From IMG/VR virus record IMGVR_UViG_2643221642_000002, positions 1 through 64,000 of that record: a stretch of 64,000 bases of DNA; one strand, given 5' to 3'. Below the pieces are notes generated by a model that had not been told where the DNA came from, ran no database searches, and was given only the letters and a program-made list of their open reading frames with translations. Within the stretch, counting starts at the first letter, position 1, and every line of letters begins with the position of its first letter. Shown here piece by piece: positions 1-64,000 of this stretch. Origin of the DNA: a virus. The translations under genes were made by a program, and so were the position numbers.

Positions 1-1164
1 TCAATCATTCACCGCTTTTTGGGGACAATTCGGGGACTTTTCGGGCTGATGTAGAGCCGCCATTTTGGCGGCCTCGCGACCGCCGTCGGCCGAGTCGATC
101 CACTTCGAATAGACGTTGAAAAGCATCGCCGTCGTCGCGTGGCCCATCTGCCGAGCGATGTAGGCAGGGTTGACCCCGCCCATCAGCGCGGTCGTCGCAT
201 AGGTATGGCGAGTTTGCACCGCGCCCCGGTGGCGGATGCCCAGGCGCTTCAAGGTCGGCGTGAAATAGGTGGTCCGCTGGTACTCGTCCGTGGCCCAGGG
301 CTGGCCGGTGGCCGGATTGCGGAAGATCGGCCCGTCGACACCCTTCATGAAGCTGATCGGCTTCATGGCGACCAGCGCGGCGACCGCCCGCGGGGTCAGG
401 TCGACGTCCCGGATCGTGCTGGTCTTGGTGCCCTTCTCGCGGCTGTAGGTTCTGGCGGCGTCGATCCTGATCTGAGACCGGCCCCAGTCCACCTTGCCCC
501 ACTTCACCACGATGAGTTCGCTCGGGCGCAGGCCGGTGCAGAAGGCGAATTCGAAATAGGCCCAGACCTCGACGGGCTCTCGTTCCTTCAGCGCCGCCAG
601 GATCGCTTCCATCTCCTCGACCGTGAAGGGATCGGGCACAGGCTTCTGATGCTTCTGGTTCTTGATCCGGACGGCCGGGCTGGCGGGGATCAGGCCATCG
701 TCGACGGCTGAATCCAGGACCCCTCGGAGCGGGATCAGGTCGTTGTTGACGGTCTTGCCCGAGACTTCCTGGACGCGGGCGGCCACGACCTTCTTGATGT
801 CCGACGGCAGCAGCCGCGTGAGCACCTTGGCGCCGAGCGCGGGCGTCCAGACGTTGTTGATGGCGCCTTTGTAGTGCTTGAACGTGCCGAAATCGACGGT
901 CAGGGTTTCCAGCCACTGCTCGGCATAGACACCGAAGGTCAGCTCGGCCGCCGGCGCGCCGGGCGTTTCGAAGAAGTCTTCTCGGCGGTATACACCGGCG
1001 GTGATCGCCGCCTGGATTCGGGCTAGGAGCGTCCCGGCCGCCTTGATGTTGGCGGGCGTGGGCTTCAGGTCCAGCGTCTCGACCAGGCGCTCCCCGTGGT
1101 GCGTGAACTTCAGGCGGATGCAGTTCTGGCGCGGCTCGACGGTCCCCGTTGCCCTTCGACCCAT
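1..1164 (-). CDS. int: Phage tyrosine integrase (site-specific recombinase)
   Basis: 387-aa ORF; C-terminal catalytic domain with conserved R...HxxR...Y arrangement (…RHTYATTALMGGVNPAYIARQMGH…VYSKW); sits at the prophage edge downstream of an excisionase-like gene. Confidence 0.9.
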   Translation of the reverse strand: MGRRATGTVEPRQNCIRLKFTHHGERLVETLDLKPTPANIKAAGTLLARIQAAITAGVYRREDFFETPGAPAAELTFGVYAEQWLETLTVDFGTFKHYKGAINNVWTPALGAKVLTRLLPSDIKKVVAARVQEVSGKTVNNDLIPLRGVLDSAVDDGLIPASPAVRIKNQKHQKPVPDPFTVEEMEAILAALKEREPVEVWAYFEFAFCTGLRPSELIVVKWGKVDWGRSQIRIDAARTYSREKGTKTSTIRDVDLTPRAVAALVAMKPISFMKGVDGPIFRNPATGQPWATDEYQRTTYFTPTLKRLGIRHRGAVQTRHTYATTALMGGVNPAYIARQMGHATTAMLFNVYSKWIDSADGGREAAKMAALHQPEKSPNCPQKAVND

Positions 1165-1337
1165 TGTTCATACCCTTGCGTGTCGATGAGGATTCGGCCG
1201 TCGGGCGCCTTACGCCACTGCTTGTTTTCCAGCCAGACGCCCCGGTGGATCTTGGTCTCGATCGCGCGCTCCGTATAGCCGGTCTCGTCCGAGAACTTTT
1301 CGATGGTCACGTATCGGAGGCTCACGGGGCGCTCCAT
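1110..1337 (-). CDS. Excisionase / AlpA-like HTH DNA-binding protein
   Basis: 75 aa from the internal ATG (MERPVSLRYVTIEKFSDETGYTERAIETKIHRGVW…), a typical phage Xis/AlpA motif. Lies immediately upstream of int and overlaps it by ~55 nt. Confidence 0.6.
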   Translation of the reverse strand: MERPVSLRYVTIEKFSDETGYTERAIETKIHRGVWLENKQWRKAPDGRILIDTQGYEQWVEGQRGPSSRARTASA

Positions 1338-1843
1338 GGCTGGAATTTTGCGGAATAGGGCAGGTAGAGGGGATGGCCAGGCTGACCGCCAGGCAGCACC
1401 TTGAGACAGTGCAACTGGACGCCCAGTTCGGCCGCCAGGGCGGAGATCGTGCGGTCCTGGCCGACGATACCGCCGTCGACGCCCCAGCCCACGTAGACCA
1501 GGCCGCCGGCGTCGCGGATCATGCCCAGGCCGAGGCGCAGGTACGCCATGGTGTCGGGTCCGACGATGTCGAAACCTTGCTTCAGCCGCTTCTTCATCTC
1601 GGCCGGATAGGTCTCGACGTAGCCGTGGGCGTTGAACACCCACAGGCTGCCGTAACCGCCCTGGTGGGCGCGGGTCAGCTGCCGCGTGACCGTCGGATCG
1701 CTCTCGACCGCGCCGGCCTTGGACGGGTTCAGCATTACGGCGGCCAACGGCGGCCGGCTGCTATCCCAGATTCGCCACAGGGCCACGCGCCATGTCCCGC
1801 AGTCCGAGAAGAGGGCGCCGGTCTCGGTCAAGAGATCGCTCAT
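1322..1843 (-). CDS. DUF1643 family protein
   Basis: Contains the VMLNPSKAG…DPT motif characteristic of DUF1643. ATG at 1841-1843 overlaps the upstream stop (ATGA). Confidence 0.65.
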   Translation of the reverse strand: MSDLLTETGALFSDCGTWRVALWRIWDSSRPPLAAVMLNPSKAGAVESDPTVTRQLTRAHQGGYGSLWVFNAHGYVETYPAEMKKRLKQGFDIVGPDTMAYLRLGLGMIRDAGGLVYVGWGVDGGIVGQDRTISALAAELGVQLHCLKVLPGGQPGHPLYLPYSAKFQPWSAP

Positions 1844-2118
1844 CGCCACACGCTGACGCTGGGCCCGAGGAAGCCGCCGACGCAGACCTTGCCGCGCGCC
1901 TGGCGCGAGCGCCAGATGTAGGCGGTGCGGTTCTTGCCGCAGAAGCCGAAGGGGGCTTCCTGGAACTGCTGGACGACGTAGCCGCGTTGGGCGACGGCCG
2001 ACCGCGCTTCCTCCATCCTGGAGGGGACGACGAGCGTGAAATAGCCGACAACGGCGACAGCGCCAAAGCAGCCGAACAGCACCATCTTTGCGGCCGTGTC
2101 GATGTCGTAGTCACGCAT
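1840..2118 (-). CDS. Hypothetical small membrane protein
   Basis: 92 aa with a hydrophobic segment (VLFGCFGAVAVVGYFTLVV); GGAGAAGG Shine-Dalgarno upstream; translationally coupled to its neighbours. Confidence 0.5.
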   Translation of the reverse strand: MRDYDIDTAAKMVLFGCFGAVAVVGYFTLVVPSRMEEARSAVAQRGYVVQQFQEAPFGFCGKNRTAYIWRSRQARGKVCVGGFLGPSVSVWR

Positions 2119-2722
2119 CGGCCTTCTCCGCCGCGGCCTGGATCGCGTAGAGGGGTGTCGATCCGGTCGCGACTAGGGTCCACTCCCGATCGTTCACGCC
2201 GCCGTTGACGCGGTGGACGCGCCAGGACCCCTCATCTTCGGGGTCGTCGTAGCCGTGGCTGAGCTCGTAGATCGGCCGCGCCGCCAGCCACCCCATGGCT
2301 TCGTCGGCAGTCAGGGTTCCTGGGCGATTTGCGGCCGTGAACCACCCAGCGGCGTCGCCGACGTCACAGAAGACCGTGATCGTCTCGACCAAGGCGTCGG
2401 CGTTGCGAAAGTCGTCATGACCCGCGTTGACGTGCCGCGCCATCAGCACCGCTATCGCCCATTCGCAGGTCCGCAGGAGCCGGTGCGCCTCGAGGCCGAA
2501 TTGCACTGGGGACGCGGCCCAGGCCTTCCGCAATGCGGGGAGGGGGCGGCCGAGCCCACCTTGTGCGCCCCTCAGGTGCGAGAAATCCGGCCGGGCCGGG
2601 CGCGCGGTCAAGGTGTAGCCGGCCTCGCCGGCGAGTCGGACGGCGAGGTCCAGGACTTCCGGCGGCGACAGTCTCCGGATCAGTGCGTCGATCTCGGCGG
2701 CGCGTTCGGACGTGACGCTCAT
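2111..2722 (-). CDS. Hypothetical phage protein
   Basis: 203-aa ORF with normal amino-acid composition; ATGA overlap with the upstream small ORF. Confidence 0.55.
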   Translation of the reverse strand: MSVTSERAAEIDALIRRLSPPEVLDLAVRLAGEAGYTLTARPARPDFSHLRGAQGGLGRPLPALRKAWAASPVQFGLEAHRLLRTCEWAIAVLMARHVNAGHDDFRNADALVETITVFCDVGDAAGWFTAANRPGTLTADEAMGWLAARPIYELSHGYDDPEDEGSWRVHRVNGGVNDREWTLVATGSTPLYAIQAAAEKADA

Positions 2723-2892
2723 AGCTCGCCCTTCTCAAACTTGACCAGGCGCTGGGCGATAGCGGCAGGGCGCCGGTCGGGGAGCGTTTGGCACAGGCGG
2801 TCCCACTGCTCCTCGAGCACCCGTTGCTCCTCGGCGGACCAGTGGTTCCTGCCGCCGGTACGGGCGCTGTTGGCAATATCGGCGTCTCTCAT
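2719..2892 (-). CDS. Hypothetical small protein (57 aa, not in the ORF track)
   Basis: My translation of the minus strand gives MRDADIANSARTGGRNHWSAEEQRVLEEQWDRLCQTLPDRRPAAIAQRLVKFEKGEL; its stop overlaps the next start as ATGA. Confidence 0.4.
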   Translation of the reverse strand: MRDADIANSARTGGRNHWSAEEQRVLEEQWDRLCQTLPDRRPAAIAQRLVKFEKGEL

Positions 2893-3401
2893 CCGACGCC
2901 CCCGTCATCCGACGGCGCGAGCGCGCGGTATCGCTCGGCGTGTTCAGGTGAGTAGAAGCCGGCGCCGACCACCTCTTCGTAGAGCTTGCGCATATCGCCG
3001 ATAGCGGAACGCATCCTGGCCTCGTGCCCGATGTTCTCGCCCCCGAAGATCGGCTGGTCGTAGTAGCCAGGCACGCCCAGGCCGTGGTCCTGCCGGATCG
3101 CCATCGACACCAGAAGTTCGACGGGAGGCTCCACCGGAACCAGCACCTGGGCCGGAGTGGTTACCGGGTCCTGCTTGGGTTGGATGTAGTAGGCGACGTG
3201 CTTCTCAGGGCCGCAGTGGCCCGTCGCCTCGTAGGCGTCGGCGCCGCTGTAGATCGCGGCGTTGGCTTGATCGGTGTACCCGGCCCTATCGGACCTCCAC
3301 CAGCCGTTGTCCGAGTGAATCTTGACCCGCTCAGCTCCCAGAAGACGCATCTTGTCGTCGAGCGATATGCCCGTCAGACGGATGATGGTTTCAGCGTTCA
3401 T
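2889..3401 (-). CDS. Hypothetical phage protein
   Basis: 170 aa from the internal ATG at 3399-3401, preceded by GGAGAA (MNAETIIRLTG…); ATGA coupling with the upstream gene. Confidence 0.55.
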   Translation of the reverse strand: MNAETIIRLTGISLDDKMRLLGAERVKIHSDNGWWRSDRAGYTDQANAAIYSGADAYEATGHCGPEKHVAYYIQPKQDPVTTPAQVLVPVEPPVELLVSMAIRQDHGLGVPGYYDQPIFGGENIGHEARMRSAIGDMRKLYEEVVGAGFYSPEHAERYRALAPSDDGGVG

Positions 3402-3910
3402 CGCTGTTCTCCGAAGACATAGGCTCGCCAATGGACGAGCACGAAATCGATGGTGGTGGCCTCCCCAAGGGCCTTCAGACGGCGCTCGGCGGCGCTGATG
3501 CGCGTGATCCAGAAGCCCCACGGCGTGTCGTTGTGCGCGCCGCGCCAGACCAGGGTGATGATCTTGCCCGGCCGGACGGTGGGGATCTCGAAGCGGCGGC
3601 CTTCGACTTCCAGCATCTGGCCCAGGGCATAGCGGCCCAGGACCCGGTGAGCGTATTCCGCCGGCCGGAAGTGCGGCCGCCAGGCCCGGACCACGTTCAG
3701 GTACTTGAGGCCCGAGGTCGGGTCGAAGACCTCCTCAAGGTATGAGGTCAGCGGAAAGGTCCAGAACGACCACGGGTGCGTGTGGGGGTCGGGATCCTGG
3801 TCGCCTCGGTGGAAGACGTGAAGGCGGAAGCGGCCGAGCAGCAGGGCTGTCCGGTAGGGCTTGCCAAAACCGATCGTCTCGACGCGAAGAAAGCGGCGGA
3901 GCAGTTTCAC
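3398..3910 (-). CDS. Hypothetical protein with conserved DPHTHPW motif
   Basis: 170 aa from the GTG at 3908-3910 (GTGA overlap with the upstream stop); contains …RFRLHVFHRGDQDPDPHTHPWSFW…. I do not recognise a named family. Confidence 0.5.
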   Translation of the reverse strand: MKLLRRFLRVETIGFGKPYRTALLLGRFRLHVFHRGDQDPDPHTHPWSFWTFPLTSYLEEVFDPTSGLKYLNVVRAWRPHFRPAEYAHRVLGRYALGQMLEVEGRRFEIPTVRPGKIITLVWRGAHNDTPWGFWITRISAAERRLKALGEATTIDFVLVHWRAYVFGEQR

Positions 3911-4599
3911 GGCTGCACCCGCTTGAACTCGACCACCCAGACCCACGGATTGGCGTCCCAGGACTCGTCGCCGTTGATCGACCGCCAGAGGAATTCCCAC
4001 AGCACCAGGGCCGGGGCAGTGACGCGGGGCAGGGGGCCGACATAGTCCGGGCTGATGACGTGGGGATCGCCCAGGCTGGCCTCACGGACGCCTTCGGCCT
4101 CGGCGTCGGCCTCGGTGATCGCGCGCAGGCGCTCGACCCGCAGGCCGGTGATCTCCAGCGTCAGGCGGCTGGCCCAGTGCGGCATGTGCATGGGCGGGCA
4201 GCGGTTGCCCTCCTTGTGATGCGCCCAGGCGACCATTTCCTTCGCGCGCGGGTCGGTGTGGCGCATTGAGATCGCCTGCTCGTCGGCGCCGTAGACCCAG
4301 TGGCCGATGGTGCTGCGCCGCAGCTCCTCGCGCACCCAGAGACGGTCGCCGACGTTGCCGTACGGGCACTTGACCCAGGTCAGCGGCCCGCCCTTCGGGT
4401 GCTCGAGCTGCGCGCCGACCCGGCTGTCGGCCGGGTTGACGGCCATGGTCGCCGTAGGCGCCCTCTGCAGCTTCTCCGGGGTCAGCCAAGCGGACTGCTT
4501 GCCGGGAGCCGGCTTCATGACCCGGCGGGTCTGGCCCTTGATGTCGGACTGGATGGCGCGGACCATCGGGCCCGAGAACAGGATCGGGCGGTCAACCAT
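3907..4599 (-). CDS. Conserved phage protein (ASCH-like N-terminus)
   Basis: N-terminus ILFSGPMVRAIQSDIKGQTRRV is a widely conserved phage motif; 230 aa. Confidence 0.55.
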   Translation of the reverse strand: MVDRPILFSGPMVRAIQSDIKGQTRRVMKPAPGKQSAWLTPEKLQRAPTATMAVNPADSRVGAQLEHPKGGPLTWVKCPYGNVGDRLWVREELRRSTIGHWVYGADEQAISMRHTDPRAKEMVAWAHHKEGNRCPPMHMPHWASRLTLEITGLRVERLRAITEADAEAEGVREASLGDPHVISPDYVGPLPRVTAPALVLWEFLWRSINGDESWDANPWVWVVEFKRVQP

Positions 4600-5719
4600 G
4601 GGCCATCTCCGGCATATCGTTGTGCTCGCGGCCGTCCAGGAGACGCCCGTTGCCGCCCTTCGACGCCTTGACCATCAGGCGCCAGGCGACGCCCTCCGGC
4701 AGGTTCAGGTGGTGCCCTCGAAAGGTGCGCCCGTCGGCGCTGACGAAGGCGGTCTCCCGACCGGCGAAGAGCGACATGATGCTGTCGGCTGCGTCGTCGT
4801 CAGCGTCGACGATGTCGACCTTGGGGCCGTCCTCGTCGTGGAAGGCTTCCTTGAAGGAGCCCCACTGTTTGAAGAAAAAGGCGACGCTGGCTCGCTCGCA
4901 GTCGGAGCGGATCTTGCGCGGCCAGTCGGGGTGCATCGGTCGGGAGTCAGCACCGCTTTCGCCGCCGACGATCACCTGGTCGAGCGGCGGCAGCCGTGTG
5001 GGACAGTAGTCGCCAAACATACCGCTCAGCTCGCCGGTCAGCGCGTTCAAAACCTCCGCGCCTCGGAAGCGCAGCGTCGAGATCCTGGTGAAATCCAGCC
5101 CCTCCAGCAGGGGTTCAGCCGACACGATACGCTTGGCTGCCGGCGTTTGGAGAAGGTCGACGACGCGGACGATCCGAGCCTGGTCTTCGACGGAGACTCC
5201 CAGCCAGACGTTCGGGAGCGGGCTGGCCAGCAGCCCGGCGTCGACCAGGTCGATCAGCTGGCGACGGCCGGTGGGATGATCGACCCAGGTAAAAAGCAAG
5301 CGGTCCAGGCCGACGGGCGTGAACAGGCCGGCGACGTACTCGCGCATGGCGTCCGCGCGCTTAGTCAGGATCTGATAGGTATGGTGCGGCGTCGCGGCCA
5401 TGACCGCCCAGACCTTGTCGATCAGCGCGATCGGCACGCCTTCGGCGAACAGGTCGCTCATGCTGTTGACGAAGATCCTGCGCGGCCGGCGCCAGCGAAG
5501 CGGCTTGAAGACGACCTCGTCGGGCGCGGCGGCCATCTTGCCGGTCCAGACGAACCCGGCCTTGGTCTTCATGGTCGTGCCCGCGTAGTGCGGGACGCCG
5601 ATCGCCTCGAGGCGGCCGGCCATCTTCATAGCGTAGCAGTGCTTGCAGCCCGGGCTGACGACCTGGCAGCCCACGACGGGGTTCCAGGTCTCGTCCGTCC
5701 ATTCGATCTTGCTGGCCAT
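4592..5719 (-). CDS. Phage Gp37/Gp68 family protein (DUF5131)
   Basis: From the internal ATG at 5717-5719 (GGAG SD 7 nt upstream): MASKIEWTDETWNPVVGCQVVSPGCKHCYAM…, the hallmark N-terminus of the Gp37/Gp68 family. Confidence 0.75.
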   Translation of the reverse strand: MASKIEWTDETWNPVVGCQVVSPGCKHCYAMKMAGRLEAIGVPHYAGTTMKTKAGFVWTGKMAAAPDEVVFKPLRWRRPRRIFVNSMSDLFAEGVPIALIDKVWAVMAATPHHTYQILTKRADAMREYVAGLFTPVGLDRLLFTWVDHPTGRRQLIDLVDAGLLASPLPNVWLGVSVEDQARIVRVVDLLQTPAAKRIVSAEPLLEGLDFTRISTLRFRGAEVLNALTGELSGMFGDYCPTRLPPLDQVIVGGESGADSRPMHPDWPRKIRSDCERASVAFFFKQWGSFKEAFHDEDGPKVDIVDADDDAADSIMSLFAGRETAFVSADGRTFRGHHLNLPEGVAWRLMVKASKGGNGRLLDGREHNDMPEMAHG

Positions 5720-5774
5720 CGGCGCAGGACTCCGGGGCGGCCGGCGTCTAGCGCCGGCCGCGGGGAAGGGGAGA

Positions 5775-6623
5775 TCAGTCGATCTTGATGAAGGGCACGG
5801 CGCCCGAGGTGACGCGCGGCAACACACCGTCCCACTTGGCGATGGCCTGCTGCTGCATGATCTGCGGATTGGCGCGCAGGGCCTGGCCGCGGATGGTCAG
5901 CGCCTGGGCGTCACCCTCGGCCTCGGCGACCTTGCGGCGCTTCTCCGCCTCGGCCACAGCGGCCTCGGCGTTGGCCTTCTGAACGTCCTGGTCCGCCCGG
6001 GCCCGCGCCAGGATCGACGTCGTCACGACCTCGGGGAAACGCGGCGCGCCCGACCATTCCAGCCGGGTGATCTCGATGCCGTCGCCGCGCCAGCGGTTCG
6101 AGACCTCGCTGAAGGCGTCGCGGGCGATCTTCTGGTAGCCGCCGCCCAGCATCGACTCGACGGGCATGGTGGCCGCCGACCGCGCCACGGCCGTGCGGAC
6201 CGCGTTGCGGATCTGGTTCTCCAGCAGGTAGTCCAGGTTGGCCCGGTACTTGGTGTAGACGCTGGGCGCGGCCGTCGGCAGGACGCGGACGCCGATATTG
6301 ATGTCGCCCTTGATCTCCAGGCCGTTCTTGTCGACGAAGACCAGCTCCTCGTTTTCGCCGCCATCACCGTTGGTCTCGCGGGTGTAGCTGTATTGGCGTT
6401 CGATCACCGGATACTGGAAGATGCGCTCACCGGGCATGCGCAGGTGCCAGCCGGTGGCAAGGGCGTCGGCGGCCACGCCGGGCGCGCCGCCGGTCGGGAA
6501 GGCGCGGAACTTCACGCCGACACTGCCCGGCTCGACGGTCGTCGAGTGACATCCGACGAAGCCCAGCAGGGCCACGGCGCTGACGCCGATCAAGATGAAG
6601 CGCACCGCGCTGTTCGTGCTCAT
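5775..6623 (-). CDS. SPFH/band-7 (prohibitin/HflC-like) domain lipoprotein
   Basis: 282 aa from the ATG at 6621-6623 (GGAGAG SD). Signal peptide with lipobox LLGFVGC, then an SPFH-domain body and a coiled-coil C-terminus (…AEAAVAEAEKRRKVAEAEGDAQA…). Confidence 0.7.
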   Translation of the reverse strand: MSTNSAVRFILIGVSAVALLGFVGCHSTTVEPGSVGVKFRAFPTGGAPGVAADALATGWHLRMPGERIFQYPVIERQYSYTRETNGDGGENEELVFVDKNGLEIKGDINIGVRVLPTAAPSVYTKYRANLDYLLENQIRNAVRTAVARSAATMPVESMLGGGYQKIARDAFSEVSNRWRGDGIEITRLEWSGAPRFPEVVTTSILARARADQDVQKANAEAAVAEAEKRRKVAEAEGDAQALTIRGQALRANPQIMQQQAIAKWDGVLPRVTSGAVPFIKID

Positions 6624-6673
6624 AGTGGTCTCTCCTGCGCCCGCCATCCCCCGGGCGCGTGGGGATGGGTGGG

Positions 6674-6940
6674 TCAGGCGGCCGGCGACTGCGCCAGGAT
6701 CTCGGCGGCGCAGGCGTGATACTCGGTCAGGAAGACCTGGGCGGCTTTCGCCAGGCGCACCTTCACCTTGAATTGCGGGTCACGCTGAATGGCTAGGAAC
6801 GTGCTGGGGTTCAGGACCGCACCCGCGCCTTCGGCGAAGTTCACCTGGTCCAGGAAGGCCTGCCAGTCGGTGACCCCCAACAGCATCGCGCTGGTCTTGA
6901 TCGACGACATGCCCAGGGCAAAGTCGTGTTGGATCTTCAT
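6674..6940 (-). CDS. Hypothetical protein
   Basis: 88-aa ORF; ATGA overlap with the upstream gene. Confidence 0.5.
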   Translation of the reverse strand: MKIQHDFALGMSSIKTSAMLLGVTDWQAFLDQVNFAEGAGAVLNPSTFLAIQRDPQFKVKVRLAKAAQVFLTEYHACAAEILAQSPAA

Positions 6941-7209
6941 GACTTCATGTCTCCCCAGATGGCGTCGCTGGCCTGCTCGGCCGTGGCGTCGTCGTGCATT
7001 TCGATGATCAGGGCGGCGGACTGGTCGCCGTCGCGCAGGCGGACGGTCCAGGAGCCGGCGAGACCCAGGGCGCGGAGATCCTTCACCGCCCAGGCGAAGC
7101 GGTTGATGGCCGGCGTGGCGTTGGCCTCGCGGCGCTCGTCCGAGCCGGCGCCGATGCGGTCGCCGGCCTGGACGTCGGCCAGGGTGGTGTAGGCGGGCGC
7201 GGGTTTCAT
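6937..7209 (-). CDS. Hypothetical protein
   Basis: 90 aa from the internal ATG 7207-7209 (MKPAPAYTTLADVQ…); ATGA overlaps on both sides. Confidence 0.5.
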   Translation of the reverse strand: MKPAPAYTTLADVQAGDRIGAGSDERREANATPAINRFAWAVKDLRALGLAGSWTVRLRDGDQSAALIIEMHDDATAEQASDAIWGDMKS

Positions 7210-7439
7210 GCGCGGAACGCCTGCAGGGCGGTGACCTTCAGGCCCTTGCGGCCGTAGCGATCGGCGTGGGCGCGCCAGCTCTCCCACTCCTCGGGCGAGA
7301 TCTTGTGCGCCCTGGTGATCTGGTCGGCCGACAGCTCGCCCCGGCGCTCGGCCAGCAGCAGCTCGTCCTTGCGCGCCGGCGTCCAGCGCGCGACCGGCAG
7401 CAGGCGCGGGTCAGGGTAGACGAGGCGGCGCTTGGCCAT
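7206..7439 (-). CDS. DUF1153 domain protein (small HTH-like)
   Basis: …ARWTPARKDELLLAERRGELSADQITRAHKISPEEWESWRAHADRYGRKGLKVTALQAFRA matches the DUF1153 pattern (RWT..RK…LS.EE…W….G..GL..T..Q). Confidence 0.65.
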   Translation of the reverse strand: MAKRRLVYPDPRLLPVARWTPARKDELLLAERRGELSADQITRAHKISPEEWESWRAHADRYGRKGLKVTALQAFRA

Positions 7440-7714
7440 CACAGGTCCCCCAACAGCTCGGTGTTGGCGTTGCGGCAGCCGTACTCGACGCCGACCTCGA
7501 CCAGCGGACCGTAGCCCTCGACGAAGGGGTTCGGCCCCATATCGATCAGCCCGCGCGCCGCCAGCTGAGCGATATGCTCCGCGTGCTGCTCGACGGTATC
7601 GAACTGGTAGTGGCTGGCCCTGAACTCGGCCATGAAGGCTTCGTCCAGCTTGCTGTCGTCGATCGTCACCTCGACGACCTGCGACACCAGCACCGAGAAC
7701 TTGCGGACGGCCAT
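7439..7714 (-). CDS. Hypothetical protein
   Basis: 91-aa ORF with normal composition; TGATG coupling downstream. Confidence 0.5.
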   Translation of the reverse strand: MAVRKFSVLVSQVVEVTIDDSKLDEAFMAEFRASHYQFDTVEQHAEHIAQLAARGLIDMGPNPFVEGYGPLVEVGVEYGCRNANTELLGDL

Positions 7715-7716
7715 GG

Positions 7717-8151
7717 TCAGGCCGCCTGCAGGGCGCTGCCCGAGGCGTCGCCCGAGAGGGCGCGGGCCAGGCCGATCAGGTGCTGGCGCGCGTGGCTGGG
7801 CGCGGCGACGAAGGCCTTGGCCATCTCGACTCCGCCGGCGACCGAGACCAGCTGCTGGGCGGGGTTGTCGATCGTCGCCGATTGCGCCGTCGACGCAGCG
7901 TCGTCCAGGCCTTCGAAGAAGTAGGAGATCGGGACCTGCAGGGTGCGGGCGATGTCCCAGAGCTTGGAGGCGCTGACGCGGTTGGCGCCGTTCTCGTACT
8001 TCTGGACCTGCTGGAAGGTCAGGCCGAGCGGCGCGGCTAGCGCGTCCTGGCCGAGACCCAGCAGGCGGCGCTGCATGCGGATGCGACCCCCGACGTGGAT
8101 GTCGACCGGGTTTGGCTTGCGGGTTTCGTTGTTGGCGGTGTCGGTGGCCAT
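7717..8151 (-). CDS. XRE-family HTH transcriptional regulator
   Basis: 144 aa from the ATG 8149-8151. Cro/CI-type HTH: RMQRRLLGLGQDALAAPLGLTFQQVQKYENGANRVSASKLWDIARTLQVPISYFF. Confidence 0.75.
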   Translation of the reverse strand: MATDTANNETRKPNPVDIHVGGRIRMQRRLLGLGQDALAAPLGLTFQQVQKYENGANRVSASKLWDIARTLQVPISYFFEGLDDAASTAQSATIDNPAQQLVSVAGGVEMAKAFVAAPSHARQHLIGLARALSGDASGSALQAA

Positions 8152-8261
8152 AGGGGGCGTCCTTGTGGCGGTTGCGGAAAGAAAGGGCCCAGGCCGACAG
8201 GGTGCCGCCGTATCGGCCTGGGCAGGTGCGGCGCCGGCGGTGGGAGCCGGGCCGGGTGGGG

Positions 8262-8534
8262 CTAGCGCGCCGGCGGGTCGGCCTGGCGGCGAGGCGTTGC
8301 GCCGAAGCCAGCGGCGCTGTTGTCCAGGACGACCTTGTCCTTGTCCGCGATCACATCGAGGCGCTGTTCGTCGAACCAAGCGTCTTCGCGGGTCTTGCCA
8401 TCGGCATCGACGGTCGGCGTCACGCCGACGCGGTTACAGCCGGTCAGGTAGGTGGTGTAGCTGGTGGCTACGCCCGAGAAGCCGGTGATCCGGTCCTTCA
8501 CGGTGCTGCCAAGGATAGATTCAGCACGTTGCAT
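8262..8534 (-). CDS. Hypothetical protein
   Basis: 90-aa ORF preceded by a strong AAGGAG SD at 8-nt spacing. Confidence 0.55.
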   Translation of the reverse strand: MQRAESILGSTVKDRITGFSGVATSYTTYLTGCNRVGVTPTVDADGKTREDAWFDEQRLDVIADKDKVVLDNSAAGFGATPRRQADPPAR

Positions 8535-8588
8535 CGGTACTTCTCCTTTGGTGGTGGATGTCAGGCGGCGGTGTCGCCGCGCTGGTGA

Positions 8589-9194
8589 CTAGGCCGTCGG
8601 CTGAAGGCCCTGCAGGTGGCAGACGTCGGCCGGACGGAACACGCCGACCCTGTTCAGGCGGCGATAGCCCTCCTGGATCAGCAGAGCCTGCTCGCGGGCG
8701 TCGTCGAGCGCGTGGTGGAACACGCCTTCGCTGTGTTCGAGCTTCAGGCCGAAGAGGTCGTAGATCGTCCGGCAGTCGCGGCCGGCGTTGTAGCGCCAGG
8801 GCGGCTTGATGCCGGCGGCGCGGTAGGCCGCGCCCAGAAGGGTCTCGTCGTAGCTGGGCCCGTTGGACCAGAGGCGATCCGTCTCGTCAGCGACCGGCGC
8901 GTTGACGATGTAGAAGGCGCTGAACTCGGCCAGCACCTCCATGATGGGCCTGGTATCGACGTCGAGGGCCGCCCGGGCGACGGCGCGCTTGGGCGCATCC
9001 CACCACTCGACCGTGCCGGGATCTTCGATCAGGCCGATGGCCTTGGCGGATTCGCGGTCGATGGTCCGGTAGAACGTCCTGTCGGTCAGACCCGCGCCGG
9101 CGGGATCGAAGGCGACCGCGCCGATGGAGGCGATCGACGCCCCAGGGAAGTTCCCCCAGGTCTCCAGGTCGTGGCAGATGTGCAGCTTGATCAC
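8589..9194 (-). CDS. DEDD-type 3'-5' exonuclease (DnaQ/Rv2179c-like)
   Basis: GTG start at 9192-9194 with AAGGAG SD and a GTGA overlap with the upstream stop. Motifs: IKLHICHDLETWG (Exo I) and GVFHHALDDAREQ (H-x4-D, Exo III). Confidence 0.7.
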   Translation of the reverse strand: MIKLHICHDLETWGNFPGASIASIGAVAFDPAGAGLTDRTFYRTIDRESAKAIGLIEDPGTVEWWDAPKRAVARAALDVDTRPIMEVLAEFSAFYIVNAPVADETDRLWSNGPSYDETLLGAAYRAAGIKPPWRYNAGRDCRTIYDLFGLKLEHSEGVFHHALDDAREQALLIQEGYRRLNRVGVFRPADVCHLQGLQPTA

Positions 9195-9880
9195 GCGGCG
9201 CTCCTTTGGGCGTGGATGTGGGCCAGCAGCTGGTGGCCCAGGTGTTCGGTGAAGGCGGGCGGGATCGCCTCGGACAGCTCGTCGAGCGTCATCCAGTCGA
9301 TGCCCATGGCCTCGCTGGCGGCGGCGTTGTGGCCGCCCTCCCAGACGTCGCGCGTGCCCCGGCCGCCGCGCTTGGCGGCGCGGTTGCGGGCATGGCCGCC
9401 ATAGACGCCGATGACCGGCTTGCGGTGGACGCACGGGCCTGGCGCGCTGATCGCGATGTTGCTCTCGAACAGGCGGTGACGCTCGAGGTGGTGGCCCTGG
9501 GCCCCGAGGCCGAACATCGAGCCGCACAGCTTGATCGGTTCGATCATGTCGAACGCGGCCATCTCGACGTTCTCGATGACGTAGGGCAGGCCCAGGCCCT
9601 GCAGGATCTTGCGGATGCGGCCGATTTCCTGGGGCCGACCCTTCGCGCCCTTGGCGTGGCGCAGGGAGCTGTACCCCTGGCACTCAGGGCTGGCGTGCAC
9701 GGCGTCGGCCGCGGCGTAGAAGCCGGGCGCCAGGCCCCAGACGTCGGCCTGCATGAACTGGAACGGGTAGTTGGGCTGCGGGTCCCAATCGACGCCGATG
9801 ACGTCGAACCCGGCCTGGTGGTAGCCCATGGCCACCCCGCCGGCTTTGCAGAAGAGGTCGATCAAGACGGGCCGGGTCAT
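9191..9880 (-). CDS. Short DNA cytosine-5 methyltransferase-like protein
   Basis: 229 aa with C5-MTase motifs: I (LFCKAGGVAMG), IV (HASPECQGYS, the catalytic PC motif), VI (YVIENVE). Unusually short, with no obvious target-recognition domain. Confidence 0.7.
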   Translation of the reverse strand: MTRPVLIDLFCKAGGVAMGYHQAGFDVIGVDWDPQPNYPFQFMQADVWGLAPGFYAAADAVHASPECQGYSSLRHAKGAKGRPQEIGRIRKILQGLGLPYVIENVEMAAFDMIEPIKLCGSMFGLGAQGHHLERHRLFESNIAISAPGPCVHRKPVIGVYGGHARNRAAKRGGRGTRDVWEGGHNAAASEAMGIDWMTLDELSEAIPPAFTEHLGHQLLAHIHAQRSAA

Positions 9881-12249
9881 TGCACCAGCTCGAAATCAGG
9901 GGCCTCGAGGTAGGGCTGGTCCTCGGTGCGGACGGCCAGGGCCAGGGCCAGCGGCTGAACCCATATCGGCTCGTTCGACAGGATGAAGCTCGTCCCCGTC
10001 ATCGCCATCAGCAGGGTCTTGCCCATGACGGAAGCGATCGCCGTCGCCGAGTCCGAGGGCACGGCGTTGCCGATGCGCTCGCGCTTGTCGGCGTCGCTCT
10101 TGCCCTCCAGCTGGAAGAACCAGGCGTCCTCGAGGTTGAAGAGAGACTGGAGCGCGGCCAGCTCGAGGGTGGTGAACGGGCGGTGCCAAGTGCCATCCAG
10201 CGCGCGGATCACCGCGACCAGGCGGTCCTTGGCGTCCGGCAGCGCCAGGGCGCGCATCACCTGGGCGTCGGGCAGCACGACCCTGGGGTCGCCGACGGAC
10301 CAGAAGCCGTTGTTGTTCTTGGCGTAGGCCGGAACCGCGTTCGAGGCGTTGCGCCACGGCACGACCCCATAGTGGCCCTGGTTGGCGTAGGTATCGCGGT
10401 CCTTGTGCGCTAGGCCGATCGGCCGCGGGTCCGCGACTGACCAGCGGCCGTTGTCCCACGGGTGGGCGTTGGCCAGGACCGCGCCGGTGGTGTCGGTGTA
10501 CTTGACCACGCCGTAGTGGTCGCAGCGCACGGTCTTGTAGGCGGTCAGCCCGATCGGGCGGGGATCGGCGACGCTCAACGCGCCCGAGCCGACTCGGTCG
10601 GAGCCCGTCACCGTCCCGGCCGATCCACGGTAGCCCACGACCCGCAGCTTGTTGCGGTGGCTGTTCTCGCCGAAGCCCGTGCGCGGGTCGGCGACCGAGA
10701 ACATGCCCTGCAGTGGCGAACGGGCGGTCGTCAGGACGCCGGCGGTGTCGCGCCAGCGCATGACACCGGCCTGGCCGGTGGCCCACAGCTCAACGCGAGG
10801 GTCAGCGACCGCATAGGCGCCGTCGCCCGTGGTGCTGGCGCCGATCACCGTCCTGGACGCGCCCCTGTAGGGCGTGACGAGGTACTTGGTGTGGACGTAG
10901 TCGCTGCCGGGGTGTCGCGGGTCGGCGACGGCGGCGAGAGCCCCGCGCGCAGAGGTCACGACCGGGCCGGTGTTCTCCCAGGGCACGATCCGATAGACGT
11001 TGCTGAAGCGCGGTCCCGTGTCCTTGAAGCGAGGATCACTGATCGCGTAGGGACCCGTCCCGACCGAGACGTCGCCCTTGATGCAGGGCGCTGAACAGCT
11101 CCAGCGGCGCACGCCCAATTGAACGGACTTGTGGTGGCCGTCGACGCGGGGATCCGCGACCGAAAACACGCCCTGGCCTGGCCGCCCCTCGCGCACGACA
11201 CCGGCCGTCGCGTTGAAGGCCTGAACGCCGTAGGCGCCGGGATGCCACTGGGCCGTCTCGCGCGGGTCCGCCACCGAATAGCGGCCGGTGGTCGCCTCGG
11301 CGTTGGCAGAGATCACGCCGGCGCTGGCGCCGTAGTGCAGGACGCCGAGCGTGCCGTCGCGCCAGGGGCGTTCGGGCATGATGCCGTAGTCGCGCAGGAC
11401 GCCGTCCTCGACCACGAGATCCTTCAGTGACCGCCAGTCCTTGCCGGCCTCGACGAAAGCCAGGCGCACCCAGGTCTGCCATTGCAGCTTGGGCATGCGG
11501 TGCATGTCCGGGGCCCGGGGATCATCGGGCAGCGGCAGCTTGTCCAGGACTTCGCCGACGCCACGCAGGCGCTGCTTCGGCGGCTCGTACAGGAAGGGTT
11601 GCACCTTCGCGGCGTGGCGGGCCACCAGCAGGAACCGCTTGCGGCTCTGGGCCAGGCCGCCCAGCTCGCCGCAGTCATGGGTCGTCTCGGCCACGGCGTA
11701 GCCGTAGTAGCGAAGCATCGAGATGATCTGGTCGAGCAGGTGGCGGCCGCGCGTCGCGATCCGGGGCACGTTCTCGAAAATGATCAGTTCGATCGGGTCG
11801 TCCTGATAGGCCTCCAGGGCGAGCCATAGGCAGCGCAGCGTCAGCTCGTTCAGCGCCTGGTACTTGACCGTCTTACTGACTTCCTCGGCCAGCAGGCCCG
11901 AGAAGCCCTTGCACGGCGCCGAGATGAACAGGATGTGCGGGTGCTTGTGCTGGAAGGCGGCGTGCAGATCCTGGGGCGTCGCCTCGACGAAGTCGGCTGG
12001 CGGGGCCTTGTCGTGGAAGCGGCGATACTGGTCGACCGTGAACAGGTCGCGGACCGTACCGGGTGTCCCGGTCATGCGTCCGAAGTCACGGATCGCTGCC
12101 GGATCGACGTCGATCCCACCGATGCAGTTGAAGCGCGCGCGCAGGTTGCCGACGCGGGCTTGGCCGTTGTTGAAGCCCCGGGCCCCCGCGCCCAGGCCGC
12201 AGGCCAGGTGGGCGTGGTTGATGTCGACGTCGACGACGAGGGAGCTCAA
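9877..12249 (-). CDS. DNA cytosine-5 methyltransferase with nine tandem ~40-aa SVADPR repeats in the target-recognition domain region
   Basis: Motifs I (LACGLGAGARGF), IV (FISAPCKGFSG), VI (IIFENVPRI) and X (RERIGNAVP) are present. Between motifs VIII and IX sit nine repeats (…SVADPRE…, …SVADPRV…, …ISDPRF…, …AVADPRH…, …AVADPRV…, …SVADPRT…, …SVADPRP… ×2, …SVGDPRV…). Start uncertain: TTG 12247-12249 (GGAGGG SD, TTGA overlap) or GTG 12304-12306. Confidence 0.75.
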   Translation of the reverse strand: MSSLVVDVDINHAHLACGLGAGARGFNNGQARVGNLRARFNCIGGIDVDPAAIRDFGRMTGTPGTVRDLFTVDQYRRFHDKAPPADFVEATPQDLHAAFQHKHPHILFISAPCKGFSGLLAEEVSKTVKYQALNELTLRCLWLALEAYQDDPIELIIFENVPRIATRGRHLLDQIISMLRYYGYAVAETTHDCGELGGLAQSRKRFLLVARHAAKVQPFLYEPPKQRLRGVGEVLDKLPLPDDPRAPDMHRMPKLQWQTWVRLAFVEAGKDWRSLKDLVVEDGVLRDYGIMPERPWRDGTLGVLHYGASAGVISANAEATTGRYSVADPRETAQWHPGAYGVQAFNATAGVVREGRPGQGVFSVADPRVDGHHKSVQLGVRRWSCSAPCIKGDVSVGTGPYAISDPRFKDTGPRFSNVYRIVPWENTGPVVTSARGALAAVADPRHPGSDYVHTKYLVTPYRGASRTVIGASTTGDGAYAVADPRVELWATGQAGVMRWRDTAGVLTTARSPLQGMFSVADPRTGFGENSHRNKLRVVGYRGSAGTVTGSDRVGSGALSVADPRPIGLTAYKTVRCDHYGVVKYTDTTGAVLANAHPWDNGRWSVADPRPIGLAHKDRDTYANQGHYGVVPWRNASNAVPAYAKNNNGFWSVGDPRVVLPDAQVMRALALPDAKDRLVAVIRALDGTWHRPFTTLELAALQSLFNLEDAWFFQLEGKSDADKRERIGNAVPSDSATAIASVMGKTLLMAMTGTSFILSNEPIWVQPLALALAVRTEDQPYLEAPDFELVQ

Positions 12250-12566
12250 TGTGCGCCCTCCGACAGGGCGACGACGCCAGCGACCCTCACGCGCAGTTCC
12301 CTGCACATGGCAGGTCCAGTGTCGGGCTTGCCGGAGGCGTGGCCCAACGAAAAGGCGTCGGCGTCGAAGTGGCCGATCACCGCCTGCTGGCAGGCCAACG
12401 AGATCAGGTAGTCGGCGTGGACAACACCTGCTTCCGGGATCGTGAGCAGGTCGACGACCGGCGGCGCGTCGCCTTCGTCAGCGCGGATCCGCCGTTCGGC
12501 TTCCGCAAAGAGGTCCGCCAGCTGCGCGCGGGTGATCGTGAGCGTGGTGATGCTAAGGAGGGCCAC
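12246..12566 (-). CDS. Hypothetical protein
   Basis: 106-aa ORF with a GTG start; coupled to flanking genes. Confidence 0.45.
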   Translation of the reverse strand: MALLSITTLTITRAQLADLFAEAERRIRADEGDAPPVVDLLTIPEAGVVHADYLISLACQQAVIGHFDADAFSLGHASGKPDTGPAMCRELRVRVAGVVALSEGAH

Positions 12567-12676
12567 TAGAGGAACGGTCCTTGAAGCCAGAGGGCGATGT
12601 GCAGGACGCCGGCGACGATCGCGGCGACCACGACGGGGATGGCCAGGGGGTGACCCCAGCGGAGCAGGGGCTTCAC
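12566..12676 (-). CDS. Possible small hydrophobic peptide (36 aa)
   Basis: GTG at 12674-12676 overlaps the upstream stop as GTGA; encodes VKPLLRWGHPLAIPVVVAAIVAGVLHIALWLQGPFL (one TM segment). Confidence 0.25.
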   Translation of the reverse strand: MKPLLRWGHPLAIPVVVAAIVAGVLHIALWLQGPFL

Positions 12677-13182
12677 GAGCCGGCGGCGTGGTAGAGGTCG
12701 AAGACGGTCTTCCCGAAGAAGAAGGCTCCGATGACCCCGGTGGCAGCCAGGATGATCAGATCCTCGCCGAACCTCTGGACCAGGCCTTCGAAGACGCGGG
12801 CCCACCACGGCCGGCTAGGCTCGACCAGCTTCTGGCGCTCGAGGCGGCGCAGCAGCTCGGTCAGGCTGGGCTCGCGGGCGCTGATGCTGGTCGAGATGGA
12901 ACGGGCTTCGACGTGGCCGACGTAGGGGTAGGGCTGGGGCCGCGCATCCGCTTCGCGGATCGCCGCCAGCTGCTCGCTGGTCAGGGCCCGGCCGCACAGA
13001 TCCTCGGTGATGTCGGGATTGACGCCCCAGTAGACGAAGATCGATGCGGCCTCGGCGGGCGTCAGCTCGGTGATGACCTTCGCGCCGCTCTGGGTCGCCC
13101 AGACGATGCGGGTCGCGGGAGTCGGCGCGCGCGCGGCGCGCAACGGCACAGGATTGCCCAGCAGGGGCTGCTTGCGGGCCAT
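12673..13182 (-). CDS. Hypothetical protein with C-terminal membrane anchor
   Basis: 169 aa from the ATG 13180-13182; C-terminal hydrophobic stretch LIILAATGVIGAFFFG. Confidence 0.5.
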   Translation of the reverse strand: MARKQPLLGNPVPLRAARAPTPATRIVWATQSGAKVITELTPAEAASIFVYWGVNPDITEDLCGRALTSEQLAAIREADARPQPYPYVGHVEARSISTSISAREPSLTELLRRLERQKLVEPSRPWWARVFEGLVQRFGEDLIILAATGVIGAFFFGKTVFDLYHAAGS

Positions 13183-13184
13183 GG

Positions 13185-13712
13185 TCACGCCCCCGTCCAG
13201 CGGTAGACGCGCACCATGTGGCGCTGCAGGCGGGCGAGCTGCGTGTGGATCTTGGGCGGTTCGGGCGCCCAGCACCCGGCGAGCAGGGCGCCGCGATCGT
13301 CGTTCGGTGGACTCACCAGAACCTCGGCCGTCGGGCCGACGCCGACGTGGACGATGACGTCGCCGCGCCGGAACTCGCGGTAGTCATAGCGGCCGACCTG
13401 GGTCAGCCCCCACTCCTCGAGCATGTTGGCGACGCGCTCGTTCCACGGCTCTTCGTCGGGCCAACCCTGGTAGCCGTAGAGGTCGTTCAGCGCGCTGTGG
13501 GTGGCGTGCTCGGCGCAGAGGCGGATGAAGCCGAAGCCGTCGACGCCGTCGGCGCCGCGCCCGCCCGGCTTGTAGCCGATGCCGGCCTTCACGACCGCCT
13601 CGGCGGCTTTGGCCATGATCGCGGCCCGCGATAGGCCGAGGCCGCCGAAGCTGGCCAGGTTCAGCGGTGTGAACTGGTCACGATCCGCACGCTCTTTGGT
13701 GGTGGCGTCCAC
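13185..13712 (-). CDS. Hypothetical protein, first gene of the leftward early operon
   Basis: 175 aa; GTG start preceded by GGGGGAG SD; lies directly downstream of the PL-like promoter and operators. Confidence 0.5.
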   Translation of the reverse strand: MDATTKERADRDQFTPLNLASFGGLGLSRAAIMAKAAEAVVKAGIGYKPGGRGADGVDGFGFIRLCAEHATHSALNDLYGYQGWPDEEPWNERVANMLEEWGLTQVGRYDYREFRRGDVIVHVGVGPTAEVLVSPPNDDRGALLAGCWAPEPPKIHTQLARLQRHMVRVYRWTGA

Positions 13713-13740
13713 GATGGTCTCCCCCGATGGTCGAGGAAGA

Positions 13741-13757
13741 TCGTGAGAAATTCACGA
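13741..13757. promoter_or_regulatory. Operator site OL-a (TCGTGAGAAATTCACGA)
   Basis: Perfect 6-bp inverted repeat with a 5-bp spacer, same consensus as the OR sites. Sits 5 nt downstream of a TTGACA -35 hexamer (minus strand, 13763-13768) and covers the -10 region of the leftward promoter. Confidence 0.65.
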
Positions 13758-13774
13758 CGCCATGTCAATGCTTA

Positions 13775-13791
13775 TCGTGAAAAAATCACGA
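13775..13791. promoter_or_regulatory. Operator site OL-b (TCGTGAAAAAATCACGA)
   Basis: Second palindromic site, 34 bp centre-to-centre from OL-a, immediately upstream of the -35. Confidence 0.6.
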
Positions 13792-13796
13792 CATCG

Positions 13797-14108
13797 CTAG
13801 TTGAGGGTTGCTGACCGCACGGTGTAGGACCCGTTGGAGGAGGTGCACGACGCTTCGCCAGAAAAGCGGCTCCGGATCGGTACGCCGTAAGAGTTTTGAG
13901 CATCGACCTGGCCGATGATCAGGTACTCGTGCACGCCGGTTGTGATCGTTGTGACTTCGATAAATTTAGCTGTGCTCGGCGCTTTCAGTTGGCCGCGGAT
14001 CGCGTCCTTGACCGCCTTTTCAGCGCCGATCGGCATGCATGCCAGGTCCGAGCAACCCGTCAGCATTGTCGCTCCCGCCAGTGCTGCGGCTAGAAAAACG
14101 GCGCGCAT
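13797..14108 (-). CDS. Small lipoprotein co-transcribed with the CI repressor
   Basis: 103 aa from the ATG 14106-14108 (TGATG coupling with cI); signal peptide MRAVFLAAALAGATMLTGC with lipobox LTGC. Confidence 0.6.
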   Translation of the reverse strand: MRAVFLAAALAGATMLTGCSDLACMPIGAEKAVKDAIRGQLKAPSTAKFIEVTTITTGVHEYLIIGQVDAQNSYGVPIRSRFSGEASCTSSNGSYTVRSATLN

Positions 14109-14770
14109 CAGGCGGCCGTATGGTCGAGGCGAATGATCTTCTCCGCCTGGTGTGGGGGCGCGATCCAAGCGATGTGTGCAACCCAGACTAGGCGCTGATC
14201 TTCGAGCGTCGGCGCCTGCAGCGATTGCAGGTCGTAGACGTCCTTGTTGCTGCCCTTCATCAGTCGCTTGAACACGATCTCGCCGCTCTCAAGCTGGCAG
14301 AATACCAGGCGATGAAGCATGTCCTTCGTCGGCTCAGGCAGGCGCTCGTCGTAGTAGATCAGCGATCCGTCATCGACGACGCTTCTATAGGCGTGGCCTT
14401 CGACCTTCAAGATCACGACGTCCTCGCTGGCCCCCGGCGGGATAGGGGCATACTCCCTGGCCTGGCCGGAGGTGAAAGCGACCGAGTCGTCCGGCATGGC
14501 GCCCAGCTTGCCGACGATGCGGCCCATGCGCTCGCTCGGCCCGAACATCAAAAACTCAGGCGTCGTGCGGAACTTCTTTGCGAAGACCTCGGCCTTCTTT
14601 CTAGAGAACGGACTCGTGCCGTTCTCATGCTGGATATAGGTGTTGCGGCTTAGCCCTAGGGCCTCGGCGGCGTCGGTCGCCGTCTCGTAACCGGCGCCCT
14701 CGCGGGAGGCCTTGAGCCTCGCTCCGGCCTCTCGGTTCTTCTGACGGGTTTTGGCGTCGGTCGTGGACAT
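14108..14770 (-). CDS. cI: CI-like repressor (XRE HTH + LexA-like S24 peptidase domain)
   Basis: N-terminal HTH (…ATDAAEALGLSRNTYIQHENGTS…) and C-terminal S24 autopeptidase region (…VVILKVEGHAYRSVVDDGSLIYYD…KRLMKG…). Divergent from cro with three operators in between. Confidence 0.85.
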   Translation of the reverse strand: MSTTDAKTRQKNREAGARLKASREGAGYETATDAAEALGLSRNTYIQHENGTSPFSRKKAEVFAKKFRTTPEFLMFGPSERMGRIVGKLGAMPDDSVAFTSGQAREYAPIPPGASEDVVILKVEGHAYRSVVDDGSLIYYDERLPEPTKDMLHRLVFCQLESGEIVFKRLMKGSNKDVYDLQSLQAPTLEDQRLVWVAHIAWIAPPHQAEKIIRLDHTAA

Positions 14771-14777
14771 TTCACGA
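14761..14777. promoter_or_regulatory. Operator OR3 (TCGTGGACATTTCACGA), overlapping the cI start codon
   Basis: Imperfect copy of the 17-bp operator; the spacer contains the cI ATG (14768-14770). Confidence 0.55.
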
Positions 14778-14792
14778 TTTTACCGGCGCTGA

Positions 14793-14809
14793 TCGTGAAT
14801 GGTTCACGA
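14793..14809. promoter_or_regulatory. Operator OR2 (TCGTGAATGGTTCACGA)
   Basis: Perfect half-sites; 32 bp from OR3 and 35 bp from OR1 (centre-to-centre). Confidence 0.6.
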
Positions 14810-14816
14810 TCTGGGC

Positions 14817-14844
14817 TTGACCTTTCATCGTGAAAATTTCACGA
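14817..14844 (+). promoter_or_regulatory. PR-like promoter (-35 TTGACC) with operator OR1 (TCGTGAAAATTTCACGA, 14828-14844) over the -10 region
   Basis: -35 hexamer at 14817-14822, 5 nt upstream of OR1. Same geometry as the leftward promoter (TTGACA-N5-operator). OR1 abuts the first ATG of the cro frame. Confidence 0.6.
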
Positions 14845-14852
14845 TGCTTGGC

Positions 14853-15137
14853 ATGAGCGAGCGATCTCACCGACAAATCCTGGAAGACGCGGGCGGCGTG
14901 ACGCCCGTTCGCAGGCAACTGGCGAGCGTCGGCATCGACCTGCCGGATCCGACGGTCCGTTCATGGCCGCTCGGCGGCGAAGGTGCAGGCTCGATCCCGC
15001 CCGAGTACTGGCCGTCCCTGGTCCAACTGAAGATCGCCACCCTCGAGGAGCTGGCGCGCGCCGCTGAGGCCCGCAAATTTCCCGAATTGGCCGCCGAGAG
15101 ACGCGCCGTGATTTCCGAAGAAGGCGCCGCCGCATGA
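14853..15137 (+). CDS. cro: Cro-like HTH regulator (YdaS/Cro family)
   Basis: …ILEDAGGVTPVRRQLASVGIDLPDPTVRSWPLGGEGAGSIPPEYWPSLVQL… resembles the Cro/YdaS HTH. Start ambiguous (ATG 14844 or 14853; possibly leaderless). Confidence 0.65.
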   Translation: MSERSHRQILEDAGGVTPVRRQLASVGIDLPDPTVRSWPLGGEGAGSIPPEYWPSLVQLKIATLEELARAAEARKFPELAAERRAVISEEGAAA

Positions 15138-15225
15138 GCGCGCGCCTCGTCCCTTTCCCCGGTGGTGTCGAGCCCTCCCGGGAAAACAGCGCGGTCGGCA
15201 TCCTCCCGCCGGCCGCGCGCCCACC

Positions 15226-15432
15226 TCAGAAGAGGTCGCAGGCCCGGCAATCGTCGCAGCGCCGGCGGATCCACATGCGTTCGATGGTGTCCGGGTGCAG
15301 CGCGAACCCGTCGCGGGCCTTGGGACCCTTGAGCGACTTTAGCCGCTTGCGGGTCTGCTTGCGGCACTTCTCCGGCTTGGCCGGAACGGACGCGGCCAAT
15401 GGGGCCGGGCCCCTGACGCTTAAACTGGACAC
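15226..15432 (-). CDS. Possible small Cys-rich (zinc-ribbon-like) protein
   Basis: 68 aa: …EKCRKQTRKRLKSLKGPKARDGFALHPDTIERMWIRRRCDDCRACDLF. Shares its wobble phase with a long + strand shadow ORF, so coding-strand assignment is uncertain. Confidence 0.35.
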   Translation of the reverse strand: MSSLSVRGPAPLAASVPAKPEKCRKQTRKRLKSLKGPKARDGFALHPDTIERMWIRRRCDDCRACDLF

Positions 15433-15495
15433 CTACGCGCTCCCCCGAACTCTGGTCGAGGGAATTCACGCACACAATCTTAAGGTACGCAAGTT

Positions 15496-15858
15496 CTACG
15501 TGTGCCGCTTTCGGGTATCGCGTTTTCGTTTGTGCCGCTCCTCGGCCCTGGCCCGCGCCCTCACGGACGCCTGGCGCAGCCATTTCACGGCGTCCTTGCG
15601 CGTTTCGCTGTCCTGTTCGGGCGCGGCGTTCGGTCGCAGCTCGGCCACGACCGAGGCGGCCTGGGCGAGCAGCTGGTCCATGACCTTCTGCACGTACCCC
15701 GGCTTGCGGATCTCGCCGACGGTCAGCATGGCCTCCAGGATCAGATCCTGGCGGGATGAGGGTAGCGAAAGCGGGGCTTTGGACTCGTGCGGCATGGGAC
15801 TGATCGGTAACCCGACATGGTCGGGTTGTGGTACAGCCACCGGTTTCACTGCGTCCAA
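15496..15858 (-). CDS. Hypothetical protein (start uncertain)
   Basis: Protein-like composition (…DLILEAMLTVGEIRKPGYVQKVMDQLLAQAASVVAELRPNAAPEQDSETRKDAVKWLRQASVRARARAEERHKRKRD…). The annotated start is TTG; internal ATGs are possible. Confidence 0.35.
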   Translation of the reverse strand: MDAVKPVAVPQPDHVGLPISPMPHESKAPLSLPSSRQDLILEAMLTVGEIRKPGYVQKVMDQLLAQAASVVAELRPNAAPEQDSETRKDAVKWLRQASVRARARAEERHKRKRDTRKRHT

Positions 15859-16149
15859 AAATCGCGATTTTCTCCCCGATATCAGTCATCTAGCCGTCAT
15901 TCTTCGCGTGCGGCGGGAAGGTCCGTGCTGGAGCACGCTTCGCGGGCGCTCATTCGACGACCGTCGGGCGAGGGGGCAAGGGCGCGGCGCGCGCCCCGTC
16001 AGCGCCTCGGCGCAGCAGGCCGACCGCCAGCGCCAAACCGGCCTTGCTGTAGAGCCGCACGCCCGCGGCCTTGGCCGCCTGACGCATGGTCTGGATCGTT
16101 GTGGTCTTGCGCGTGGCCATGGCCCCCTCGGCTTGATTGCGGGGTCACG

Positions 16150-16548
16150 ATGAGGCCCGCCGTCATCAAAGTCAGTCTCCTGGAAGGGAACGAAATCGGT
16201 CGCGATCCGGGCCTCGCCGGTCGCCTGCGCGACTTCCTCGTCCAGAAACACCCGCACCACACCGCCAAGTCGGTTCAACAGGCGCTTGCCGCCTTGGGCG
16301 TCGAGGTTGGGCTGGACGCGATCAAGAAATGGCTGACCGGCGCCTGGCCGTCCTGGCCCTCGCACGTCGAGGCCCTGCTGGGCGCCTACGGCCAGGATCT
16401 GGTCGAGGCCGTGTTCCTGCCGGCCGTGATGTCTGCCGAAGACCTGCAACTGGCGCGGATCGCCCGTGACGAAGCCGAACTGGCCATGCGGCGCGAGCGC
16501 CTGCTGGCCCACCAGCACCGGAGGCGGCTCCTTGCCCAAGCTCGCTAA
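16150..16548 (+). CDS. Hypothetical phage protein
   Basis: 132 aa from the ATG 16150 (MRPAVIKVSLLEGNEIGRDPGLAGRLRDFLVQKH…); first clear gene of the rightward operon. Confidence 0.55.
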   Translation: MRPAVIKVSLLEGNEIGRDPGLAGRLRDFLVQKHPHHTAKSVQQALAALGVEVGLDAIKKWLTGAWPSWPSHVEALLGAYGQDLVEAVFLPAVMSAEDLQLARIARDEAELAMRRERLLAHQHRRRLLAQAR

Positions 16549-16699
16549 GCGCATCGCCCTGACCGCCGTCCTGCTCGGCCTCGAGCTGGTCGACGGCGTC
16601 GCCCTCGTCCTGCGCTCGGTTCGCGCCAGCGACTGGGCCAACGACCGCTGGGAGCGGGCCTACCGACGTCTGGACGGGCTGGTGAACGGCCCCTCGTAG
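16532..16699 (+). CDS. Possible small membrane protein (55 aa, TTG start)
   Basis: GGAGG SD 7 nt upstream of the TTG; hydrophobic core IALTAVLLGLELVDGVALVL; overlaps the end of the preceding gene. Confidence 0.3.
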   Translation: MPKLAKRIALTAVLLGLELVDGVALVLRSVRASDWANDRWERAYRRLDGLVNGPS

Positions 16700-16724
16700 G
16701 CCGTCCGCCACCGTCAACGGGAAA

Positions 16725-16760
16725 GACCGCACCCAGAAACGCGGTCGGGGTTAGGTTTTA
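16725..16760 (+). terminator. Weak hairpin + T-rich tract (possible partial terminator)
   Basis: GACCGC-N10-GCGGTC followed by GGGGTTAGGTTTTA. Confidence 0.25.
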
Positions 16761-16773
16761 GGGGGATGGCGCG

Positions 16774-17415
16774 ATGGCCAACCGGAATCCGTTGCAGGTG
16801 TTCTACGACAAGGTCGTCGAACTCTTCGCTGAACGCGACGAGATCAATCAGCGGATCGCTGAGACGAAAGCCGCCGCTGCCAAGCGCGGGTTCTCGAAGA
16901 AGGTGCTCAACAACGTGCTGCGACGCGCGAAGTTGACGCCCGAACAGCGCGAGGAAGAAGACGCGCTGACCCAGATCTACGAAGGCGCCCTGGGAATGTT
17001 GGGCGGAACGCCTCTCGGCGAGGCCGCTCTGCGCCGACTTTCCGAGGAGCGCAAGCGCCGGCCGGAAGGCGGTGACGATGAAGACTCCGAGCTGCCGTTC
17101 AGCGACGACGACGAACAGGAGCCGCCCGGCGGCGCCAGCGGTGACGTCGTTGCGGACGATCCCGTCGTCGAGGACAGCCAGGATGAGGCCCGAGCGAAGG
17201 GCGCGGCCGCCGCTCAGTCCGGTCAGCCGGTCCTGGCCAACCCCTACAAGCCGCGCACCAAGCAGCGCGGGTGGTGGGACGAGGCGTGGTGCCAGGCCAG
17301 CGGCTCGGACGGCATGGACATCCCCGAGGCCTGGCGTCCGACGCCGAAGCCGAAGAAGGGCGGGCCGAAGCCCGAGGGCGAAGGTGGCGAGGGCTCGGAA
17401 GGCGGTGACGCGTGA
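16774..17415 (+). CDS. GapR-like (DUF2312) DNA-binding protein fused to an acidic linker and a C-terminal RMF-like motif
   Basis: N-terminus: LQVFYDKVVELFAERDEINQRIAETKAAAAKRGFSKKVLNNVLRRAKLTPEQREEEDALTQIYEGALGM aligns to the GapR/DUF2312 core (…IKEVYAEAKGNGFDVKAMRTIIKLRK…EEEAVLETYMAALGM). C-terminus: NPYKPRTKQRGWWDEAWCQA resembles the ribosome modulation factor signature (CPYQTLNQRSQWLGGWREA). Confidence 0.7.
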   Translation: MANRNPLQVFYDKVVELFAERDEINQRIAETKAAAAKRGFSKKVLNNVLRRAKLTPEQREEEDALTQIYEGALGMLGGTPLGEAALRRLSEERKRRPEGGDDEDSELPFSDDDEQEPPGGASGDVVADDPVVEDSQDEARAKGAAAAQSGQPVLANPYKPRTKQRGWWDEAWCQASGSDGMDIPEAWRPTPKPKKGGPKPEGEGGEGSEGGDA

Positions 17416-18353
17416 GCCGCGAAAACCGCACCATGAAGCCGACGCCGTTGAGCGACCTGCTGAAGCCCCCGTCGCTGGACGCCAAGCTTGAAGCGCTGAA
17501 GCAGTACGGCGACCTGCGGATGCCCGACGAAAGCGAGCCACCGATCCTGAACCCGCCGGTCCGCGAAGCCCTGCACCAGTTGATGCTGGAGCTTTCGACC
17601 CCGCCCGAAGAACTGGCGTTGGTTGGAGTGAAGGCACGCCTGCGCGGGATCTTCGACGGCCCGCCGGGCACCGGTAAGACGACGTTGATGCACCACATCG
17701 CCGCCCGCTTGGGTCTGCCGATGCTGGTCGTTGAGGCGGCCAATGTGGCGTCGAAATACGTCAACCAGTCGGCCGAACAGGTCGCGAAACTCTTCGCCTT
17801 GGCCCGTGAAGTCGACGTCGTGCTGTTCCTGGATGAGCTGGACGCCCTGGCGACCAATCGGTCCGACAACAGCGGCTCGGTCGGCCAAGAGGGCAACAAG
17901 GTCGTCATCGCCCTGCTGCAAATGCTGGACCGGCACGACGGGATGGTGTTCGCCGCGACCAATCGGCGCGATATCATCGACCCGGCCATTTGGCGGCGCT
18001 TCCAGGTCCAGATGACCGTGGACCTGCCTGAGCCCGAGCAGCGCTTCGCGATCGTGAAGCGCTACAGCAAGCCGCTCGACATCGACGACGAGACGATCGG
18101 CCGGATCTCGGCGGTGCTCGAGGGCGCGTCACCCGCGCTGATCAAGAACGTCATGGAGAGCGTCCGCCGCGACCAGATCATCGGTCCGAAGCTGAAGCAG
18201 GACATGTCGATCGTCGCGGTGTTTCGCCGGATTGCCGCCTCGTCGGCGCCGGCGGACGAGGGCGACCAGCCCCCGCTCTGGGCCCGGCCAGAGTCCGCTC
18301 TGGCTTATCTGGCCGACGCGCCCTGGCCGCCCGCTCTGCCGAAGGCCGCCTGA
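17412..18353 (+). CDS. AAA+ ATPase
   Basis: Walker A GPPGTGKTT, Walker B VVLFLDELDA, sensor-1 AATNR; GTGA overlap with the upstream stop. Confidence 0.75.
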   Translation: MSRENRTMKPTPLSDLLKPPSLDAKLEALKQYGDLRMPDESEPPILNPPVREALHQLMLELSTPPEELALVGVKARLRGIFDGPPGTGKTTLMHHIAARLGLPMLVVEAANVASKYVNQSAEQVAKLFALAREVDVVLFLDELDALATNRSDNSGSVGQEGNKVVIALLQMLDRHDGMVFAATNRRDIIDPAIWRRFQVQMTVDLPEPEQRFAIVKRYSKPLDIDDETIGRISAVLEGASPALIKNVMESVRRDQIIGPKLKQDMSIVAVFRRIAASSAPADEGDQPPLWARPESALAYLADAPWPPALPKAA

Positions 18354-18796
18354 TGCGCGTGCCGGCGTCCCATCCCCTGGCGCAGCAGGCGCTGGCTCAG
18401 CTGCGGGGCGGTCCCAAGGATCGCCGCGGCGACCGCGCGTTCGCGCTGATCGCGGGGGAGAAGACGCCGGCGCCCAAGCGCAAGAACAAGTACGGCGCGG
18501 TCCGGACCAAGTTCGACGGCATCTGGTTCGACTCCGCGCACGAGGCCCGGCGCTGGGGCGTCCTGAAGCTGATGGTGCGCGCCGGCGAGATCGACCAGCT
18601 GGAGCGCCAGGTGGTTTTCGAGCTGGGCGGTGACCCGCTGATCACCTATCGCGCCGACTTCCGCTACCGCGTGATCGCCACCGGCGCGGTGGTCGTCGAG
18701 GACGCCAAGTCCGAGGCCACGGCCCGCGAGAAATCCTACCGGCTGAAGAAGAGCCTGATGGCCAGCATCCACAACATCAAGATCAAGGAGGTCTGA
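18353..18796 (+). CDS. DUF1064 family phage protein
   Basis: …NKYGAVRTKFDGIWFDSAHEARRWGVLKLMVRAGEIDQLERQVVFEL…YRADFRYRV…VVEDAKS…YRLKKSLM matches the DUF1064 pattern. Confidence 0.65.
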   Translation: MRVPASHPLAQQALAQLRGGPKDRRGDRAFALIAGEKTPAPKRKNKYGAVRTKFDGIWFDSAHEARRWGVLKLMVRAGEIDQLERQVVFELGGDPLITYRADFRYRVIATGAVVVEDAKSEATAREKSYRLKKSLMASIHNIKIKEV

Positions 18797-18797
18797 C

Positions 18798-19493
18798 GTG
18801 GCCGGTTTCCCGTGGACCGACGAAAACAAGCTTCTGGCCGCCGACTGGTTCGTCAAGGATGAGCTGTCGTGCTCGCAGATCGCCAGGAAGCTGTCCGAAA
18901 AATACAAGCATTCTGTCACGCGCAACGCCGTGATCGGCATGCTGTCGCGTAGGGGCATCACGACCGATAGCCGCGCGGCCAAGCCCGAGAAGCCCCGGAC
19001 CTTCAGCCGATCGGTACCTGTCGCGCCTCGGCCGCCGCCGGCCCAGGCCAGTCTCGGCCCCAAGACCTATCCGGGCGGCCCCCGCGCGGTGCTGACGCCC
19101 GAAGCGGCGGCGCCTGACGTCGTTCCCATCGGCAAGCCACCCCTGCCCATGCCGCCGCCAGAACTGGTCGTGGTCGGCCAGGCGGTGCTGCTGGTGGACT
19201 TCGTGCGTGGCGATGACGGAGTCCTGGTCGATCGCGGCCTGAAGGCCTCGTGCTGCAAGTACCCGGTCGGCCCGACTCCGCCGATCGGCGAGATGCACCT
19301 GCAGCTTTTCTGCGCCGCGGGCACCGGCGACCCGATGCGGCCGTATTGCGACTGCCACGAGCGCGTCGCCTGGAAGCCGTCGAACCCCGCCAGCAAGGCC
19401 AAGGTCATCAAGGCGGCCATCGGCGCCGCACACCGCGACATGGTGGCCCGGAACCGCGTGCGCGGCCCGAACAGCTCGCGCGCCGTGATCTAG
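18798..19493 (+). CDS. GcrA-like cell-cycle regulator family protein
   Basis: N-terminus WTDENKLLAADWFVKDELSCSQIARKL…SVTRNAVIGMLSRRG, and C-terminal Cys/His module CCKYPVGPTPPIGEMHLQLFCAAGTGDPMRPYCDCHERVAWKP, as in GcrA (PF07750). Confidence 0.75.
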   Translation: MAGFPWTDENKLLAADWFVKDELSCSQIARKLSEKYKHSVTRNAVIGMLSRRGITTDSRAAKPEKPRTFSRSVPVAPRPPPAQASLGPKTYPGGPRAVLTPEAAAPDVVPIGKPPLPMPPPELVVVGQAVLLVDFVRGDDGVLVDRGLKASCCKYPVGPTPPIGEMHLQLFCAAGTGDPMRPYCDCHERVAWKPSNPASKAKVIKAAIGAAHRDMVARNRVRGPNSSRAVI

Positions 19494-19508
19494 GCGATGG
19501 AGGGGGCG

Positions 19509-19793
19509 ATGACCGAGACCACCAAGAAAATCTCCTGGTTGATCCCGACGGAAGCGGCTCGGGCCCTGGCCATGTCGCCGGGGATCGAAGCGATCGTCGC
19601 CCTCGAGCTGCGCCGCCGCGCGACCTTCCGTCCGCACGCCGAGCTGTCGCTGAACGAGACCGGGTTCTCGGCCGACCTCCAGTACGACGATCCGGCCTAT
19701 CCCGGCCAGGTGCTGCACCTGGCGGTCCAGCTGTCGGCCGTGCCGAAAGAGAACGCCTTCATGCAGCCCCGCATGGAAGGGGTGCGGACGTGA
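19509..19793 (+). CDS. Hypothetical protein
   Basis: 94 aa from the second ATG (GGAGG SD 5 nt upstream). Confidence 0.45.
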   Translation: MTETTKKISWLIPTEAARALAMSPGIEAIVALELRRRATFRPHAELSLNETGFSADLQYDDPAYPGQVLHLAVQLSAVPKENAFMQPRMEGVRT

Positions 19794-20005
19794 TCGGATC
19801 GACAGCAGAGCAAGCCGGCTACATCGCCGCCGCCGCCGTAGACAAGGCGTCTCAGAAGTTCGGGGTCGAGGTGGCGAAATCGCTCGCGATCGCGTTCTTG
19901 TGCGCCTGGGCGGTCGCATTGAAGCGCCTGCTCGGCCCGAAAGCCGCGAGCGAGATTGTCTACCAGGTCGCCGACCAGGTGGCGGCGCCGGAGGAAGACG
20001 TTTGA
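19790..20005 (+). CDS. Hypothetical small protein (GTG start)
   Basis: 71 aa; GTGA overlap upstream and TTGA overlap downstream. Confidence 0.35.
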   Translation: MIGSTAEQAGYIAAAAVDKASQKFGVEVAKSLAIAFLCAWAVALKRLLGPKAASEIVYQVADQVAAPEEDV

Positions 20006-21117
20006 CCGTCTCCATCCTCGTCGGCGACTGCCTGGCCCAGCTGCGCGCCCTACCCAGCAACAGCGTTCACACCTGCATCTGCAGCCCGCCGTATTTCCGG
20101 CTGCGCGACTACGACGTCAAAGGCCAGATCGGGCTGGAGAGGACGCCGGCCGCCTACATCAAGAAGCTGGTCGCGGTGTTCCGCGAAGTCCGCCGGGTCC
20201 TGCGCAAGGACGGCACGCTGTGGGTCAACATCGGCGACAGCTACGTCTCGGTCGGCGGAACAGCGGGCCGCCAAACCGGACAGAAGTTCGCCGATCGGCG
20301 TCGCGGCAAGGAAGACATCTGCAAGGGGGCGCGGATCAAGACTGCATCGCGGAAAGGCGCGGGGTTGAAGCCCAAGGATTTGATCGGCATCCCGTGGATG
20401 CTGGCTTTCGCACTGCGTGAGGATGGATGGTTCCTGCGCCAAGACATCATCTGGAACAAGCCGAACCCCATGCCCGAGAGCGTGGAGGATCGCTGCACCA
20501 AGTCGCACGAGTACATTTTCCTGCTGAGCAAGTCTCGCCGGTACTACTTCGACGCGGGTGCGATCGCTGAACCGATCACGACCGATCCGAAGGAGCGCTA
20601 CGAACAGCGCGCGAGGGTGACCGGTCGGGGAGAACAGGCAGCCGCGGCAGCCCGGGGTCAGGATCGGGACAAGTCAGGTGGCTTTCCGCCAAGGCGCCGC
20701 TCAGGAAACCTGGCAAGGAAACCCGGTGCCGCACGTGGTTGTCCGGACGGAACTGGGGCCAATGTCTGCGGCTCTATTCCTTGGGAGGGGTCTGAGCGGA
20801 ACAAGCGTTCGGTGTGGACCGTGGCTTCAAAGCCTCTGAAGGTCGCGCACTTCGCGGCCTATCCGCCTGAGTTGATCACCCCATGCGTGTTGGCGGGAAG
20901 TCCACGGGGGGGGGTAGTACTCGACCCGTTCGGCGGGGCCGGCACGACAGCGCTGGTCGCCGAACGGCTGGGGCGCGACTCCATCCTGATCGAACTCAAT
21001 CCCGACTACGCGGCCATGGCCCAGCGTCGTCTGAAGAACGAGCTGGCGATGGTGTCTGGGGCGGACGACCGGCGCGGCCTCGAGCCGCTGCCGTTGTTCG
21101 ACGGGGCTGCCGCATGA
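20002..21117 (+). CDS. Beta-class DNA methyltransferase (N6-adenine or N4-cytosine; SPPY motif)
   Basis: N-terminal motif IV …VHTCICSPPYF…; C-terminal motif I VLDPFGGAGTTALVA. This is the beta-class (CcrM/HinfI-type) motif order. S-P-P-Y is the variant usually seen in N4-cytosine enzymes. TTG start with a GGAGGA SD. Confidence 0.75.
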   Translation: MTVSILVGDCLAQLRALPSNSVHTCICSPPYFRLRDYDVKGQIGLERTPAAYIKKLVAVFREVRRVLRKDGTLWVNIGDSYVSVGGTAGRQTGQKFADRRRGKEDICKGARIKTASRKGAGLKPKDLIGIPWMLAFALREDGWFLRQDIIWNKPNPMPESVEDRCTKSHEYIFLLSKSRRYYFDAGAIAEPITTDPKERYEQRARVTGRGEQAAAAARGQDRDKSGGFPPRRRSGNLARKPGAARGCPDGTGANVCGSIPWEGSERNKRSVWTVASKPLKVAHFAAYPPELITPCVLAGSPRGGVVLDPFGGAGTTALVAERLGRDSILIELNPDYAAMAQRRLKNELAMVSGADDRRGLEPLPLFDGAAA

Positions 21118-21635
21118 CGGTCCAGCCCTTCCTGATCGGCGAAGGCTGGATGGAGATGAAAGATGGCGACGCATCGTGCCGCGCCATCTTCGACCGCCAC
21201 TACAGCCGCTACGTCTATGCAGACGGCCGCCGACCGAAGCTGATCGTTGGCCCTGGCGAGAAGCTGGTTCTGATGACCGCCGACGGTGGGGCTCTGTGTG
21301 CCTGGCGCAAGTTCATCAACGACGCCGGTCAGGAAGGGGTGAATTGCGCCATCTTCCGGCGAGAGGGCGGCGACGTCGCCTCCGCGATGCTGACCTCGGC
21401 GATGGACCTGGCCTGGGATCGCTGGCCGGGCGAGCGGTTCTACACCTATGTCGATCCACGCGGCGTCGCGCCTACGATCAGAGCCTCGCGCCCGACATGG
21501 GGCCACTGCTTCTACCAGGCAGGCTGGCGGTTTGCCGGCTTGACCAAAAAGCGCCTGCACATCCTGGAAGTCCCCACGGCCGAAACTCGCGCTGCCGAGG
21601 CCGCTGCAGAAAAAGCGCAGCGGGAGGCCGCATGA
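21114..21635 (+). CDS. Hypothetical protein co-transcribed with the methyltransferase
   Basis: 173-aa ORF; ATGA overlaps on both sides. Confidence 0.5.
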   Translation: MTVQPFLIGEGWMEMKDGDASCRAIFDRHYSRYVYADGRRPKLIVGPGEKLVLMTADGGALCAWRKFINDAGQEGVNCAIFRREGGDVASAMLTSAMDLAWDRWPGERFYTYVDPRGVAPTIRASRPTWGHCFYQAGWRFAGLTKKRLHILEVPTAETRAAEAAAEKAQREAA

Positions 21636-23236
21636 GCCGCTTCGACGACCACTTTATCGACGAGCTGAAGGCCCGGCTGCGGCCCTCGGACGTGATCGGC
21701 AAGACGGTGAAGCTGCGCCGCGCCGGGCGCGAGTATTCCGGTCTGTCGCCCTTCACCAAGGAGAAGAGCCCGTCGTTCTTCGTCAACGACGAGAAGGGCT
21801 TCTACCACTGCTTCTCCAGCGGCAAGCACGGCGACATCATCGAGTTTCTGGTCGAGACCGAGCGCCTGTCGTTCCCGGAGGCGGTCGAGCGCCTGGCCGC
21901 CGAGGCGGGCATGGCCTTGCCGGCGGCCGACCCGCAAGCGGCCGAGATGGACCGGCGCCGCGCGAGCCTGACCGACTGGCTGGATCTGGCCACCACCTGG
22001 TTCGAGGCGCAGTTGCGCCGGCCGGTGGGGCAGGGCGCCCGAGCCTATCTCGAGGGGCGCGGCCTGCCCGAGAGCGAGTGGTCGCGCTTCAAGATCGGCT
22101 ATGCCCCGGAAGGCCGCACGGCCCTGAAGGACTATCTGGTCGCCAAGGGCGCTCGCCCGGGCGAGCTGGTCGCCGCGGGGATCCTGGTCGACGAGGAGAA
22201 CGGCACGGCGCCGTTCGACCGCTTCCGCGACCGGATCATCTTCCCGATCACCGATGCGCGCGGGAAGATCATCTCGTTCGGCGGCCGGGCCCTGAACCCG
22301 TCGGCGAAGGCCAAGTACCTGAACGGGCCGGAGACGGTGCTGTTCGACAAGGGTCGCACGCTCTACGGCCTGTTCGAGGCCCGGCGGATTCAACACGCCG
22401 GCGGCGTCGACGCCGACCTAGCGGTGGTCGAGGGCTATATGGATGTGATCGCCTGCCAGCGGGCGGGGATCGCGGCCGTCGCGCCGATGGGCACGGCGCT
22501 GACCGAGGGCCAGATGCTGGCGCTGTGGCGCTTCCATCACGAGCCGACCCTGTGCTTCGACGGCGACGCCGCCGGCCAGCGCGCCGCCTGGCGCGCGATC
22601 GAACGGGCGCTGCCGCTCCTGGAGCCGCGGCGGACGTTCAAGTTCACCCTGCCCGTGGGCGGCAAGGACCCCGACGATGTGCTGCGCGAGCAGGGCGTGG
22701 CCGCGCTTGTCGCCCAACTTCGCCAGACGCGGCCGCTGGTCGAGCTGCTGTTCGAACACGAGCGCGCCGTCGACGCCTTGGCGACGCCGGAGCAGCGCGC
22801 CGGCCTGCGCGGGCGCCTTCGCCTCGCCGCGCGGACCATCCAGCACGCGGACCTCTCCAGCGCCTACATGCGCGACCTGATGGGCCGCTATGACGCCCAG
22901 TTCCAGGATCTGCGCCGGGGCCAAGGCCCGCGCGGGCGTTGGGCGGCGCCGAAGGCCGGCGCCACGCCCGAGCTGAAGGTCGCCGCGTCCACCCTGGCGA
23001 GCGGTCGGCCGACCATCGACACGATCCTGGCCAAGTCCGAGGTCTCGCCGGCGGAGTCGGCGCTGTTCGACCTGCTGACCGAGCAGGAAGACGTCGATCG
23101 CCGCATCGCTGACGCCCGCGCGCGCCTGGCCGAGCCCGGCGCGCTGGACGAGCTGGTGGCGCTGAAGGCCGAGCGCGGGCGCGTGGCCGAGGCCGTGAAG
23201 GCCGCGAGATTTCAAGATCAGGGAGCAGCCGCATGA
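21632..23236 (+). CDS. dnaG: DNA primase DnaG-like
   Basis: N-terminal CHC2-type zinc-finger region (…SPFTKEKSPSFFVNDEKGFYHCFSSGKHGDIIEF…) followed by a TOPRIM core (…VVEGYMDVIA…FDGDAAGQRAA…). The zinc-finger ligands look partly substituted. Confidence 0.8.
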   Translation: MSRFDDHFIDELKARLRPSDVIGKTVKLRRAGREYSGLSPFTKEKSPSFFVNDEKGFYHCFSSGKHGDIIEFLVETERLSFPEAVERLAAEAGMALPAADPQAAEMDRRRASLTDWLDLATTWFEAQLRRPVGQGARAYLEGRGLPESEWSRFKIGYAPEGRTALKDYLVAKGARPGELVAAGILVDEENGTAPFDRFRDRIIFPITDARGKIISFGGRALNPSAKAKYLNGPETVLFDKGRTLYGLFEARRIQHAGGVDADLAVVEGYMDVIACQRAGIAAVAPMGTALTEGQMLALWRFHHEPTLCFDGDAAGQRAAWRAIERALPLLEPRRTFKFTLPVGGKDPDDVLREQGVAALVAQLRQTRPLVELLFEHERAVDALATPEQRAGLRGRLRLAARTIQHADLSSAYMRDLMGRYDAQFQDLRRGQGPRGRWAAPKAGATPELKVAASTLASGRPTIDTILAKSEVSPAESALFDLLTEQEDVDRRIADARARLAEPGALDELVALKAERGRVAEAVKAARFQDQGAAA

Positions 23237-23901
23237 TCTTCTCGGATGCGGAAGAACGCGTGCGCGCCGCGACGGTAGCCATGCTGCGGGCCGAGTTCCC
23301 AGCCGCCAGGATCATTCACGAGCTGGAGATCGGCGGCGCCAGGCTGGATGTCGCCGCGATCGACCACGACCGGATCGTGGTCTGCGAGATCAAGTCCGAG
23401 AAGGACAGCCTGAAGCGGCTGGCGCATCAGTCAAAATTCGCGCTGTCGGTCAGCGACGACTACCGCGTGATCTGTACGTCGAAGCACGTCGACCAGATCC
23501 TGGGCTTCCGCGAAATCTACGTGACGGTCGATGGGCGCCAAGTCGTCAACAAGAACTTCAATGAGCACTTGCGCGCTGCGACGGTCTGGCTTGAGAGCGG
23601 CGGCCAGCTCCAGAAGGTGAGCAAACCGCTGAAGTGGTACGGCCGCCGCCGCATCCTGGCCGAGTCCGTCCTGAGCCTGATGCACGTCCATGAGGTGAAG
23701 GCGGCGTTGCGGCATCTGGGCGCCAAGTCGCGCTGGACCGGCTCCGACCTTTGCACCTTCGCGATGGAGCACATGTCGGGTGGCGATATTCGGCGCCTGG
23801 TCTGCGCCAGCCTCCGCGCCCGCCGGTTCGCGCGCGCTGACGACCCCTTCACCATCGGAGAAGTGTCGATGAGTTTCAGTACTGCCGTCGTCCATGGCTG
23901 A
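23233..23901 (+). CDS. MmcB-like PD-(D/E)XK nuclease family protein
   Basis: …RIIHELEIGGARLDVAAIDHDRIVVCEIKSEKDS… matches the E…D…E-I-K core of MmcB/DUF1052. Confidence 0.55.
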   Translation: MIFSDAEERVRAATVAMLRAEFPAARIIHELEIGGARLDVAAIDHDRIVVCEIKSEKDSLKRLAHQSKFALSVSDDYRVICTSKHVDQILGFREIYVTVDGRQVVNKNFNEHLRAATVWLESGGQLQKVSKPLKWYGRRRILAESVLSLMHVHEVKAALRHLGAKSRWTGSDLCTFAMEHMSGGDIRRLVCASLRARRFARADDPFTIGEVSMSFSTAVVHG

Positions 23902-25348
23902 CGGCTCGCAATCCTTCCCCGCGGCGGTCCTGCCGCACAACGTCCAGACCGAGATGGCCCTGGTGGGCATGCTGCTGGCCGACAACCAGGCGGTCGAGCG
24001 GATCGACTGGCTGACGCCCGCAGCATTCCACGACCCGTTCCTGGAGCGCCTGTTCACCCGCGTGGTCACGACGATCCGCAAGGGTGAACTGGTCGAGCCC
24101 CGCCTGGCCCACGACTGGCTGGTCGGCGATCCCGCGTACGAGGAGCTGGGCGGCCTGGCCTATCTGGCCCAGCTGGTCGAGTTCGCCCCGCCGGCGTCGA
24201 TGGTGGTCAGCTATGCCCGTCAGTTGCGCACCCTGCTGCGCCGCCGGGAGATGATCCGGATCGGCAACGAGATGGTGCTGGCCGCTGGCCAGGCGATCGA
24301 CGAGGACGAGGTCGACGGGGAGCTGGAGCGGGCCCAGCAGGGGCTCTACAACCTCGCCGAACACGGCGACGTGCGCGGCGGCTACGTGGCCTTTGGCGAC
24401 GCTCTGCGCGGCGCTGTCGAGATGGTGGCCAAGGCCTACGGCAGCGCCGGCGGGGTGGTGGGCGTTTCGACCGGGCTGTCGGACATCGACCAGAAGCTGG
24501 GCGGCATGCACCCGTCCGACCTGATCGTCCTGGCCGGCCGCCCGTCGATGGGCAAGACGGCCCTGGCCACCAACATCGCGTTCAACGTCGCCAAGCGCTA
24601 CGCCTACGAGGTGCAGCCGGACGGCTCGCGCAAGACTATCCAGGGCGGCGTGGTCGCCTTCTACTCCCTGGAAATGAGCGCCGAGCAGCTGGCCCTGCGG
24701 ATGCTGGCCGACGCGTCCGGCGTTTCGGGTGATCGCCTCCGGAAGGGTGAGATCAACGCCAGCGAGTTCGGGCGGGTCCGCGACGCGGCCATGGAGATCC
24801 AGGAAGCGCCGCTCTACATCGACGCGACCGGCGGCCTTTCCATCGCGAAGCTGTGCGCCCGGGCGCGCCGGCTCAAGCGCCAGGTCGGCCTGGACCTCGT
24901 CGTGGTCGACTACCTGCAGCTGGTCACGGGAACGGACCTGGGCCCCAACAGCAATCGGGTGCAGGAAGTCAGCCAGATCACCATGGCCTTGAAGGCGCTG
25001 GCCAAGGAACTTGGCTGCCCGGTGATCGCGCTTTCGCAACTGTCGCGGATGGTCGAGCAGCGCGCCGACAAGCGGCCGATGCTGTCGGACCTGCGGGAGT
25101 CGGGGTCGATCGAGCAGGACGCCGACATCGTCGCGTTCGTCTACCGCGAGGCCTACTACGCCGAACGCACCGAGCCGCGCGAGGGCACCCCTGAACACCT
25201 CGAGTGGCAGCGGCTGATGGAGGAGGTGATCGGCCTTGCCGAGGTGATCATCGCCAAGCAACGGCACGGTCCGATCGGCACCGTCAAGCTGGCCTTCGAC
25301 GCCGACACGACGAAGTTCTCAGACATTCAGAACAGACGCCACCAGTAG
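23894..25348 (+). CDS. dnaB: Replicative DNA helicase DnaB
   Basis: Walker A GRPSMGKTA, Walker B LDLVVVDYLQL, and a RecA-like C-terminal domain (…LSQLSR…SDLRESGSIEQDADIV…). Confidence 0.9.
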   Translation: MADGSQSFPAAVLPHNVQTEMALVGMLLADNQAVERIDWLTPAAFHDPFLERLFTRVVTTIRKGELVEPRLAHDWLVGDPAYEELGGLAYLAQLVEFAPPASMVVSYARQLRTLLRRREMIRIGNEMVLAAGQAIDEDEVDGELERAQQGLYNLAEHGDVRGGYVAFGDALRGAVEMVAKAYGSAGGVVGVSTGLSDIDQKLGGMHPSDLIVLAGRPSMGKTALATNIAFNVAKRYAYEVQPDGSRKTIQGGVVAFYSLEMSAEQLALRMLADASGVSGDRLRKGEINASEFGRVRDAAMEIQEAPLYIDATGGLSIAKLCARARRLKRQVGLDLVVVDYLQLVTGTDLGPNSNRVQEVSQITMALKALAKELGCPVIALSQLSRMVEQRADKRPMLSDLRESGSIEQDADIVAFVYREAYYAERTEPREGTPEHLEWQRLMEEVIGLAEVIIAKQRHGPIGTVKLAFDADTTKFSDIQNRRHQ

Positions 25349-25358
25349 CGGGATCACG

Positions 25359-26549
25359 ATGACGCACGCCCAATTGCCCGACCCGCTTACCTCGACCGAC
25401 TGCGATCTGCGCGGCCTGCCGTACATGCCGTTTGAGGTGCAGAACATCCTGATCTCCGACCTGGTCCTGCTCTCGACCGGAGACGAGTTCAAGGCCGCCA
25501 TGCTGCTGCGCGCGGCCTCGTGGAGCCGGATCCCGGCCGCATCCCTTCCGGACGAGCCGCGCGCCTTGGCCAAGCTGGCCGGCGTCGACTTCTGCGATTG
25601 GGAGAAGGTCAAGGATCGCGCCCTTCATGGCTGGGTCAAATGCTCGGACGGGTTCCTCTACCACCCGGACGTCGCGGATCGGGCGATGAACGCCCTGCCG
25701 GATCATCAGGTCTTCCAGGAAAAGCGGTCGGGCGACGCGGCCCGCAAACGGCGCGAGCGCGACGATCGCCGGCGCCTGTTCGAAGAAGCTTCGGGTCTGA
25801 ACCTGTCGGTCGCCTTCAACACCAAGACGAGCGACCTGCGCCGGTTGGTGGCGGACGCCATGGTCACGCGTGACCAGCGTGACAAGTCACGCGTGACAAG
25901 TCACGGCGAACAACGTGACCAAGACCGTGACCGTCCCCATGACATGTCACGATCTGAAGCTGTGACGGGTCACGAAAAAGTCACGGCTAGAAAGGGAAAG
26001 GGAAAAGAAGATTCCCCCCAACCCCCCACGGGGGGCGATCGTGACAGGTTCGACGAGGCATGGTCGGTCTTGCACGACAAATCCCGTGGTCCGGCGGACA
26101 TGGGCATGGCGCGGACCTTGTGGCGGGAGTTCATCGCTAGCGGCGAGATCGACGCCGACGGGCTGTTCGCGGCGACGAAAGCGGTCTCCGACGTCGTCTT
26201 CGCCTCGGGCGGTAAGCAGCCGATGAAGGCCTTCCACCGTTGGCTCAAGCTGCGCGAATGGCAGAACTGGGCGCCGACGGGCGGGCAGCCGAAGAGCCAC
26301 TGGACGGGGCCGGATCACATCCGTGACGCGATCATCGCCCAGGTCGCCAAGACCCGCTGCAGCCGCAAGGAAGGCGAGGCCTTCGCCGCCAGCTGGCTCG
26401 ACAGCGTGACGACGTGGAGCGACGTGCCTGCGGCGATCGTCTGCCTGGCCACAACGGTCGAGAAGAAGCTGCGGACCACGGTCGGCAAGATGCTGGTCGA
26501 CGAGTTCGGCGTGCAGGTGATCGTCAAGGCCGCCGGGGAGGCCGCCTGA
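25359..26549 (+). CDS. DUF1376-domain replication initiation protein (lambda-O-like role)
   Basis: N-terminal DUF1376 signature (LPYMPFEVQNILISDLVLLSTGDEFKAAMLLRAASWSR…). The central low-complexity linker is encoded by iteron-like DNA. Confidence 0.65.
   Translation: MTHAQLPDPLTSTDCDLRGLPYMPFEVQNILISDLVLLSTGDEFKAAMLLRAASWSRIPAASLPDEPRALAKLAGVDFCDWEKVKDRALHGWVKCSDGFLYHPDVADRAMNALPDHQVFQEKRSGDAARKRRERDDRRRLFEEASGLNLSVAFNTKTSDLRRLVADAMVTRDQRDKSRVTSHGEQRDQDRDRPHDMSRSEAVTGHEKVTARKGKGKEDSPQPPTGGDRDRFDEAWSVLHDKSRGPADMGMARTLWREFIASGEIDADGLFAATKAVSDVVFASGGKQPMKAFHRWLKLREWQNWAPTGGQPKSHWTGPDHIRDAIIAQVAKTRCSRKEGEAFAASWLDSVTTWSDVPAAIVCLATTVEKKLRTTVGKMLVDEFGVQVIVKAAGEAA
25862..26050. repeat. Iteron-like palindromic repeats + A-rich/C-rich tract (candidate origin of replication)
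   Basis: GGTCACGCGTGACC (25862-25875); tandem GCGTGACAAGTCAC ×2 (25877-25904); further GTGAC/GTCAC half-sites to ~25990; then aaagggaaagggaaaagaag and ccccccaaccccccacgggggg. Confidence 0.55.
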
Positions 26550-26734
26550 TGGGTTGGTTCGAGTTGATCATCGGCCTCCACGTCATCGTGCTTGCTGTTG
26601 GCGCTGCGTTTTTGGCGCGTCGAATGCGGCGAGCGAAGCGTCTTGATCGTGCCCTTTTCGAGATTCGGCGCGACGAGATGAAGCGTCGGAACGCTGAGCT
26701 GTTCGCGCGCTACGACCGGAAGGTGGGCCGCTGA
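26549..26734 (+). CDS. Small membrane protein
   Basis: 61 aa with an N-terminal TM segment (WFELIIGLHVIVLAVGAAFLA); TGATG coupling. Confidence 0.45.
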   Translation: MGWFELIIGLHVIVLAVGAAFLARRMRRAKRLDRALFEIRRDEMKRRNAELFARYDRKVGR

Positions 26735-26991
26735 TGGCCACGATCACATGGAGCGTCGAGGACTTCCGGACCGGCAAGCGCTGGGACGGCGCTGCCGAGA
26801 ACGTCATCACGGCCAAGTACGAAGCGCAGATGGCCATAGACGCCACTGGCCGGAAGGCTCTGGCCGGCATCAAGGCGACGGTCGTTCGGTCGCCCAGAAC
26901 TGGGGCGCCGACCCTGTGGCACGCCCGGTCGATCGCGCAGCGGTTCGGCCCCGACAAGCTGACATGGGATGAGGTAAAGGCCGATGCGTGA
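26734..26991 (+). CDS. Hypothetical protein
   Basis: 85-aa ORF; coupled to its neighbours. Confidence 0.45.
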   Translation: MATITWSVEDFRTGKRWDGAAENVITAKYEAQMAIDATGRKALAGIKATVVRSPRTGAPTLWHARSIAQRFGPDKLTWDEVKADA

Positions 26992-27298
26992 ACCGACGAT
27001 CACCTGCGGGGTCCTGGACTGCCGGATCACCGGCCGGCCGACCTTCGGGCGCAAGGCCTTCTTCTGCACCAAGCACGTCGGCCTGGCCTGCGATGACAGG
27101 TCCCTGAACGAGTACACCGGCCTGGCCGGAGAGCGGCGGCGCCTCGAGGCCCGCTGTACGGCCAAGCCGCACCTGGGCGCGGCCTCGTCCAGCCGGGGTC
27201 TCGGCCGCGCGACCTTCCTGGAGACCAACAGCTGGTCCCGCCTGGTCGACCAGATCAAGGCGAAGTTCGAATTGAAGCCGGGCGTGGAGTTGGGGTGA
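26984..27298 (+). CDS. Cys-rich zinc-finger-like protein (candidate transcription factor)
   Basis: C-x4-C…C-x2-H arrangement (ITCGVLDCRITGRPTFGRKAFFCTKH) in a ~100-aa protein. Confidence 0.5.
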   Translation: MREPTITCGVLDCRITGRPTFGRKAFFCTKHVGLACDDRSLNEYTGLAGERRRLEARCTAKPHLGAASSSRGLGRATFLETNSWSRLVDQIKAKFELKPGVELG

Positions 27299-28206
27299 TG
27301 GCGAAGTCGGGGGCGAGACGAGGCATTTTCAAGCCGGGCTTTGACGGGCCAAGGGACGAGACCCTGGGCCTGCCGGGCCGCGGCCAATCCGTGCCGGACG
27401 AGGGGGCGATCGACGCGCTGGAGGCGCGACTCCACCGGGCCATGCTGACCCTGACCACGCTGAGCGGCGACGGGCCGTCGGCGGTGCGCAGCGGCTGGCC
27501 GGACCATGTGATCGAACTGGCCGACCGGATCGAACGCGAGAAGGACGGCGACAAGCCGAAGCGGAAGTTCCGGCCCACCGGCGCCGACGTCGACGACCTG
27601 CTCGGCGCCCTGGCGCTGTTGGAGGGGCTGCGGACCGAGATCTACCAGCTGGTGCGCTACAAGGCGCTCGACGACTTCTACCTCGAGGACGGCGCGTCCT
27701 GGACCGACCTGGGCGACCAGTTCGGGCGCAGCGACAACTGGGCCCGCGAAACCTATCGCCGGGCCATGCTGCAGGCCGCCAAGCGGACCGGGATCGTGTT
27801 CTCGGCGCCGGAGGGTTACGCGGTCGTGGCGATCTGCACGATGGTCGAGGGCACGCTGTTCACGCACCTGTCGATCAGCGCCGACCCGCGCCAGGCCCTC
27901 TACGACATGAAGGCCCGGAACCCGACCGACATCGTCGACAGCTTCGCCGTCTGGACCAACGATCGGGCCACGGCGAAGGTCGTGCTGGACCAGGTGAAGG
28001 CCCACCACCTGGCGCAGCGCAAGCATGGCGGCTGGCACTACCTGAACCCGTTCGACGCCGAGTTCACGATCCTGGAGAAGGCCGAGGCCCTGGGGGCGTC
28101 GGTCCGCCAGCAGTACTTGGCCGGCGAGCCGCTGGAGGCGCCGGTGCGCCAGGTGGTCGTCGATCCCGTCGAAGAGATGCTGATCGCCATGGAGGTCGAG
28201 GCATGA
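27298..28206 (+). CDS. Putative DNA-binding protein (sigma-70 region-4-like HTH) with a C-terminal T5orf172/GIY-YIG-like segment
   Basis: Central segment LRTEIYQLVRYKALDDFYLEDGASWTDLGDQFGRSDNWARETYRRAMLQAAKR resembles a region-4 HTH. The C-terminal half (GYAVVAICTMVEG…HHLAQRKHGGWHYLN) is T5orf172-like. Confidence 0.4.
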   Translation: MAKSGARRGIFKPGFDGPRDETLGLPGRGQSVPDEGAIDALEARLHRAMLTLTTLSGDGPSAVRSGWPDHVIELADRIEREKDGDKPKRKFRPTGADVDDLLGALALLEGLRTEIYQLVRYKALDDFYLEDGASWTDLGDQFGRSDNWARETYRRAMLQAAKRTGIVFSAPEGYAVVAICTMVEGTLFTHLSISADPRQALYDMKARNPTDIVDSFAVWTNDRATAKVVLDQVKAHHLAQRKHGGWHYLNPFDAEFTILEKAEALGASVRQQYLAGEPLEAPVRQVVVDPVEEMLIAMEVEA

Positions 28207-28874
28207 CGGCGCGCGGGGTCACGGTGGCGGAGTTCGCGGACCGCTGTCGCGTCGTGCACCCCTCCCAGCAGCTGGGCAAGACCGAGTTGGCCCGCTGGGA
28301 GGCGCGGGCCGCGCCTTGGGCGCGGGACATCCTGGCGACGGTAATGGCTCCCGATGTCACGCACCTTCGGACCAAGCGTCTCGGGGACGGCGACGATCGC
28401 CGAGGATGGTACCAACGGGCCTTCGGAGAGCCGTTCAGCGACGAGGACATCACCATCGTCAAGCCGTCCTGCTGTGGCTTGACCGAGATCATGATGAGCC
28501 GAGCGCTGGAGGCCTACGACAGGCTCAACAGGTTCAGGGCGGCCAAGCACTGGTGGCGCATTGACGATCACGCGCTCGACGCCGGCCCGATGGTGATCGG
28601 CGTCGACTGGGCTGCCGACCGTGTCGAGTGGGACGTCGCGGACTGGGGAAGCGACAGCTGGCGGACATGCAATCCCGCGCCGACGATCGACCTGACACCG
28701 CCAGCCCGCATGACGAGGCGAGACCTTCTCGCCACTTCGGCGAACGTCGATATCAACAAAGTCAAATCTGTTAGATCGACAAAACCCGTGAATCAGGTGA
28801 TTCGGTCACTAGTGGTGCAGAAACGCGCGCCGCTCCCAAACATCGTCCGGAAGCGAGGCCATGGCCCCGCGTAA
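28203..28874 (+). CDS. Hypothetical protein
   Basis: 223-aa ORF with GGAGG SD and ATGA coupling. Its last ~45 codons run through an atypically AT-rich stretch and overlap terS by 14 nt. Confidence 0.45.
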   Translation: MTARGVTVAEFADRCRVVHPSQQLGKTELARWEARAAPWARDILATVMAPDVTHLRTKRLGDGDDRRGWYQRAFGEPFSDEDITIVKPSCCGLTEIMMSRALEAYDRLNRFRAAKHWWRIDDHALDAGPMVIGVDWAADRVEWDVADWGSDSWRTCNPAPTIDLTPPARMTRRDLLATSANVDINKVKSVRSTKPVNQVIRSLVVQKRAPLPNIVRKRGHGPA

Positions 28875-29658
28875 GACGACGAAGTCTTCTCGTAAATCCA
28901 GGGCCACACCGCTTCGGCGCGCCGACGACGTCACGTGGGTGACGGCCGCCGAGTACGCGCGCCGCGTCGGCATCACCAAGCCTCGGATGAGCGAATTCTT
29001 CAACAAGGGCATGCCGTTCGAGAACGGCAAGGATCCCGAGGGGCGCCGCGACTCCAAACTGGTGAACATCCACGAGGCTGATGCCTGGCGGATGGCCAAC
29101 ACCGAGGTGCGGGTTGCATCTGACGGAAGTCTACGCGGGCTGAACATGGCGGGAGGCGCGGAGCCGCCCGCCGGTTTGTCCCACGCTGGGAACGATCGGG
29201 GCGAGGGCGTCACTCCGGTCGATCCCAAGGCGGCGGTTCCCGACCCTCCCCCGGGGCCGCCGCCAACCCCATCGACATCGGCCCCGCCCGCGGCTTCCAC
29301 GCCGCCGGACTTGAGCCCCCAGCAGTTGGCCATGGCGCGGATCGCCGAGGCCAAGGCCGCGGGGGTCGAGGCGGACACCCGATGGAAGCAACAGCGCCTG
29401 GCCGCCGCCCAAGGCCTTCTGGTCGACCGCGAGGCCGCCGTCGGCGCCCATCGTGCCTTTGTCCAGAAGGTCGGCTCGTCGATCGACCGCATGCCCGCCA
29501 ACTTCGCCGGCGTCGTCGCCGCACGCCTGGGGGTCGCGGAGCACGAGGTGTTCCTGGCCCTGGATGAAATCGTCGCCGTGCAGATGAGAGAAGACCTTGC
29601 CAGCGACGCCCGCAGCCACGCCGCCGCCGCTGCCCAGCGGCGAGGGGGAAAACGATAA
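28861..29658 (+). CDS. terS: Terminase small subunit
   Basis: N-terminal HTH (VTAAEYARRVGITKPRMSEFFNKGMP) and position immediately upstream of the large terminase. Confidence 0.65.
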   Translation: MAPRKTTKSSRKSRATPLRRADDVTWVTAAEYARRVGITKPRMSEFFNKGMPFENGKDPEGRRDSKLVNIHEADAWRMANTEVRVASDGSLRGLNMAGGAEPPAGLSHAGNDRGEGVTPVDPKAAVPDPPPGPPPTPSTSAPPAASTPPDLSPQQLAMARIAEAKAAGVEADTRWKQQRLAAAQGLLVDREAAVGAHRAFVQKVGSSIDRMPANFAGVVAARLGVAEHEVFLALDEIVAVQMREDLASDARSHAAAAAQRRGGKR

Positions 29659-31576
29659 CTGGCCCGAGCTGCTGGGCGCGGCCGCTCTGCTCGACGCCGA
29701 AGCTGACGAGATCTCGCCCAAGGAGCGGCTGACGCCGCTGAAGTTCGGCGAAGAGCACCGGACGTACACCAAGGAAGGCAAGGACTCGCGCTGGCGGTCC
29801 AGAGCCACCCCCTGGGCCCGCGAGATCCTGGAGACCCTGGATCAGAAGAGCCCGTTTCAGCGGGTGGTGGCGCCCAAGGGCACCCAGCTCGGGTTCACGG
29901 AACTTGGCCTGATCTGGGCCGGGCAGGGGGTCACGCAGGGCCAGTCCCTGTTGATGATCCTGCCCAGCGAGGCGGTCGCCAAGCGGATCGTCAAGACCAA
30001 GTTCAAGCCGATGCTCAAGACCACGTCGGTCTTGAAGCAGTGCTTCCCCGGCCGGTCGATCGACACCGCCGGGCTGCACTTCAGCAACGACAACGTCGAC
30101 CTGATGTTCGGGGGCTCCAACAGCCCCAACAACTTCGCCTCGCTGACCGTCCAGCGCTTCATGGGCGACGAGGTCGATCGCTGGTCGCCGGAGCTGCTGA
30201 AGGAAGGCGACCCGGTCGACCTGGCCGCCAACCGCATCGCCGAGTACGGCGTGCTGGGGAAGATGTTCCTGCCGTCGTCGCCGACGGTCGAGGGCGCGTC
30301 GATCGTCTGGCGCGAATGGCTGCAGTCTGACCAGCGGGTGTTCGAGTGCCCCTGCCCAGGGTGCGGGACCAAGCAGCAGTGGCTGTGGGAAAACATCAAG
30401 TGGGACAACGGCGAGCCTGACACCGTCAAGCTCCAATGCGTGGCCTGCGAGGAGCAGTTCACGGAAGGATCCTGGAAAGGGATCTGGAACGACGGGGTCT
30501 GGCGGGCGACCGAACTGAACCCGATCCGAAAGGACACGGCGGGCTTCCACCTGTCGACCCTGTACGCCCGCCTCGGACAGCGCACCTGGGCCCAGCTGGT
30601 GCAGACCTGGGAGGCGGTGGTCGCCTCCGGCCTGTCGTCGCGGATGCAGGTGTTCCAGAACACCATCCTGGGCCTGCCCTGGAAGATCAGCGAAGACGCC
30701 ATGCAGGCGAGCGAGCTGCGCCAGCGGCTGGACGACACCATGGAGAAGGGCGTCGTCCCGGCCGGCGGACTGCTGCTGACGGCGGGTGTCGACTACCAGA
30801 AGAACCGGATCGAAGTGTTCGTCTGGGCTTGGGCCCGGGATCGCGAGCGCTGGCTGGTCGACAAGGTGGTCGTCGAGCGCCTGGACGCGGATCGCAAGCT
30901 GCGGCCGGCGAAGGACATCGCCGCCGACTTGGACGCGATGGCGCTCGACAAGGACTGGCGTCACGAGCTGGGCGGATGCCTGCGGGTCGAGATGGCCTTG
31001 CATGACGCCGGCGACCGGCCCTCGGATGTCTATGACGTCCTCGAGCACCTGGCCAAGTCCCGCAACGTCGGCTCCAAGGGGGCCGAGGGCTGGGGCAAGA
31101 TCGTCCACTTCTCGGCGCCGAAGGTCATCGACGTGACCCGCGACGGTAAGGTCGTGATGGCCGGCCGCCGGCAGATGTGGGTTTACACCGCCGAGGCGAA
31201 GCGGGCCTGGTACGACGACCTGCGTCGCGGCCCGTCCGCCGAAGGCCCCTCCGAGCGTTTCGTGCACCTGCCGTCGTGGATCGACGAGGAGAAAGACCTC
31301 CTGGAGGGCTTCGTCTCCGAGGAGCTGCGCAAGAGCAGCCGCGGCAAGCTGAAGTGGGAAAAGCTGATCGAGCGAAACGAGCCGCTGGACTGCGCGATTC
31401 TGGCGGAGGGCGCGCGCTGGCAGCTGAAGTCGCACCGCTGGAAGGAAGACGACTGGAGGCGTCGCGAGGCGCGGGTCACCAGCGAGGCCGAACCGCCCAA
31501 GGAACAACCCAGTCCGCCCCCAACCCCACAGGGTGGCGATGGCGACTGGATCAAATCACAGAAGGACTGGCTTTGA
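29597..31576 (+). CDS. terL: Terminase large subunit, lambda GpA family
   Basis: GpA-family organisation, including the conserved Cys cluster (ECPCPGCGTKQQW…KLQCVACEEQF). The only in-frame start is the TTG at 29597, which overlaps terS by 62 nt. Confidence 0.85.
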   Translation: MPATPAATPPPLPSGEGENDNWPELLGAAALLDAEADEISPKERLTPLKFGEEHRTYTKEGKDSRWRSRATPWAREILETLDQKSPFQRVVAPKGTQLGFTELGLIWAGQGVTQGQSLLMILPSEAVAKRIVKTKFKPMLKTTSVLKQCFPGRSIDTAGLHFSNDNVDLMFGGSNSPNNFASLTVQRFMGDEVDRWSPELLKEGDPVDLAANRIAEYGVLGKMFLPSSPTVEGASIVWREWLQSDQRVFECPCPGCGTKQQWLWENIKWDNGEPDTVKLQCVACEEQFTEGSWKGIWNDGVWRATELNPIRKDTAGFHLSTLYARLGQRTWAQLVQTWEAVVASGLSSRMQVFQNTILGLPWKISEDAMQASELRQRLDDTMEKGVVPAGGLLLTAGVDYQKNRIEVFVWAWARDRERWLVDKVVVERLDADRKLRPAKDIAADLDAMALDKDWRHELGGCLRVEMALHDAGDRPSDVYDVLEHLAKSRNVGSKGAEGWGKIVHFSAPKVIDVTRDGKVVMAGRRQMWVYTAEAKRAWYDDLRRGPSAEGPSERFVHLPSWIDEEKDLLEGFVSEELRKSSRGKLKWEKLIERNEPLDCAILAEGARWQLKSHRWKEDDWRRREARVTSEAEPPKEQPSPPPTPQGGDGDWIKSQKDWL

Positions 31577-31791
31577 TGACGGACGAGACCGACGCGGCCG
31601 CCGGCCTGGCGCGCCTGCGCAAGATCCGCGACTCCGGCGTCGTCCGCCAGCGCCAGTCCGACGGCAAGGAGACCTTGTTCGCTGAAGGCGCGGATCTGCA
31701 GACGCGCATCGATTCAGCCAAGGCCGACGTGAAGGAAGCGAGCGGTAAGACAACGGCCCGTACCGGCTACGCCGGTTTCGATCGGAACTGA
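31576..31791 (+). CDS. gpW-like head-tail joining protein
   Basis: 71 aa between terL and the portal gene, as in lambda; TGATG coupling. Confidence 0.55.
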   Translation: MTDETDAAAGLARLRKIRDSGVVRQRQSDGKETLFAEGADLQTRIDSAKADVKEASGKTTARTGYAGFDRN

Positions 31792-31792
31792 C

Positions 31793-33301
31793 ATGGCGCT
31801 CTCGCTCAGCTGGATGATCGACCGCACCGTCGAATGGTTTTCGCCGTCCTCGGCGCTCCAGCGCACACGTTCGCGGCTGGCCCTGGATGAGATGAAAGCG
31901 GGCGCCCAGGAGCTTGAACGGCGCCGATACGAGGCGGCCCAGCGTAGCCGTACCTCCGGTGACTGGCGCGGCAACGGCCTGTCGGGCAACGCCAACCTAT
32001 CGCCCGACCTGTCGTGGATCCGAGCCCGTGTCAGGCACATGGAGCAGAACCAAACCGAAGTGGCGACGGCGGTTCGAAACCTTACCGTCGACCTGACCGG
32101 GCTGGACATTCGCGCCGCGCACCCGACGAAGCAGGTCGTGGCAAAGGCCCAGAAGGCCTGGTCCGCGTTCCATGAACTCCTCGACTATGTGGTCAAGGAG
32201 AAGGTGATCGTCCGAGAGGTGATCCTGGGCGGCGAGGTGCTGATCGTCCTGCGCCCGCGCGGCAAGAAGCCCAGCCAGCGCATTCAGATTCTTCCGGGCG
32301 AGCAACTGGACCAGTCGAAGACTGAGATCCTGGCCAACGGCAACACCGTGGTCATGGGCGTGGAGCGCGATGCCGAGAGCGACGTCGTCGCCTACTGGAT
32401 CTTCCCGAACCACCCCGGCGACATGATCGGGACGATGGCATGGGCCTCGGAGCGTATCGAGGCCCGCTATGTTCTGCATGTCTTCGAAGAGCTGTGGCCC
32501 GACCAGGCGCGGGGCGTTCCCTGGTTCTATGCCAGCGTTCTGACCGACGATGAAATCGAACAGCTGCGCACGGCCCTGCGGGTGAAGCGCCGCGTCGAAG
32601 CTTGCCTTTCTATTCACGTCACGCCGGGCGAAGGCGGCCGCGAGGGCGACCTCTTGGGTAGCACTTCGAAGGATGATCGCGGACGGCAAATCGACAAGCT
32701 GGCGCCGGGCATGGTGCTCTATGGCAAGGCTGGGGACAAAGTCGAGGTCATCAACCCCTCGGCGTCAGGCGGGGCGGACGCCTTCGTGAAGTCCGAGGTG
32801 ATGCGGGCGTCGGCGGCCAAAGGTGTGCCGCACCACATCGTCAGCGGCGACGTCAGCAACGCCAACTATTCGTCGCTGCGCGCCGATATCGTGCCTTACC
32901 ACAGACGGCTGGACGACTGGATCTACACGGTCTTCGGCCCGAAGCTCCTGAAGCGCCTGTTCAAGGTCTGCATGGAGCTGGCGGTCCTGGAGACCGGCGA
33001 CAAACGGCTTCTGGATGTTCGGGGCGAGATCGCTGTTCCCGAGCGTGCCTGGGTGGATCCCTACAAGGACATCATGGCGCTTAAGGAACGGCTGCGACTG
33101 TTCCCCGGCCAGTTGCCAGAAGTCATGGCCCGCATGGGGATCGACTGGCGCGAGGCGTTCGCCCTGCAGGCCGAGGTCAACGAGGTGGCGGACGCCGACA
33201 AGCTCATCTACGACGCCGATCCCCGCCTGACGGCTGGTTCCGGCGCGATCCAGGCGGGGCTGATGCCCGCCGACGGACAGGACAAGTCCAAGGCCGCCTA
33301 G
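31793..33301 (+). CDS. Portal protein (lambda gpB family)
   Basis: 502 aa, position and size typical of a lambda-family portal (Phage_portal_2-like). Confidence 0.8.
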   Translation: MALSLSWMIDRTVEWFSPSSALQRTRSRLALDEMKAGAQELERRRYEAAQRSRTSGDWRGNGLSGNANLSPDLSWIRARVRHMEQNQTEVATAVRNLTVDLTGLDIRAAHPTKQVVAKAQKAWSAFHELLDYVVKEKVIVREVILGGEVLIVLRPRGKKPSQRIQILPGEQLDQSKTEILANGNTVVMGVERDAESDVVAYWIFPNHPGDMIGTMAWASERIEARYVLHVFEELWPDQARGVPWFYASVLTDDEIEQLRTALRVKRRVEACLSIHVTPGEGGREGDLLGSTSKDDRGRQIDKLAPGMVLYGKAGDKVEVINPSASGGADAFVKSEVMRASAAKGVPHHIVSGDVSNANYSSLRADIVPYHRRLDDWIYTVFGPKLLKRLFKVCMELAVLETGDKRLLDVRGEIAVPERAWVDPYKDIMALKERLRLFPGQLPEVMARMGIDWREAFALQAEVNEVADADKLIYDADPRLTAGSGAIQAGLMPADGQDKSKAA

Positions 33302-33330
33302 TGGCTGGCCGCTAACCCGAGAGGTTCCAC

Positions 33331-35529
33331 ATGAGGAAGGCCCTTATGGCCGGCGCCGCGCTCGCGGCGGCGGTCACGATGACGCGCGCCGATGCGCCGG
33401 CGACCGGTGATCAGGTGCGTGGCGCGCCGCCGCCATCGCGCGGCGTGCGCTATGTGTCGTTCACCGGCTCGTCTTACGACGCGGCCACGCGTGAGTTTGA
33501 CGCCACGTTCGCGACGGGTTCCACGGTCAACCGCCGCTGGTACACCGAGACGCTGCAGATCGACGACGCATCGGTCGATCTCGCCCGCGTCGCCCTGAAC
33601 CAGGTCTGCCTGCTGTTCGGGCACAACATGGACGAGCCGATCGGCAAGGTGCTGTCGGCCGAGATCCGCAATGGCCAACTGGTAGGCCGGGTCAAGGTCG
33701 CCGAGACGGCCGAGGGCGACCAGTACGCGGGGATGATCCAGCGCGGCGAGCTGACCGGCATCTCGGTCGGCTACAACGTCAGCCAGTGGACCCGCATCAT
33801 CGACGACACCAAGGAGAAGGACGACTGGGTCGCCACTCGTTGGGAGCTGATGGAAGTCAGCCTCGTCCCCGTTCCCGCTGACCCGCTAGCCGGGGTCAGG
33901 TCGGCGGAAGAATCCCCCGGTTCACAGACCGTCGTCGACCCCGGCGCCGGCCAACTCTCCCAAGAGGAAGAAGACATGCAGACTCGTTCCGCCACCGGCG
34001 CCACGCCGGGCGGCGCTTCGGCCGTGGCCGTGCTGGCCGCTCTGGGCGCCACCGACGTCCTGGCCTTGCGCTCCCAAGCCCTGACGCTCGGCCTCACCGG
34101 CGATGCCGCTGACGCCATCCTGTCCCGTACGGGCATCACCAAGGAGACCGCGCAATCGGAGATCCTGGCCGCGGCCACCCAGGCTCGGGCCTCGATCACC
34201 GCCGCCGGTACGACGGCCGCCGCTACCCAGGAAATCGAGCCGGGGTCGACGGGCGGTCTGACCGCCGGCCAGGTGATCACTCTGCGCTCGCAAGGCGTCG
34301 GCCAGGGTATTCCGGAAGCCGATGTCGACGCGATCCTCTCGCGGCCGAGCATCAGCCGCGCCGCTGCTTCCGAAGCGATCCTGGAAGCCGCCGCGACCCG
34401 GCAGGCCGAGCAGACCCGACCCGCGGCTGGCGGCGCGATGCGGGTGGGCGTCGAGGCCCAGGACAAGCAGCGTACCTGCATGATCGACGCGTTGTCGGCG
34501 CGCATGTCGAGCACCACGCCGACCGAGGCCGGTCGCGAATTCATGGGCTGGCGGATGCTGGACATGTGGGGTCACCGCATGGGCATCAACGAGCGGGATC
34601 CGGTCCGCATCTATGATGCCGTGACGGCGCGCATGAGCGGCATGGAACTCTCGACCCGCGCCGGCGGCATGATGTCCACGTCGGATTTCCCGCTCCTCCT
34701 GGAAGCGGCCGCCAACAAGAATCTGCTGGCGGCGTACAAGCTGCAGGAACCGACCTATCGGGAGATGTGCACCCGCAAGTCGTACAACGACTTTAAGCCG
34801 CAGAAATTCCTGCGCGTCGGCGACTTCCCCGAGCTGCTGCCGCTGGGCGAGGGCGGCGAGATCAAGGCCGGCAAGTTCAACGAGAGCCGCGAAGAGTCGC
34901 AACTGGCCACCTCGGCCCGTCTGGTCAACATGACGCGCCAGATGCTGATCAACGACGACATGGGCGCCTTCGGCGACTTCGCCGCCGGGGCCGGCCGTTC
35001 GGCGGCTCGCCGCGAGAACCTGATGTTCTATCAGCTTCTCCTGGCGAACGCTGTCCTGTCGGACAACGTGGCCATGTTCCACGGCACGCACGGCAACCTC
35101 AACAACGCCGCCGCCGTGATCAACAAGGACAGCCTGGCCATCGCGCGCAAGGCCACGCGTAAGCAGAAGGACATCGACGGTCACCCGTTGAACGCCAATC
35201 TGCCCATCCTGCTGGTCGGCCCCGACAAGGAAACCGAAGCCGAGGTCGCGCTGGTCGAGGTCACCGCGACGAAGGTCGAAGACAAGAACATCTTCGCCGG
35301 CAAGCGTCGCATCATCAGCGACGCGCTGATCGCCGACGACAGCTGGTATAACCTCGGCGACGCGACGTCGGGCACCAACTTCGTCTACGGCTACCTGCGC
35401 GATCAGGAAGCGCCGCAGATCAAGCAGGACAAGCCGTTCAACTACGACGGCATGGCCTTCGCCACGATCCACGATTTCGGCGTGGGCGTGATCGACTACC
35501 GCTTCGGCTACAAGTTCCCGAAGACCTAA
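33331..35529 (+). CDS. Prohead protease / scaffold-linker / HK97-fold major capsid protein fusion
   Basis: N-terminal prohead protease region (…LLFGHNMDEPIGKV…). Central Ala/Thr-rich linker with an internal ~35-aa duplication. C-terminal ~300 aa capsid-like. Confidence 0.7.
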   Translation: MRKALMAGAALAAAVTMTRADAPATGDQVRGAPPPSRGVRYVSFTGSSYDAATREFDATFATGSTVNRRWYTETLQIDDASVDLARVALNQVCLLFGHNMDEPIGKVLSAEIRNGQLVGRVKVAETAEGDQYAGMIQRGELTGISVGYNVSQWTRIIDDTKEKDDWVATRWELMEVSLVPVPADPLAGVRSAEESPGSQTVVDPGAGQLSQEEEDMQTRSATGATPGGASAVAVLAALGATDVLALRSQALTLGLTGDAADAILSRTGITKETAQSEILAAATQARASITAAGTTAAATQEIEPGSTGGLTAGQVITLRSQGVGQGIPEADVDAILSRPSISRAAASEAILEAAATRQAEQTRPAAGGAMRVGVEAQDKQRTCMIDALSARMSSTTPTEAGREFMGWRMLDMWGHRMGINERDPVRIYDAVTARMSGMELSTRAGGMMSTSDFPLLLEAAANKNLLAAYKLQEPTYREMCTRKSYNDFKPQKFLRVGDFPELLPLGEGGEIKAGKFNESREESQLATSARLVNMTRQMLINDDMGAFGDFAAGAGRSAARRENLMFYQLLLANAVLSDNVAMFHGTHGNLNNAAAVINKDSLAIARKATRKQKDIDGHPLNANLPILLVGPDKETEAEVALVEVTATKVEDKNIFAGKRRIISDALIADDSWYNLGDATSGTNFVYGYLRDQEAPQIKQDKPFNYDGMAFATIHDFGVGVIDYRFGYKFPKT

Positions 35530-35556
35530 CCGGCGTCACCGCCTCCCACTGAGCCT

Positions 35557-35600
35557 GCGAAGGCCGCCCTGGTTTCGACCCGGGCGGCCTTCGCCGTTTC
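35557..35600 (+). terminator. Strong hairpin after the capsid gene (possible partial terminator/attenuator)
   Basis: GCGAAGGCCGCCC-N11-GGGCGGCCTTCGC (13-bp stem) followed by CGTTTCG. Confidence 0.45.
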
Positions 35601-35633
35601 GAGGGCCGCGCTGGCCCGACCAAGGATTTTTCC

Positions 35634-36137
35634 ATGGCTAAGAACTACATCAACAGCGGCTCGGTCCTCGACGACCTGGTCGCCCCTTCCGGCGGCGTCA
35701 CGTCGGGCAAGGGCTATCTGATCGGCGGCATGTTCGTGGTCGCCCTGACCTCGGCCGCCGCCGCTGAGCTTTTCACCGGCCAGAACGATGGCAACTGGGA
35801 ACTGGACGCGGCGACCCACGCCTCGAACCAGGGCATCGCCCAATGCGGACCGGTGTACTGGGACGTCGCCAATGCTCGATGCACGAACGTGGCTACGGGT
35901 AATCTGCTCATCGGTTCGGCCACGGCCGCGAAGGTTTCGACCGACGCCACCGTGAGCGTGAAGCTGTGGCCGCGCGCGGCGGCTCCCGTTGCCGCGATCA
36001 CGAAACCGGCGGCCACGGGCGCGTCCAACAGCACCCCCTATGGGTTCACGACGGCCCAGCAGGCGAACGACTTGATCGCCGCCGTTCGTGCTCTGGTGGA
36101 CTCCGCGGGCCTGACTGGCGTCGCGGTCCCGAACTGA
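35634..36137 (+). CDS. DUF2190 family protein (likely head decoration/cement protein)
   Basis: MAKNYINSGSVLDDLVAPSGGVTSGKGYLIGGMFVVALTSAAA… matches the DUF2190 N-terminal consensus. Confidence 0.65.
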   Translation: MAKNYINSGSVLDDLVAPSGGVTSGKGYLIGGMFVVALTSAAAAELFTGQNDGNWELDAATHASNQGIAQCGPVYWDVANARCTNVATGNLLIGSATAAKVSTDATVSVKLWPRAAAPVAAITKPAATGASNSTPYGFTTAQQANDLIAAVRALVDSAGLTGVAVPN

Positions 36138-36165
36138 TCCGCGTGATCTTCTAGGAGCCGGCACG

Positions 36166-36525
36166 GTGGACCCCGACGACATGGACGACCTGGTCGTCGA
36201 CGTAGCCTATGAGACCCATGGGCTGCGCGCGACCTATCAACCGTCGTCGGGCGACGCCGTGCCGGACATCCTGCTGGTCATGCACCAGCCGCCCGCCGAC
36301 CAGGTGCGGACGGCGGGCTTCGACCTGTCGCAGGGCCTGAGCGTCGCCGAGAACTACCTGACCATGCTGGTGCGCTCGTCCCAGGTGGAAGCACCTGCGG
36401 AAGACGAGACGATCACGTTCGTCGGCGGTCGCCTGGGCGGCAAGGTCTTCCGGATCGGCGAGGCGCCGACCGACCACGACATGCAGGGCCGCGAGTGGCG
36501 GCTGAAGCTGCAGAAGCTGAGCTGA
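36166..36525 (+). CDS. Hypothetical head-tail connector/adaptor candidate
   Basis: 119 aa, GTG start; position between the decoration and tail genes. Confidence 0.4.
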   Translation: MDPDDMDDLVVDVAYETHGLRATYQPSSGDAVPDILLVMHQPPADQVRTAGFDLSQGLSVAENYLTMLVRSSQVEAPAEDETITFVGGRLGGKVFRIGEAPTDHDMQGREWRLKLQKLS

Positions 36526-36983
36526 TGGCCGACCCCAACCCCAACCGCCTGCGGGCCGCGCACGACGCGCTGTGGGCCCTGGTCGGCACGCTCTTCGCCG
36601 GTGACACGCTGCACCGGAACCCCTCCGGTCTGAAAGCGCCGGCCGCCAAGACGGACGGCCTGGCTGGGTACGTGGCCCAGCACGACGACAATCTTCCCGA
36701 GACCGTGGGCGTGGTCTGCGGTCCGATCTACGACCTCAAGGCCACGGCCGAGGTGACGATCGCGTTCAGCGGCAAGACCAAGGACGATCGCCAGGCGGCG
36801 GCCTACGTCAAACTCGAGATGCTGAAGACGGCCATCGCCGCCGACCGCCAGCTCGGCGGCGCGGTCGACTATGCCGACATCGCCGGCGCCCAGCCCACCG
36901 ACGTTCCCGACAGCGACTGGATGGCCGGCGGACTCTACGTCCAGATCGGCCTGCTGTTCGGCGCCCCGACCCCCGCCGGCTGA
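36525..36983 (+). CDS. Hypothetical head-tail joining candidate
   Basis: 153 aa, TGATG coupling; position only. Confidence 0.4.
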   Translation: MADPNPNRLRAAHDALWALVGTLFAGDTLHRNPSGLKAPAAKTDGLAGYVAQHDDNLPETVGVVCGPIYDLKATAEVTIAFSGKTKDDRQAAAYVKLEMLKTAIAADRQLGGAVDYADIAGAQPTDVPDSDWMAGGLYVQIGLLFGAPTPAG

Positions 36984-37004
36984 GCCGGCCAACCTCCCGA
37001 GGAC

Positions 37005-37289
37005 ATGATGACCAAGACCACCCCGACCCGCGTCCCCTCGGACGCGGGCGCCGCCGTCGGTGCGCCGATCTCGCAGGATCCGGCCGTCCAGAACCAGGAC
37101 TCGGCGCCGACCCATCAGGATCCGGCCGTCACCCATGGCGAGAAGAAGCCGTACCTGTCGACGCGCGACCACGCCGAGTTCGGCGGCGCTGGCCTGTTTC
37201 GCGACCTGACCGACGCCGAACTCGCCGCCACCCCGGAAGGCCTGTTCGCCACGCCGACCGCCGACCAGCTGGCCCTGCGTCGCTACTGA
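37005..37289 (+). CDS. Hypothetical protein
   Basis: 94-aa ORF within the structural operon. Confidence 0.4.
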   Translation: MMTKTTPTRVPSDAGAAVGAPISQDPAVQNQDSAPTHQDPAVTHGEKKPYLSTRDHAEFGGAGLFRDLTDAELAATPEGLFATPTADQLALRRY

Positions 37290-37336
37290 CGCGCGGCCCG
37301 CTATCCCGTTTCAGCCCCTAAGATCAGGAGAGCCGC

Positions 37337-38293
37337 ATGCTCGGCCTTGAAACTACCGTGTCGATCGGCCAGCAGGCCTCGGCCGCCGATCCGACCACGC
37401 TGGCCCGCCAGTCGCTGAACGTCTATTCGATCACCGGCGGCCAGGGCGAGAACTTCGTCGACGACGAGATCCTGGGCGGTGGTCTCAACAACGCCTCCGA
37501 CCCGACCGCGCCGGCGCCGGGCCTCGACGATCACAAGATCACGATCAAGTTCCCACTCTGCATCGCCCAGGCCCCATGGTGGATGGCCGCCTTCTTCGGC
37601 GCCGAAGTCGCCTCGGGCACGACCCCCGACTACGAGCACCTGTGGGCCTCGGGCCAGGCGCTCCCCTACATCTTCCTCGAGCACAAGATGCAGACCGGGC
37701 GGTATCGCCGTCACTTCGGTCTGGTCGGCGAGAGCCTGACGATCGACCTGGATTCGGAGCGCGAGGGCTTCGCCCAGTGCGAGGCGACCTTTGTCGGTCT
37801 GAAGGAGGTCAAGAACTCGGCCGCCCTGACCGGCGTGGTCACGGCCGCGCCGACCCTGGACCGGCCCGCCGCCAAGCTGTGCAGCGTGATCTACAACAGC
37901 GTGGCCGGCGGTGATCTGATCGGCGGCAAGTTCACCTTCGCGCGCAAGCTGAAGCGCTACCGCGCCGCCGACGGCACGGGCACGCCCTACAGCGTCGAGC
38001 AGAGCGGCAAGAGCACGCTCACCGGCACGCTGCGCACCCGCTGCCGGGCCGACACCTTCTATGACGACGGCGTGGGCCAGGTGGAGCGGGCCCTGCAGCT
38101 GAAGCTGCTGAAGTCGTCGGTGCGCGGGATGAAGTTCGACCTGCCGCACATGCGGATCAACCGGACGCCGATCGACATCAACGGCGCCGACGAGATCGAA
38201 CAGAACTACGAGTTCCGCGCATGGCAGACCACGGCCGACGCGGTGCTGTCGGCGACCGCCCTGAGCGGTTCGGCCACGATCGCCTTCAGCTAA
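37337..38293 (+). CDS. Putative major tail (tube) protein
   Basis: 318 aa, located immediately upstream of the frameshifted chaperone pair and the tape measure gene, as in lambda (gene V). Confidence 0.45.
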   Translation: MLGLETTVSIGQQASAADPTTLARQSLNVYSITGGQGENFVDDEILGGGLNNASDPTAPAPGLDDHKITIKFPLCIAQAPWWMAAFFGAEVASGTTPDYEHLWASGQALPYIFLEHKMQTGRYRRHFGLVGESLTIDLDSEREGFAQCEATFVGLKEVKNSAALTGVVTAAPTLDRPAAKLCSVIYNSVAGGDLIGGKFTFARKLKRYRAADGTGTPYSVEQSGKSTLTGTLRTRCRADTFYDDGVGQVERALQLKLLKSSVRGMKFDLPHMRINRTPIDINGADEIEQNYEFRAWQTTADAVLSATALSGSATIAFS

Positions 38294-38871
38294 TGGAAGG
38301 CTTCGCGCCCGCGGTGTTCACCCCCCGAAAGGCGGGCGAACACCGCATCGCCGTCCTGCAGCAGGGCGACGACAAAAAGCCGGTCCTGGCCGTCGAGTTC
38401 ATCACGCCCGACTTCCTGGAGCTGTCGAAGGCCGAGGCGGCCGGCGCCCGCGCCATCCAGGCCGTGCGTGAGAACAGCGAGGTGGTCGAGGCCTATGGCT
38501 TCCCCGCCCGCCGGTTCGAGAACGACGAGCTGCCCGGCCTGTCGCGCCTGATCATCAGCGTTGAGACCGCCTTCCACCTGTGGCGGGACTGGAACTTCGC
38601 CGAGGTCGACCCTGCCACCAAGCAGCCGGTGGTCCTGGAGTTGAACCGCACCAACATCGCCCGCCTGCTGGAGGACCAGCAGGTGAGGGCGGTGTGGGGC
38701 GCGCACCTCGAGGCCGCCTCGCCGCTGGAGCGCGACGAGGGAAACGGCTCAGCCGCCTCGCCGACTGGAACCACGGCGAAGGCGGCGACTTCTGCGCCCA
38801 ATGTCGAAAGCTCGACCGACCCTGCGCCAGCGGGGGGCGAAACCACGCCGGAAACCTCTGCCCCCGGCTGA
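38293..38871 (+). CDS. Tail assembly chaperone (gpG-like), 0-frame product
   Basis: 192 aa; TAATG coupling; contains the slippery heptamer GGGGGGC near its 3' end. Confidence 0.55.
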   Translation: MEGFAPAVFTPRKAGEHRIAVLQQGDDKKPVLAVEFITPDFLELSKAEAAGARAIQAVRENSEVVEAYGFPARRFENDELPGLSRLIISVETAFHLWRDWNFAEVDPATKQPVVLELNRTNIARLLEDQQVRAVWGAHLEAASPLERDEGNGSAASPTGTTAKAATSAPNVESSTDPAPAGGETTPETSAPG

Positions 38872-39116
38872 AGCATGCGCCGCTGACGGCGGAGGGCCTG
38901 CTGGCGGTGGATATCGCCAATCGCCCCGGCATGTGGATCCGGGCCGGCCAGATCGCCTTGATCACCGGCCTGGACTGGGCCGCGATCATGGCCGTGATCC
39001 CGGACACGGCCGATCGCGAAAAGGTCGAGCACCTGGTCAAGGCCTATGAGCGGGGCCTGGTGTCCGGTTCGTCCAAGCTGGCCGCCAAGGCGGCGTCCAA
39101 GGCGCCGAAGGAATAG
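38832..39116 (+). other. Programmed -1 ribosomal frameshift site (G GGG GGC at 38832-38838) and the -1 frame extension giving a G-T-like fusion
   Basis: The heptamer is in X XXY YYZ phase of the 38293 frame. The -1 frame continues …RNHAGNLCPRLKHAPLTAEGLLAVDIANRPGMWIRAGQIALITGLDWAAIMAVIPDTADREKVEHLVKAYERGLVSGSSKLAAKAASKAPKE to the TAG at 39114-39116. This matches the conserved G/GT arrangement just upstream of the tape measure gene. Confidence 0.6.
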
Positions 39117-39119
39117 CCG

Positions 39120-39755
39120 ATGTACGGGATGAGCGTGCGGGGCGACGACCTGGCGTCGTTCGTTCGCGGCACGATGGAAGACAGCGCGGCGGCCGCCGAG
39201 GCTGTTCCGCGCATCTCCGCCTTCCGCTCGGCGCGCGACTGGCGCGGCCAGATCCGCCGGGGGTTCAAGTCCGGCCGGTTGTTCCAGAACCGCGGCTGGA
39301 TGAAGGGCGTCGTCGTCCGGAAGATCGGGCGGGGCACGTACGAGGTCTCGGACAAGGCCCGCTACAGCAAGGGCCGCACGGCCCGGGTGGCGCTGTCCTG
39401 GGTGTTCGACAACGCGCCGACCATCCGGGGCCGCAAGGGCTGGGTGGCCGTGCCGATCGAAGGCCGCGCGCCGGTCGCCCCCAGCGGGCGCCGGTACATG
39501 TGGCCCAGCGAGGCGGCCGCCGCCGGGTGGGAGCTGGAAATCGCTCCGGTCATGGGCAAGCGCTACAAGCTGATTCTGGGTCGCCGGGGTCCGCGCGATC
39601 CCTGGACCCCGCTCTGGTACTACATCCCGCCCTATCGGGCCCGGAAGGGCCTGGACCTGGACGCGATCCATCGCCGCCACGGCGACGTCCAGGACGAGGT
39701 GTGGGGCGAGGAATTCGACAAGCGGTCGGCCAAGCGCGCCCGCCGCCGTCTCTAA
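39120..39755 (+). CDS. Hypothetical tail-associated protein
   Basis: 211 aa between the chaperone pair and the tape measure gene. Confidence 0.45.
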   Translation: MYGMSVRGDDLASFVRGTMEDSAAAAEAVPRISAFRSARDWRGQIRRGFKSGRLFQNRGWMKGVVVRKIGRGTYEVSDKARYSKGRTARVALSWVFDNAPTIRGRKGWVAVPIEGRAPVAPSGRRYMWPSEAAAAGWELEIAPVMGKRYKLILGRRGPRDPWTPLWYYIPPYRARKGLDLDAIHRRHGDVQDEVWGEEFDKRSAKRARRRL

Positions 39756-39790
39756 CGATCACAACACTCTAGCTGAGGAACTTCACGGTC

Positions 39791-42700
39791 ATGGCGACGC
39801 GTGAGAGCAAGATCGTCTATTCCGAATCCGGAACCCAACAGACGACCGCGCGCGTCATCAGCCTGACCCAGGCGCTGGACACCCAGACCCGCAAGCAGCG
39901 CGAACTGGTGGCGCTTATGCCGAAGTCCACGGCCGGGATCGGCCTGGTCGGTTCGGTGTCGCAGAGCGCCAGCGCCAAGATCACCAGCCTGACCAACACC
40001 ATCGGCCCGTTGGGCGCGGGCCTGGGCGCCATCGCACGTTCGGCCAACCCCGCCGCTCAGGGCCTGCTGGCCTGGGCCTCGGCCGCCGAGAAGGCCAGCA
40101 CGGTCTCGCGGATCATGAACGCGACCCTCAACGCCGGCGTCATCGGGTCGATCGCGGCCGGCGCGGTGCTGACGGCCTATGCCGACGACGTCCTGCGGGC
40201 GGCCGACAGCTATTCGACCCTGCACGCCAGGATCCGCACTTTCTCGGACGGCCAGATCGCCGCCGCCCAGAACGAACGCGCCATCTATCAGGCGTCCAAG
40301 GACAGCCGCGTCGCGGTCGCCGACCTGACGACCCTCTACACGCGTCTCGCGCCGGCGGTGAAGGACTATGGCCGCAGCCAGCAAGACGCCCTGACGATCA
40401 CCCAGCTGACCAGCAAAGCGCTGGCCATCCAAGGCGCCGACGTCCGCGAGCAGGCCGCCGCCACGGTACAGTTCAGCCAGGCCATCGCCTCCGGCGTGTT
40501 GCGCGGCGACGAACTGCGCAGCTTGCTCGAAAGCTCGCCCCAGCTGCTGCGCTATGTCGCCCAGAACCTGGAGGTGAACGGCAAGGTCGGCGTCGCCTTC
40601 TCGTCGCTGCGAAAGCTGGGCGAGGCTGGCGCGCTGACGACCGACAAGCTGATCTCGGCCCTTCTCAAGGCGCAACCGGCTATCGAACGCGACTTCATCA
40701 ACGCCCCCAAGACCGCCCAGCAGGGCTGGATCGTGATGAAGGACGAGATCACGCGGGTGATCGGCACGCTCGACAAGACGGTCGGCGGCCAAAAGGCGGT
40801 GGTCGACTGGCTGGGCCGGATGTCGAGCGAGGCCGAGGCCTGGCGCCAGAAGATGCTGCTCGACCCCCACGCCCTCGACGGCCTGAAGCAGGCCGGCGAC
40901 TTCGTCGGCGGCGCCGTCGGGTCGATCGCCACGTTGGGCAAGGTGGCAGCCGAGAACTTCGACATGATCGTCTCGGCCGGCGAGGCGGTGCTGGCCCTGA
41001 AGCTGGGCTCGGTGATCTCCACATGGTTCGTGGCGGCCGCCCAGGCCTCGCGCGGCGCCATCGCTGACCTGCAAGAGTTCCAGAAGACGGCCCGCTTCCA
41101 GGCCGGCGCCGTGCAGCAACCGGTTCTGGCCCAAGCGGCCGTCGCCGCGCGGTCGGGAGCCGTGGCCGCCGATATCACCGCCACCGACCGAGCGGCGGCC
41201 GCCGACCTGGCCAAGGCGCGCGCGACCGGCGTCCGCAGCGCCGCCGACAAGGCGGCCGCTGTGGCCGAGGCCGCGCGCCGCACCGAAGCCGAGGCGCAGA
41301 CCCGCGCCCAGGCGGCGCTAGCGAAGGTTGAGACGGACGTTGGCCGTGACGTCGCTGCCGCGCAGCGCCTGAAGGGCGAGGCCGCCGAGATCCGCGCCCG
41401 CCTCGAGGAAGACGCAGCCCGGCGCAGCGCCGCCGCGGCGAAGTCCGCGAACGCCGCCGCCGCGTCGGGCGACCTGTCGAAGGCCGGTATCGGCACCGCG
41501 GGCACGTACTATGCTCGCCTGGCGCAGCAAGACGCCAAACAGGCGATGCTGCTGACCGACGAGCAGCGCGCCCAGCAACTGGCGCGGTTGCGCGAAATCG
41601 AGGTCGCCGAAGGCCGCGCGGCCGCCACGGTTGCCGCCGCCGAGGAGCGCAAGGCTGTGGCCGTCACGGTCGCCGAGGCAGAAATCGCGTCGGCCCGAAC
41701 CGCCACCGTCGCGCGGGCGACCGCCGAGGCCGAAGCGTCGGCCCTGGTGGCGGCCGCCGAGCGCGCGGAGACCCAGGCCAAAGGGGCCAACGTCGCCGCC
41801 ACGAACGCCGCCGCCGCCGCCGCAACGCGCAACGCCGTGGCTCAGGAAGCCGAAGCCCTCGTCAGCGCCAACGTCACGCGGAGCATGGTCTTCCAACAGG
41901 TCGCGATGAAGACCTTGACGGGCCTCTACAACCTGCTGGGCGGCGGCATTGGGATCGCGACCTTGGCGATCGGTGGTCTGATCTGGGCCTTCATCGAAGC
42001 CGACAAGGCGGTCAAGGCCCATTACAGCGCGCTGCGCGACACGGTCGACATCACCGATCGGCTTCGGGCAGCCACGGATTCGATGGCCGCTGCTACTTGG
42101 GCGGAGATCCCAGGCATCCTCGCCAAGACCAAGGCGCTTCGGGATCAGGCGGCGGCGCAGGAGAAGGTCATCGCGACCCAACTTCGCACCAAGGAAGCCG
42201 AGCTTGCGGCGGTCAAGGAACAGTTGAAATCGCCTGGCACGGGCGAGGCCGCGCAGGGATTGCTGAACGCGGCGGCCCGGCTTGAGCGCGAAGTGACGGC
42301 GCTCAGCGGAATCGCCGGCGGGGCCAAGGTGCGCGCTTCGGCGGCCCAGGACTCGGCCTACCGCGACGGCATCATCGCCGCCGCCAAGGAAAAGGCGGAC
42401 GCCCAGTCGCAGATCACGCGGGGCACGGACGCTGCCGGACGGCCCCTGACCGCTGACCGCAAAGACCAGCTGCAATCGGTCGTCGACGCCAAGACCAAAT
42501 ATCTGCAGGCGCAGGTCGACAAGGTTACGGCGGACATCGCCATCGTCGACGCCAAGATCAAGACCGCCAACGCCCAGGACCGGGTAGGGCTTGGGTCGCT
42601 CCGGACGCAGCTGGGCAAGACCTTGGCCGACGCTTCAGAGGGGCTGCTGTCCGGCGCGCCCGGCACGCCGACAACGGTGACGCCGAAGGCGAAAAAGGTA

Positions 42701-44311
42701 GCGGTGCCGGGCGGCGTGTCGGCCGCCTATGAAGACCTGCTGAAGTCGGGCTTCCTCAACCTGACCGGCGGGAAAGGCTTCGCGGCCTCGGACGGCAAGG
42801 TGACGCTGAATGGCCAGCAGGTGTCGGCGCGGTCGGAGGACGAGGCCACGGCGCTCGCCAAATACGTTCGGGTCGTGGAGAGCCTGAACGACGCGACCGA
42901 CGCGCAGCTGAAGAAGAAGGCTGACCAGCTTGGCGTATCGGTCAAGTCCCGCGAGGAGCTGAAGCTGGCGGCCGGCGCCATGCTGGCGCAGGAACTAGCG
43001 ACCAGCACGGCCGCGCGCGCTGGCGAACGCTGGAGCGACATACAGGACGAGATCGAGGGCAAGTCCCGCGCGGTGACGAAGGCCGAGAAGGACTTGGCCG
43101 ACATGATCCGGGACGGTCTCCAGCCCAAACAGGCTGACGTCGATAAGTACAAGGCCTGGATCGCCGCCAAGGAAAAGGCCGCGAAGCTGGCCGAGCAGCT
43201 GCAGCTGGCCCAGCCGGTGGTGCAGCGCGGGTTCGAGAACGCGCTGGCCGGCACGGTGAAGCCGACGGACTCGCGCGGCGTCGTCGATCAGGTGGCCGCC
43301 GTGCGCCAGGTGGAGGACGCGAAGGCTGCCGTCCTGCTGGACGCGCAGCGCGCTGTCGACGAGGAGATCGAACGTCGGCGCAAGACCGGGCAGGTCAACG
43401 AAGTCGAGCTGCAGCGCCAGCGGGCCGACATGCTGGCCGGCTACCAGGTGGCCGCGGAGATCGAAGCCCAGGACAAGATCGTCGAGATCAAGCGCCAGGC
43501 GCTCCAGGAAAGCGCTCAGGCGGCGGAGCAGCAGGCCCAGGAATCGGCCGACGCGATCGTCGGCGCGCTGAAGGATGTCACCTTTGGTGGTGATCTCGCC
43601 GATGTCGGCAAGCGGCTAGGGATGGACCTGCTGTCGGCGATCTATGACGAGCTGCTGGGAAATCCGCTCCGCTTGCTGATCAAGAACGCGATCCACGACC
43701 TCATGTCCTCCCCCGCCGCCGGGAGCGGTGGTGGGCTCTGGAAGCGGCTGCTGAACGTGGGGATCTCGGCGGCGAAGAGCTTCGGCCCCGCCGGAGCGAC
43801 GCCGGGGGTCAGCATCGGCCCGGGGACTTCGCTAGCCGCCGACGGCCGCATCCCTGGCTTCGCGGACGGCCGCATGGACGGGCCGATCTTCCGGGGGCGC
43901 GGTGGTCCGCGGGGCGACGACAACGTGGTGCGGATCAGCGATGAGGAGGCGATCATCAACGCCAAGTCGACGCGGATCTATTCGCGGATCCTGCGCGAGA
44001 TCAACGAGGGGACCTATAACCCCTATCCGAACATGCGCTACCTGGACGCGCCGGGCCACGCCAGCGGCTACATGCCGACCTCGGCGCCGATGTCGCACAT
44101 GCCGGCCACGTCGGTCACGCGGCGCGAAGGCGACGTGATCCTGAACAACAACACCGGCCAGGCCATGACGGCGACCCGGAACACCGACCGGGACGGCAAC
44201 ACCCACATCGACCTGCGACCGCTGGCCGACCAGATGGCCGGCAGCGCCGGGCGCTCTGGCGCCCTGCGGCGCGGTCTCGACCAGTCTCCACGTCCGACGA
44301 AGAGGGCCTGA
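39791..44311 (+). CDS. Tail tape measure protein
   Basis: 1506 aa, Ala/coiled-coil rich; conserved lambda-family TMP segment ATVQFSQAIASGVLRGDELRSLLESSPQLLRYVAQNL. Confidence 0.85.
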   Translation: MATRESKIVYSESGTQQTTARVISLTQALDTQTRKQRELVALMPKSTAGIGLVGSVSQSASAKITSLTNTIGPLGAGLGAIARSANPAAQGLLAWASAAEKASTVSRIMNATLNAGVIGSIAAGAVLTAYADDVLRAADSYSTLHARIRTFSDGQIAAAQNERAIYQASKDSRVAVADLTTLYTRLAPAVKDYGRSQQDALTITQLTSKALAIQGADVREQAAATVQFSQAIASGVLRGDELRSLLESSPQLLRYVAQNLEVNGKVGVAFSSLRKLGEAGALTTDKLISALLKAQPAIERDFINAPKTAQQGWIVMKDEITRVIGTLDKTVGGQKAVVDWLGRMSSEAEAWRQKMLLDPHALDGLKQAGDFVGGAVGSIATLGKVAAENFDMIVSAGEAVLALKLGSVISTWFVAAAQASRGAIADLQEFQKTARFQAGAVQQPVLAQAAVAARSGAVAADITATDRAAAADLAKARATGVRSAADKAAAVAEAARRTEAEAQTRAQAALAKVETDVGRDVAAAQRLKGEAAEIRARLEEDAARRSAAAAKSANAAAASGDLSKAGIGTAGTYYARLAQQDAKQAMLLTDEQRAQQLARLREIEVAEGRAAATVAAAEERKAVAVTVAEAEIASARTATVARATAEAEASALVAAAERAETQAKGANVAATNAAAAAATRNAVAQEAEALVSANVTRSMVFQQVAMKTLTGLYNLLGGGIGIATLAIGGLIWAFIEADKAVKAHYSALRDTVDITDRLRAATDSMAAATWAEIPGILAKTKALRDQAAAQEKVIATQLRTKEAELAAVKEQLKSPGTGEAAQGLLNAAARLEREVTALSGIAGGAKVRASAAQDSAYRDGIIAAAKEKADAQSQITRGTDAAGRPLTADRKDQLQSVVDAKTKYLQAQVDKVTADIAIVDAKIKTANAQDRVGLGSLRTQLGKTLADASEGLLSGAPGTPTTVTPKAKKVAVPGGVSAAYEDLLKSGFLNLTGGKGFAASDGKVTLNGQQVSARSEDEATALAKYVRVVESLNDATDAQLKKKADQLGVSVKSREELKLAAGAMLAQELATSTAARAGERWSDIQDEIEGKSRAVTKAEKDLADMIRDGLQPKQADVDKYKAWIAAKEKAAKLAEQLQLAQPVVQRGFENALAGTVKPTDSRGVVDQVAAVRQVEDAKAAVLLDAQRAVDEEIERRRKTGQVNEVELQRQRADMLAGYQVAAEIEAQDKIVEIKRQALQESAQAAEQQAQESADAIVGALKDVTFGGDLADVGKRLGMDLLSAIYDELLGNPLRLLIKNAIHDLMSSPAAGSGGGLWKRLLNVGISAAKSFGPAGATPGVSIGPGTSLAADGRIPGFADGRMDGPIFRGRGGPRGDDNVVRISDEEAIINAKSTRIYSRILREINEGTYNPYPNMRYLDAPGHASGYMPTSAPMSHMPATSVTRREGDVILNNNTGQAMTATRNTDRDGNTHIDLRPLADQMAGSAGRSGALRRGLDQSPRPTKRA

Positions 44312-45198
44312 TGGCCGGCAACGACCTGACGAACGCCAGTTTCCTCGACGGGACCGGCGGCTGGACCGCCGTGGGCGGCACGCTGAGCGTGGACGAGGGC
44401 CAGGCAGGCCGGGGCGGCAAGGGCCGCGCGGTCCTGGTCGCCTCGCGCGTCGCCACGAGCGGCGGCCAGACGGCCGGCGCTCGTAGCACCGGAGTCGCCG
44501 TGACCGCCGGCCAAACGCTGGAAGTGGCGGGCCTCTACGGCTCGACCGGCGCCAGCGTCGAGCTGGCCCTGGCCATCTACTCCGGCGTGACCCTGATCTC
44601 GCGGACTGTCCTGCCCAAGATCCGCAGCGCCGCCGGCGTCTGCCGCCAGGGCGCGCCCGAGCTGCTGAACGCGGCCTATGCCCTGATGGCCGCCCCCCAG
44701 ACCGGCCTGGCCAGCGTCGAGGTGGTGGCGACGTCGGGAGGCGCCGGCGCGTTCGAAGCTTGGCTGAGCAAGCCGTACCTGGACGCCGTCTGGGAAGACC
44801 GGAAGGCCTATGTCTGGGATCCGGGCCTGTTCGCCAATCCAGACCTGTCGGCCATGCGCCGCTGGCCCGCGCACTTCCCGCCGATCCTCCTGGAGGGTTA
44901 CGGCAACCAGAAGACCAAGATCCGCGAGGCATTCAGCGGCGACAGCGACCGCGAGGGCACCCTGCGCAAGGCTGGCCTGCCGGCGATCAACGTCACGGGC
45001 CGCATGCACATGACGTTGGCCCAATACGCCGACCTCGAGGACTTCCACACGGCTTCGGACGACCCGTTCCTGTTCGTGCGTCCGGAGACCGCCCAGCTCT
45101 GCCGGGCAACGTGGCGCGCTGACGGCAACCCCGACGACGAGCCGACGGGCGTGGGCACGGTCTACGGCATGATCGGCCTGCAGCTGGTGGTGCTGTAG
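44311..45198 (+). CDS. Minor tail protein (distal tail candidate)
   Basis: 295 aa directly after the TMP; TGATG coupling. Confidence 0.45.
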   Translation: MAGNDLTNASFLDGTGGWTAVGGTLSVDEGQAGRGGKGRAVLVASRVATSGGQTAGARSTGVAVTAGQTLEVAGLYGSTGASVELALAIYSGVTLISRTVLPKIRSAAGVCRQGAPELLNAAYALMAAPQTGLASVEVVATSGGAGAFEAWLSKPYLDAVWEDRKAYVWDPGLFANPDLSAMRRWPAHFPPILLEGYGNQKTKIREAFSGDSDREGTLRKAGLPAINVTGRMHMTLAQYADLEDFHTASDDPFLFVRPETAQLCRATWRADGNPDDEPTGVGTVYGMIGLQLVVL

Positions 45199-45666
45199 AT
45201 GGCGCTGACCGGAGACATGATCCGGGACCTCTATGCCGAGCAGGCCAAGCCCGGCGCGGTCCTGGTGCGCATCGAAGCCGAGGGGCTGCCCGAGCCGTTC
45301 CTGGCCACCAACTGGCCTGACGGTCTGCAGGCGGGCGACGACTTCTACCCTTACGTGCCGTTCAAGATGGACTGGCCGGGGAGCGGAGAGGGCGAGCCCA
45401 GCCGCGAGGCGAAGCTGGAGATCCACGCCAGCGGCGAGGCCGTCGAGCAGATCCGCCTGGCGACGGGCGGCCAGCCGATGGCGCAGATCGCCCGCGTCCG
45501 GACGGCGGCGCCCGACCATATCGAACGCGCCCTGAAGAACGCGATCATCAAGAGCGCCGAGGTGTCGGGCGGGACGATCAAGATCCCGATCACCGGCCGG
45601 GACTACGAGACCGAGCCGGCCGTGGCCGCCCGCTACACCATCAGCCGCACGCCAGGACTGTTCTGA
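45199..45666 (+). CDS. Minor tail protein (DUF1833-like)
   Basis: 155 aa; position and composition consistent with DUF1833 tail proteins. Confidence 0.4.
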   Translation: MALTGDMIRDLYAEQAKPGAVLVRIEAEGLPEPFLATNWPDGLQAGDDFYPYVPFKMDWPGSGEGEPSREAKLEIHASGEAVEQIRLATGGQPMAQIARVRTAAPDHIERALKNAIIKSAEVSGGTIKIPITGRDYETEPAVAARYTISRTPGLF

Positions 45667-45670
45667 TCTC

Positions 45671-46090
45671 ATGACCGAGGAAGACCGCGCCCTGCTGGCC
45701 AAGGCCGCGGGATACCTGGTCGTGCCCTATCGGCTGCACGGGGCGGGCGTAGGGGGCTGGGACTGCCTCGGCATGGTGCGGACCCTACGCCACGAGCTTT
45801 TCGGCCTCTCCACGCCCTACGGCGTCGGCTTCTACAGCCGCCAGGACGCCGACGACTACGAGCGCCGCGGGGCGCTGTTCGACGACGGCGTGAAGGCCTG
45901 GGCCCGGTGCGAGCCCGTACCCGGCGCGGTGGCGCTGTTCAACATTCTGGGCCGACCGGCCCACGTGGGTCTGCTGCTGACGCGGCGGATCTTCATCCAC
46001 GCCCGGGACGAGTCGACCGGGACGGTTATCGAAGACATGGCCGGGTCATGGGCCCGGCGGCTTGTGGGGTATTTCGATGCGGGTCGTTGA
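45671..46090 (+). CDS. Phage NlpC/P60-family cell-wall peptidase (gpK-like tail protein)
   Basis: Cys in GGWDCLGMV and His in RPAHVGLLL; 139 aa, just upstream of the host-specificity gene, as in lambda K/J and GTA g13. Confidence 0.7.
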   Translation: MTEEDRALLAKAAGYLVVPYRLHGAGVGGWDCLGMVRTLRHELFGLSTPYGVGFYSRQDADDYERRGALFDDGVKAWARCEPVPGAVALFNILGRPAHVGLLLTRRIFIHARDESTGTVIEDMAGSWARRLVGYFDAGR

Positions 46091-49000
46091 GCGGTGCGAC
46101 ACGGCGGTCGGGCTGTTCATCGCCCGAGATCCGTCCGCGCCAGACCTGCGCTCGGTCGAGATCAAAGCCGGCGCCGATATCGCCGAGCTGATCGCCCATG
46201 CGGTGAACATCGGCGCGCTCGAGGCCGACGACCTGCCGGATCTGCGCGTCTATGTCGACGGCGAGGCGATCTCGTTCTCGAACTACGAGGAGCGGGCGGA
46301 GTCGCTGGACCTGGTCCCGCCGGCCGGCTCGCTGGTCAACCTGCAGGTCGAGCCCACGGGCGGGTCCAACAGCAGCGCCCGCCTGGCGCTGACCATCGTC
46401 CTGAGCGCGGTGGCGATCGTCTCGGCCTTCACCGTCGGCGCGTTCACCGCGGCGCTGTGGCAGCTGGGCGCGGCGATCGTCCCGCAGCTGATCTTCCCGA
46501 TCCAGACGCCGGACCGCCTGGCAGGGCCGAACGACCAGGGCGGGCTCAACAGCGCCAGCAACACGATCCGCCGGCGCGGGCAGATGCCACTGATGCTGGG
46601 CGAGGGCCGCGTGACGCTGGACGTCGCGGCCCAGGCCTACAGCGTCAACCTCAACGGCGAGACCTGGCTGCACGTGATCATGGCGGGCCACTACGGCGCC
46701 TGCGACATGGCCGACGTGAAGATCGGCGAAACGCTGCTCGCCGACTATCCGGCCTCGGACATCCAGGTCGAGTACAAGCTGACCCCGGGCCCGCGCGAGT
46801 TCTCCTTCTACAACCAGTCGGTCAACCAGGAGAACCTGCAGGACGAGCTGGACCTGGGCGGTCCGGCCGAGGTCCACACCACGGCCGAACAGTGTGAGCG
46901 GGTCGAGATCGACCTGACCTGGCCGCAAGGCCTGCAGTTTCGCAAGGCCAACGGGTCCATCGTCCAGCAAGAGACGCGGGTCCTCGTCGAGTGGGCCCCG
47001 GTAGGGTCGGAGAGCTACACGCCCGCTCCCCTCGAGGGCGGCCCTTACTATGCTCGCTTGGGCGGCGTCCTGCCGGCGGGCACGATCGACGTCATAGCGC
47101 GGACCCAGGACCCGGTCCGCCGGACCCTGGCCTGGAACAAGGCCAACGCCGACCAGATCAAGATCCGGATCAGCGCCTGGGACCCGGACGGTGACGACGC
47201 CACCATGGCGACCCAGGCCACCTATTGGACGGCGTTGCGGTCGATCGTGAAGAAACCGCCGATCGTCGACCAGAACCTGGCCTGCATCGCGCTGCGCATC
47301 AAATCCTCGGACGACCTGGGCGGCACCCTGCCGACCGTGACCGCCAAGATCACGCCGCACGCGCCGGTCTACGACGCTGACACCCAGACCTGGGACGACG
47401 CGGTGGAGAACTGGGCGCCGACCGGCAACCCGGTCGCCCATGTCCGCATGCTGCTGCTCGGGCCCGGCGCCGCTAAGGCGGCCGATCCGGACGAGTGGGG
47501 CCCCGACTTCGGCGAGATGTACGAGTTGGTCGAGGAGCGCGGCTGGAAGGGCGGCTACATCCTGGCCACCGAGGCCTCGCAGAAGGACGCGCTGAAGATC
47601 CTGGGCGCCATAGGCCGGTTCTCGGCCTACGACGCGGGCGAGGGCCTGGTGCTGGTCCCCGACTGGGAAAAGCCGGTCGCACGTCAGCTGTTTGTCGGCC
47701 GCAACGTCCAGGACTTCACCTATACGCGGGACTTCAAGCAGGCCTGCCATGCGGTGGTCGTCGAATTCCAGAACATCGACGAGGGCGGCAAGCAGGACGA
47801 GGTCACGGTCTACAACACCGGCTTCACCGCCGAGACGGCGACCCTGCTGGAGACGATCCGGTTCGACTGGCAGATGACCGGCGAACGCGCCATCAAGGAA
47901 GGCTTCGTCTTCCTGGCCAAGCGTAACGTGCAGGTCGAAGCGTTCGAGTGGACCGCCGGCCCCAGCGCCATCGCCTCGTCCTACGGCGCGCGTGTTCACG
48001 TCCGCCACTACACCAGCCTGTACGGCGCGGGCGAGGGCAGGGTGCTGTTCTGCCATCGCGCCGGCGGCCTGGTCACGGGCGTGCGCCTCGACGACGAAGT
48101 CGAGATGGAAGAGGGGCTGAACTACGCCCTCGACGTCCAGCGCTACGACAAGCTGCTGAGCGGGATCATTCTGATCACAGCCCCCGGCCGCACGCGCGAC
48201 CTTATGTTCCCGTCGCCCTTGCCGGTCGAGGACGCGCCGATGGCCGGCGACCTCGTCGCTTTCGGCAAGGTCGACGTAGTCACCGAGGACGTCGAGATCA
48301 TCGACTTCGCCCCGTCGGGCGACCAGGTGCGAATCTCCGCCCGCAAGTACATCGGCCCGCTGTTGGTGGCGGCCGAGACTGGCGAGATCCCGGAGTTCAC
48401 GACCAAGCTGACGCCGTCGGTCAAGGCGCCGAAGCCTCGGCTGATCGCGATCAACCAGGCCAACCCGGACGGGGTGAAGATCGCCTTCGACGTCGACGAG
48501 GTGCGCGGCGGCCTGATCGAAAGCTTCCCGATCCGCTGGCGGCGGTCGTCGACCAGCTCGGACGAAAATCCGTGGCAGGTGACGACGCCGGCGGCCGCCA
48601 ACGCCCGCTTGGCTGTCACGCCGCCGTTCCCGGAAGCGGTGTCGGCCGGCCAGGACCCTGAAGCGGCCTACAAGGTCGACGTCGAGATCCGCACCAAGCT
48701 GCGCAACGGTGACGTCTCAAAGCCGTTGATCGTAGCCAACATCCAGGTCTCGCGCCTGGTGAACGCGCCCGGGCACTTCACCGCCAACGGCGTCAAGCGC
48801 ACCGGCGCGGACGGCACCTCCTATCCGGCCCTAGCCGTCGCGGCGGACGCCATCGCCTCGGGCCTCGAGCAGGATTTGGTCGTCGAAATTCGTCCAGCCG
48901 GAGGGACTGACGCCGACTGGAAGAGCGCCGGTCAACCGCTGGCCGCGACCAATCCGAAGGGCGACTACGCGGCCGTGACCGGCGGAGCGCACCTGGACGT

Positions 49001-50291
49001 GCGCGCCCAGTGGCGGACCTCGGACAACTGGACCTCCGAGTGGGTCGTCCGGACCAACGTCGAGATCCCTTCTGGCGCCCTGACCGCGACGAATACTCTG
49101 AACATCGGCGAGTTCACGGCCGCTCAGATCAAATTCTACACCGAGCTGACCAATCTGGCCGACGGCAACGCCCGTGACGCCCTGCTGCGCGTCGCCGCGG
49201 CGATGGCCTCGGCGGCGACGCTCTACAACAATCTGCTCGAGCAGATCATGCCCGCCAGCGGCCGCCCGATCGGCGCGACGCTGGACGACCAGGTGCGCAT
49301 CGTCGAGGACAACACCCAGACGATCATCGAACACCACATCGAGATGGTCGCTGGCTTCGATGCGCAGACGGCCGCGCTGCAGATTGAAATGCTGGTTCGC
49401 GCGGCCGCGGATAGCGCGCTGTCGGTCTATCAGATCGACCTCGCGGCGATGGTGGCGGCCAACTACGCCACCCTCACCAGCCAGCTCTCGACCCTGACCA
49501 CCAATCTCAGCTCCACGGCCTCGGCGCTGACGATCTTGACCACCAACTTCAACAACAACGTCACGACCGTCAGCGCCCAACTGACCGCGCTGTCGAACGC
49601 CGACTACACCATGGGGATCAGCATCTCGACGCTGACCTCGACGACCGGCAGCCTGACGTCGTCGGTGAGCATCATCAGCACCACCTTGTCCACGCTCGGC
49701 GGGCAAGTGGGCGCGGCCTTCGGCGTACGGCTGTCCGCCGGCAACAAGATCACGGGCTTCAGGGGGATCAACAACGGGATCGAAGGTGGTTTCATCTTCG
49801 ATGTCGACTACTTCGGGATCGCGACCGGTCTGAGCACGACGTACCCGTTCTTCGTCTCGGGCTCGACCGTCTACATGACCAACGTGGTGATCAGCGGCTC
49901 GCTGCTGGTCCTGGGCTCGGTCGACTTCGCTCAGCTGGCGACGCGAGCCGCGACGCAGACGTCGCGCTCAGAGGCGTCCAGCACGCTAAATGGCACAGGC
50001 AGCCTCCAGACGGTCTTCTCGCACTACGTCCAGATGGACAAGCCCGGAACCGTCGCGGTCGCGGGCGCCATCTCGCAGCACTTTCCCAGCGGCAACCAGA
50101 ACTGGGAATTCCAGCTCTACATCGACGGGGAGCTGAAATACCGAACGTACGGCGCTAACGGCCAGGACTCGATCCCCATCCTCGGGTCCAAGGAGTGCTC
50201 TGACGGCTACCGGTTGGTCGAGCTGCTTTGGAACGCGCACACCAGCGTCAACATCGACTACCGCAACATGACATCGACGGGGACGTGGTGA
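46077..50291 (+). CDS. Host-specificity / central tail fibre protein (gpJ-like)
   Basis: ~1405 aa; position after K-like peptidase; the C-terminal third is Ser/Thr-rich and repetitive (fibre-like). Confidence 0.75.
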   Translation: MRVVERCDTAVGLFIARDPSAPDLRSVEIKAGADIAELIAHAVNIGALEADDLPDLRVYVDGEAISFSNYEERAESLDLVPPAGSLVNLQVEPTGGSNSSARLALTIVLSAVAIVSAFTVGAFTAALWQLGAAIVPQLIFPIQTPDRLAGPNDQGGLNSASNTIRRRGQMPLMLGEGRVTLDVAAQAYSVNLNGETWLHVIMAGHYGACDMADVKIGETLLADYPASDIQVEYKLTPGPREFSFYNQSVNQENLQDELDLGGPAEVHTTAEQCERVEIDLTWPQGLQFRKANGSIVQQETRVLVEWAPVGSESYTPAPLEGGPYYARLGGVLPAGTIDVIARTQDPVRRTLAWNKANADQIKIRISAWDPDGDDATMATQATYWTALRSIVKKPPIVDQNLACIALRIKSSDDLGGTLPTVTAKITPHAPVYDADTQTWDDAVENWAPTGNPVAHVRMLLLGPGAAKAADPDEWGPDFGEMYELVEERGWKGGYILATEASQKDALKILGAIGRFSAYDAGEGLVLVPDWEKPVARQLFVGRNVQDFTYTRDFKQACHAVVVEFQNIDEGGKQDEVTVYNTGFTAETATLLETIRFDWQMTGERAIKEGFVFLAKRNVQVEAFEWTAGPSAIASSYGARVHVRHYTSLYGAGEGRVLFCHRAGGLVTGVRLDDEVEMEEGLNYALDVQRYDKLLSGIILITAPGRTRDLMFPSPLPVEDAPMAGDLVAFGKVDVVTEDVEIIDFAPSGDQVRISARKYIGPLLVAAETGEIPEFTTKLTPSVKAPKPRLIAINQANPDGVKIAFDVDEVRGGLIESFPIRWRRSSTSSDENPWQVTTPAAANARLAVTPPFPEAVSAGQDPEAAYKVDVEIRTKLRNGDVSKPLIVANIQVSRLVNAPGHFTANGVKRTGADGTSYPALAVAADAIASGLEQDLVVEIRPAGGTDADWKSAGQPLAATNPKGDYAAVTGGAHLDVRAQWRTSDNWTSEWVVRTNVEIPSGALTATNTLNIGEFTAAQIKFYTELTNLADGNARDALLRVAAAMASAATLYNNLLEQIMPASGRPIGATLDDQVRIVEDNTQTIIEHHIEMVAGFDAQTAALQIEMLVRAAADSALSVYQIDLAAMVAANYATLTSQLSTLTTNLSSTASALTILTTNFNNNVTTVSAQLTALSNADYTMGISISTLTSTTGSLTSSVSIISTTLSTLGGQVGAAFGVRLSAGNKITGFRGINNGIEGGFIFDVDYFGIATGLSTTYPFFVSGSTVYMTNVVISGSLLVLGSVDFAQLATRAATQTSRSEASSTLNGTGSLQTVFSHYVQMDKPGTVAVAGAISQHFPSGNQNWEFQLYIDGELKYRTYGANGQDSIPILGSKECSDGYRLVELLWNAHTSVNIDYRNMTSTGTW

Positions 50292-50542
50292 TGAAGGAGC
50301 CGATCCCCGCGGTGATCTATGAAGCGCTTCCGAACGATCCGACCAGCGGCCGCATCCTGTGGGCCACCCAGGCCCCGCCGGGAGCGCTGATGCTGGAAAC
50401 GCGGCCATGGATCGCGACCGACCTCTACGACGCGCAGGTCGACCAGACGCACAAGGTTGAGGCCGGCCGTCTCGTCCAGACCCACCAGTGGGTCTTGGAT
50501 GAACAGGGGCGGCGCCTGCGCGTCGAACCTCTCGAACCCTAG
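50291..50542 (+). CDS. Hypothetical protein
   Basis: 83-aa ORF with TGATG coupling. Confidence 0.4.
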   Translation: MKEPIPAVIYEALPNDPTSGRILWATQAPPGALMLETRPWIATDLYDAQVDQTHKVEAGRLVQTHQWVLDEQGRRLRVEPLEP

Positions 50543-50560
50543 TCTTCAAAGGACATCGCT

Positions 50561-50842
50561 ATGACCAAGACCACGACGGCCGCTCCGGCCGGCGATCCCC
50601 TTGACGTGCTCGCCGCGGCCCGGAAGGCCATGGCCCAGGCCGCCTTTCCGACCCTGAAGGCGGTGCTCGAGAAGGCCGAGGACATCCCGGTCGGCAAACT
50701 CACCGACGTATTGGGCATGTTGCTCCCGGCCATGCCGGAGGGGCAGGTGAAGATGGCGCTCACCCTGATGTCGCATCAGATGCCGAGCCTGCCGCAACTG
50801 CTGAAGCAGGGCCTTGCCGAAGCTGAAAAGGCGGACGCTTAA
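50561..50842 (+). CDS. Hypothetical protein
   Basis: 93-aa ORF. Confidence 0.4.
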   Translation: MTKTTTAAPAGDPLDVLAAARKAMAQAAFPTLKAVLEKAEDIPVGKLTDVLGMLLPAMPEGQVKMALTLMSHQMPSLPQLLKQGLAEAEKADA

Positions 50843-50845
50843 GCC

Positions 50846-53737
50846 ATGGCCCTGGGGATCGCGGACTTCACGGCGCAACTGGCCGCTCTCCAGGCCCAGT
50901 TCAAGGCCGGCACGATCGACGAAGACGGTCTGAGCGACGGCCTGCGCGATCTGTGGACGGCGTCGGAGAACATTCCGGCGCTGTTCGACCAGATGCAGCA
51001 GGTCATCGCGATCAGGGCGACGATCCTGACGTCGCTCCAAGCGGCTCTGAACTTGAAGGGTGAAGTCGCGAGCGTAAGCGCCCTGCCGGCGGTAGCGCCC
51101 GACGGCGACACGTATCAATTGGTGAACGCCGCTGATCCGCAGGACGGCTTTCTCTATCGACGGGTGGCCGGCGCATGGACAAACATTGGCCGTCTCCGTG
51201 GTGCGCGGGGAGCCAGCGCTTTCGACGTCGCGGTCGAGGTGGCTGAAGAGGCCGGGGAAGTGCCTCCAGCCGACGAAGAGGCCTGGATCGCATCACTGAA
51301 GCAGCCTGCGCTGGACGCCGCTGCGACAGCAGACGCAGCGGCGGAGAACGCCGACGCAAAGGCAGCCCTGGCCAATACGAAGGCTGGCCTCGCTAACGAC
51401 GCGGCGACGACCGCCGACGAAGCGGCCGCCCTCGCCAACACTAAGGCCGGTTTGGCGAACGACAAAGCCGCCCTCGCGCAAGGGGTTGTCGATGCAGCGG
51501 CTACGCTCCTGGCAGCTAAGGACACTGCTGTGGTGGCCGCCGGCACCGCGACTGACAAGGCTGGCCAAGCCGCTGACGCTCGCGATGCAGCTCTCGCGGC
51601 GCAGAGCAACGGCACTGAAGCACTTGCCTCGCTGAACTTCCTCCTGCGGGGGATCGCTGGGCCCAACATCAGGATGGGCGACCCGGTCGGGAACTATATA
51701 TTTGATCTGTCCCCGGACGGTCTCTTCGCGCGGCTGGTCGGCGGGTCTGTCACGGACGCGGCGTTCGACAGTGCGCTACTTGAAGACGTGCTGGCGCTGC
51801 GGACGCTCCGCCGCCTGATACGATACATTCCTGGGGCTGGCCTGGAGATCGGCGACCCGGTTGGGGCGTTCACCTTCCAGCTCGGTGCGGACGGCTCTCT
51901 GGTCCTGCCCGGCGCGTCGGTTGGCGCTGCAAATCTTCAGCTTGGGGCCGTGGGCGACGCCGCTCTGAACCCGGCACTGCTCGACGATATCCTGGCGATC
52001 CGCGCGCTGCGGACGTTGATCAAGGTGGTTCCTGGGGGGGGGCTCAAGATCGGCGATCCAGCCGGCGCCTTCACGTTCCAAATCGCCGCTGACGGAAGTC
52101 CGACCGCGTCGATCAGTGCGGGCGCTGTCGGCGATAGCGCGCTTTCGGCCGCGCTGTTTGAAGACATGTTGGCGCTGCGGGCGCTGCGCCAGATTGTGCG
52201 CTTCTCACCCTCGGATGGCCTGCAAATCGGGTCTCCCTCTGGTGACTTCACGATCAAGGCCGGGGCGGACGGGAAGCTCGTTTTCACGTTCGCGAACGGG
52301 ACCGTTACGCGGTCGACCTTGGCGACGGATGTCGCGCCGTTCGTTCGCGAAAAGATCGCCAGTTCCGTGCCCGGCCTGGTCTACGCAAAGACCATCAGCA
52401 CTAAGCGCCAGGTCGTCCGGGTGACCGGAGCTGGCGAGGCGACGATCTCCGACGGGACGGCGAACGACGACTATCCCCAAATGGTCGGCGAGGCCGTGCG
52501 TCTCACCTCCGACCGTGACGGCGGCACGGTTCGCGCAATGCGGATGAGCGTCGACGGCAAGAACCTGATCACTGAGCTTGGGTCGACCAAGGTCTACATC
52601 ATCGTGGGTTATGGTCAGAGCCTGTCGATCGGCACGTCGAACTCCGCCCGTTTCGCGCTGACCACGGCCAACGCGGCATCGGGTGTGCTGATGTTCAACC
52701 GAGGTGTCCGGATCATTCCAGGCACGCCGGCCGTCACCGACGTCGTCAACGCGACAGACATCGACCACCTCGTGCCGCTGGCGGCGGGTCTGGACGGGTC
52801 CGCTTATGGGCAGACCCACGTCGAGAGCCTGGCCTACAAACTGTTCGCCGCCTCTAGCCTTCGGTGCATCGGCTTGGCGGCTGGCGTTGGCGGGCAGAGC
52901 TACACCTCCCTGAAGAAGGGAACGGTTCCGTACGCCAACATGATCGCCGCCGTTCAGCGCGCGCGAGACGTGTTGGCGGGCCTTGGCTACGACTGCGAAG
53001 TTGTCGTGACCTGGCAGCACGGGGAGGCGAATACCGGTACCTCGCGAGCCGTCTACAAGGGCTATCTCGCCGAGCTTTCGTCCGACTTGAACGCCGACAT
53101 CAAGCCCATCACAGGTCAAGCCGCGGTTCACCTGTTCGGCGGCCAATCGCCTTCGCTCAGCCAATCCCAGGTCCCGTTGGCGCTGTGGGAGGCGGGGAAG
53201 GAAAATCCGCTCATCCATTGCGTCGGGCCGCTCTACCAATTTCCGCTATCCGACAGCCAGCACCCGACCTCGGTTGGCTACTATCACCTCGGTGAAGAGT
53301 ACTGGAGGCCCTTCAAAGCCGTCGTCGTGGACGGCGGGACCTGGAAGCCGCTGCAACCGGTGTCGGCGACGCTCAGTGGATCTGACATCGACCTGCTGTT
53401 CGAGGGGCAAGTCGGCAACGTCGTGTTCGAGACGACTGACGTCGCGGCCATCACGAATTACGGCCTCGAATACTTCGACGCCTCGGGTTCGCCGCCGGCC
53501 ATCTCTTCGGTCACCACGATCGCGGGCGGCGTGCGGGTCACGCTGTCCACCGCGCCCACGGGCTCGGGCAAGGTCTTGCGCGGGGCGTGGACAGCGCCAG
53601 GCGCGACCACGTCGCCTCAGAACTCCATCCCTGGGGCGAGAACGAACCTCGCTGACCAGGACACGCTCGTCTCTGGCTATACCGGTAGCAAGGCGCTGCC
53701 GAAGCGGTCGGTCATTTTTGAAATCCCCGTCACCTAG
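50846..53737 (+). CDS. Tail fibre protein with internal repeats and a C-terminal SASA/SGNH-type esterase-like domain
   Basis: N-terminal Ala-rich coiled region; three ~60-aa repeats (…LRTLRRLIRYIPGAGLEIGDPVGAFTFQLGADGS… ×3). C-terminal domain has YIIVGYGQSLSIGTSN (GQSN-like) and VVTWQHGEANTG (W-Q-G-E-S-D-like), as in sialate O-acetylesterase-type domains. Confidence 0.65.
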   Translation: MALGIADFTAQLAALQAQFKAGTIDEDGLSDGLRDLWTASENIPALFDQMQQVIAIRATILTSLQAALNLKGEVASVSALPAVAPDGDTYQLVNAADPQDGFLYRRVAGAWTNIGRLRGARGASAFDVAVEVAEEAGEVPPADEEAWIASLKQPALDAAATADAAAENADAKAALANTKAGLANDAATTADEAAALANTKAGLANDKAALAQGVVDAAATLLAAKDTAVVAAGTATDKAGQAADARDAALAAQSNGTEALASLNFLLRGIAGPNIRMGDPVGNYIFDLSPDGLFARLVGGSVTDAAFDSALLEDVLALRTLRRLIRYIPGAGLEIGDPVGAFTFQLGADGSLVLPGASVGAANLQLGAVGDAALNPALLDDILAIRALRTLIKVVPGGGLKIGDPAGAFTFQIAADGSPTASISAGAVGDSALSAALFEDMLALRALRQIVRFSPSDGLQIGSPSGDFTIKAGADGKLVFTFANGTVTRSTLATDVAPFVREKIASSVPGLVYAKTISTKRQVVRVTGAGEATISDGTANDDYPQMVGEAVRLTSDRDGGTVRAMRMSVDGKNLITELGSTKVYIIVGYGQSLSIGTSNSARFALTTANAASGVLMFNRGVRIIPGTPAVTDVVNATDIDHLVPLAAGLDGSAYGQTHVESLAYKLFAASSLRCIGLAAGVGGQSYTSLKKGTVPYANMIAAVQRARDVLAGLGYDCEVVVTWQHGEANTGTSRAVYKGYLAELSSDLNADIKPITGQAAVHLFGGQSPSLSQSQVPLALWEAGKENPLIHCVGPLYQFPLSDSQHPTSVGYYHLGEEYWRPFKAVVVDGGTWKPLQPVSATLSGSDIDLLFEGQVGNVVFETTDVAAITNYGLEYFDASGSPPAISSVTTIAGGVRVTLSTAPTGSGKVLRGAWTAPGATTSPQNSIPGARTNLADQDTLVSGYTGSKALPKRSVIFEIPVT

Positions 53738-53748
53738 GAGCTGCTGAC

Positions 53749-54522
53749 ATGGGCCTTTATGTTGGAATTCCGGGCAGCGACTACGCTACCTCCCCGGCCA
53801 AGCAAGGTACGCAAACCTTTCCGAGCGACGATCCGCTGCCGTTCCTGGCGTTGCCGGGTCTGGTGAATTGGTGGCGTGGGGATGACGCGGTCCAGTTGTC
53901 TAGCGTCACCTCGGTCAAGGATAGGATCGCGGGCGTTTCCCTGGCCAGCATCAACTCGGCTCAGAGCCCGTCGCTGTCGACGGTGGGCGGGAAGCAAGGT
54001 CTGCTTTTCGCGGGCGCGCAGACGATGTCGGCCGCCGCTTCGGTCGTGAAGAACAGTGCCTATACCTGGGTGATCGTGCAGAAGGCGGCGGCGAGCCTCA
54101 CCACGGGGGCCTATATCTTGACGGCCGGCACCGCTCCGACCGCCAATTGGTATCAGTGGGCCGACGGCCACACCTCGGCCCGAACCGCGTCGGGCACGCC
54201 CGGACAGCCCGCCAGCGACGCCGGCAAGGTCATTGCGAACGCGACCCAGATCATCGGCTTGAGTTTCGATTCCACGGGCGTGAAATACGGGTTCTCTTTC
54301 GATGGCGTGTTCAACAAGTCTGTCCCGATCACCTCGGGCCAGGCGGGGGCCGAGAGCGTAGCGACCTCGTTCAACTTCGGCGCCAGCAACCTGCTGGGCA
54401 ATCCGTTCTCCGGGACAATCTTCGACATCTTCCAGTTCGATCGCGACTACCACGCCGCCGCGAGCGCGGCGTATTGGGCTTGGCTCGTGAGCAAGCTGAA
54501 GATCCGTTATGGGATCAGCTAG
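53749..54522 (+). CDS. Tail fibre-associated hypothetical protein
   Basis: 257 aa; RBS context CACCTAGGAGCTG is shared with the next small ORF. Confidence 0.5.
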   Translation: MGLYVGIPGSDYATSPAKQGTQTFPSDDPLPFLALPGLVNWWRGDDAVQLSSVTSVKDRIAGVSLASINSAQSPSLSTVGGKQGLLFAGAQTMSAAASVVKNSAYTWVIVQKAAASLTTGAYILTAGTAPTANWYQWADGHTSARTASGTPGQPASDAGKVIANATQIIGLSFDSTGVKYGFSFDGVFNKSVPITSGQAGAESVATSFNFGASNLLGNPFSGTIFDIFQFDRDYHAAASAAYWAWLVSKLKIRYGIS

Positions 54523-54582
54523 GGCGTCGCACGAGCCTGATGTTCACCCGCCCCTAAAGCGTCAACACTAGGAGCTAATACC

Positions 54583-54759
54583 GTGAAGACCGCCGACACT
54601 CCCGGACCTGCCGCGCAGCGTCATCCTGATGCCCATCGTGAGCGGGTTGACGTCATGGACTGCCTGCAAATCGGCGATGCAAAGGGCAATGTGACCATGC
54701 GCATCTGCGACTACCCGACCGCTAGCCTCCCGAGCAGCGCTCCCTTGGGCCGAATGTAA
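54583..54759 (+). CDS. Possible small protein (58 aa, GTG start)
   Basis: AGGAGC SD 7 nt upstream; GC3 is lower than in neighbouring genes. Confidence 0.25.
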   Translation: MKTADTPGPAAQRHPDAHRERVDVMDCLQIGDAKGNVTMRICDYPTASLPSSAPLGRM

Positions 54760-54770
54760 CCTGACGCTAG

Positions 54771-54941
54771 GTCCAGGTTATCGTCGCGTCTTTTTCCTCA
54801 TCCGTCAGCGGTGTGGAGACGGCGCGGAAGTACCAGCGAACGGCCTTGCCTATCGCGCCCAGAACCTTGCCGAGCGCGCCGGTGGCGCCCTGTTCGGGCG
54901 TCAAACCGCCGACGTCTTCGGTCGTAACTTCGCTCATAGCT
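54771..54941 (-). CDS. Possible small protein (56 aa)
   Basis: Translation MSEVTTEDVGGLTPEQGATGALGKVLGAIGKAVRWYFRAVSTPLTDEEKDATITWT; G-rich SD. Confidence 0.3.
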
Positions 54942-55049
54942 CGCCCCCCGGGTTGCTAAGGCTCAGCTAACGCCTGGCGCGCAACTAAGGCAAGGCTTCA
55001 TCTGAAGTACCATCCATCAAGTTTACATTCATTTGAGGAGGGGCGGCCG

Positions 55050-55427
55050 ATGGCCGACAATACCGGGGACCCGCACCTGCTGGCGGTCCTGAGCAAGCTC
55101 GCGCCCATGACGCCGGGGGTCGCGGGCGCCGTCCTGTCCCTCGCGTTTGGCGAAAAGCTGACCGTCAGGGGCAAGACGATCAGCGTCGTCATAGGCCTGG
55201 CCAGCGCGCTGTGGATCGCGCCGGCCGTGATCGCCGTGCTCGCCGTACTGTGGCCGTGGGGCAAGTTTCCCGTCGAGCTGGGAAACGCGATCACGTTCCT
55301 GACCGGCCTGCTGGGCATGATCGCCCTGGCCGGTTTCGCCCAGGCCGTCGGCAAGTACGCCGGCGACCCCCTGAAGCTGATCAAGTTCGAGGTCGGCGGC
55401 CTGCGTATCGGCGGCGGGGAGGCGTGA
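55050..55427 (+). CDS. Holin-like membrane protein
   Basis: 125 aa with 3 predicted TM segments; GAGGAGGGG SD; first gene of the lysis cassette. Confidence 0.6.
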   Translation: MADNTGDPHLLAVLSKLAPMTPGVAGAVLSLAFGEKLTVRGKTISVVIGLASALWIAPAVIAVLAVLWPWGKFPVELGNAITFLTGLLGMIALAGFAQAVGKYAGDPLKLIKFEVGGLRIGGGEA

Positions 55428-55430
55428 GCC

Positions 55431-55742
55431 ATGCTGGCCCAAATGATCTCCATACTGGCCGCGGCGATCCTGCTGCTGGCCATCGCCCTGCTGCTCCTCG
55501 GTTGGGGCGGTCTCCTGACCCTCTGCCAGCGGATCGGACTGGCCATGTTCGGCGCCGGCCTGGTCCTAGCGGCCATCCCGCGCTTCCAGGGCAGGCCGCC
55601 CGGCTGGGGTGATGTCCTCATGCTGAGCGGCCTGGTGCTCTACCTGGGCGCCACGTACGCCCCCAAGATCATCCAGCACGTCGACGGTCTCGACGGTAAG
55701 ATCGACGGCCGGTTCGGCCGCCCGCGTCAGCCCCGCGCTTAG
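55431..55742 (+). CDS. Second holin/antiholin-like membrane protein
   Basis: 103 aa with 2-3 TM segments. Confidence 0.55.
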   Translation: MLAQMISILAAAILLLAIALLLLGWGGLLTLCQRIGLAMFGAGLVLAAIPRFQGRPPGWGDVLMLSGLVLYLGATYAPKIIQHVDGLDGKIDGRFGRPRQPRA

Positions 55743-55779
55743 GGCCAACCCAACCCACATCGCTAGAAGGATCGAAGTC

Positions 55780-56274
55780 ATGGCCGAAGCGCCTTGGCTC
55801 GCGGTCGCGCGCGCCCTGATCGGCACGCGCGAAACCCCCGGGCCCGCCAACAACCCGAAGATCATGGACTGGGCCAACAAGCTCGGCGGGAAGAAGCTGG
55901 GCGTCGCGTACGCCGGCGACGCCGTCCCGTGGTGCGGCCTGTTCGCGGCCCACTGCGTCAACGCGGTCGGTCTGGCCTTGCCGCCGATCGCCGTTCGGGC
56001 CTCGGCTTGGTCGAGCTGGGGCCTGCGCGTCACGCCCTGTGTCGGCGCGATCCTGGTCTTCACGCGCGAGGGCGGTGGTCACGTCGGCTTCTATGTCGGC
56101 GAGGACGAGACCCACTTCCTGGTCCTGGGCGGCAACCAGGGCGACCAGGTGTCGATCGTCAAGATCGCCAAGGATCGCCTGAGCGCCTGTCGCTGGCCCG
56201 GCGGCGTGCCGCTGACCGGCAAGCCCTTCCGGGTCACCGCCAGCGGCGCGGCTATCAGCGGGAACGAGGCCTGA
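55780..56274 (+). CDS. Endolysin, TIGR02594-family (CHAP-like peptidase)
   Basis: …DAVPWCGLFAAHCVN…GGGHVGFYVGED…LGGNQGDQVSIVKI… matches the TIGR02594 phage peptidase signature. Confidence 0.7.
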   Translation: MAEAPWLAVARALIGTRETPGPANNPKIMDWANKLGGKKLGVAYAGDAVPWCGLFAAHCVNAVGLALPPIAVRASAWSSWGLRVTPCVGAILVFTREGGGHVGFYVGEDETHFLVLGGNQGDQVSIVKIAKDRLSACRWPGGVPLTGKPFRVTASGAAISGNEA

Positions 56275-56278
56275 CGCC

Positions 56279-56920
56279 ATGACCAAGGTCTTCTTCTGCG
56301 AGCCGACCGACCAGGTCTTCACCAAGCTGCGGGTCTACGAGAGCTGCGACGGCGACATGCCGCCGTGTCCTCTGTTCCCCGGACAATACAGTCGCCACGA
56401 CGCCTCGAGCGATCGGGTGGCGGTGATCACCATCCCGGCCGAGGAGGTGATCCCGGCCAGTGGCTCCACAGGCGAGTATGCCGGCGACGAGCGCTGGCCG
56501 ACCGCCTGCGGATGCGGCCACGTGTTCGGGTCCGGTGCGAACCGCAGCGTGCACCATCAGCGGCTGGTCCGACGCACCGACACGGGCGAGGCGTTCGAAG
56601 GCTATCAGGCCCTCCCGGTGGGAGCGGTCTGGAACGCCTTCTGGATGGTCGAGGGTCGCCGCGGCGACTGGGTCGGCCCCGACGGCAGGTCGCTGGTCTG
56701 CAGGCTGCCCGACGGCTCGGTGTGGATGATCGACAGCCGAGCGTCGAACTGCACCATGCCGGACGACGACGTGCACAAGTGCTGGGTGCGGCACGGTCGG
56801 CCGGAAGACGGCGACCTGCACGTCGACAAGGCGGGTCACACCTGCGCGGCAGGCGCCGGGTCGATCGCCACCCCCACCTGGCACGGCTTCCTGCACCACG
56901 GTCAGCTCACCGTCTGCTGA
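56279..56920 (+). CDS. Cys/His-rich hypothetical protein inside the lysis cassette
   Basis: 213 aa with 12 Cys and many His (…CPLFPGQY…ACGCGHVFG…CRLPDGS…CTMPDDDVHKCW…HTCAAG…); no TM segment. Confidence 0.5.
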   Translation: MTKVFFCEPTDQVFTKLRVYESCDGDMPPCPLFPGQYSRHDASSDRVAVITIPAEEVIPASGSTGEYAGDERWPTACGCGHVFGSGANRSVHHQRLVRRTDTGEAFEGYQALPVGAVWNAFWMVEGRRGDWVGPDGRSLVCRLPDGSVWMIDSRASNCTMPDDDVHKCWVRHGRPEDGDLHVDKAGHTCAAGAGSIATPTWHGFLHHGQLTVC

Positions 56921-56958
56921 CCCGCGTCCCTTCCACGACAACCTGAGAGGACAGTCAC

Positions 56959-57126
56959 ATGAAAAGTGGAGAGAAGTCGGCCGTCGGCGTGCTCGCCGGC
57001 CTGGCCTGCGTCGTCCTGGCCGTGCTCGGCCTGACCGTGCTCGGCCTGACCGGCGCGCTCTATGGCAAGCCGGGGCCGGCCTACGCCACGCCCATCGGCT
57101 ACCAGGGCGAAGCGGGCCCGACATGA
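56959..57126 (+). CDS. Small single-TM protein (55 aa)
   Basis: GAGAGG SD; high GC3; hydrophobic core VLAGLACVVLAVLGLTVLGLTGAL (contains a 15-nt tandem duplication). Confidence 0.45.
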   Translation: MKSGEKSAVGVLAGLACVVLAVLGLTVLGLTGALYGKPGPAYATPIGYQGEAGPT

Positions 57127-57515
57127 GCGGCCCGACCGGCGCCGCGCTGAAGATCTGCACCGCCTTGGCGGTGGTCGCTCTGGTGCTGATCGGCGCCGGC
57201 GCGGCCATCGACTGGGTCAAGCACCCTTTCGGCCTGGGCAGGAACGCCCTGCCGGCCGCCCGCGCCGAGGCGAAGGTCAATGGCCAGCAGGCCCAGATCA
57301 ACGCCGACGGGGCAGCCATCAACGACTCGCGGGCAGGCAACATCGCCCGCATCCACCAAACCGCCCAGGAGGCCCGCCATGCGGTCCAGCAGACTGCTGA
57401 CTACGACGTTCGGCTGCGTCGCTATCTCGATGGCCTTGACGGCGTGCGAAACGACGGCGCCGCCCCGATCGCCGCAGATCCTGCTGACGGCGGGGGACAC
57501 GACCCGATCCGCTGA
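57123..57515 (+). CDS. i-spanin (Rz-like)
   Basis: N-terminal TM segment (LKICTALAVVALVLIGAGAAI) followed by a periplasmic coiled-coil region; ATGA coupling. Confidence 0.6.
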   Translation: MSGPTGAALKICTALAVVALVLIGAGAAIDWVKHPFGLGRNALPAARAEAKVNGQQAQINADGAAINDSRAGNIARIHQTAQEARHAVQQTADYDVRLRRYLDGLDGVRNDGAAPIAADPADGGGHDPIR

Positions 57516-57756
57516 CCCGGAGAAGCCCGCTTTCCCGCCGCTGGAGCCCGTGTTGGACGCCTCGGCGAAGGCGGAGCGCGACTATCTGTTCCGGGCCGTC
57601 ATCGGGCCGCTCCTGGACTTCAGCCTGGCCCAGGAAGCGGTCAAGCAGGCCGAAGGACAGCGAGCCGACGGTGTCGTCGCGAAGGTGTTGGCGTTCAACG
57701 CGGTCGTGGAGCGGAAGAGACGCCGCTGGTGGCCCTTCGCCCGCGACAAGCCGTAG
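57379..57756 (+). CDS. o-spanin (Rz1-like lipoprotein), starts within the i-spanin gene in the +1 frame
   Basis: GGAGG SD 6 nt upstream of the ATG 57379; lipoprotein signal MRSSRLLTTTFGCVAISMALTAC (lipobox LTAC); Pro-rich mature region. Confidence 0.6.
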   Translation: MRSSRLLTTTFGCVAISMALTACETTAPPRSPQILLTAGDTTRSADPEKPAFPPLEPVLDASAKAERDYLFRAVIGPLLDFSLAQEAVKQAEGQRADGVVAKVLAFNAVVERKRRRWWPFARDKP

Positions 57757-57813
57757 AGCGGCCTCCACGGCGATCTATTCTGCCCAGGCGGTGGTCTGGG
57801 ATCACAACGCACA

Positions 57814-57850
57814 GCGCCCCCGGCTTCGGCCGGGGGCGCTTTTGTCGTTT
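57814..57850 (+). terminator. Rho-independent terminator
   Basis: GCGCCCCCGGC-ttcg-GCCGGGGGCGC followed by TTTTGTCGTTT. Confidence 0.8.
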
Positions 57851-57896
57851 GTGGGCTACGGCCCTATATCCAAGATGAAAGGGAGGCCGACCACCA

Positions 57897-58087
57897 TGCG
57901 CGACAGTTGGAGCTACATCACCGAGGTGTCCGACAACTACATCCTCGACTGCTATCTGGCGATCCGGCGAGAGCTGGGCGTGGACCCCGCCAATGTTCGT
58001 GAACATCCGGACTTCAGGGAGTGGGCAAGCGCCCTCGAGGCGGAGATGGATAAGCGAGGCGTCGACTACGTCCGGGTCGTGTTCTAG
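57897..58087 (+). CDS. Hypothetical protein
   Basis: 63 aa from the ATG with AAGGGAGG SD (an alternative ATG lies at 57876). Confidence 0.45.
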
Positions 58088-58100
58088 CGGCCAAGCGGAG

Positions 58101-59291
58101 CTATCGCGTCGGCGTCGGCATGCCGATCTTGGAAAGGGCGACGATTGCGTTCAAGTCCGGCGGACCGTCGTCCTTCACTACGCCGTCGACAGAGGGCCGG
58201 AACAGCGCCTGCAGGATGATGGCCCGGTCGGTCGACTCCAGCGAGCCCTTCTGGATCAGCGCCAGGTAGGCGTTGGCCATGACGGCCCGTTCGTCGGCGT
58301 CCGTTCGCAGGTGGTGCTCGCTGAGATAGAGGCGCGTCAGGATGCGTGCGATCCACAGCAGCAGGGCGGCGAACAGCGTCAGCCCAGCACCCACCACGAT
58401 CAGAACCGGCGTCGGCACGGTGATCAGCTCGTGGAGCTTGTCGGCCGCCTGGTAGAAGACGAACAGGATCGCGACGGCCGCGCCGGCGAAGTAGAACCGC
58501 AGCATGCGTAGGTGCTGAGCCTCTTTCGCCTTGTGGATGCGAGACTTGCGTTTCCAGTACGTCACCGGAGCCTCGAGCCCGAGCTTTTCGGCATAGGCTA
58601 GCTCGGTGGTGTCGATGCGCAGGATGGCCTCGTCGACCCTGACCTTCATCTCGGTCCAGGCATCTTCCTTCGAAGCGATCGCCGCCTTGGCCTGGGAGAT
58701 CACTATGCGGATGGTTTCGTTGGCCAGCTTCTTCCTGGAATTCAGCACCTTGCCAAAATGCTCGACCAGGGCCTTCTCCGTGACCTCGAACCGGCGTGTC
58801 AGCTCGCCCATGGTTCGGCGCGACTGGGTTCTTTCGGCGGATAGATCCTTGATCAGCTGGTCGACGGGAACACGAGCAGGGTAGGCGAAGGCCATGATCC
58901 CCCGCAGCGCCGCCATGCCGCGTATCTCACCGAAGCTCACGAACTGACGGTAGTAGGCGTAGGCGGCGACGGCCGCCTCATCGCCTTCGCTACGGCGTAT
59001 TTCCAGGATCCGGCGCCCTTCGTCGCTACCGGAATAGACGAGCGGCCCGCTATGAAAGCGCGACTCCACCTGCGGCGTAATCACATGGAGCGGTTGTCCG
59101 TTCTGGGCGTTGCGCAACACCTCGTTGTTCAGCTCGTGGAACATCTGCGAGGCGGCGTTCCACGCGCTTTGCGTCAGGCCGCGACCGTTCATCCAGTCCC
59201 ATTGAGTCCGTTCCGCCTCGAGCCAGGCGCCCAGCTTCTGATGATCGTCGAACGGGATGCTGACGTCGCCGACAGTGAGTAGGGTGGACAT
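58101..59291 (-). CDS. Membrane protein: N-terminal cytoplasmic domain, two TM helices, short C-terminal domain
   Basis: 396 aa from the ATG 59289-59291. TM helices LRFYFAGAAVAILFVFYQAA and VLIVVGAGLTLFAALLLWIARIL. Distal gene of a three-gene coupled operon. Confidence 0.55.
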   Translation of the reverse strand: MSTLLTVGDVSIPFDDHQKLGAWLEAERTQWDWMNGRGLTQSAWNAASQMFHELNNEVLRNAQNGQPLHVITPQVESRFHSGPLVYSGSDEGRRILEIRRSEGDEAAVAAYAYYRQFVSFGEIRGMAALRGIMAFAYPARVPVDQLIKDLSAERTQSRRTMGELTRRFEVTEKALVEHFGKVLNSRKKLANETIRIVISQAKAAIASKEDAWTEMKVRVDEAILRIDTTELAYAEKLGLEAPVTYWKRKSRIHKAKEAQHLRMLRFYFAGAAVAILFVFYQAADKLHELITVPTPVLIVVGAGLTLFAALLLWIARILTRLYLSEHHLRTDADERAVMANAYLALIQKGSLESTDRAIILQALFRPSVDGVVKDDGPPDLNAIVALSKIGMPTPTR

Positions 59292-59293
59292 GC

Positions 59294-59752
59294 TCAAGCG
59301 CCCAGTTTGGGTAGGTTCACCGAAGCCCACGCGCCGACAATCGCGTCAAGCACCTGCTCGGCGCTGACCTCGACCACGACGTCGCCAGGCCAGGCGTCGG
59401 TCTTGCCGATCCACTCGCCGTCATCGGTGCTGTCGGCCCGGATCGGGTTGTGCGGCGTCGACTCGAACTCGGCGGTCCCGAACCCTTCCGGCGCCAATGG
59501 CAGCAGGTGGCGCTTCACCAGTTCCTGCAGGGTGGCGGTGCCCAGAAAGCGCCCGTCGTAGACCGTAGAGTTGGGGCCTGGCTGCACCTCGGCGAACTTG
59601 TCGATGTTCCAGCGGTCGAAGTAGTCGTCCAGGATCTCGCCGTCAGCGAACCCCCAGTTGGCGAACAGGCAGCTCGCATAGAGCCGCACCGGGCCCGGAC
59701 CGAGATCCTTGCTCGGATCGACGCTTCTCAGGTCTTGCGCGAAGGTGTTCAT
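59294..59752 (-). CDS. Hypothetical protein (middle gene of the operon)
   Basis: 152 aa from the ATG 59750-59752; separated by 2 nt from the downstream start. Confidence 0.5.
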   Translation of the reverse strand: MNTFAQDLRSVDPSKDLGPGPVRLYASCLFANWGFADGEILDDYFDRWNIDKFAEVQPGPNSTVYDGRFLGTATLQELVKRHLLPLAPEGFGTAEFESTPHNPIRADSTDDGEWIGKTDAWPGDVVVEVSAEQVLDAIVGAWASVNLPKLGA

Positions 59753-60267
59753 CAGACTGGCTCCTTGTCCATGACGACCGTGACCTCGTAGTCGTCGGCC
59801 GCCAGCCACTGCGCAGCCCGGCTGATGGCCGCGTCCACCATGGCGGTGAAGAAGTCGGCGCCCGAGGCGTCCAGGGCCTCCAGCTGCGCCTCGTCGAAGC
59901 GGAGATCGTGATCGGGCAGGCGCAGCAGGCGAAGCGCGTGGCGACCGCCCAGCGGCCGGCGCAAGAGGCCGCGCCCCGCATGCTCACCCCGTCCGCGCCG
60001 CGCATCCTCCTCGAGATCCTTAGCTAGGCCCTCCACAGCGCTCTCTACGCGCCATAGGGCGTCCCGCACCGGGTTCGGATAGCCCTCCCGGCTCGACCGC
60101 TCCCAGGAAACCACCTGGCTGTTGGTCACCTCGACGTCGCGGACGCGCAGGGCGTTGGCCAGGCCGACGATGTGGCGGCGCTCCATGCAGCAGGCGACGC
60201 GCAGGGCGCGGCTCTCGGGCCCGGTGAGCGGGCGGCCGCGCGAGCCGATCAGGGTGCGGAAGGTCAT
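59752..60267 (-). CDS. Hypothetical protein (first gene of the operon)
   Basis: 171 aa from the ATG 60265-60267; TGATG coupling with the next gene. Confidence 0.45.
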   Translation of the reverse strand: MTFRTLIGSRGRPLTGPESRALRVACCMERRHIVGLANALRVRDVEVTNSQVVSWERSSREGYPNPVRDALWRVESAVEGLAKDLEEDARRGRGEHAGRGLLRRPLGGRHALRLLRLPDHDLRFDEAQLEALDASGADFFTAMVDAAISRAAQWLAADDYEVTVVMDKEPV

Positions 60268-60313
60268 AGGCGGTGGTTCCTTGCTGAAGCCCCGCGCCTG
60301 CGGGGCAGATGGA

Positions 60314-60631
60314 TCAACGGACGGTGGAAAGGGGCGGCGGCGTGGGCAGCGGGTCTTTGCCGTCAGCCGCGCGCCGGCGGTTAACGGCGACCACCAGCTG
60401 GCTGACGGCCTCATCGGCGATGGCGTAACCCTGGCTGGCGTCTCGGAAGTCGCTCAGCTTGAAAAAGTGCGCGACGCTGTAGTCGCCATCCACGGCGATC
60501 AGCACGAAGAGGCGACCGTCGAGGTGGCCGCTCCATGTGAGGCCCGGATGCTTGATCCCAGCCGCGGTGACAAGCGCATCGCCTTCCTTGGTGAGTTCCT
60601 GCAGCGCGCGCTGTTCGGGAAGTAGGTACAC
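60314..60631 (-). CDS. Hypothetical protein
   Basis: 105-aa ORF with GGAGG SD; preceded by a partial copy of the repeated intercistronic element. Confidence 0.5.
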   Translation of the reverse strand: MYLLPEQRALQELTKEGDALVTAAGIKHPGLTWSGHLDGRLFVLIAVDGDYSVAHFFKLSDFRDASQGYAIADEAVSQLVVAVNRRRAADGKDPLPTPPPLSTVR

Positions 60632-60639
60632 GGCCGCCT

Positions 60640-60680
60640 CCGAGGCAGACTGGGTGATAGGGTAGGGGCGGATTAGGCCG
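60640..60680 (-). repeat. Partial copy D of the repeat element (GGCCTAATCCGCCCCTACCCTA box only)
   Basis: Shares the stop-codon box and ACCCTA with copies A-C but lacks the hairpin part. Confidence 0.5.
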
Positions 60681-61065
60681 AAGGGTCCCGCGGACGCTTG
60701 CCGAGGCTGGCCAGCATCTGACGATCACGAGCGAGCCGCCAACCATAGAGGTAGAAGGCGCCGCCCAGGGCGCGAGCGTCAGGATCCTGGCTGAGGTAGC
60801 CGTCCAGTTGGGCCATGGACTGCTCGATGTCGCTCGTCTGAATCCAGACGCCCCAGAACACATTCCAGCCCTCGCGCAGGGCCAGCTCGGCCTCGTTGAC
60901 GTTCCAGCTCACCCAGCCGTGGGAGGTCCGGCACCGGGTCGCGGCCACTACGGCCGAAACGACGTCGTCGTAGATGACCTGGGCGGCCGCCCGGCCGCCT
61001 TGCAGCGTCGCGCCCAGGGCCAGGGTGCGCTCGGTGGCCTCCGAATAGGTCTGCGGGATGTCCAT
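60673..61065 (-). CDS. Hypothetical protein
   Basis: 130 aa; the stop codon lies inside the GGCCTAATCCGCCCC box. Confidence 0.5.
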   Translation of the reverse strand: MDIPQTYSEATERTLALGATLQGGRAAAQVIYDDVVSAVVAATRCRTSHGWVSWNVNEAELALREGWNVFWGVWIQTSDIEQSMAQLDGYLSQDPDARALGGAFYLYGWRLARDRQMLASLGKRPRDPSA

Positions 61066-61357
61066 GGTCTGCTCTCGACTTTCACGGGCAATAGGGGCGG
61101 ATCAGGGCAGAGGGTCAAGGCTCCACCGTTCGGCAAAACGCGTCCACCGTTCGGCTTGGAACGGTCGCCCGAAACGGTCAGCTCTGGGCGGTGGTCGCAA
61201 AGCCTTGCGGGGCAAGGCCTAGGACCGTGCGAACGGTAGCCATTCCGGCGCCCGAATAGAGGGGTACGCCCGCCGCTTTCGCAGCGGCGCGGGCTTGGCG
61301 GATAACGGTCGACTTGGAAGGCATGGGCGTATGCTCCAGGTTGAGATGAGATAGCGC

Positions 61358-61798
61358 TCAGGCGAGCGGCGGATGAGACGGAAGAGGTAGACCCCGGCGG
61401 CAGGCTGTCGTGAACCTGAACCTCCCAGCCCACAGTACGTGCTCGGCGTCTCGACAGCTCCAGTCGCCTTCCAAATGCGGAAGGCAACGAGACCCGAAAG
61501 GCGGCTGTCTGAGGATAGGCGTCAGGGCTTCGATGGCCGTCCAGTAGCGCTGAACCGCGCGTTCCCGGAGCTGCTTGCCTTCCCTGCGCAGGCTCCAAGC
61601 GATGGAGGACCCGCCGCCGAGGCCCCGGGATGCCTCATAGGCGCTGCGCGAGTTTATCGAGTCTGACATGGCGATGGAGGCCAGCTGGGCGGCCTCGGGC
61701 GATCCATTTTGCGCGGCGAAGTCCATCAGCCGCTCACAAAGTTCGGTGATCGCGTCGGCAGCTTCTTTTCCGGGGGAGCGAACGTTACGCTTTCTCAT
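61358..61798 (-). CDS. Hypothetical protein
   Basis: 146-aa ORF. The N-terminal ~100 aa are protein-like; the C-terminal tail is low-complexity. Preceded by a full repeat element. Confidence 0.4.
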   Translation of the reverse strand: MRKRNVRSPGKEAADAITELCERLMDFAAQNGSPEAAQLASIAMSDSINSRSAYEASRGLGGGSSIAWSLRREGKQLRERAVQRYWTAIEALTPILRQPPFGSRCLPHLEGDWSCRDAEHVLWAGRFRFTTACRRGLPLPSHPPLA

Positions 61799-61872
61799 GG
61801 CGGTAGTTCCTTGATCTCCCGCGCCGCATGCGCGGGGCCGATTGGGCTGTAGGGTTGGGGCGGATTAGGCCT
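61799..61872 (-). repeat. Intercistronic repeat element, copy A (~70 bp)
   Basis: On the coding (minus) strand: GCC-TAA-TCCGCCCC…ACCCTACAGC-CAATC-GGCCCCGCGCATGCGGCGCGGGAGATCAAGGAACTACCGCC-ATG. Contains the upstream stop codon, a 7-bp GC hairpin (CCCGCGC-ATGCG-GCGCGGG) and an AAGGAAC RBS. Confidence 0.7.
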
Positions 61873-63136
61873 TGGGGTACGTCAGAGCGCCGGCCGGGAA
61901 GGTCAGCTCGACCTCGACCCGCTCGGCGTCCTGGATGACGGTGTGGACCTTGAAGCCGGCGTGGACCTTGAAGCCGGCGGCGCGGGCCGCCTTGCGCTCG
62001 GCCTGGGCCTTCTCGCGCGCTTCCTTCGCCGCCTTCTGGGCCAGCAGATCCTCGAAACGGGCGATGATGTCGCCGGCCGTCGGATAGATGTTCTCCAGGC
62101 TGTGGTGACCAAGGATGATCGCCCGCACCTCGGCAATGCGCTCAGCCTCGGCCTGCGTCGGCGCCCGGATGGGCCAGCCCTTCTCGTAGCGCAGGCCCTT
62201 GATGTTGATCTCAGCTTCCAGGCGCCGTCGCTCCTCGGCCTTGTCCTTGGCCCAGGTGACGCGCTCGACCAGGTCGGCGCCCAGCAAGCGCGGCGTGACG
62301 TCCGCCAGCCAACGCGTGGGCTGGAAGCTGAAGGTGCTCGACGCCTCCATCTCCACCAGGTGGCGATAGGTCCAGTGGTTGGACTCGACACGGTTCGAGG
62401 CGCGCTGATCTTCCTGACGCTGGAGGACGCAGAACGAGCAGCCCAAGCGGGAAGAGCCGGCGTCATATGCCAGGTGAAGCGGCAGATCGTGGCGGTGGTG
62501 GTAGGCGAACACCTCCTCGGTCTTCACCTCGACCGCCGGGTGCCAGGTCATCAGCGTGGTGCCGTCGTCCTTGCACCAGCGAGGCTCGGGCTTGGAGATG
62601 GGCGTGTTGGCGCGGCTGGCGCTCTCCTCGCGCCGGATCCCGACCACGGAAATGATCGTCTGCCCGGGGAATTCCTTTTGGAGGGCGGGACTGATTACCT
62701 GCTGCTTCATCTCGGCGGTGCAGAACCGCAACGACGCGCTCGACCAGGGGCCGATCAGGTTGAAGACCTCCAGATTGGCGTAGCGGCGCTTGCCCTCGGC
62801 GAAACGCGCCTCCCAGCGCGAGATCATGTCGTGCTTGTTGTGCCGGACCACCATCAACGGGACGTCGAGCGTGCTCGCGATCGACTGGACCATGTCCAAC
62901 GTCACGTCCCATTCGATCCGCCCCAGGTCAGCATGGATGGCCCGGCGCAGCGCCTTGGGGTGGCCGAGCATGTCGAGCAGTTGGTTGGCCTTGTGCGCGG
63001 CCACGGCCGAGTCCTTGCCGCCGCTCAGGCTGTAGACCACGACCGCGCCGGCGCAGATGGCGGCCAGGGTTTGATCGTCGATCGCGATGTCGAGGGTGGC
63101 GCAGGTCTCGACAGCCTGGGCGGTGGTCATACGCAT
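61865..63136 (-). CDS. PP-loop ATP pyrophosphatase, PAPS-reductase-like family protein
   Basis: N-terminal VVVYSLSGGKDSAVAAH (the SGGxDS PP-loop); ~250-aa PAPS-reductase-like core; coiled-coil C-terminus ending in a duplicated AGFKVH. Confidence 0.65.
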   Translation of the reverse strand: MRMTTAQAVETCATLDIAIDDQTLAAICAGAVVVYSLSGGKDSAVAAHKANQLLDMLGHPKALRRAIHADLGRIEWDVTLDMVQSIASTLDVPLMVVRHNKHDMISRWEARFAEGKRRYANLEVFNLIGPWSSASLRFCTAEMKQQVISPALQKEFPGQTIISVVGIRREESASRANTPISKPEPRWCKDDGTTLMTWHPAVEVKTEEVFAYHHRHDLPLHLAYDAGSSRLGCSFCVLQRQEDQRASNRVESNHWTYRHLVEMEASSTFSFQPTRWLADVTPRLLGADLVERVTWAKDKAEERRRLEAEINIKGLRYEKGWPIRAPTQAEAERIAEVRAIILGHHSLENIYPTAGDIIARFEDLLAQKAAKEAREKAQAERKAARAAGFKVHAGFKVHTVIQDAERVEVELTFPAGALTYPKA

Positions 63137-63205
63137 CTGGCGTTCCTTGGTCTCCCGCGCCGCATGCGCAGGGCTGATTGTGCTGTAGGGTCAGGGCGGA
63201 TTAGG
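63137..63205 (-). repeat. Intercistronic repeat element, copy B
   Basis: ~88% identical to copy A, in the same stop-hairpin-RBS-ATG arrangement. Confidence 0.7.
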
Positions 63206-63737
63206 CCGCCTGGTCCAAGTCGTAGGCGGGCAGCTCGTCGCGAGGATCGGCGTCGTTGTCGAACATCACGTAGTCGAAGCCCTGGGAGCGGGCCCAGGCC
63301 AGCGGGGCGTAGAGACCTTCGAAGGCGTCGATCTCGCGGTCGCTGTGCTCATGGGCGTAGATCACGGCGCCGCAGCCGGTCGGACCGCCCGAGACAGGCC
63401 AGTCCTTCAGCGGGAGAGCGAGCAGGGTTTCCCACGTCGCTTGCGGGATATGCGCCGTCGACAGGACGACGGTCCGCCTCGTCTCGAACTCCTGGGCGGT
63501 GGTCGTGACGGTGGTGCGCTCGAGCCCGGCCGCATCGAGGATCGCGTTCGCCACCTGAAGGGCCGCTTCGCGTGGAAGGTAGATCATGCAGCGGGTCAGC
63601 CACCCGGTCTTGTTGAGGGGCTGGAGGCGGATGTCATCGTCAGGCCCGAACGATTCGACGCTCAGGCCGCACGGGGTGCTGGAGCCGTTGCGGCCGAGGT
63701 TGAAATAGCCGGGGATGCGCGAGAACTTGATCAACAT
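63201..63737 (-). CDS. Hypothetical protein
   Basis: 178-aa ORF flanked on both sides by the repeat element. Confidence 0.5.
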   Translation of the reverse strand: MLIKFSRIPGYFNLGRNGSSTPCGLSVESFGPDDDIRLQPLNKTGWLTRCMIYLPREAALQVANAILDAAGLERTTVTTTAQEFETRRTVVLSTAHIPQATWETLLALPLKDWPVSGGPTGCGAVIYAHEHSDREIDAFEGLYAPLAWARSQGFDYVMFDNDADPRDELPAYDLDQAA

Positions 63738-63800
63738 GGCGGTGGTTCCTTGGTCTGCCCGCGCCGCATGCGCGGGGCTGATTGAGCTGTAGGGTCTAGG
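63738..63800 (-). repeat. Intercistronic repeat element, copy C (variant 5' box GCCGCCTAGACCC)
   Basis: Same hairpin and RBS core; here the upstream stop is TAG. Confidence 0.65.
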
Positions 63801-64000
63801 CGGCCAGATCGCGGCGAACGCCGATGAACGCGGCGCAGCGCGGGGCGCCGTCGCGGGTCATGCCGGCGTAGCGTACCGTGCCCAGCTGGCCGGGCAGATT
63901 GGCCCGGAGGGTCAGGAGGCGCGTCGCCAGGGTGCGCGACATCGCGACAGGGGCGGAGAACACCCGGCCGCCCATCTTGAGCGTGACGGACCCCGCCGCA
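63796..64000 (-). CDS. Partial CDS (C-terminal end only; continues beyond the window)
   Basis: In-frame C-terminus …TLKMGGRVFSAPVAMSRTLATRLLTLRANLPGQLGTVRYAGMTRDGAPRCAAFIGVRRDLAA ending at TAG 63796-63798. Followed by a variant copy of the repeat element. Confidence 0.4.
   Translation of the reverse strand, partial: AAGSVTLKMGGRVFSAPVAMSRTLATRLLTLRANLPGQLGTVRYAGMTRDGAPRCAAFIGVRRDLAA

Follow-up and report, generated by a model that had tools for sequence, protein, structure and literature searches.

The DNA analysed here, referred to as the window, is a stretch of 64,000 nt covering positions 1 to 64,000 of the IMG/VR virus record IMGVR_UViG_2643221642_000002. It holds a lambda-like siphovirus prophage of Caulobacter, with genes for terminase gpA, a lambda-type portal, a protease-capsid fusion, a tail tube, a tape measure, and a gpJ-like protein. 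The window carries a gene joining a GapR-type domain to a domain that resembles the ribosome modulation factor (RMF), and the siphovirus genes around it confirm the earlier suggestion that this gene is phage-encoded. The gene lies at the coordinates given in the original prediction, and every peptide string cited there occurs in its product. Caulobacter sp. Root343 has a protein, annotated as 'GapR family DNA-binding domain-containing protein', that is 100% identical to this product, and the MANRN start is common to the fusion protein and its close homologues in the alignment. The following features, all on the + strand, were recognized at the locus.

16757..16763, +, likely ribosome-binding site AGGGGGA (purine-rich), 10-16 nt before the ATG, read from the sequence
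16774..17415, +, GapR-Rmf-fold fusion gene, ATG start, 213 aa plus stop, from the list of open reading frames
16786..16995, +, GapR DNA-binding/oligomerisation domain, aa 5-74, three helices (PF10073, PDB GapR matches, AlphaFold2)
17002..17061, +, conserved family-specific extension GGTPLGEAALRRL..., aa 77-96, with a predicted helix at 80-95 and no counterpart in host GapR
17062..17172, +, acidic Pro/Ala-rich disordered linker, aa 97-133 (composition, AlphaFold2)
17173..17301, +, Rmf/CrpP-fold helix hairpin, aa 134-176, A-R-x-x-G-x-x-A-A-x-x-G ... N-P-Y ... R-x-x-W-D-E-x-W-C
17302..17361, +, invariant coil motif G-S-D-G-M-D-I-P-E-A-W, then a basic patch, PKPKK, aa 177-196 (58-sequence alignment)
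17362..17412, +, variable Gly/Glu-rich C-terminal tail, aa 197-213, poorly aligned and of low pLDDT
17412..18353, +, classical-clade AAA+ ATPase, the partner, 313 aa from a GTG at 17412 that overlaps the fusion gene's TGA as GTGA

The fusion gene and the ATPase gene lie 3' of a divergent HTH repressor gene with three operator-like palindromes, on the strand of the lytic early operon and opposite that of the repressor. The genes for primase, DnaB, and DUF1376 are all downstream of the pair, and the ATPase gene is flanked by the GapR fusion upstream and by DUF1064 downstream. No second GapR or Rmf-like domain, such as a possible host gapR, was found across the window. Four parts make up the fusion protein itself: a GapR-type three-helix clamp domain comes first, a short conserved helix and an acidic disordered tether follow, and the C-terminal part is an Rmf/CrpP-fold hairpin that ends in GSDGMDIPEAW.

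GapR is an essential nucleoid protein of Caulobacter, which senses positive supercoils. The original prediction assigned the N-terminus to GapR/DUF2312, and profile comparison bears this out, with the whole protein scoring 38.3 bits against PF10073 (GapR_DNA-bd; gathering score 22.6) over aa 5-74, that is, profile positions 3-72 of 72, and the N-terminal half alone scoring 41.4 bits. The solved GapR structures 6CG8, 6JYK, and 6OZX were matched by phmmer at E = 1e-6, and AlphaFold2 places the three helices at residues 6-37, 42-53, and 56-72 with pLDDT of 90-98. The GapR equivalog NF052541, however, scored 27.7 bits against a cut-off of 140, and the protein belongs to the PF10073 family without being a GapR orthologue.

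The basic residues of the GapR DNA channel are K34, K42, K49, K56, K59, K60, R63, and K66 (PMC7498317, PMC7373187). Six of these eight positions are basic in the consensus of the 58 family sequences, with K or R in 40-50 of them (50 at K34, 44 at K42, 45 at K49, 43 at K56, 48 at R63, and 40 at K66); the structural residues R65 and E28 are kept in 48 sequences each. The family as a whole looks competent to bind DNA by these residues. The window protein retains four of the eight (R21, K43, R50, and K53), with A29, A36, N46, and N47 at the others, and it shares with its Caulobacter-clade relatives the substitutions K42A, K49A, K59N, K60N, E28V, E31F, E47A, and R65A. The E28-R65 pair, which forms an intra-dimer salt bridge in GapR, is thereby changed on both sides (V15 and A52). 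Because several GapR DNA-contact and salt-bridge residues are lost, DNA binding is less certain for the window member than for the family as a whole. The oligomerisation core shows a different pattern, as the tetramer-core Y82 of GapR corresponds to Y69 in the window protein and is kept in 56 of the 58 sequences, and I78, L81, and I86 are represented by L, I, and L.

These residues bear on the possibility that the protein antagonizes host GapR, a rival explanation in line with the competition with, or redirection of, host GapR suggested in the original prediction. According to this alternative, the phage GapR domain would form mixed oligomers with the essential host protein through the helix-3 tetramer interface and pass it to the AAA+ unfoldase via the Rmf-fold module. 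Once host GapR was removed from DNA, host replication would be shut down or AT-rich phage DNA would be relieved of bound GapR. The conserved tetramer core (Y82, L81, I78, and I86) would suit such an interface, and a window protein that lacks four of eight DNA-contact basic residues yet keeps the oligomerisation core fits a 'poison subunit', by a logic like that of the truncated H-NS-like proteins that counter H-NS. In addition, the partner is an AAA+ protein of the classical unfoldase type, and the family is found nearly exclusively in Alphaproteobacteria, the clade that possesses GapR (PMC13408042). However, most family members keep the DNA-contact lysines, and with V15 and A52 in place of E28 and R65, mixed coiled-coil dimers between the window protein and host GapR would be disfavoured (PMC7498317). 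We consider host-GapR antagonism unlikely, though it deserves to be kept in view.

The C-terminal end of C. crescentus GapR aligns with aa 75-76 of the fusion protein, and the extension that follows is specific to the family. T79, P80, L81, G82, A84, A85, and R88 are invariant or nearly so among the 58 sequences, and the AlphaFold2 helix at 80-95 has a pLDDT of about 75. The long acidic linker described from the sequence is evident in the composition of aa 97-133, with 15 D/E, no K/R, and a pI of 4.05, and aa 100-128 are predicted to be disordered (AlphaFold2 pLDDT <50). The linker carries a net negative charge in 58 of 58 relatives, with a length of 16-94 aa and no conservation of sequence. 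In the relatives P0004-P0008 an FtsK-gamma domain is inserted into it, and family variants repeatedly carry extra FtsK-gamma winged-helix DNA-binding domains.

The Rmf-fold module is the best-conserved region of the 58-member family. In an alignment of 37 module sequences (40-86% identical to the window module), 10 columns are invariant, and 33 of the 37 modules matched the RMF profile PF04957 on their own at E up to 0.1, the best at E = 2.2e-6; a precomputed PF04957 match is also present for two relatives. AlphaFold2 predicted helices at 136-149 and 163-176 with pLDDT >90, and for two AlphaFold2 models the top Foldseek match in the PDB is a solved RMF (2JRM and 9IOT_y; TM 0.53-0.73). The module contains a two-helix hairpin with an x-P-Y turn and paired Trp residues in helix 2, and its alignment by hhalign with RMF spans the whole RMF fold (P = 0.0013-0.0018). 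In this alignment NPY pairs with the CPY of RMF and WWDEAW with its WLGGW, the same correspondence that had been proposed by eye. The coil motif that follows is also strongly constrained, with G177, D179, G180, M181, and P184 invariant in the 58 sequences and G[ST]DGM retained in a shorter 'GSDGMGP' subfamily.

None of the curated cut-offs was reached by the module, however: PF04957 scored 19.1-20.5 bits against 27.9 (19.1 bits, E = 1.4e-3, for the window protein), NF041887 16.7 against 40, NF041886 15.6 against 28, and NF033696 13.8 against 55, the three NCBIfam models (Rmf_like_phage, Rmf_CrpP_fam, and CrpP_fam) matching the window protein at E = 0.004-0.05. Sequence similarity to true RMF is weak, since the module profile retrieved no RMF chain among PDB sequences, the sole match being a 30-residue NXF1 peptide (E = 0.16). 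The invariant L-G-G and R45 of RMF are absent from the module. E. coli RMF has a pI of 10.9, whereas module pI has a median of 5.0 in the family (range 4.2-8.2), the window protein being at 8.2; VEDSQDE precedes helix 1 where RMF has KRQKRDR. The module is RMF-like in fold and superfamily only and is not a true RMF, and it is in the former sense that the predicted RMF-like C-terminus stands.

The same observations speak to the idea that the module controls translation, acting as a true RMF that would bind the 30S subunit near the anti-Shine-Dalgarno, silence ribosomes, and perhaps tether them to DNA. Similarity in fold and sequence does extend across the whole RMF core, as this idea would expect. 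However, the pI values, the missing KRQKRDR, L-G-G, and R45, the failure at the PF04957, NF041886, and NF041887 cut-offs, and the RMF chains left unretrieved by the module profile all oppose it, and the tight linkage to an AAA+ ATPase and a DNA clamp is unparalleled in RMF biology. A function in ribosome hibernation seems unlikely on sequence grounds, since the module is near-neutral to acidic and lacks the basic N-terminal stretch of RMF, and translation control as an account of the whole locus is highly improbable. Least probable of all is that the resemblance is a chance motif in a functionless low-complexity tail, an explanation to which we give almost no credence, as the family conserves no other part of the protein so well as the module, which has 10 invariant columns, is modelled with high pLDDT, and recovers PF04957 in 33 of 37 cases and RMF as the top Foldseek match for both models; its conservation across about 260 clusters effectively refutes it. 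Taken over both halves, profile searches place GapR above threshold and RMF below threshold yet consistently, and do not support a chance match.

The ATPase gene downstream begins at the overlapping GTG, or it may start instead at the ATG at 17433 (306 aa), which is the start annotated by NCBI. Its product scored 100.9 bits against PF00004, and its closest solved relatives are VCP/Cdc48/PAN. Among 78 non-redundant homologues the Walker A motif GPPGTGKT, the Walker B DE, the sensor 1 ATN, and the arginine fingers RR in the second region of homology are 98-100% conserved. Most of the ATPases have an aromatic-hydrophobic-Gly pore loop, the residue being aromatic in only about 60-70%. Judged from these motifs, the partner ATPase looks active.

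In 120 of 123 loci (70/72 viral and 50/51 genome loci) the gene directly 3' of the fusion encodes the AAA protein. Two of the three exceptions end at a contig edge, and the third has an internal deletion that leaves the last 15 AAA codons. A 4-nt overlap of the fusion stop with the AAA start is seen in 79 loci and a 1-nt overlap in 10; in 11 more the two are <=30 nt apart. In a reverse search from three AAA homologues, the fusion gene was found directly upstream in 3 of 3, and the remaining neighbours of the cassette differ among loci. Pairwise identities of the module correlate with those of the AAA protein at 0.53, no lower than the 0.48 between the two halves of the fusion protein, although this mirror-tree correlation is modest and confounded by shared ancestry. 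This near-obligate, translationally coupled partner, which was missed in the original prediction, is the most informative feature of the locus.

Together the fusion and AAA genes make up a conserved, usually translationally coupled two-gene cassette, which temperate phages of Alphaproteobacteria carry in their early rightward (replication/recombination) region. Such a position within the replication module raises the possibility of an accessory to replication initiation, in which the fusion protein would bind or shape the phage origin and the ATPase would load the helicase or remodel the origin, in the way of lambda O/P or DnaA/DnaC. DnaB comes directly after the ATPase in several loci (L026, L031, L053, and L059), and initiator-like genes of the HTH_36 or DUF1376 type are close by. 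However, the ATPase belongs to the classical Cdc48/PAN/FtsH clade and not to DnaA/DnaC/IstB, DnaB is present in the flanks of only 15 of the 123 loci, and a separate initiator candidate is already present in the window prophage (DUF1376, whose gene contains palindromic repeats), together with DnaB and DnaG. Neither origin-like repeats, iterons, nor an AT-rich island was found at the cassette in the window sequence. On this evidence an initiation accessory appears rather improbable.

Among named profiles, IetA/IteA matches the ATPase best, with 179 bits to the PADLOC IetA models, for which PADLOC has no curated cut-off, and 159 bits (159.2) to NCBIfam IteA. It might be speculated from this match that the two genes are a defence or superinfection-exclusion pair akin to IetAS, with the fusion protein in place of IetS as sensor or effector, and in a few loci the cassette does sit among conflict genes, adjoining Tad2-like and Acb2/Tad1 anti-defence genes. 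The IteA score is nevertheless far under the equivalog cut-off of 510, and no protease like the subtilisin-like IetS was present in any locus examined: it is absent beside the window cassette, and in related loci the 84 flanking genes, for which 25 families were listed, include no protease family. The fusion protein matched no PADLOC model, and the cassette belongs to the lytic early operon, which runs opposite to the repressor, and occurs in cultured phages too. A defence role is accordingly given little weight and regarded as very doubtful.

The module is carried by about 260 clusters at 50% identity, nearly all from Alphaproteobacteria and nearly always fused to GapR. A GapR domain is present in 121 of 147 module representatives, and the remainder are mostly fragments or frameshifts. 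Proteins that looked like a stand-alone module or a module-AAA fusion were rejected as separate architectures: P0201 is a frameshifted fusion gene; P0205 is truncated at a contig end; and P0111 has a middle section that looks out-of-frame and is probably an assembly artefact. Databases annotate the family as GapR/DUF2312/UPF0335 only, and among the PHROGs the GapR half alone was matched (phrog_4212, E = 1.6e-9). No paper describing the fusion architecture was found in the literature on such a fusion, on GapR with AAA or prophage, on CrpP with RMF, or on RcMeacham. The GapR-Rmf-fold/AAA two-gene unit is undescribed; the view that the fusion was new holds for the literature, and the databases already contain it in those clusters under their GapR labels.

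As a tentative preferred reading, held at somewhat less than an even chance, we propose that in early phage DNA transactions an AAA+ remodeller docks on the Rmf-fold module, which an acidic tether links to a GapR-type clamp on DNA. Much like GapR itself, the GapR domain would oligomerise into a tetrameric clamp that binds AT-rich or overtwisted DNA. The Rmf-fold module with its terminal motif would serve as a protein-protein docking module and not as a ribosome binder, and from its flexible acidic tether it would couple the DNA-bound clamp to the AAA+ hexamer. The docking role of the Rmf-fold domain is a guess from its context. The ATPase may then spend ATP on remodelling, loading, or stripping the clamp, or on DNA-bound proteins at places where the clamp recruits it, and the cassette would thereby help the phage, soon after induction, to replicate its DNA and manage DNA topology.

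A further conceivable, though improbable, extension of this clamp-and-remodeller reading is that the cassette is a phage 'chromatin segregase'. Here the clamp would find DNA, possibly overtwisted DNA ahead of forks or sites bound by host GapR, and would recruit the Cdc48-like unfoldase via the repurposed RMF-fold domain; the unfoldase would then pull proteins off the DNA, whether nucleoid proteins such as host GapR or the clamp itself. If true, the cassette would be a bacterial-virus counterpart of the adaptor-directed extraction of proteins from chromatin by Cdc48/p97, and it would provide the first role assigned to an Rmf/CrpP-fold domain outside ribosome hibernation.

The loading and removal of the closed tetrameric clamp of GapR are still debated, and a widespread phage version of GapR, hard-wired to an AAA+ ATPase via a conserved add-on domain, suggests that clamps of the GapR type can be actively remodelled. 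The cassette also points to a dedicated two-gene tool with which DNA topology or host nucleoid proteins would be manipulated by phages of Alphaproteobacteria. As well, the poorly understood Rmf/CrpP-fold domains of mobile elements, such as CrpP and the phage Rmf-like proteins, gain a testable context as a protein-interaction module and not as a ribosome binder or antibiotic kinase. Because the cassette is carried by the cultured Rhodobacter capsulatus phages RcMeacham and RcKvothe and by the Caulobacter isolate Root343, genetics and biochemistry are feasible now.

Among known systems, GapR of C. crescentus (CCNA_03428; PF10073/DUF2312/UPF0335) is similar to the fusion protein in its full-length domain match, three-helix layout, tetramer-core Tyr, and hydrophobic helix 3, and the family shares most of its DNA-contact lysines and its range in Alphaproteobacteria. 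Unlike GapR, the fusion protein is phage-encoded with a dedicated AAA+ partner, is only about 30% identical, and has about 140 extra residues comprising the conserved helix, the acidic tether, the Rmf-fold module, and the motif. RMF (PF04957; 2JRM, 9IOT chain y) and the Rmf/CrpP families NF041886, NF041887 (phage Rmf-like), and NF033696 (CrpP) share the two-helix hairpin, and RMF and the module agree in how the small residues of helix 1 are spaced, in the x-P-Y/F turn, and in having two Trp in helix 2. However, RMF is a stand-alone, strongly basic protein of 55 aa, whereas the module is the near-neutral to acidic terminal domain of a DNA-binding protein and has the extra invariant extension GSDGM(DIPEAW).

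IetA/IteA of the IetAS plasmid-stability and anti-phage system resembles the partner ATPase as a single classical-clade AAA+ module of about 300-400 aa. The conserved partner of IetA is the protease IetS, whereas here it is the GapR-Rmf-fold protein in a phage early operon.

GapR-fold proteins without the Rmf-fold module are already known from phages. T4 DsbA was stated to be a GapR homologue (PMC7824862), Erythrobacter phage R34L1 has a stand-alone GapR (PMC12185513), and Caulobacter phage DMCA has a stand-alone GapR-only gene that no AAA+ ATPase gene adjoins; these proteins and PHROG 4212 have the GapR fold as here, but lack the module. The cultured carriers of the cassette are the Rhodobacter phages RcMeacham (gp58/gp59) and RcKvothe. 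A tblastn search of the module against cultured phages gave no match, a result that reflects insensitivity, since hhalign detects a C-terminal Rmf-fold module beside the GapR domain in RcMeacham gp58 (probability 98.2%, E = 5e-14). The next gene, which overlaps gp58 by 4 nt, encodes an AAA ATPase that is 40% identical to that of the window, and the two genes were annotated just as 'hypothetical protein' and 'AAA-ATPase'. Compared with the window protein, gp58 is longer (441 aa), bears two FtsK-gamma-like winged helices at its N-terminus, and stops at the related motif GGDGF, lacking DIPEAW...KPKK.

The fusion gene is rightly called phage-encoded, as the original prediction had it, because the window holds a lambda-like siphovirus prophage; the position predicted for the open reading frame (ORF) and all of the peptide strings quoted from it were confirmed as well. 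Its product shares 100% identity with the database protein 'GapR family DNA-binding domain-containing protein [Caulobacter sp. Root343]'. The G+C content of the window is 64-71%, and no tRNA genes were found in it. The fusion gene and the AAA+ ATPase gene downstream of it, together referred to as the cassette, and the other main features are as follows:

14108-14770, minus strand: HTH_31 repressor gene, divergent, upstream of the cassette
10-16 nt 5' of the fusion-gene ATG, plus strand: purine-rich AGGGGGA, from reading the sequence
16774-17415, plus strand: fusion gene, ATG start, 213 aa, from the ORF list
from 17412, plus strand: AAA ATPase ORF, 313 aa from GTG; GTGA at 17412-17415 overlaps the fusion-gene stop
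29597-31576: terminase gpA
31793-33301: lambda-family portal
33331-35529: protease-capsid fusion in one 732-aa ORF, with prohead serine protease Peptidase_S78 (aa 90-190) and major capsid Phage_capsid_4 (aa 447-728)
37337-38293: tail tube
39791-44311: tape measure
46062-50291: gpJ-like protein

A profile of the C-terminal module was searched exhaustively by HMMER against 1.84 billion representative proteins, yielding 260 clusters with E ≤ 1e-3, 140 of them with E ≤ 1e-10. An N-terminal GapR domain is present in 121 of the best 147 module proteins, while the remaining ones without GapR are mostly fragments. Two database proteins considered as modules without GapR were rejected, P0201 being a frameshifted fusion gene and P0205 being truncated by a contig end. 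FtsK-gamma winged helices were found within the linker of five other database proteins (P0004-P0008) and at the C-terminus of P0094, and gp58 of Rhodobacter phage RcMeacham (locus L130, 1802-3127) carries two N-terminal winged helices of this type; the fusion scaffold evidently tolerates additional DNA-binding modules. A shorter subfamily ends with GSDGMGP. The metagenome protein P0189 (288 aa), which contains four Rmf-like repeats in tandem (NPx...AWxxGW) and lacks the GapR domain, puts this small fold to another use. The loci collected number 72 from IMG/VR viral contigs and 51 from species-representative genomes. Their hosts are nearly all Alphaproteobacteria (Rhodospirillales, Sphingomonadales, Hyphomicrobiales, Caulobacterales, and Acetobacteraceae), and the two that do not fit are metagenome bins.

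When the window's neighbouring genes were searched by tblastn against all 123 loci, an ATPase homologue (35-77% identity) was found directly 3' of the fusion gene in 70/72 viral and 50/51 genome loci, and no other neighbour was conserved. The two viral loci without it end within ~500 nt of the fusion gene, and the sole such genome locus (L079, 3578-4270, from a Sphingomonadales MAG) is a decayed copy with an internal deletion, in which the fusion ORF reads on through the final ~15 codons of the ATPase gene (...LSDLPWPPERAA); the next ORF there, 4491-4901 on the minus strand, presumably encodes a HicB-type antitoxin. In 79/123 loci the fusion-gene stop shares 4 nt with the ATPase start, in 10 it shares 1 nt, and in a further 11 the two are no more than 30 nt apart. 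For the window ATPase itself the start is ambiguous, NCBI placing it at ATG 17433, seven codons later, which gives 306 aa. In the reverse direction, three ATPase homologues (43-49% identity) from Azospirillum sp. B510, a JGI metagenome contig, and Sphingomonas paucimobilis all have a GapR gene directly 5', with the module in the same ORF. The pairing of the fusion gene with the ATPase gene is thus near-obligate and mostly overlapping. It also occurs in the cultured phage RcMeacham, where gp58 (441 aa) comprises a GapR domain and a terminal Rmf-fold module (hhalign probability 98.2%, E = 5e-14) and gp59, an 'AAA-ATPase' with 40% identity to that of the window, overlaps it by 4 nt; the query match in RcKvothe has equal coordinates and identity. 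In contrast, the GapR of Caulobacter phage DMCA (89 aa) lacks the module, and no ATPase lies next to it. Over 78 loci, pairwise-identity correlations were modest, with 0.53 for module/ATPase, 0.40 for GapR domain/ATPase, and 0.48 for GapR domain/module. The ATPase thus follows the module no less closely than the fusion protein's own halves follow each other; because the control leaves shared ancestry in, this lends weak support to the partnership. Other neighbours were much sparser across the 123 loci (DnaB 15, HTH repressor 13, DUF1064 8, DUF1376 8, MTase 3, and GcrA 2), and the Pfam families matched by 84 flanking genes formed a shifting mix of DnaB, RusA, VRR-NUC, SSB, methylases, DUF5131, Tad2-like, HNH, ParB, and sliding clamp, as is usual for the mosaic early region of a phage.

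The window ATPase matches PF00004 with 100.9 bits, and its nearest solved relatives are VCP/Cdc48/PAN. Among 78 non-redundant homologues, Walker A, Walker B (DE), the sensor-1 Asn, and a double arginine finger are 98-100% conserved, and most of them have an aromatic-hydrophobic-Gly pore loop, that of the window protein being K-Y-V-N. Because of these profile matches and conserved motifs, the partner appears to be an AAA+ ATPase that is active and remodels proteins. Among named profiles, IetA/IteA fits it best (179 bits in PADLOC), which raises the question of an IetAS-like defence pair. This seems quite unlikely, since the NCBIfam score (159 bits) falls far under the equivalog cut-off of 510, no IetS-type protease was found among the window neighbours or the 84 flanking genes of related loci, and the cassette sits in a lytic operon.

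The GapR/DUF2312 assignment of the N-terminus was upheld by Pfam, in which PF10073 (GapR_DNA-bd) covers aa 5-74 (profile positions 3-72 of 72) at 38.3 bits (gathering score 22.6), and by phmmer, which matched the solved GapR structures 6CG8, 6JYK, and 6OZX at ~E = 1e-6, aligned from GapR L20 to E88. AlphaFold2 with the 58-sequence family alignment predicted helices at 6-37, 42-53, and 56-72 (pLDDT 90-98). With only 27.7 bits against a cut-off of 140 in the host-GapR equivalog model, the window protein is a GapR family member and not a GapR orthologue. The DNA contacts or structural residues of GapR include K34, K42, K49, K56, R63, K66, E28-R65, and Y82 (PMC7498317, PMC7373187). When residues from these two studies were mapped onto the 58 family sequences, K or R occupied the six basic positions in 40-50 of them, the E28-R65 salt-bridge pair was retained in 48, and tetramer-core Y82 in 56. 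The window protein and its nearest Caulobacter-clade relatives form a derived subgroup, which retains R21, K43, R50, K53, and Y69 and carries K42A, K49A, K59N, K60N, E28V, E31F, E47A, and R65A. These lost DNA-contact residues, together with the taxonomic range, would fit an antagonist of host GapR; however, such residues are retained in most of the family and mixed dimers are disfavoured by the paired change E28V/R65A, leaving this function doubtful.

Beyond the GapR fold, the protein continues with three segments around the module:

aa 77-96: conserved GGTPLGEAA(L/R)xRL segment C-terminal to the GapR fold, predicted helix 80-95, no counterpart in host GapR
aa 97-133: disordered linker rich in P, A, D, and E
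after the hairpin: invariant GSDGMDIPEAW, then a basic PKPKK patch, then a variable Gly/Glu-rich tail

The linker is net negative in 58/58 relatives, with a length of 16 to 94 aa and an unconserved sequence. The best-conserved part of the 58-sequence alignment is the C-terminal region (consensus ARxxGxxAAxxGxxVxxNPYxAxDPRRAAWDEGWCxAxGSDGMDIPEAWRR; G150, N156, R165, D169, C173, G177, D179, G180, M181, and P184 invariant), and this conservation refutes a chance motif, whose probability is practically negligible. The C-terminus resembles ribosome modulation factor (RMF) in fold: PF04957 matches 33/37 isolated modules scanned singly (best E = 2.2e-6), and the module profile spans the whole RMF core in hhalign (P = 0.0018 against E. 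coli RMF, 0.0013 against 20 true RMFs), with A-x-x-G-x-x-A-x-x-x-G, (N/C)-P-Y, and W-x-x-x-W paired as originally proposed. A two-helix hairpin (136-149 and 163-176, pLDDT >90) was predicted by AlphaFold2 from both the full-length protein and the module alone, and RMF ranked first for both models in Foldseek among 350,542 PDB chains (2JRM, probability 0.91 and 0.94; 9IOT chain y, probability 0.95, target TM 0.73); the shortness of the domain keeps the E-values weak (0.4-0.9). A true RMF, though, is not what was found. The window protein scores under threshold against PF04957 (E = 1.4e-3, 19.1 bits vs 27.9), as well as against NF041887 Rmf_like_phage, NF041886 Rmf_CrpP_fam, and NF033696 CrpP_fam, although these hits all agree in direction, and the family-level matches make the resemblance solid. 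The module is near-neutral to acidic (median pI 5.0, range 4.2-8.2, vs 10.9 in E. coli RMF), has an acidic stretch before helix 1 where RMF has KRQKRDR, and lacks the invariant L41-G42-G43 and R45. We concluded that it is an Rmf/CrpP-fold domain and not a ribosome modulation factor; with charge and signature residues wrong, RMF-like ribosome binding is very improbable.

In the prophage, three copies of an 18-nt palindrome (consensus about ATCGTGAAAATTTCACGAT; spacing 32 and 35 nt) lie at 14761-14845, just 5' of the HTH_31 repressor start, the first overlapping its first codons, and look like operator sites of the immunity switch. The rightward operon runs from the fusion gene through ATPase, DUF1064, GcrA-like, N6/N4 methylase, DnaG-type primase, sce7726-family, and DnaB to DUF1376. 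A role of the cassette as an origin or helicase-loading accessory is unlikely: no AT-rich island or iterons were found at it, the ATPase is not of the AAA+ clade that such a role calls for, and the prophage has a candidate initiator outside the cassette, namely the likely initiator encoded by DUF1376 (25359-26549). Overlapping GTCACGCGTGAC palindromes within that gene (25863-25905), adjoined by a local G+C dip (0.59 at 25900-26099), are a candidate phage origin laid out as in lambda O.

The GcrA-like protein (18798-19493; PF07750, far under the GcrA equivalog cut-off) and the N6/N4 DNA methylase (19900-21117), shortly 3' of the cassette, are phage-borne versions of regulator types from the Caulobacter cell cycle, and the DUF1064-GcrA synteny is common to this prophage and phage DMCA. 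The sce7726-family protein (222 aa, 23233-23901), between primase and DnaB, scores 63.5 bits with NF033832, just below the cut-off of 70. Left of the immunity region, the minus strand of the window encodes an Rv2179c-like 3'-5' exoribonuclease-domain protein (8589-9683) and a protein of 808 aa that includes a C-5 cytosine methylase domain (9877-12306).

Tentatively, we favour a reading in which the GapR domain would form a clamp on DNA, the Rmf-fold module and GSDGM motif on their acidic tether would serve as a handle linking the clamp to the ATPase, and the ATPase would remodel the clamp, or DNA-bound proteins at it, in early phage DNA transactions. The cassette has clear limits and a wide distribution, can be studied in cultured phages, and bears on GapR-clamp handling; the function proposed for it here is a prediction from sequence.

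The GapR fold, the Rmf/CrpP fold, classical AAA+ ATPases, and GapR-fold proteins in phages are already known. The prediction of an undescribed architecture holds for the literature, in which no GapR-Rmf-fold fusion with a dedicated ATPase partner was found; it does not hold for databases, where members are named only as GapR family, DUF2312, or UPF0335, and the partner as 'ATP-binding protein' or 'AAA family ATPase'. GapR was called the first identified in a phage genome in the Erythrobacter phage R34L1 paper (PMC12185513), while RcMeacham and RcKvothe had been reported in 2022 (PMC9753621) and T4 DsbA is a phage GapR-fold protein (PMC7824862). PHROG 4212 is a further such phage family and, together with RcMeacham, RcKvothe, DMCA, and the 72 IMG/VR contigs, shows that phages of Alphaproteobacteria commonly carry GapR-fold genes.

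What the first reader, a model, noticed from the sequence alone, without database searches (positions are those of the whole stretch)
18798..21117. GcrA-like regulator adjacent to a beta-class (SPPY) DNA methyltransferase: a phage copy of the host methylation-dependent cell-cycle transcription circuit
In Caulobacter, GcrA is a sigma-70 cofactor that recognises CcrM-methylated GANTC sites. Here a GcrA-family protein (conserved N-terminal HTH-like WTDE…SQIA…RNAVIGML and C-terminal Cys/His module) lies in the same operon as a beta-class methyltransferase whose motif order (IV then I) matches the CcrM/HinfI type. Its motif IV is S-P-P-Y, the variant typical of N4-cytosine enzymes, so the methyl mark may differ from host CcrM. 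Together with the GapR-like gene, this looks like a three-part host-takeover module (nucleoid protein, methylation reader, methylation writer) rather than simple anti-restriction.
Basis: partly seen in the sequence, partly recalled or inferred. Interest (0 to 1): 0.7.

Follow-up and report, generated by a model that had tools for sequence, protein, structure and literature searches.

The report
Prophage GcrA copy beside unrelated methylase

Summary
The genes are real. A GcrA-family gene (18798-19493) and a beta-class SPPY DNA methyltransferase (true start 20002, not 19900; end 21117) lie two small ORFs apart in the repressor-controlled early/replication operon of a lambda-like prophage of Caulobacter sp. 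Root343.

The GcrA-like protein keeps both GcrA domains, the m6A-pocket residues and the CCCH zinc site. The methyltransferase core is 51-53% identical to two characterised m4C CCCGGG enzymes (phiAH14a_p05, M.Pac25I). It belongs to a very large family found in many phyla, has lower GC3 than its neighbours, and is absent from 3 of 6 syntenic relatives. It ends in PLPLF, close to the Caulobacter MutS beta-clamp motif DLPLF.

New result: the only perfect GcrA consensus TGATTCG in the 64 kb (7.8 expected) lies 57 nt upstream of the first packaging gene. In five related phages all 7 perfect boxes (142.8 kb) fall in this 121-nt element, whether or not the methyltransferase is present, and the element contains no CCCGGG.

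All functions are inferred.

The parts
14761..14845 (.). Three palindromic operator-like sites (ATCGTGAA-N3-TTCACGAT) between the repressor-like gene (14108-14770, -) and a cro-like ORF (14853-15137, +). They place the rightward operon under immunity control.
   Evidence: the repeat finder; sequence; HTH_31 hit
16774..17415 (+). GapR-like gene. It has an N-terminal GapR DNA-binding domain (residues 5-74) and a ~140-aa extension. It is the first recognisable gene of the accessory cluster.
   Evidence: PF10073 E=1e-9, above cut-off. NCBIfam GapR equivalog scores 27.7 against a cut-off of 140, not met. Syntenic in L003, L004, L122 and L125.
17412..18353 (+). AAA ATPase gene
   Evidence: PF00004 E=9.7e-29; phrog_3757
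18353..18796 (+). DUF1064 gene, in a PHROG family annotated as Holliday-junction resolvase. It lies immediately upstream of the GcrA-like gene in every relative and in phage DMCA.
   Evidence: PF06356 E=2.2e-10; phrog_190 E=8.7e-28; synteny
18798..19493 (+). GcrA-family gene, 231 aa. The DNA-binding domain is residues 4-55 (nt 18807-18962) with recognition helix VTRNAVIGMLSRRG (nt 18915-18956). A Pro-rich linker follows. The sigma-70-interaction-type CCCH module is C153, C172, C184, H187 (nt 19254-19358). There is a conserved basic C-terminal tail.
   Evidence: PF07750 E=3.4e-16; PDB 7ye1_G E=5e-9 over both domains; 52 invariant columns among 9 homologues; AlphaFold residues 1-55 with pLDDT above 90 and three helices
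19509..19793 (+). Conserved small ORF (94 aa), function unknown
   Evidence: Called in L002. Homologous position in L003, L004, L122, L124 and L125. No family hit.
19790..20005 (+). Conserved small ORF (71 aa), function unknown
   Evidence: no family hit
20002..21117 (+). Beta-class orphan DNA methyltransferase, 371 aa. Motif IV SPPY is at nt 20083-20094 and motif I DPFGGAGTT at nt 20923-20949. A ~75-aa variable insert lies between the two halves.
   Evidence: PF01555 E=7.5e-48. 53% identity to phiAH14a_p05 and 51% to M.Pac25I, both m4C CCCGGG enzymes (PMC4936722). GC3 is 0.79 against 0.87-0.94 for neighbours.
21085..21099 (+). C-terminal peptide P-L-P-L-F of the methyltransferase, a candidate beta-sliding-clamp-binding motif
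   Evidence: C. crescentus MutS clamp motif is 849-DLPLF-853 (PMC8034640). 94 of 120 homologues carry a comparable C-tail motif. The unrelated DMCA methyltransferase ends in DDLPLFGGEAA.
21114..21635 (+). 173-aa gene of unknown function (phrog_24928). It accompanies the methyltransferase only in this phage and has the same lowered GC3.
   Evidence: phrog_24928 E=6.9e-21; GC3 0.79; absent in L122, where the methyltransferase gene is followed directly by DnaG
21632..26549 (+). Replication genes of the same operon: DnaG primase, a 222-aa ORF, DnaB helicase and a replication protein
   Evidence: Pfam DnaG domains; DnaB by translation and by Pfam in relatives; phrog_22470
28753..28824 (+). Conserved low-GC regulatory element just upstream of the first packaging gene. 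It contains a 35-nt block (28753-28787), a second GANTC box TGAATCA (28789-28795), and the window's only perfect GcrA consensus TGATTCG (28798-28804). It is a candidate GcrA/CcrM-dependent late promoter; the alternative is a cos/terminase site.
   Evidence: One of two low-GC islands inside the rightward operon. Five-phage alignment A4. All 7 perfect boxes in 142.8 kb lie in this element. 1 observed against 7.76 +/- 2.74 expected in the window. No CCCGGG in the element.
28861..29658 (+). Probable small terminase, assigned by position only. It overlaps the start of the gpA-type large terminase gene and is the first gene of the late operon.
   Evidence: No family hit. Conserved upstream of TerL in L122-L125. 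TerL Pfam hits.

Best explanation
Two separate functions sit side by side in the repressor-controlled early/replication operon of a lambda-like Caulobacter prophage.

(1) The GcrA-like protein works like host GcrA.
- Its C-terminal CCCH zinc module docks on region 2 of the host primary sigma factor.
- Its N-terminal three-helix domain reads m6A-methylated GANTC. It prefers TGATTCG, a mark written by the host's CcrM and not by any phage enzyme.
- Made early after induction, it activates the late (packaging/structural) operon. It would do so through a conserved element 57-110 nt upstream of the first packaging gene, which carries the genome's only perfect GcrA box plus a second GANTC box.
- It may also boost host S-phase genes.

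(2) The SPPY methyltransferase is an optional, horizontally moving orphan enzyme of the M.Pac25I/phiAH14a_p05 family.
- It most likely makes N4-methylcytosine, probably at CCCGGG.
- It is probably brought to the replication fork by a C-terminal beta-clamp-binding peptide (PLPLF).
- Its job is to methylate newly replicated phage DNA for protection against restriction. It is not a signal for the GcrA-like protein.

Shown here: family membership, residue conservation, synteny, presence/absence of the methyltransferase, and the box distribution.
Inferred: sigma-70 binding, m6A reading, promoter activity, methyltransferase specificity, and clamp binding.
For: Reader:
- The Pfam GcrA hit and a full-length alignment to C. 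crescentus GcrA support family membership.
- Pocket and base-contact residues R33, N34, I37, G38 and R42 of Cc GcrA (PMC5887438) are conserved as R42, N43, I46, G47 and R51.
- The zinc ligands C/C/C/H are conserved.
- The DNA-binding domain is confidently predicted as three helices.
- 52 invariant columns among homologues of 42-50% identity indicate purifying selection.

Target element:
- TGATTCG is the GcrA consensus. GcrA-regulon promoters carry sites near -20 or between +2 and +30, and PmipZ has two (PMC4647560).
- The window has one TGATTCG against 7.76 expected, at 28798 in a low-GC island upstream of the TerS-like gene.
- In five related phages all 7 perfect boxes in 142.8 kb lie in the same 121-nt element.
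- The central GANTC column is kept while its N base and its orientation change. A second box is always present at one of two positions.

Methyltransferase independence:
- The core is 51-53% identical to two characterised m4C CCCGGG enzymes.
- 118 of the 120 best homologues have SPPY, and the family spans several phyla.
- The methyltransferase is present in the window, L004 and L122 but absent in L003, L124 and L125, which all keep the DUF1064-GcrA pair (with AAA in all but L004, and GapR wherever the contig reaches it).
- GC3 is 0.79 against 0.87-0.94 for the neighbours.
- No CCCGGG lies in the element, and none of 9 CCCGGG sites in L122 is intergenic.
- The boxes are conserved in phages that lack the methyltransferase.
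- The window has no DPPY or CcrM-like enzyme.

Lytic timing:
- Three operators between the repressor-like and cro-like genes sit at the head of the operon.
- phiAH14a virion DNA, but not lysogen DNA, is SmaI-resistant.

Clamp motif:
- The methyltransferase ends in PLPLF; Cc MutS uses DLPLF.
Against: - No experiment bears on this protein.
- Two DNA-contact residues differ (K39 to M, H41 to S), and a 5-residue insert lengthens the turn before the recognition helix. Specificity could therefore differ.
- Of the eight sigma-70-contact residues that matter in two-hybrid tests, three are identical and two conservative.
- Relatives L004 and L122 have S at the N34 position yet L122 keeps the boxes.
- The element lies exactly where lambda-like phages keep cos. 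Its repeated boxes could be small-terminase binding sites.
- No sigma-70-type promoter was detected by the simple scan. My -35/-10 assignment is by eye. If TTGAC is the -35, the invariant box overlaps the -10 region, where GcrA sites are rare in Caulobacter.
- GANTC sites as a whole are not enriched in intergenic DNA.
- Methyltransferase specificity is inferred from about 52% identity only.
- Across IMG/VR, methyltransferase genes do cluster next to GcrA-like genes, which leaves room for some functional link.
Confidence: 0.55

Rival explanations
1. One reading: a self-contained phage reader-writer pair. The adjacent SPPY methyltransferase writes the mark (m4C or other) that the phage GcrA-like protein reads to redirect sigma-70 RNA polymerase. 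With the GapR-like gene this would form a three-part takeover module.
For: - The genes lie in one operon about 500 nt apart.
- In IMG/VR contigs with GcrA-like genes, methyltransferase genes lie within 3 kb 15 times and further away once, over similar amounts of flank (p=4e-4).
- Caulobacter phage DMCA has the same order, DUF1064-GcrA-2 ORFs-beta-class methyltransferase.
- The phage DNA-binding domain has an insert and two changed contact residues, so its specificity is not proven.
Against: - The methyltransferase is absent from 3 of 6 syntenic relatives that keep the GcrA-like gene and the boxes.
- The neighbouring methyltransferases in other phages belong to unrelated classes: SPPY, SPPF, DPPY and Dam-like NPPY/NPPF.
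- The m6A-pocket residues are conserved.
- N or S at position 34 does not track methyltransferase presence.
- The closest characterised relatives make m4C at CCCGGG, and no CCCGGG lies in the conserved element or in L122 intergenic DNA.
- GapR-like and DUF1064 genes cluster in the same neighbourhood, so the clustering may simply reflect the replication module.
Confidence: 0.05
2. The GcrA-like protein acts only on the host, and the conserved element is the cos/terminase recognition site. It would either supply GcrA activity in G1/swarmer cells to switch on host replication genes, as proposed for phiCbK gp222, or act as a competitor that titrates sigma-70 or displaces host GcrA.
For: - The literature hypothesis for phage GcrA homologues is host manipulation (PMC3556154; PMC6630229).
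- The element lies directly upstream of the small/large terminase genes, where lambda-like phages carry cos. Its boxes are short repeats, as TerS sites are.
- No promoter was detected by the scan.
- Phage DMCA encodes a GcrA-like protein but has no TGATTCG anywhere.
Against: - The repeats match the top-ranked GcrA heptamer exactly, in either orientation, in phages that all encode a GcrA homologue.
- The heptamer is otherwise absent from 142.8 kb and is depleted about 8-fold in the window.
- The maintained GANTC with a free N base, and a second box at two alternative positions that fit the -20 and +2..+30 zones, are what a CcrM/GcrA site would show.
Confidence: 0.25
3. The methyltransferase is an epigenetic regulator of the lysogen, changing host gene expression, rather than a protective enzyme of the lytic cycle.
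For: Orphan methyltransferases can regulate genes. The authors of PMC4936722 raise this possibility for phiAH14a_p05.
Against: - The gene lies deep in the repressor-controlled rightward replication operon.
- In phiAH14a the lysogen chromosome is SmaI-sensitive while virion DNA is fully protected.
- A C-terminal clamp-type motif points to replication-coupled action.
Confidence: 0.05

Closest known systems
Caulobacter crescentus GcrA (sigma-70 cofactor) with CcrM (GANTC m6A methyltransferase)
   Same: - Two-domain architecture: N-terminal three-helix DNA-binding domain, Pro-rich linker, C-terminal CCCH zinc module and basic tail.
- Pocket residues R, N, I, G and base-contact R are conserved.
- A candidate target carries TGATTCG boxes like PmipZ.
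   Different: - About 30% identity, far below the NCBIfam equivalog cut-off (49 against 280 bits).
- A 5-residue insert before the recognition helix.
- K39 is M and H41 is S.
- Zinc-ligand spacing is C-X18-C-X11-C-X2-H instead of C-X14-C-X9-C-X2-H.
- An extra conserved tail, AAHRDM..RN..R.
- Encoded by a prophage, and the writer is not copied.
GcrA homologues of phages (phiCbK gp222 and relatives; Agrobacterium phage Atu_ph08 gp5; Caulobacter phages Senya/Shash and DMCA)
   Same: A phage-borne PF07750 protein in an alphaproteobacterial phage. DMCA shares the DUF1064-GcrA-2 ORFs-methyltransferase order and the YK-type insert.
   Different: - Those are annotations with a host-takeover hypothesis and no proposed phage cis target.
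- Here a temperate lambda-like lineage shows conserved perfect GcrA boxes ahead of its late operon.
- DMCA has 27% identity, S at N34 and no TGATTCG.
M.Pac25I (pRA2) and phiAH14a_p05, m4C methyltransferases specific for CCCGGG
   Same: Beta-class order, SPPY, and 51-53% identity over both catalytic halves. phiAH14a_p05 is likewise a prophage orphan enzyme with the variable insert and a clamp-type C-terminal motif (QMDVF).
   Different: Specificity is not measured here. M.Pac25I sits next to an XcyI-family endonuclease and lacks both the insert and the C-terminal motif. The window enzyme has no endonuclease partner.
Sinorhizobium phage phiLM21 methyltransferase with CcrM-like specificity
   Same: An alphaproteobacterial temperate phage engaging with the host CcrM/GANTC system.
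   Different: phiLM21 copies the writer.
Phage late-gene activators that act through host sigma-70 or the replisome (T4 MotA/AsiA, Mu C with the beta clamp, lambda Q)
   Same: An early-expressed phage factor proposed to turn on the late operon through the host RNA polymerase.
   Different: The mechanism would be a sigma region 2 cofactor that reads a host DNA methyl mark. This has not been described for any phage late switch in the literature searched.
Clamp-tethered DNA-metabolism proteins (C. crescentus MutS DLPLF; eukaryotic DNMT1-PCNA, from general knowledge)
   Same: A short C-terminal peptide, PLPLF, matching the MutS motif.
   Different: No bacterial or phage DNA methyltransferase with a clamp-binding motif turned up in two literature searches. 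Binding is untested.

Membership tests
GcrA family (PF07750) | Profile match above the curated threshold, covering both domains | tested here: met
   60.4 bits against a cut-off of 26.9, residues 6-199 of 231. Alignment to PDB 7ye1_G residues 2-160, E=5e-9.
GcrA family (PF07750) | N-terminal three-helix DNA-binding domain with m6A-pocket residues R33, N34, I37, G38 and base contact R42 | tested here: met
   R42, N43, I46, G47 and R51 align to them (residue roles from PMC5887438). AlphaFold gives helices 8-19, 25-36 and 42-51 with pLDDT above 90.
GcrA family (PF07750) | Backbone and base contacts K39 and H41, and the short turn before the recognition helix | tested here: not met
   M48 and S50 replace them, and a 5-residue insert (EKYKH) precedes the helix. 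Other subfamily members keep K.
GcrA family (PF07750) | C-terminal CCCH zinc module | tested here: met
   C153, C172, C184 and H187 are invariant in 9 homologues and align to C118, C133, C143 and H146. The spacing is longer.
GcrA family (PF07750) | Sigma-70 region 2 contact residues (K119, W120, D124, G129, F130, F132, Y142, Y151) | tested here: inconclusive
   K, F132 and Y142 are identical. W to Y and Y to W are conservative. D124, G129 and F130 are not conserved, or the alignment there is ambiguous. The module was modelled at low confidence.
GcrA family (PF07750) | Binds sigma-70 and prefers methylated GANTC | not testable with these tools
   Needs biochemistry.
Orthologue of host cell-cycle GcrA (NCBIfam NF050816 equivalog) | Score at or above the equivalog cut-off | tested here: not met
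   49.1 bits against a cut-off of 280.
Beta-class N4-cytosine methyltransferases of the M.Pac25I/CCCGGG group | Motif IV before motif I, with motif IV reading SPPY | tested here: met
   SPPY at residues 28-31 and DPFGGAGTT at 308-316. 118 of the 120 closest homologues have SPPY.
Beta-class N4-cytosine methyltransferases of the M.Pac25I/CCCGGG group | Close homology to experimentally characterised members | tested here: met
   53% identity to phiAH14a_p05, E=8e-124. 51% to the pRA2 enzyme next to an XcyI-family endonuclease. Enzyme characterisation is reported in PMC4936722.
Beta-class N4-cytosine methyltransferases of the M.Pac25I/CCCGGG group | Produces m4C at CCCGGG | not testable with these tools
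   22 CCCGGG sites in the window against 28.6 +/- 5.4 expected, so neither avoided nor enriched.
Restriction-modification system | Cognate endonuclease next to the methyltransferase | tested here: not met
   The neighbours are a 71-aa ORF and a 173-aa phrog_24928 protein, followed by DnaG. In L122 the methyltransferase gene is followed directly by DnaG.
CcrM (NCBIfam NF050803 equivalog) | Equivalog score and DPPY motif IV | tested here: not met
   94.6 bits against a cut-off of 830. Motif IV is SPPY, not DPPY.
GapR (PF10073 / NF052541) | GapR DNA-binding domain; equivalog score | tested here: inconclusive
   The domain is met (38.3 bits against 22.6). The equivalog is not met (27.7 against 140). 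The protein is 213 aa with a long extra C-terminal region.
Beta-clamp-binding proteins | Clamp-binding peptide near a terminus | tested here: inconclusive
   PLPLF lies 5 residues from the C-terminus, compared with Cc MutS 849-DLPLF-853. The motif class is conserved in 94 of 120 homologues within an otherwise variable tail. Binding is untested.

The most novel reading that the evidence does not exclude
A temperate phage uses a self-encoded GcrA-type sigma-70 cofactor to read the HOST's CcrM m6A mark at two perfect GcrA boxes in front of its late operon. Late gene expression would then be gated by the methylation state of phage DNA, and so by its replication history and the host cell-cycle stage. 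The reasoning is that CcrM is made only late in the host cycle, so replicating phage DNA would lose the mark. This would be an epigenetic early-to-late switch borrowed from the host cell cycle. Alongside it, the phage's own methyltransferase would be tethered to the sliding clamp for a separate, protective m4C mark.
Probability: 0.3. Interest if true: 0.65.

Novelty: new variant of a known kind. Interest (0 to 1): 0.5.

Why it matters
Phage-borne GcrA homologues have been noted since 2012. In the literature searched they have no demonstrated function and no proposed phage target. This lineage offers a concrete, cheap test in a model genus. It has one small gene, one 121-nt element with two GANTC boxes, and a host whose CcrM and GcrA can be depleted.

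If confirmed, it would be the first phage late switch that works through a sigma region 2 cofactor reading a host DNA methyl mark.

The analysis guards against a tempting over-reading. A methyltransferase next to a methyl-reader is not necessarily its partner. Here it is an optional cassette of a different chemistry.

The clamp-type C-terminal peptide on this large family of mobile orphan methyltransferases, if real, would give a simple mechanism for replication-coupled self-protection of phage DNA.

Tried and rejected
- tblastn of the GcrA-like protein against 50,697 phage records found nothing at E<=1e-5. At E<=1 there was a single weak hit, phage DMCA.
- Subfamily-specific peptide patterns found no relatives in IMG/VR or in the GTDB species representatives.
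- Foldseek of the AlphaFold model against the PDB gave only generic helix-turn-helix hits with E>0.1. The C-terminal module was modelled poorly (mean pLDDT 56), so the fold comparison says nothing.
- GANTC enrichment in intergenic DNA was tested and not found. At most 7 of 75 sites are intergenic against 8.9% intergenic DNA. Two of the apparent gaps turned out to be small genes, at 26550-26735 and 31576-31791.
- The E. coli-type promoter scan found no site in 14-32 kb. It is poorly suited to Caulobacter promoters.
- A search for XcyI-family (CCCGGG) endonucleases found 25 loci, none in Caulobacter. Only close relatives are detectable, so there is no evidence either way for a host restriction threat.
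- An exact 26-nt core of the conserved element was not found in IMG/VR or in JGI metagenomes.
- Phage DMCA has no TGATTCG. The 80 IMG/VR loci show depletion of the box (22 against 59.5 expected) and no excess of clustered boxes. The box-upstream-of-late-genes pattern therefore cannot be generalised beyond this lineage with the flanks available.
- The small DPPY methyltransferases next to other phage GcrA-like genes belong to a very broad family. Their specificity (GANTC or not) could not be inferred.
- Rejected: that the ~75-aa variable insert of the methyltransferase sets specificity. M.Pac25I lacks it yet shares CCCGGG with phiAH14a_p05, which has it.

Full report
**What is at the coordinates**

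- The window is 64-71% G+C.
- Position-specific GC analysis and an independent gene call on an identical public contig (Logan ERR1104087_73) give a compact + strand operon.
- Gene order:
  - GapR-like, 16774-17415
  - AAA ATPase, 17412-18353
  - DUF1064, 18353-18796
  - GcrA-like, 18798-19493
  - two small ORFs, 19509-19793 and 19790-20005
  - methyltransferase, 20002-21117
  - a 173-aa ORF, 21114-21635
  - DnaG, 21632-23236
  - a 222-aa ORF
  - DnaB, 23894-25348
  - a replication protein, 25359-26549
- Neighbouring genes overlap by a few bases or are at most 18 nt apart. No + strand terminator-like site occurs before 26588.
- Family assignments:
  - GcrA PF07750, E=3.4e-16
  - N6_N4_Mtase PF01555, E=7.5e-48
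  - GapR_DNA-bd PF10073, E=1e-9
  - DUF1064, AAA, DnaG
- The surroundings make this a lambda-like prophage:
  - tyrosine integrase at the left edge
  - an 809-aa C5-methylase fusion and an HTH repressor-like gene on the - strand
  - gpA-type large terminase and lambda-family portal downstream
  - three palindromic operators between the repressor-like and cro-like genes
- Exact protein matches name the host as Caulobacter sp. Root343.
The methyltransferase starts at ATG 20002 rather than 19900. Two conserved small ORFs separate it from the GcrA-like gene.

**The GcrA-like protein**

- It aligns to C. crescentus GcrA over both domains (PDB 7ye1, E=5e-9).
- I used the structural work on GcrA (PMC5887438) to map residues.
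  - The residues that form the two methyl pockets and read GANTC (R33, N34, I37, G38, R42) are conserved as R42, N43, I46, G47 and R51.
  - The four zinc ligands are conserved as C153, C172, C184 and H187, with longer spacing.
- Differences from the host protein:
  - K39 is M and H41 is S.
  - A 5-residue insert precedes the recognition helix.
  - Only three of eight critical sigma-70 contacts are identical, with two more conservative.
  - A conserved extra C-terminal tail is present.
- AlphaFold predicts the N-terminal domain confidently as three helices but not the zinc module. The fold search was uninformative.
- The NCBIfam equivalog score is far below cut-off. This is a family member, not an orthologue of the host regulator.
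- The subfamily is rare: 9 homologues in 5.8 billion proteins at E<=1e-5. It is under clear constraint, with 52 invariant columns.

**The methyltransferase**

- It is beta-class with SPPY.
- Its best phage hits are about 53% identical. They include Pseudomonas phage phiAH14a gene p05.
  - That enzyme was shown experimentally to protect CCCGGG against SmaI as an m4C enzyme.
  - It modifies virion DNA but not the lysogen chromosome (PMC4936722).
- The pRA2 enzyme M.Pac25I is 51% identical over both catalytic halves. It sits next to an XcyI-family endonuclease and lacks the ~75-aa variable insert. The insert therefore does not set specificity.
- The family is very large (more than 8000 members at E<=1e-40) and spread over several phyla. 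118 of the 120 best hits have SPPY.
- The window holds no DPPY or CcrM-like enzyme.
The enzyme is most likely an m4C enzyme, plausibly CCCGGG-specific.

- Six syntenic relatives were recovered: the window, L003/L123, L004, L122, L124 and L125.
- All keep DUF1064-GcrA-small ORFs, with the AAA ATPase in all but L004, and with GapR wherever the contig reaches that far.
- The methyltransferase is present in three: the window, L004 (70% identity) and L122 (67%).
- It is absent in three. In those relatives the small ORFs are followed directly by DnaG or DnaB.
- The methyltransferase and its 173-aa neighbour have GC3 of 0.79, against 0.87-0.94 for their neighbours.
- The pocket residue N34 is N or S irrespective of methyltransferase presence.
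- These facts argue for an optional cassette.
- Against too quick a dismissal, I scanned IMG/VR with a back-translated V[ST]RNAVIGK pattern.
  - This yielded 67 distinct viral GcrA-like genes.
  - Methyltransferase genes lie within 3 kb of them 15 times and beyond 3 kb once, over similar flank lengths (p=4e-4).
  - Caulobacter phage DMCA shows DUF1064-GcrA-2 ORFs-methyltransferase with a DPPY enzyme.
- Those neighbouring enzymes belong to unrelated classes: SPPY, SPPF, DPPY and Dam-like. GapR-like and DUF1064 genes cluster in the same place. The association is best read as a shared slot in the replication module.

- Inside the long rightward operon there are only two low-GC islands.
  - One lies within the replication-protein gene and looks like an origin.
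  - The other, 28723-28816, lies immediately upstream of the first packaging gene (28861).
- The second island contains two GANTC sites. One of them is TGATTCG, which is the GcrA consensus and the site used in the crystal structure (PMC4647560; PMC5887438).
- It is the only TGATTCG in the 64 kb, where dinucleotide shuffles give 7.76 +/- 2.74.
- In L122 the same place is intergenic. A 35-nt block plus GGTGATTCG is identical there, while the upstream DNA is unalignable.
- Across five phages:
  - The central GANTC column is invariant while its N base changes.
  - The heptamer is TGATTCG in three phages and the same heptamer on the other strand in two.
  - Every phage has a second box, either 9 nt upstream or 21 nt downstream.
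- All 7 perfect boxes in 142.8 kb of these phages lie in this 121-nt element.
- The element contains no CCCGGG.
- The boxes are kept in the relatives that lack the methyltransferase.
- Promoter reading, by eye only:
  - If the conserved TTGAC(G/C) is a -35 element with the Caulobacter spacing, the invariant box overlaps the -10 region.
  - The second box then falls near -20 or near +10, the two zones reported for GcrA-regulon promoters.
- The alternative is that the element is cos and the boxes bind the small terminase.

**Mechanism proposed**

- After induction the rightward operon makes the GcrA-like protein.
- Bound to host sigma-70, it recognises the CcrM-methylated boxes and opens the late promoter.
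CcrM is broadly conserved in Alphaproteobacteria.
- The methyltransferase acts separately on replicating phage DNA.
- Its C-terminus..EPLPLFDGAAA, resembles the C. crescentus MutS clamp-binding motif DLPLF. That motif is needed for replisome localisation (PMC8034640).
- Comparable C-tail motifs occur widely:
  - D-A-G/P-M/L-F in many homologues.
  - QMDVF or QLDLL in Pseudomonas relatives.
  - DDLPLF in the unrelated DMCA enzyme.
  - In total, 94 of 120 homologues have such a motif.
  - The R-M-linked M.Pac25I does not.
- Two literature searches found no report of clamp-binding bacterial or phage DNA methyltransferases.

**Comparison with what is known, and verdict**

- Phage GcrA homologues are known from phiCbK, Atu_ph08, Senya/Shash and a brucellaphage. 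They are interpreted as host cell-cycle manipulation.
- Phage GapR has been reported.
- Phage CcrM-like writers (phiLM21) and phage m4C CCCGGG enzymes are known.
- The genes themselves are therefore new members of known kinds.
- New here:
  - A conserved pair of perfect GcrA boxes lies ahead of the late operon.
  - The methyltransferase carries a clamp-type tail.
- All functional steps remain inferred. The decisive experiments are simple.

Noticed in passing
window 21085-21099; also L001:2986-4050, L007:9489-10823, L122:10001-11080, P0010-P0129: Most members of this large orphan methyltransferase family end in a short conserved peptide in an otherwise variable tail. Forms seen are PLPLF, DAG(M/L)F, DAPLF, GPLF and QMDVF/QLDLL. 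It resembles beta-clamp-binding motifs, including C. crescentus MutS DLPLF. The R-M-linked M.Pac25I lacks it. Several unrelated phage beta-class methyltransferases next to GcrA-like genes end in Q-x-x-(L/M)-F (QPDLF, QPRLF, QPDMF, QSELF).
   Followed up: partly
window 14761-14845: Three palindromic operator-like sites (ATCGTGAA-N3-TTCACGAT) are spaced 32-35 nt apart between the repressor-like gene and a cro-like ORF. This is a textbook tripartite immunity region.
   Followed up: partly
window 25963-26035: A low-GC island with G-runs and T-rich tracts (GGGGGGAATCTTCTTTTCCCTTTCCC) lies inside the replication-protein gene. It resembles an origin embedded in the initiator gene, as in lambda O.
   Followed up: no
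window 9877-12306 (-) and 9191-9880 (-); L003, L004, L122: An 809-aa protein carries only a partial C5-cytosine methylase match (residues 53-233). It is conserved in all relatives, next to a 229-aa ORF and an Rv2179c-like exonuclease gene. It is a second, different methyltransferase in the leftward operon.
   Followed up: no
P0006, P0009 (homologues of window 18798-19493): Two members of the GcrA-like subfamily carry a duplicated N-terminal GcrA DNA-binding domain, that is, two recognition helices in tandem.
   Followed up: no
whole window; L008-L087: GANTC is depleted in the window (75 against 107 +/- 9). The GcrA heptamer TGATTCG is depleted both in the window (1 against 7.8) and in 790 kb of viral contigs that encode GcrA-like proteins (22 against 59.5 +/- 8.2).
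   Followed up: partly
window 16774-17415; L004:8933-9553: The GapR-like protein is 213 aa, with a long C-terminal extension that gives a weak sub-threshold RMF-like match (residues 134-172). The L004 counterpart carries an FtsK_gamma domain instead.
   Followed up: no
window 26550-26735 and 31576-31791: Two apparent intergenic gaps are small genes. One encodes a 61-aa protein with a hydrophobic N-terminus. The other encodes a 71-aa protein in the position of lambda gpW, between the large terminase and the portal.
   Followed up: partly
window 28861-29658 (P0130): The public annotation of the TerS-like gene starts 26 codons downstream (239 aa). Homologues of 261-266 aa align from the upstream ATG at 28861. 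The ORF 28203-28874 overlapping the conserved element is probably over-extended at its 3' end, because its tail is not conserved in L122.
   Followed up: partly
L124:533-1171 and L125:3611-4249 versus window 18798-19493: At the same syntenic slot, some relatives carry a GcrA-like gene with a canonical host-type DNA-binding domain and no 5-residue insert. Others carry the insert-bearing type.
   Followed up: no
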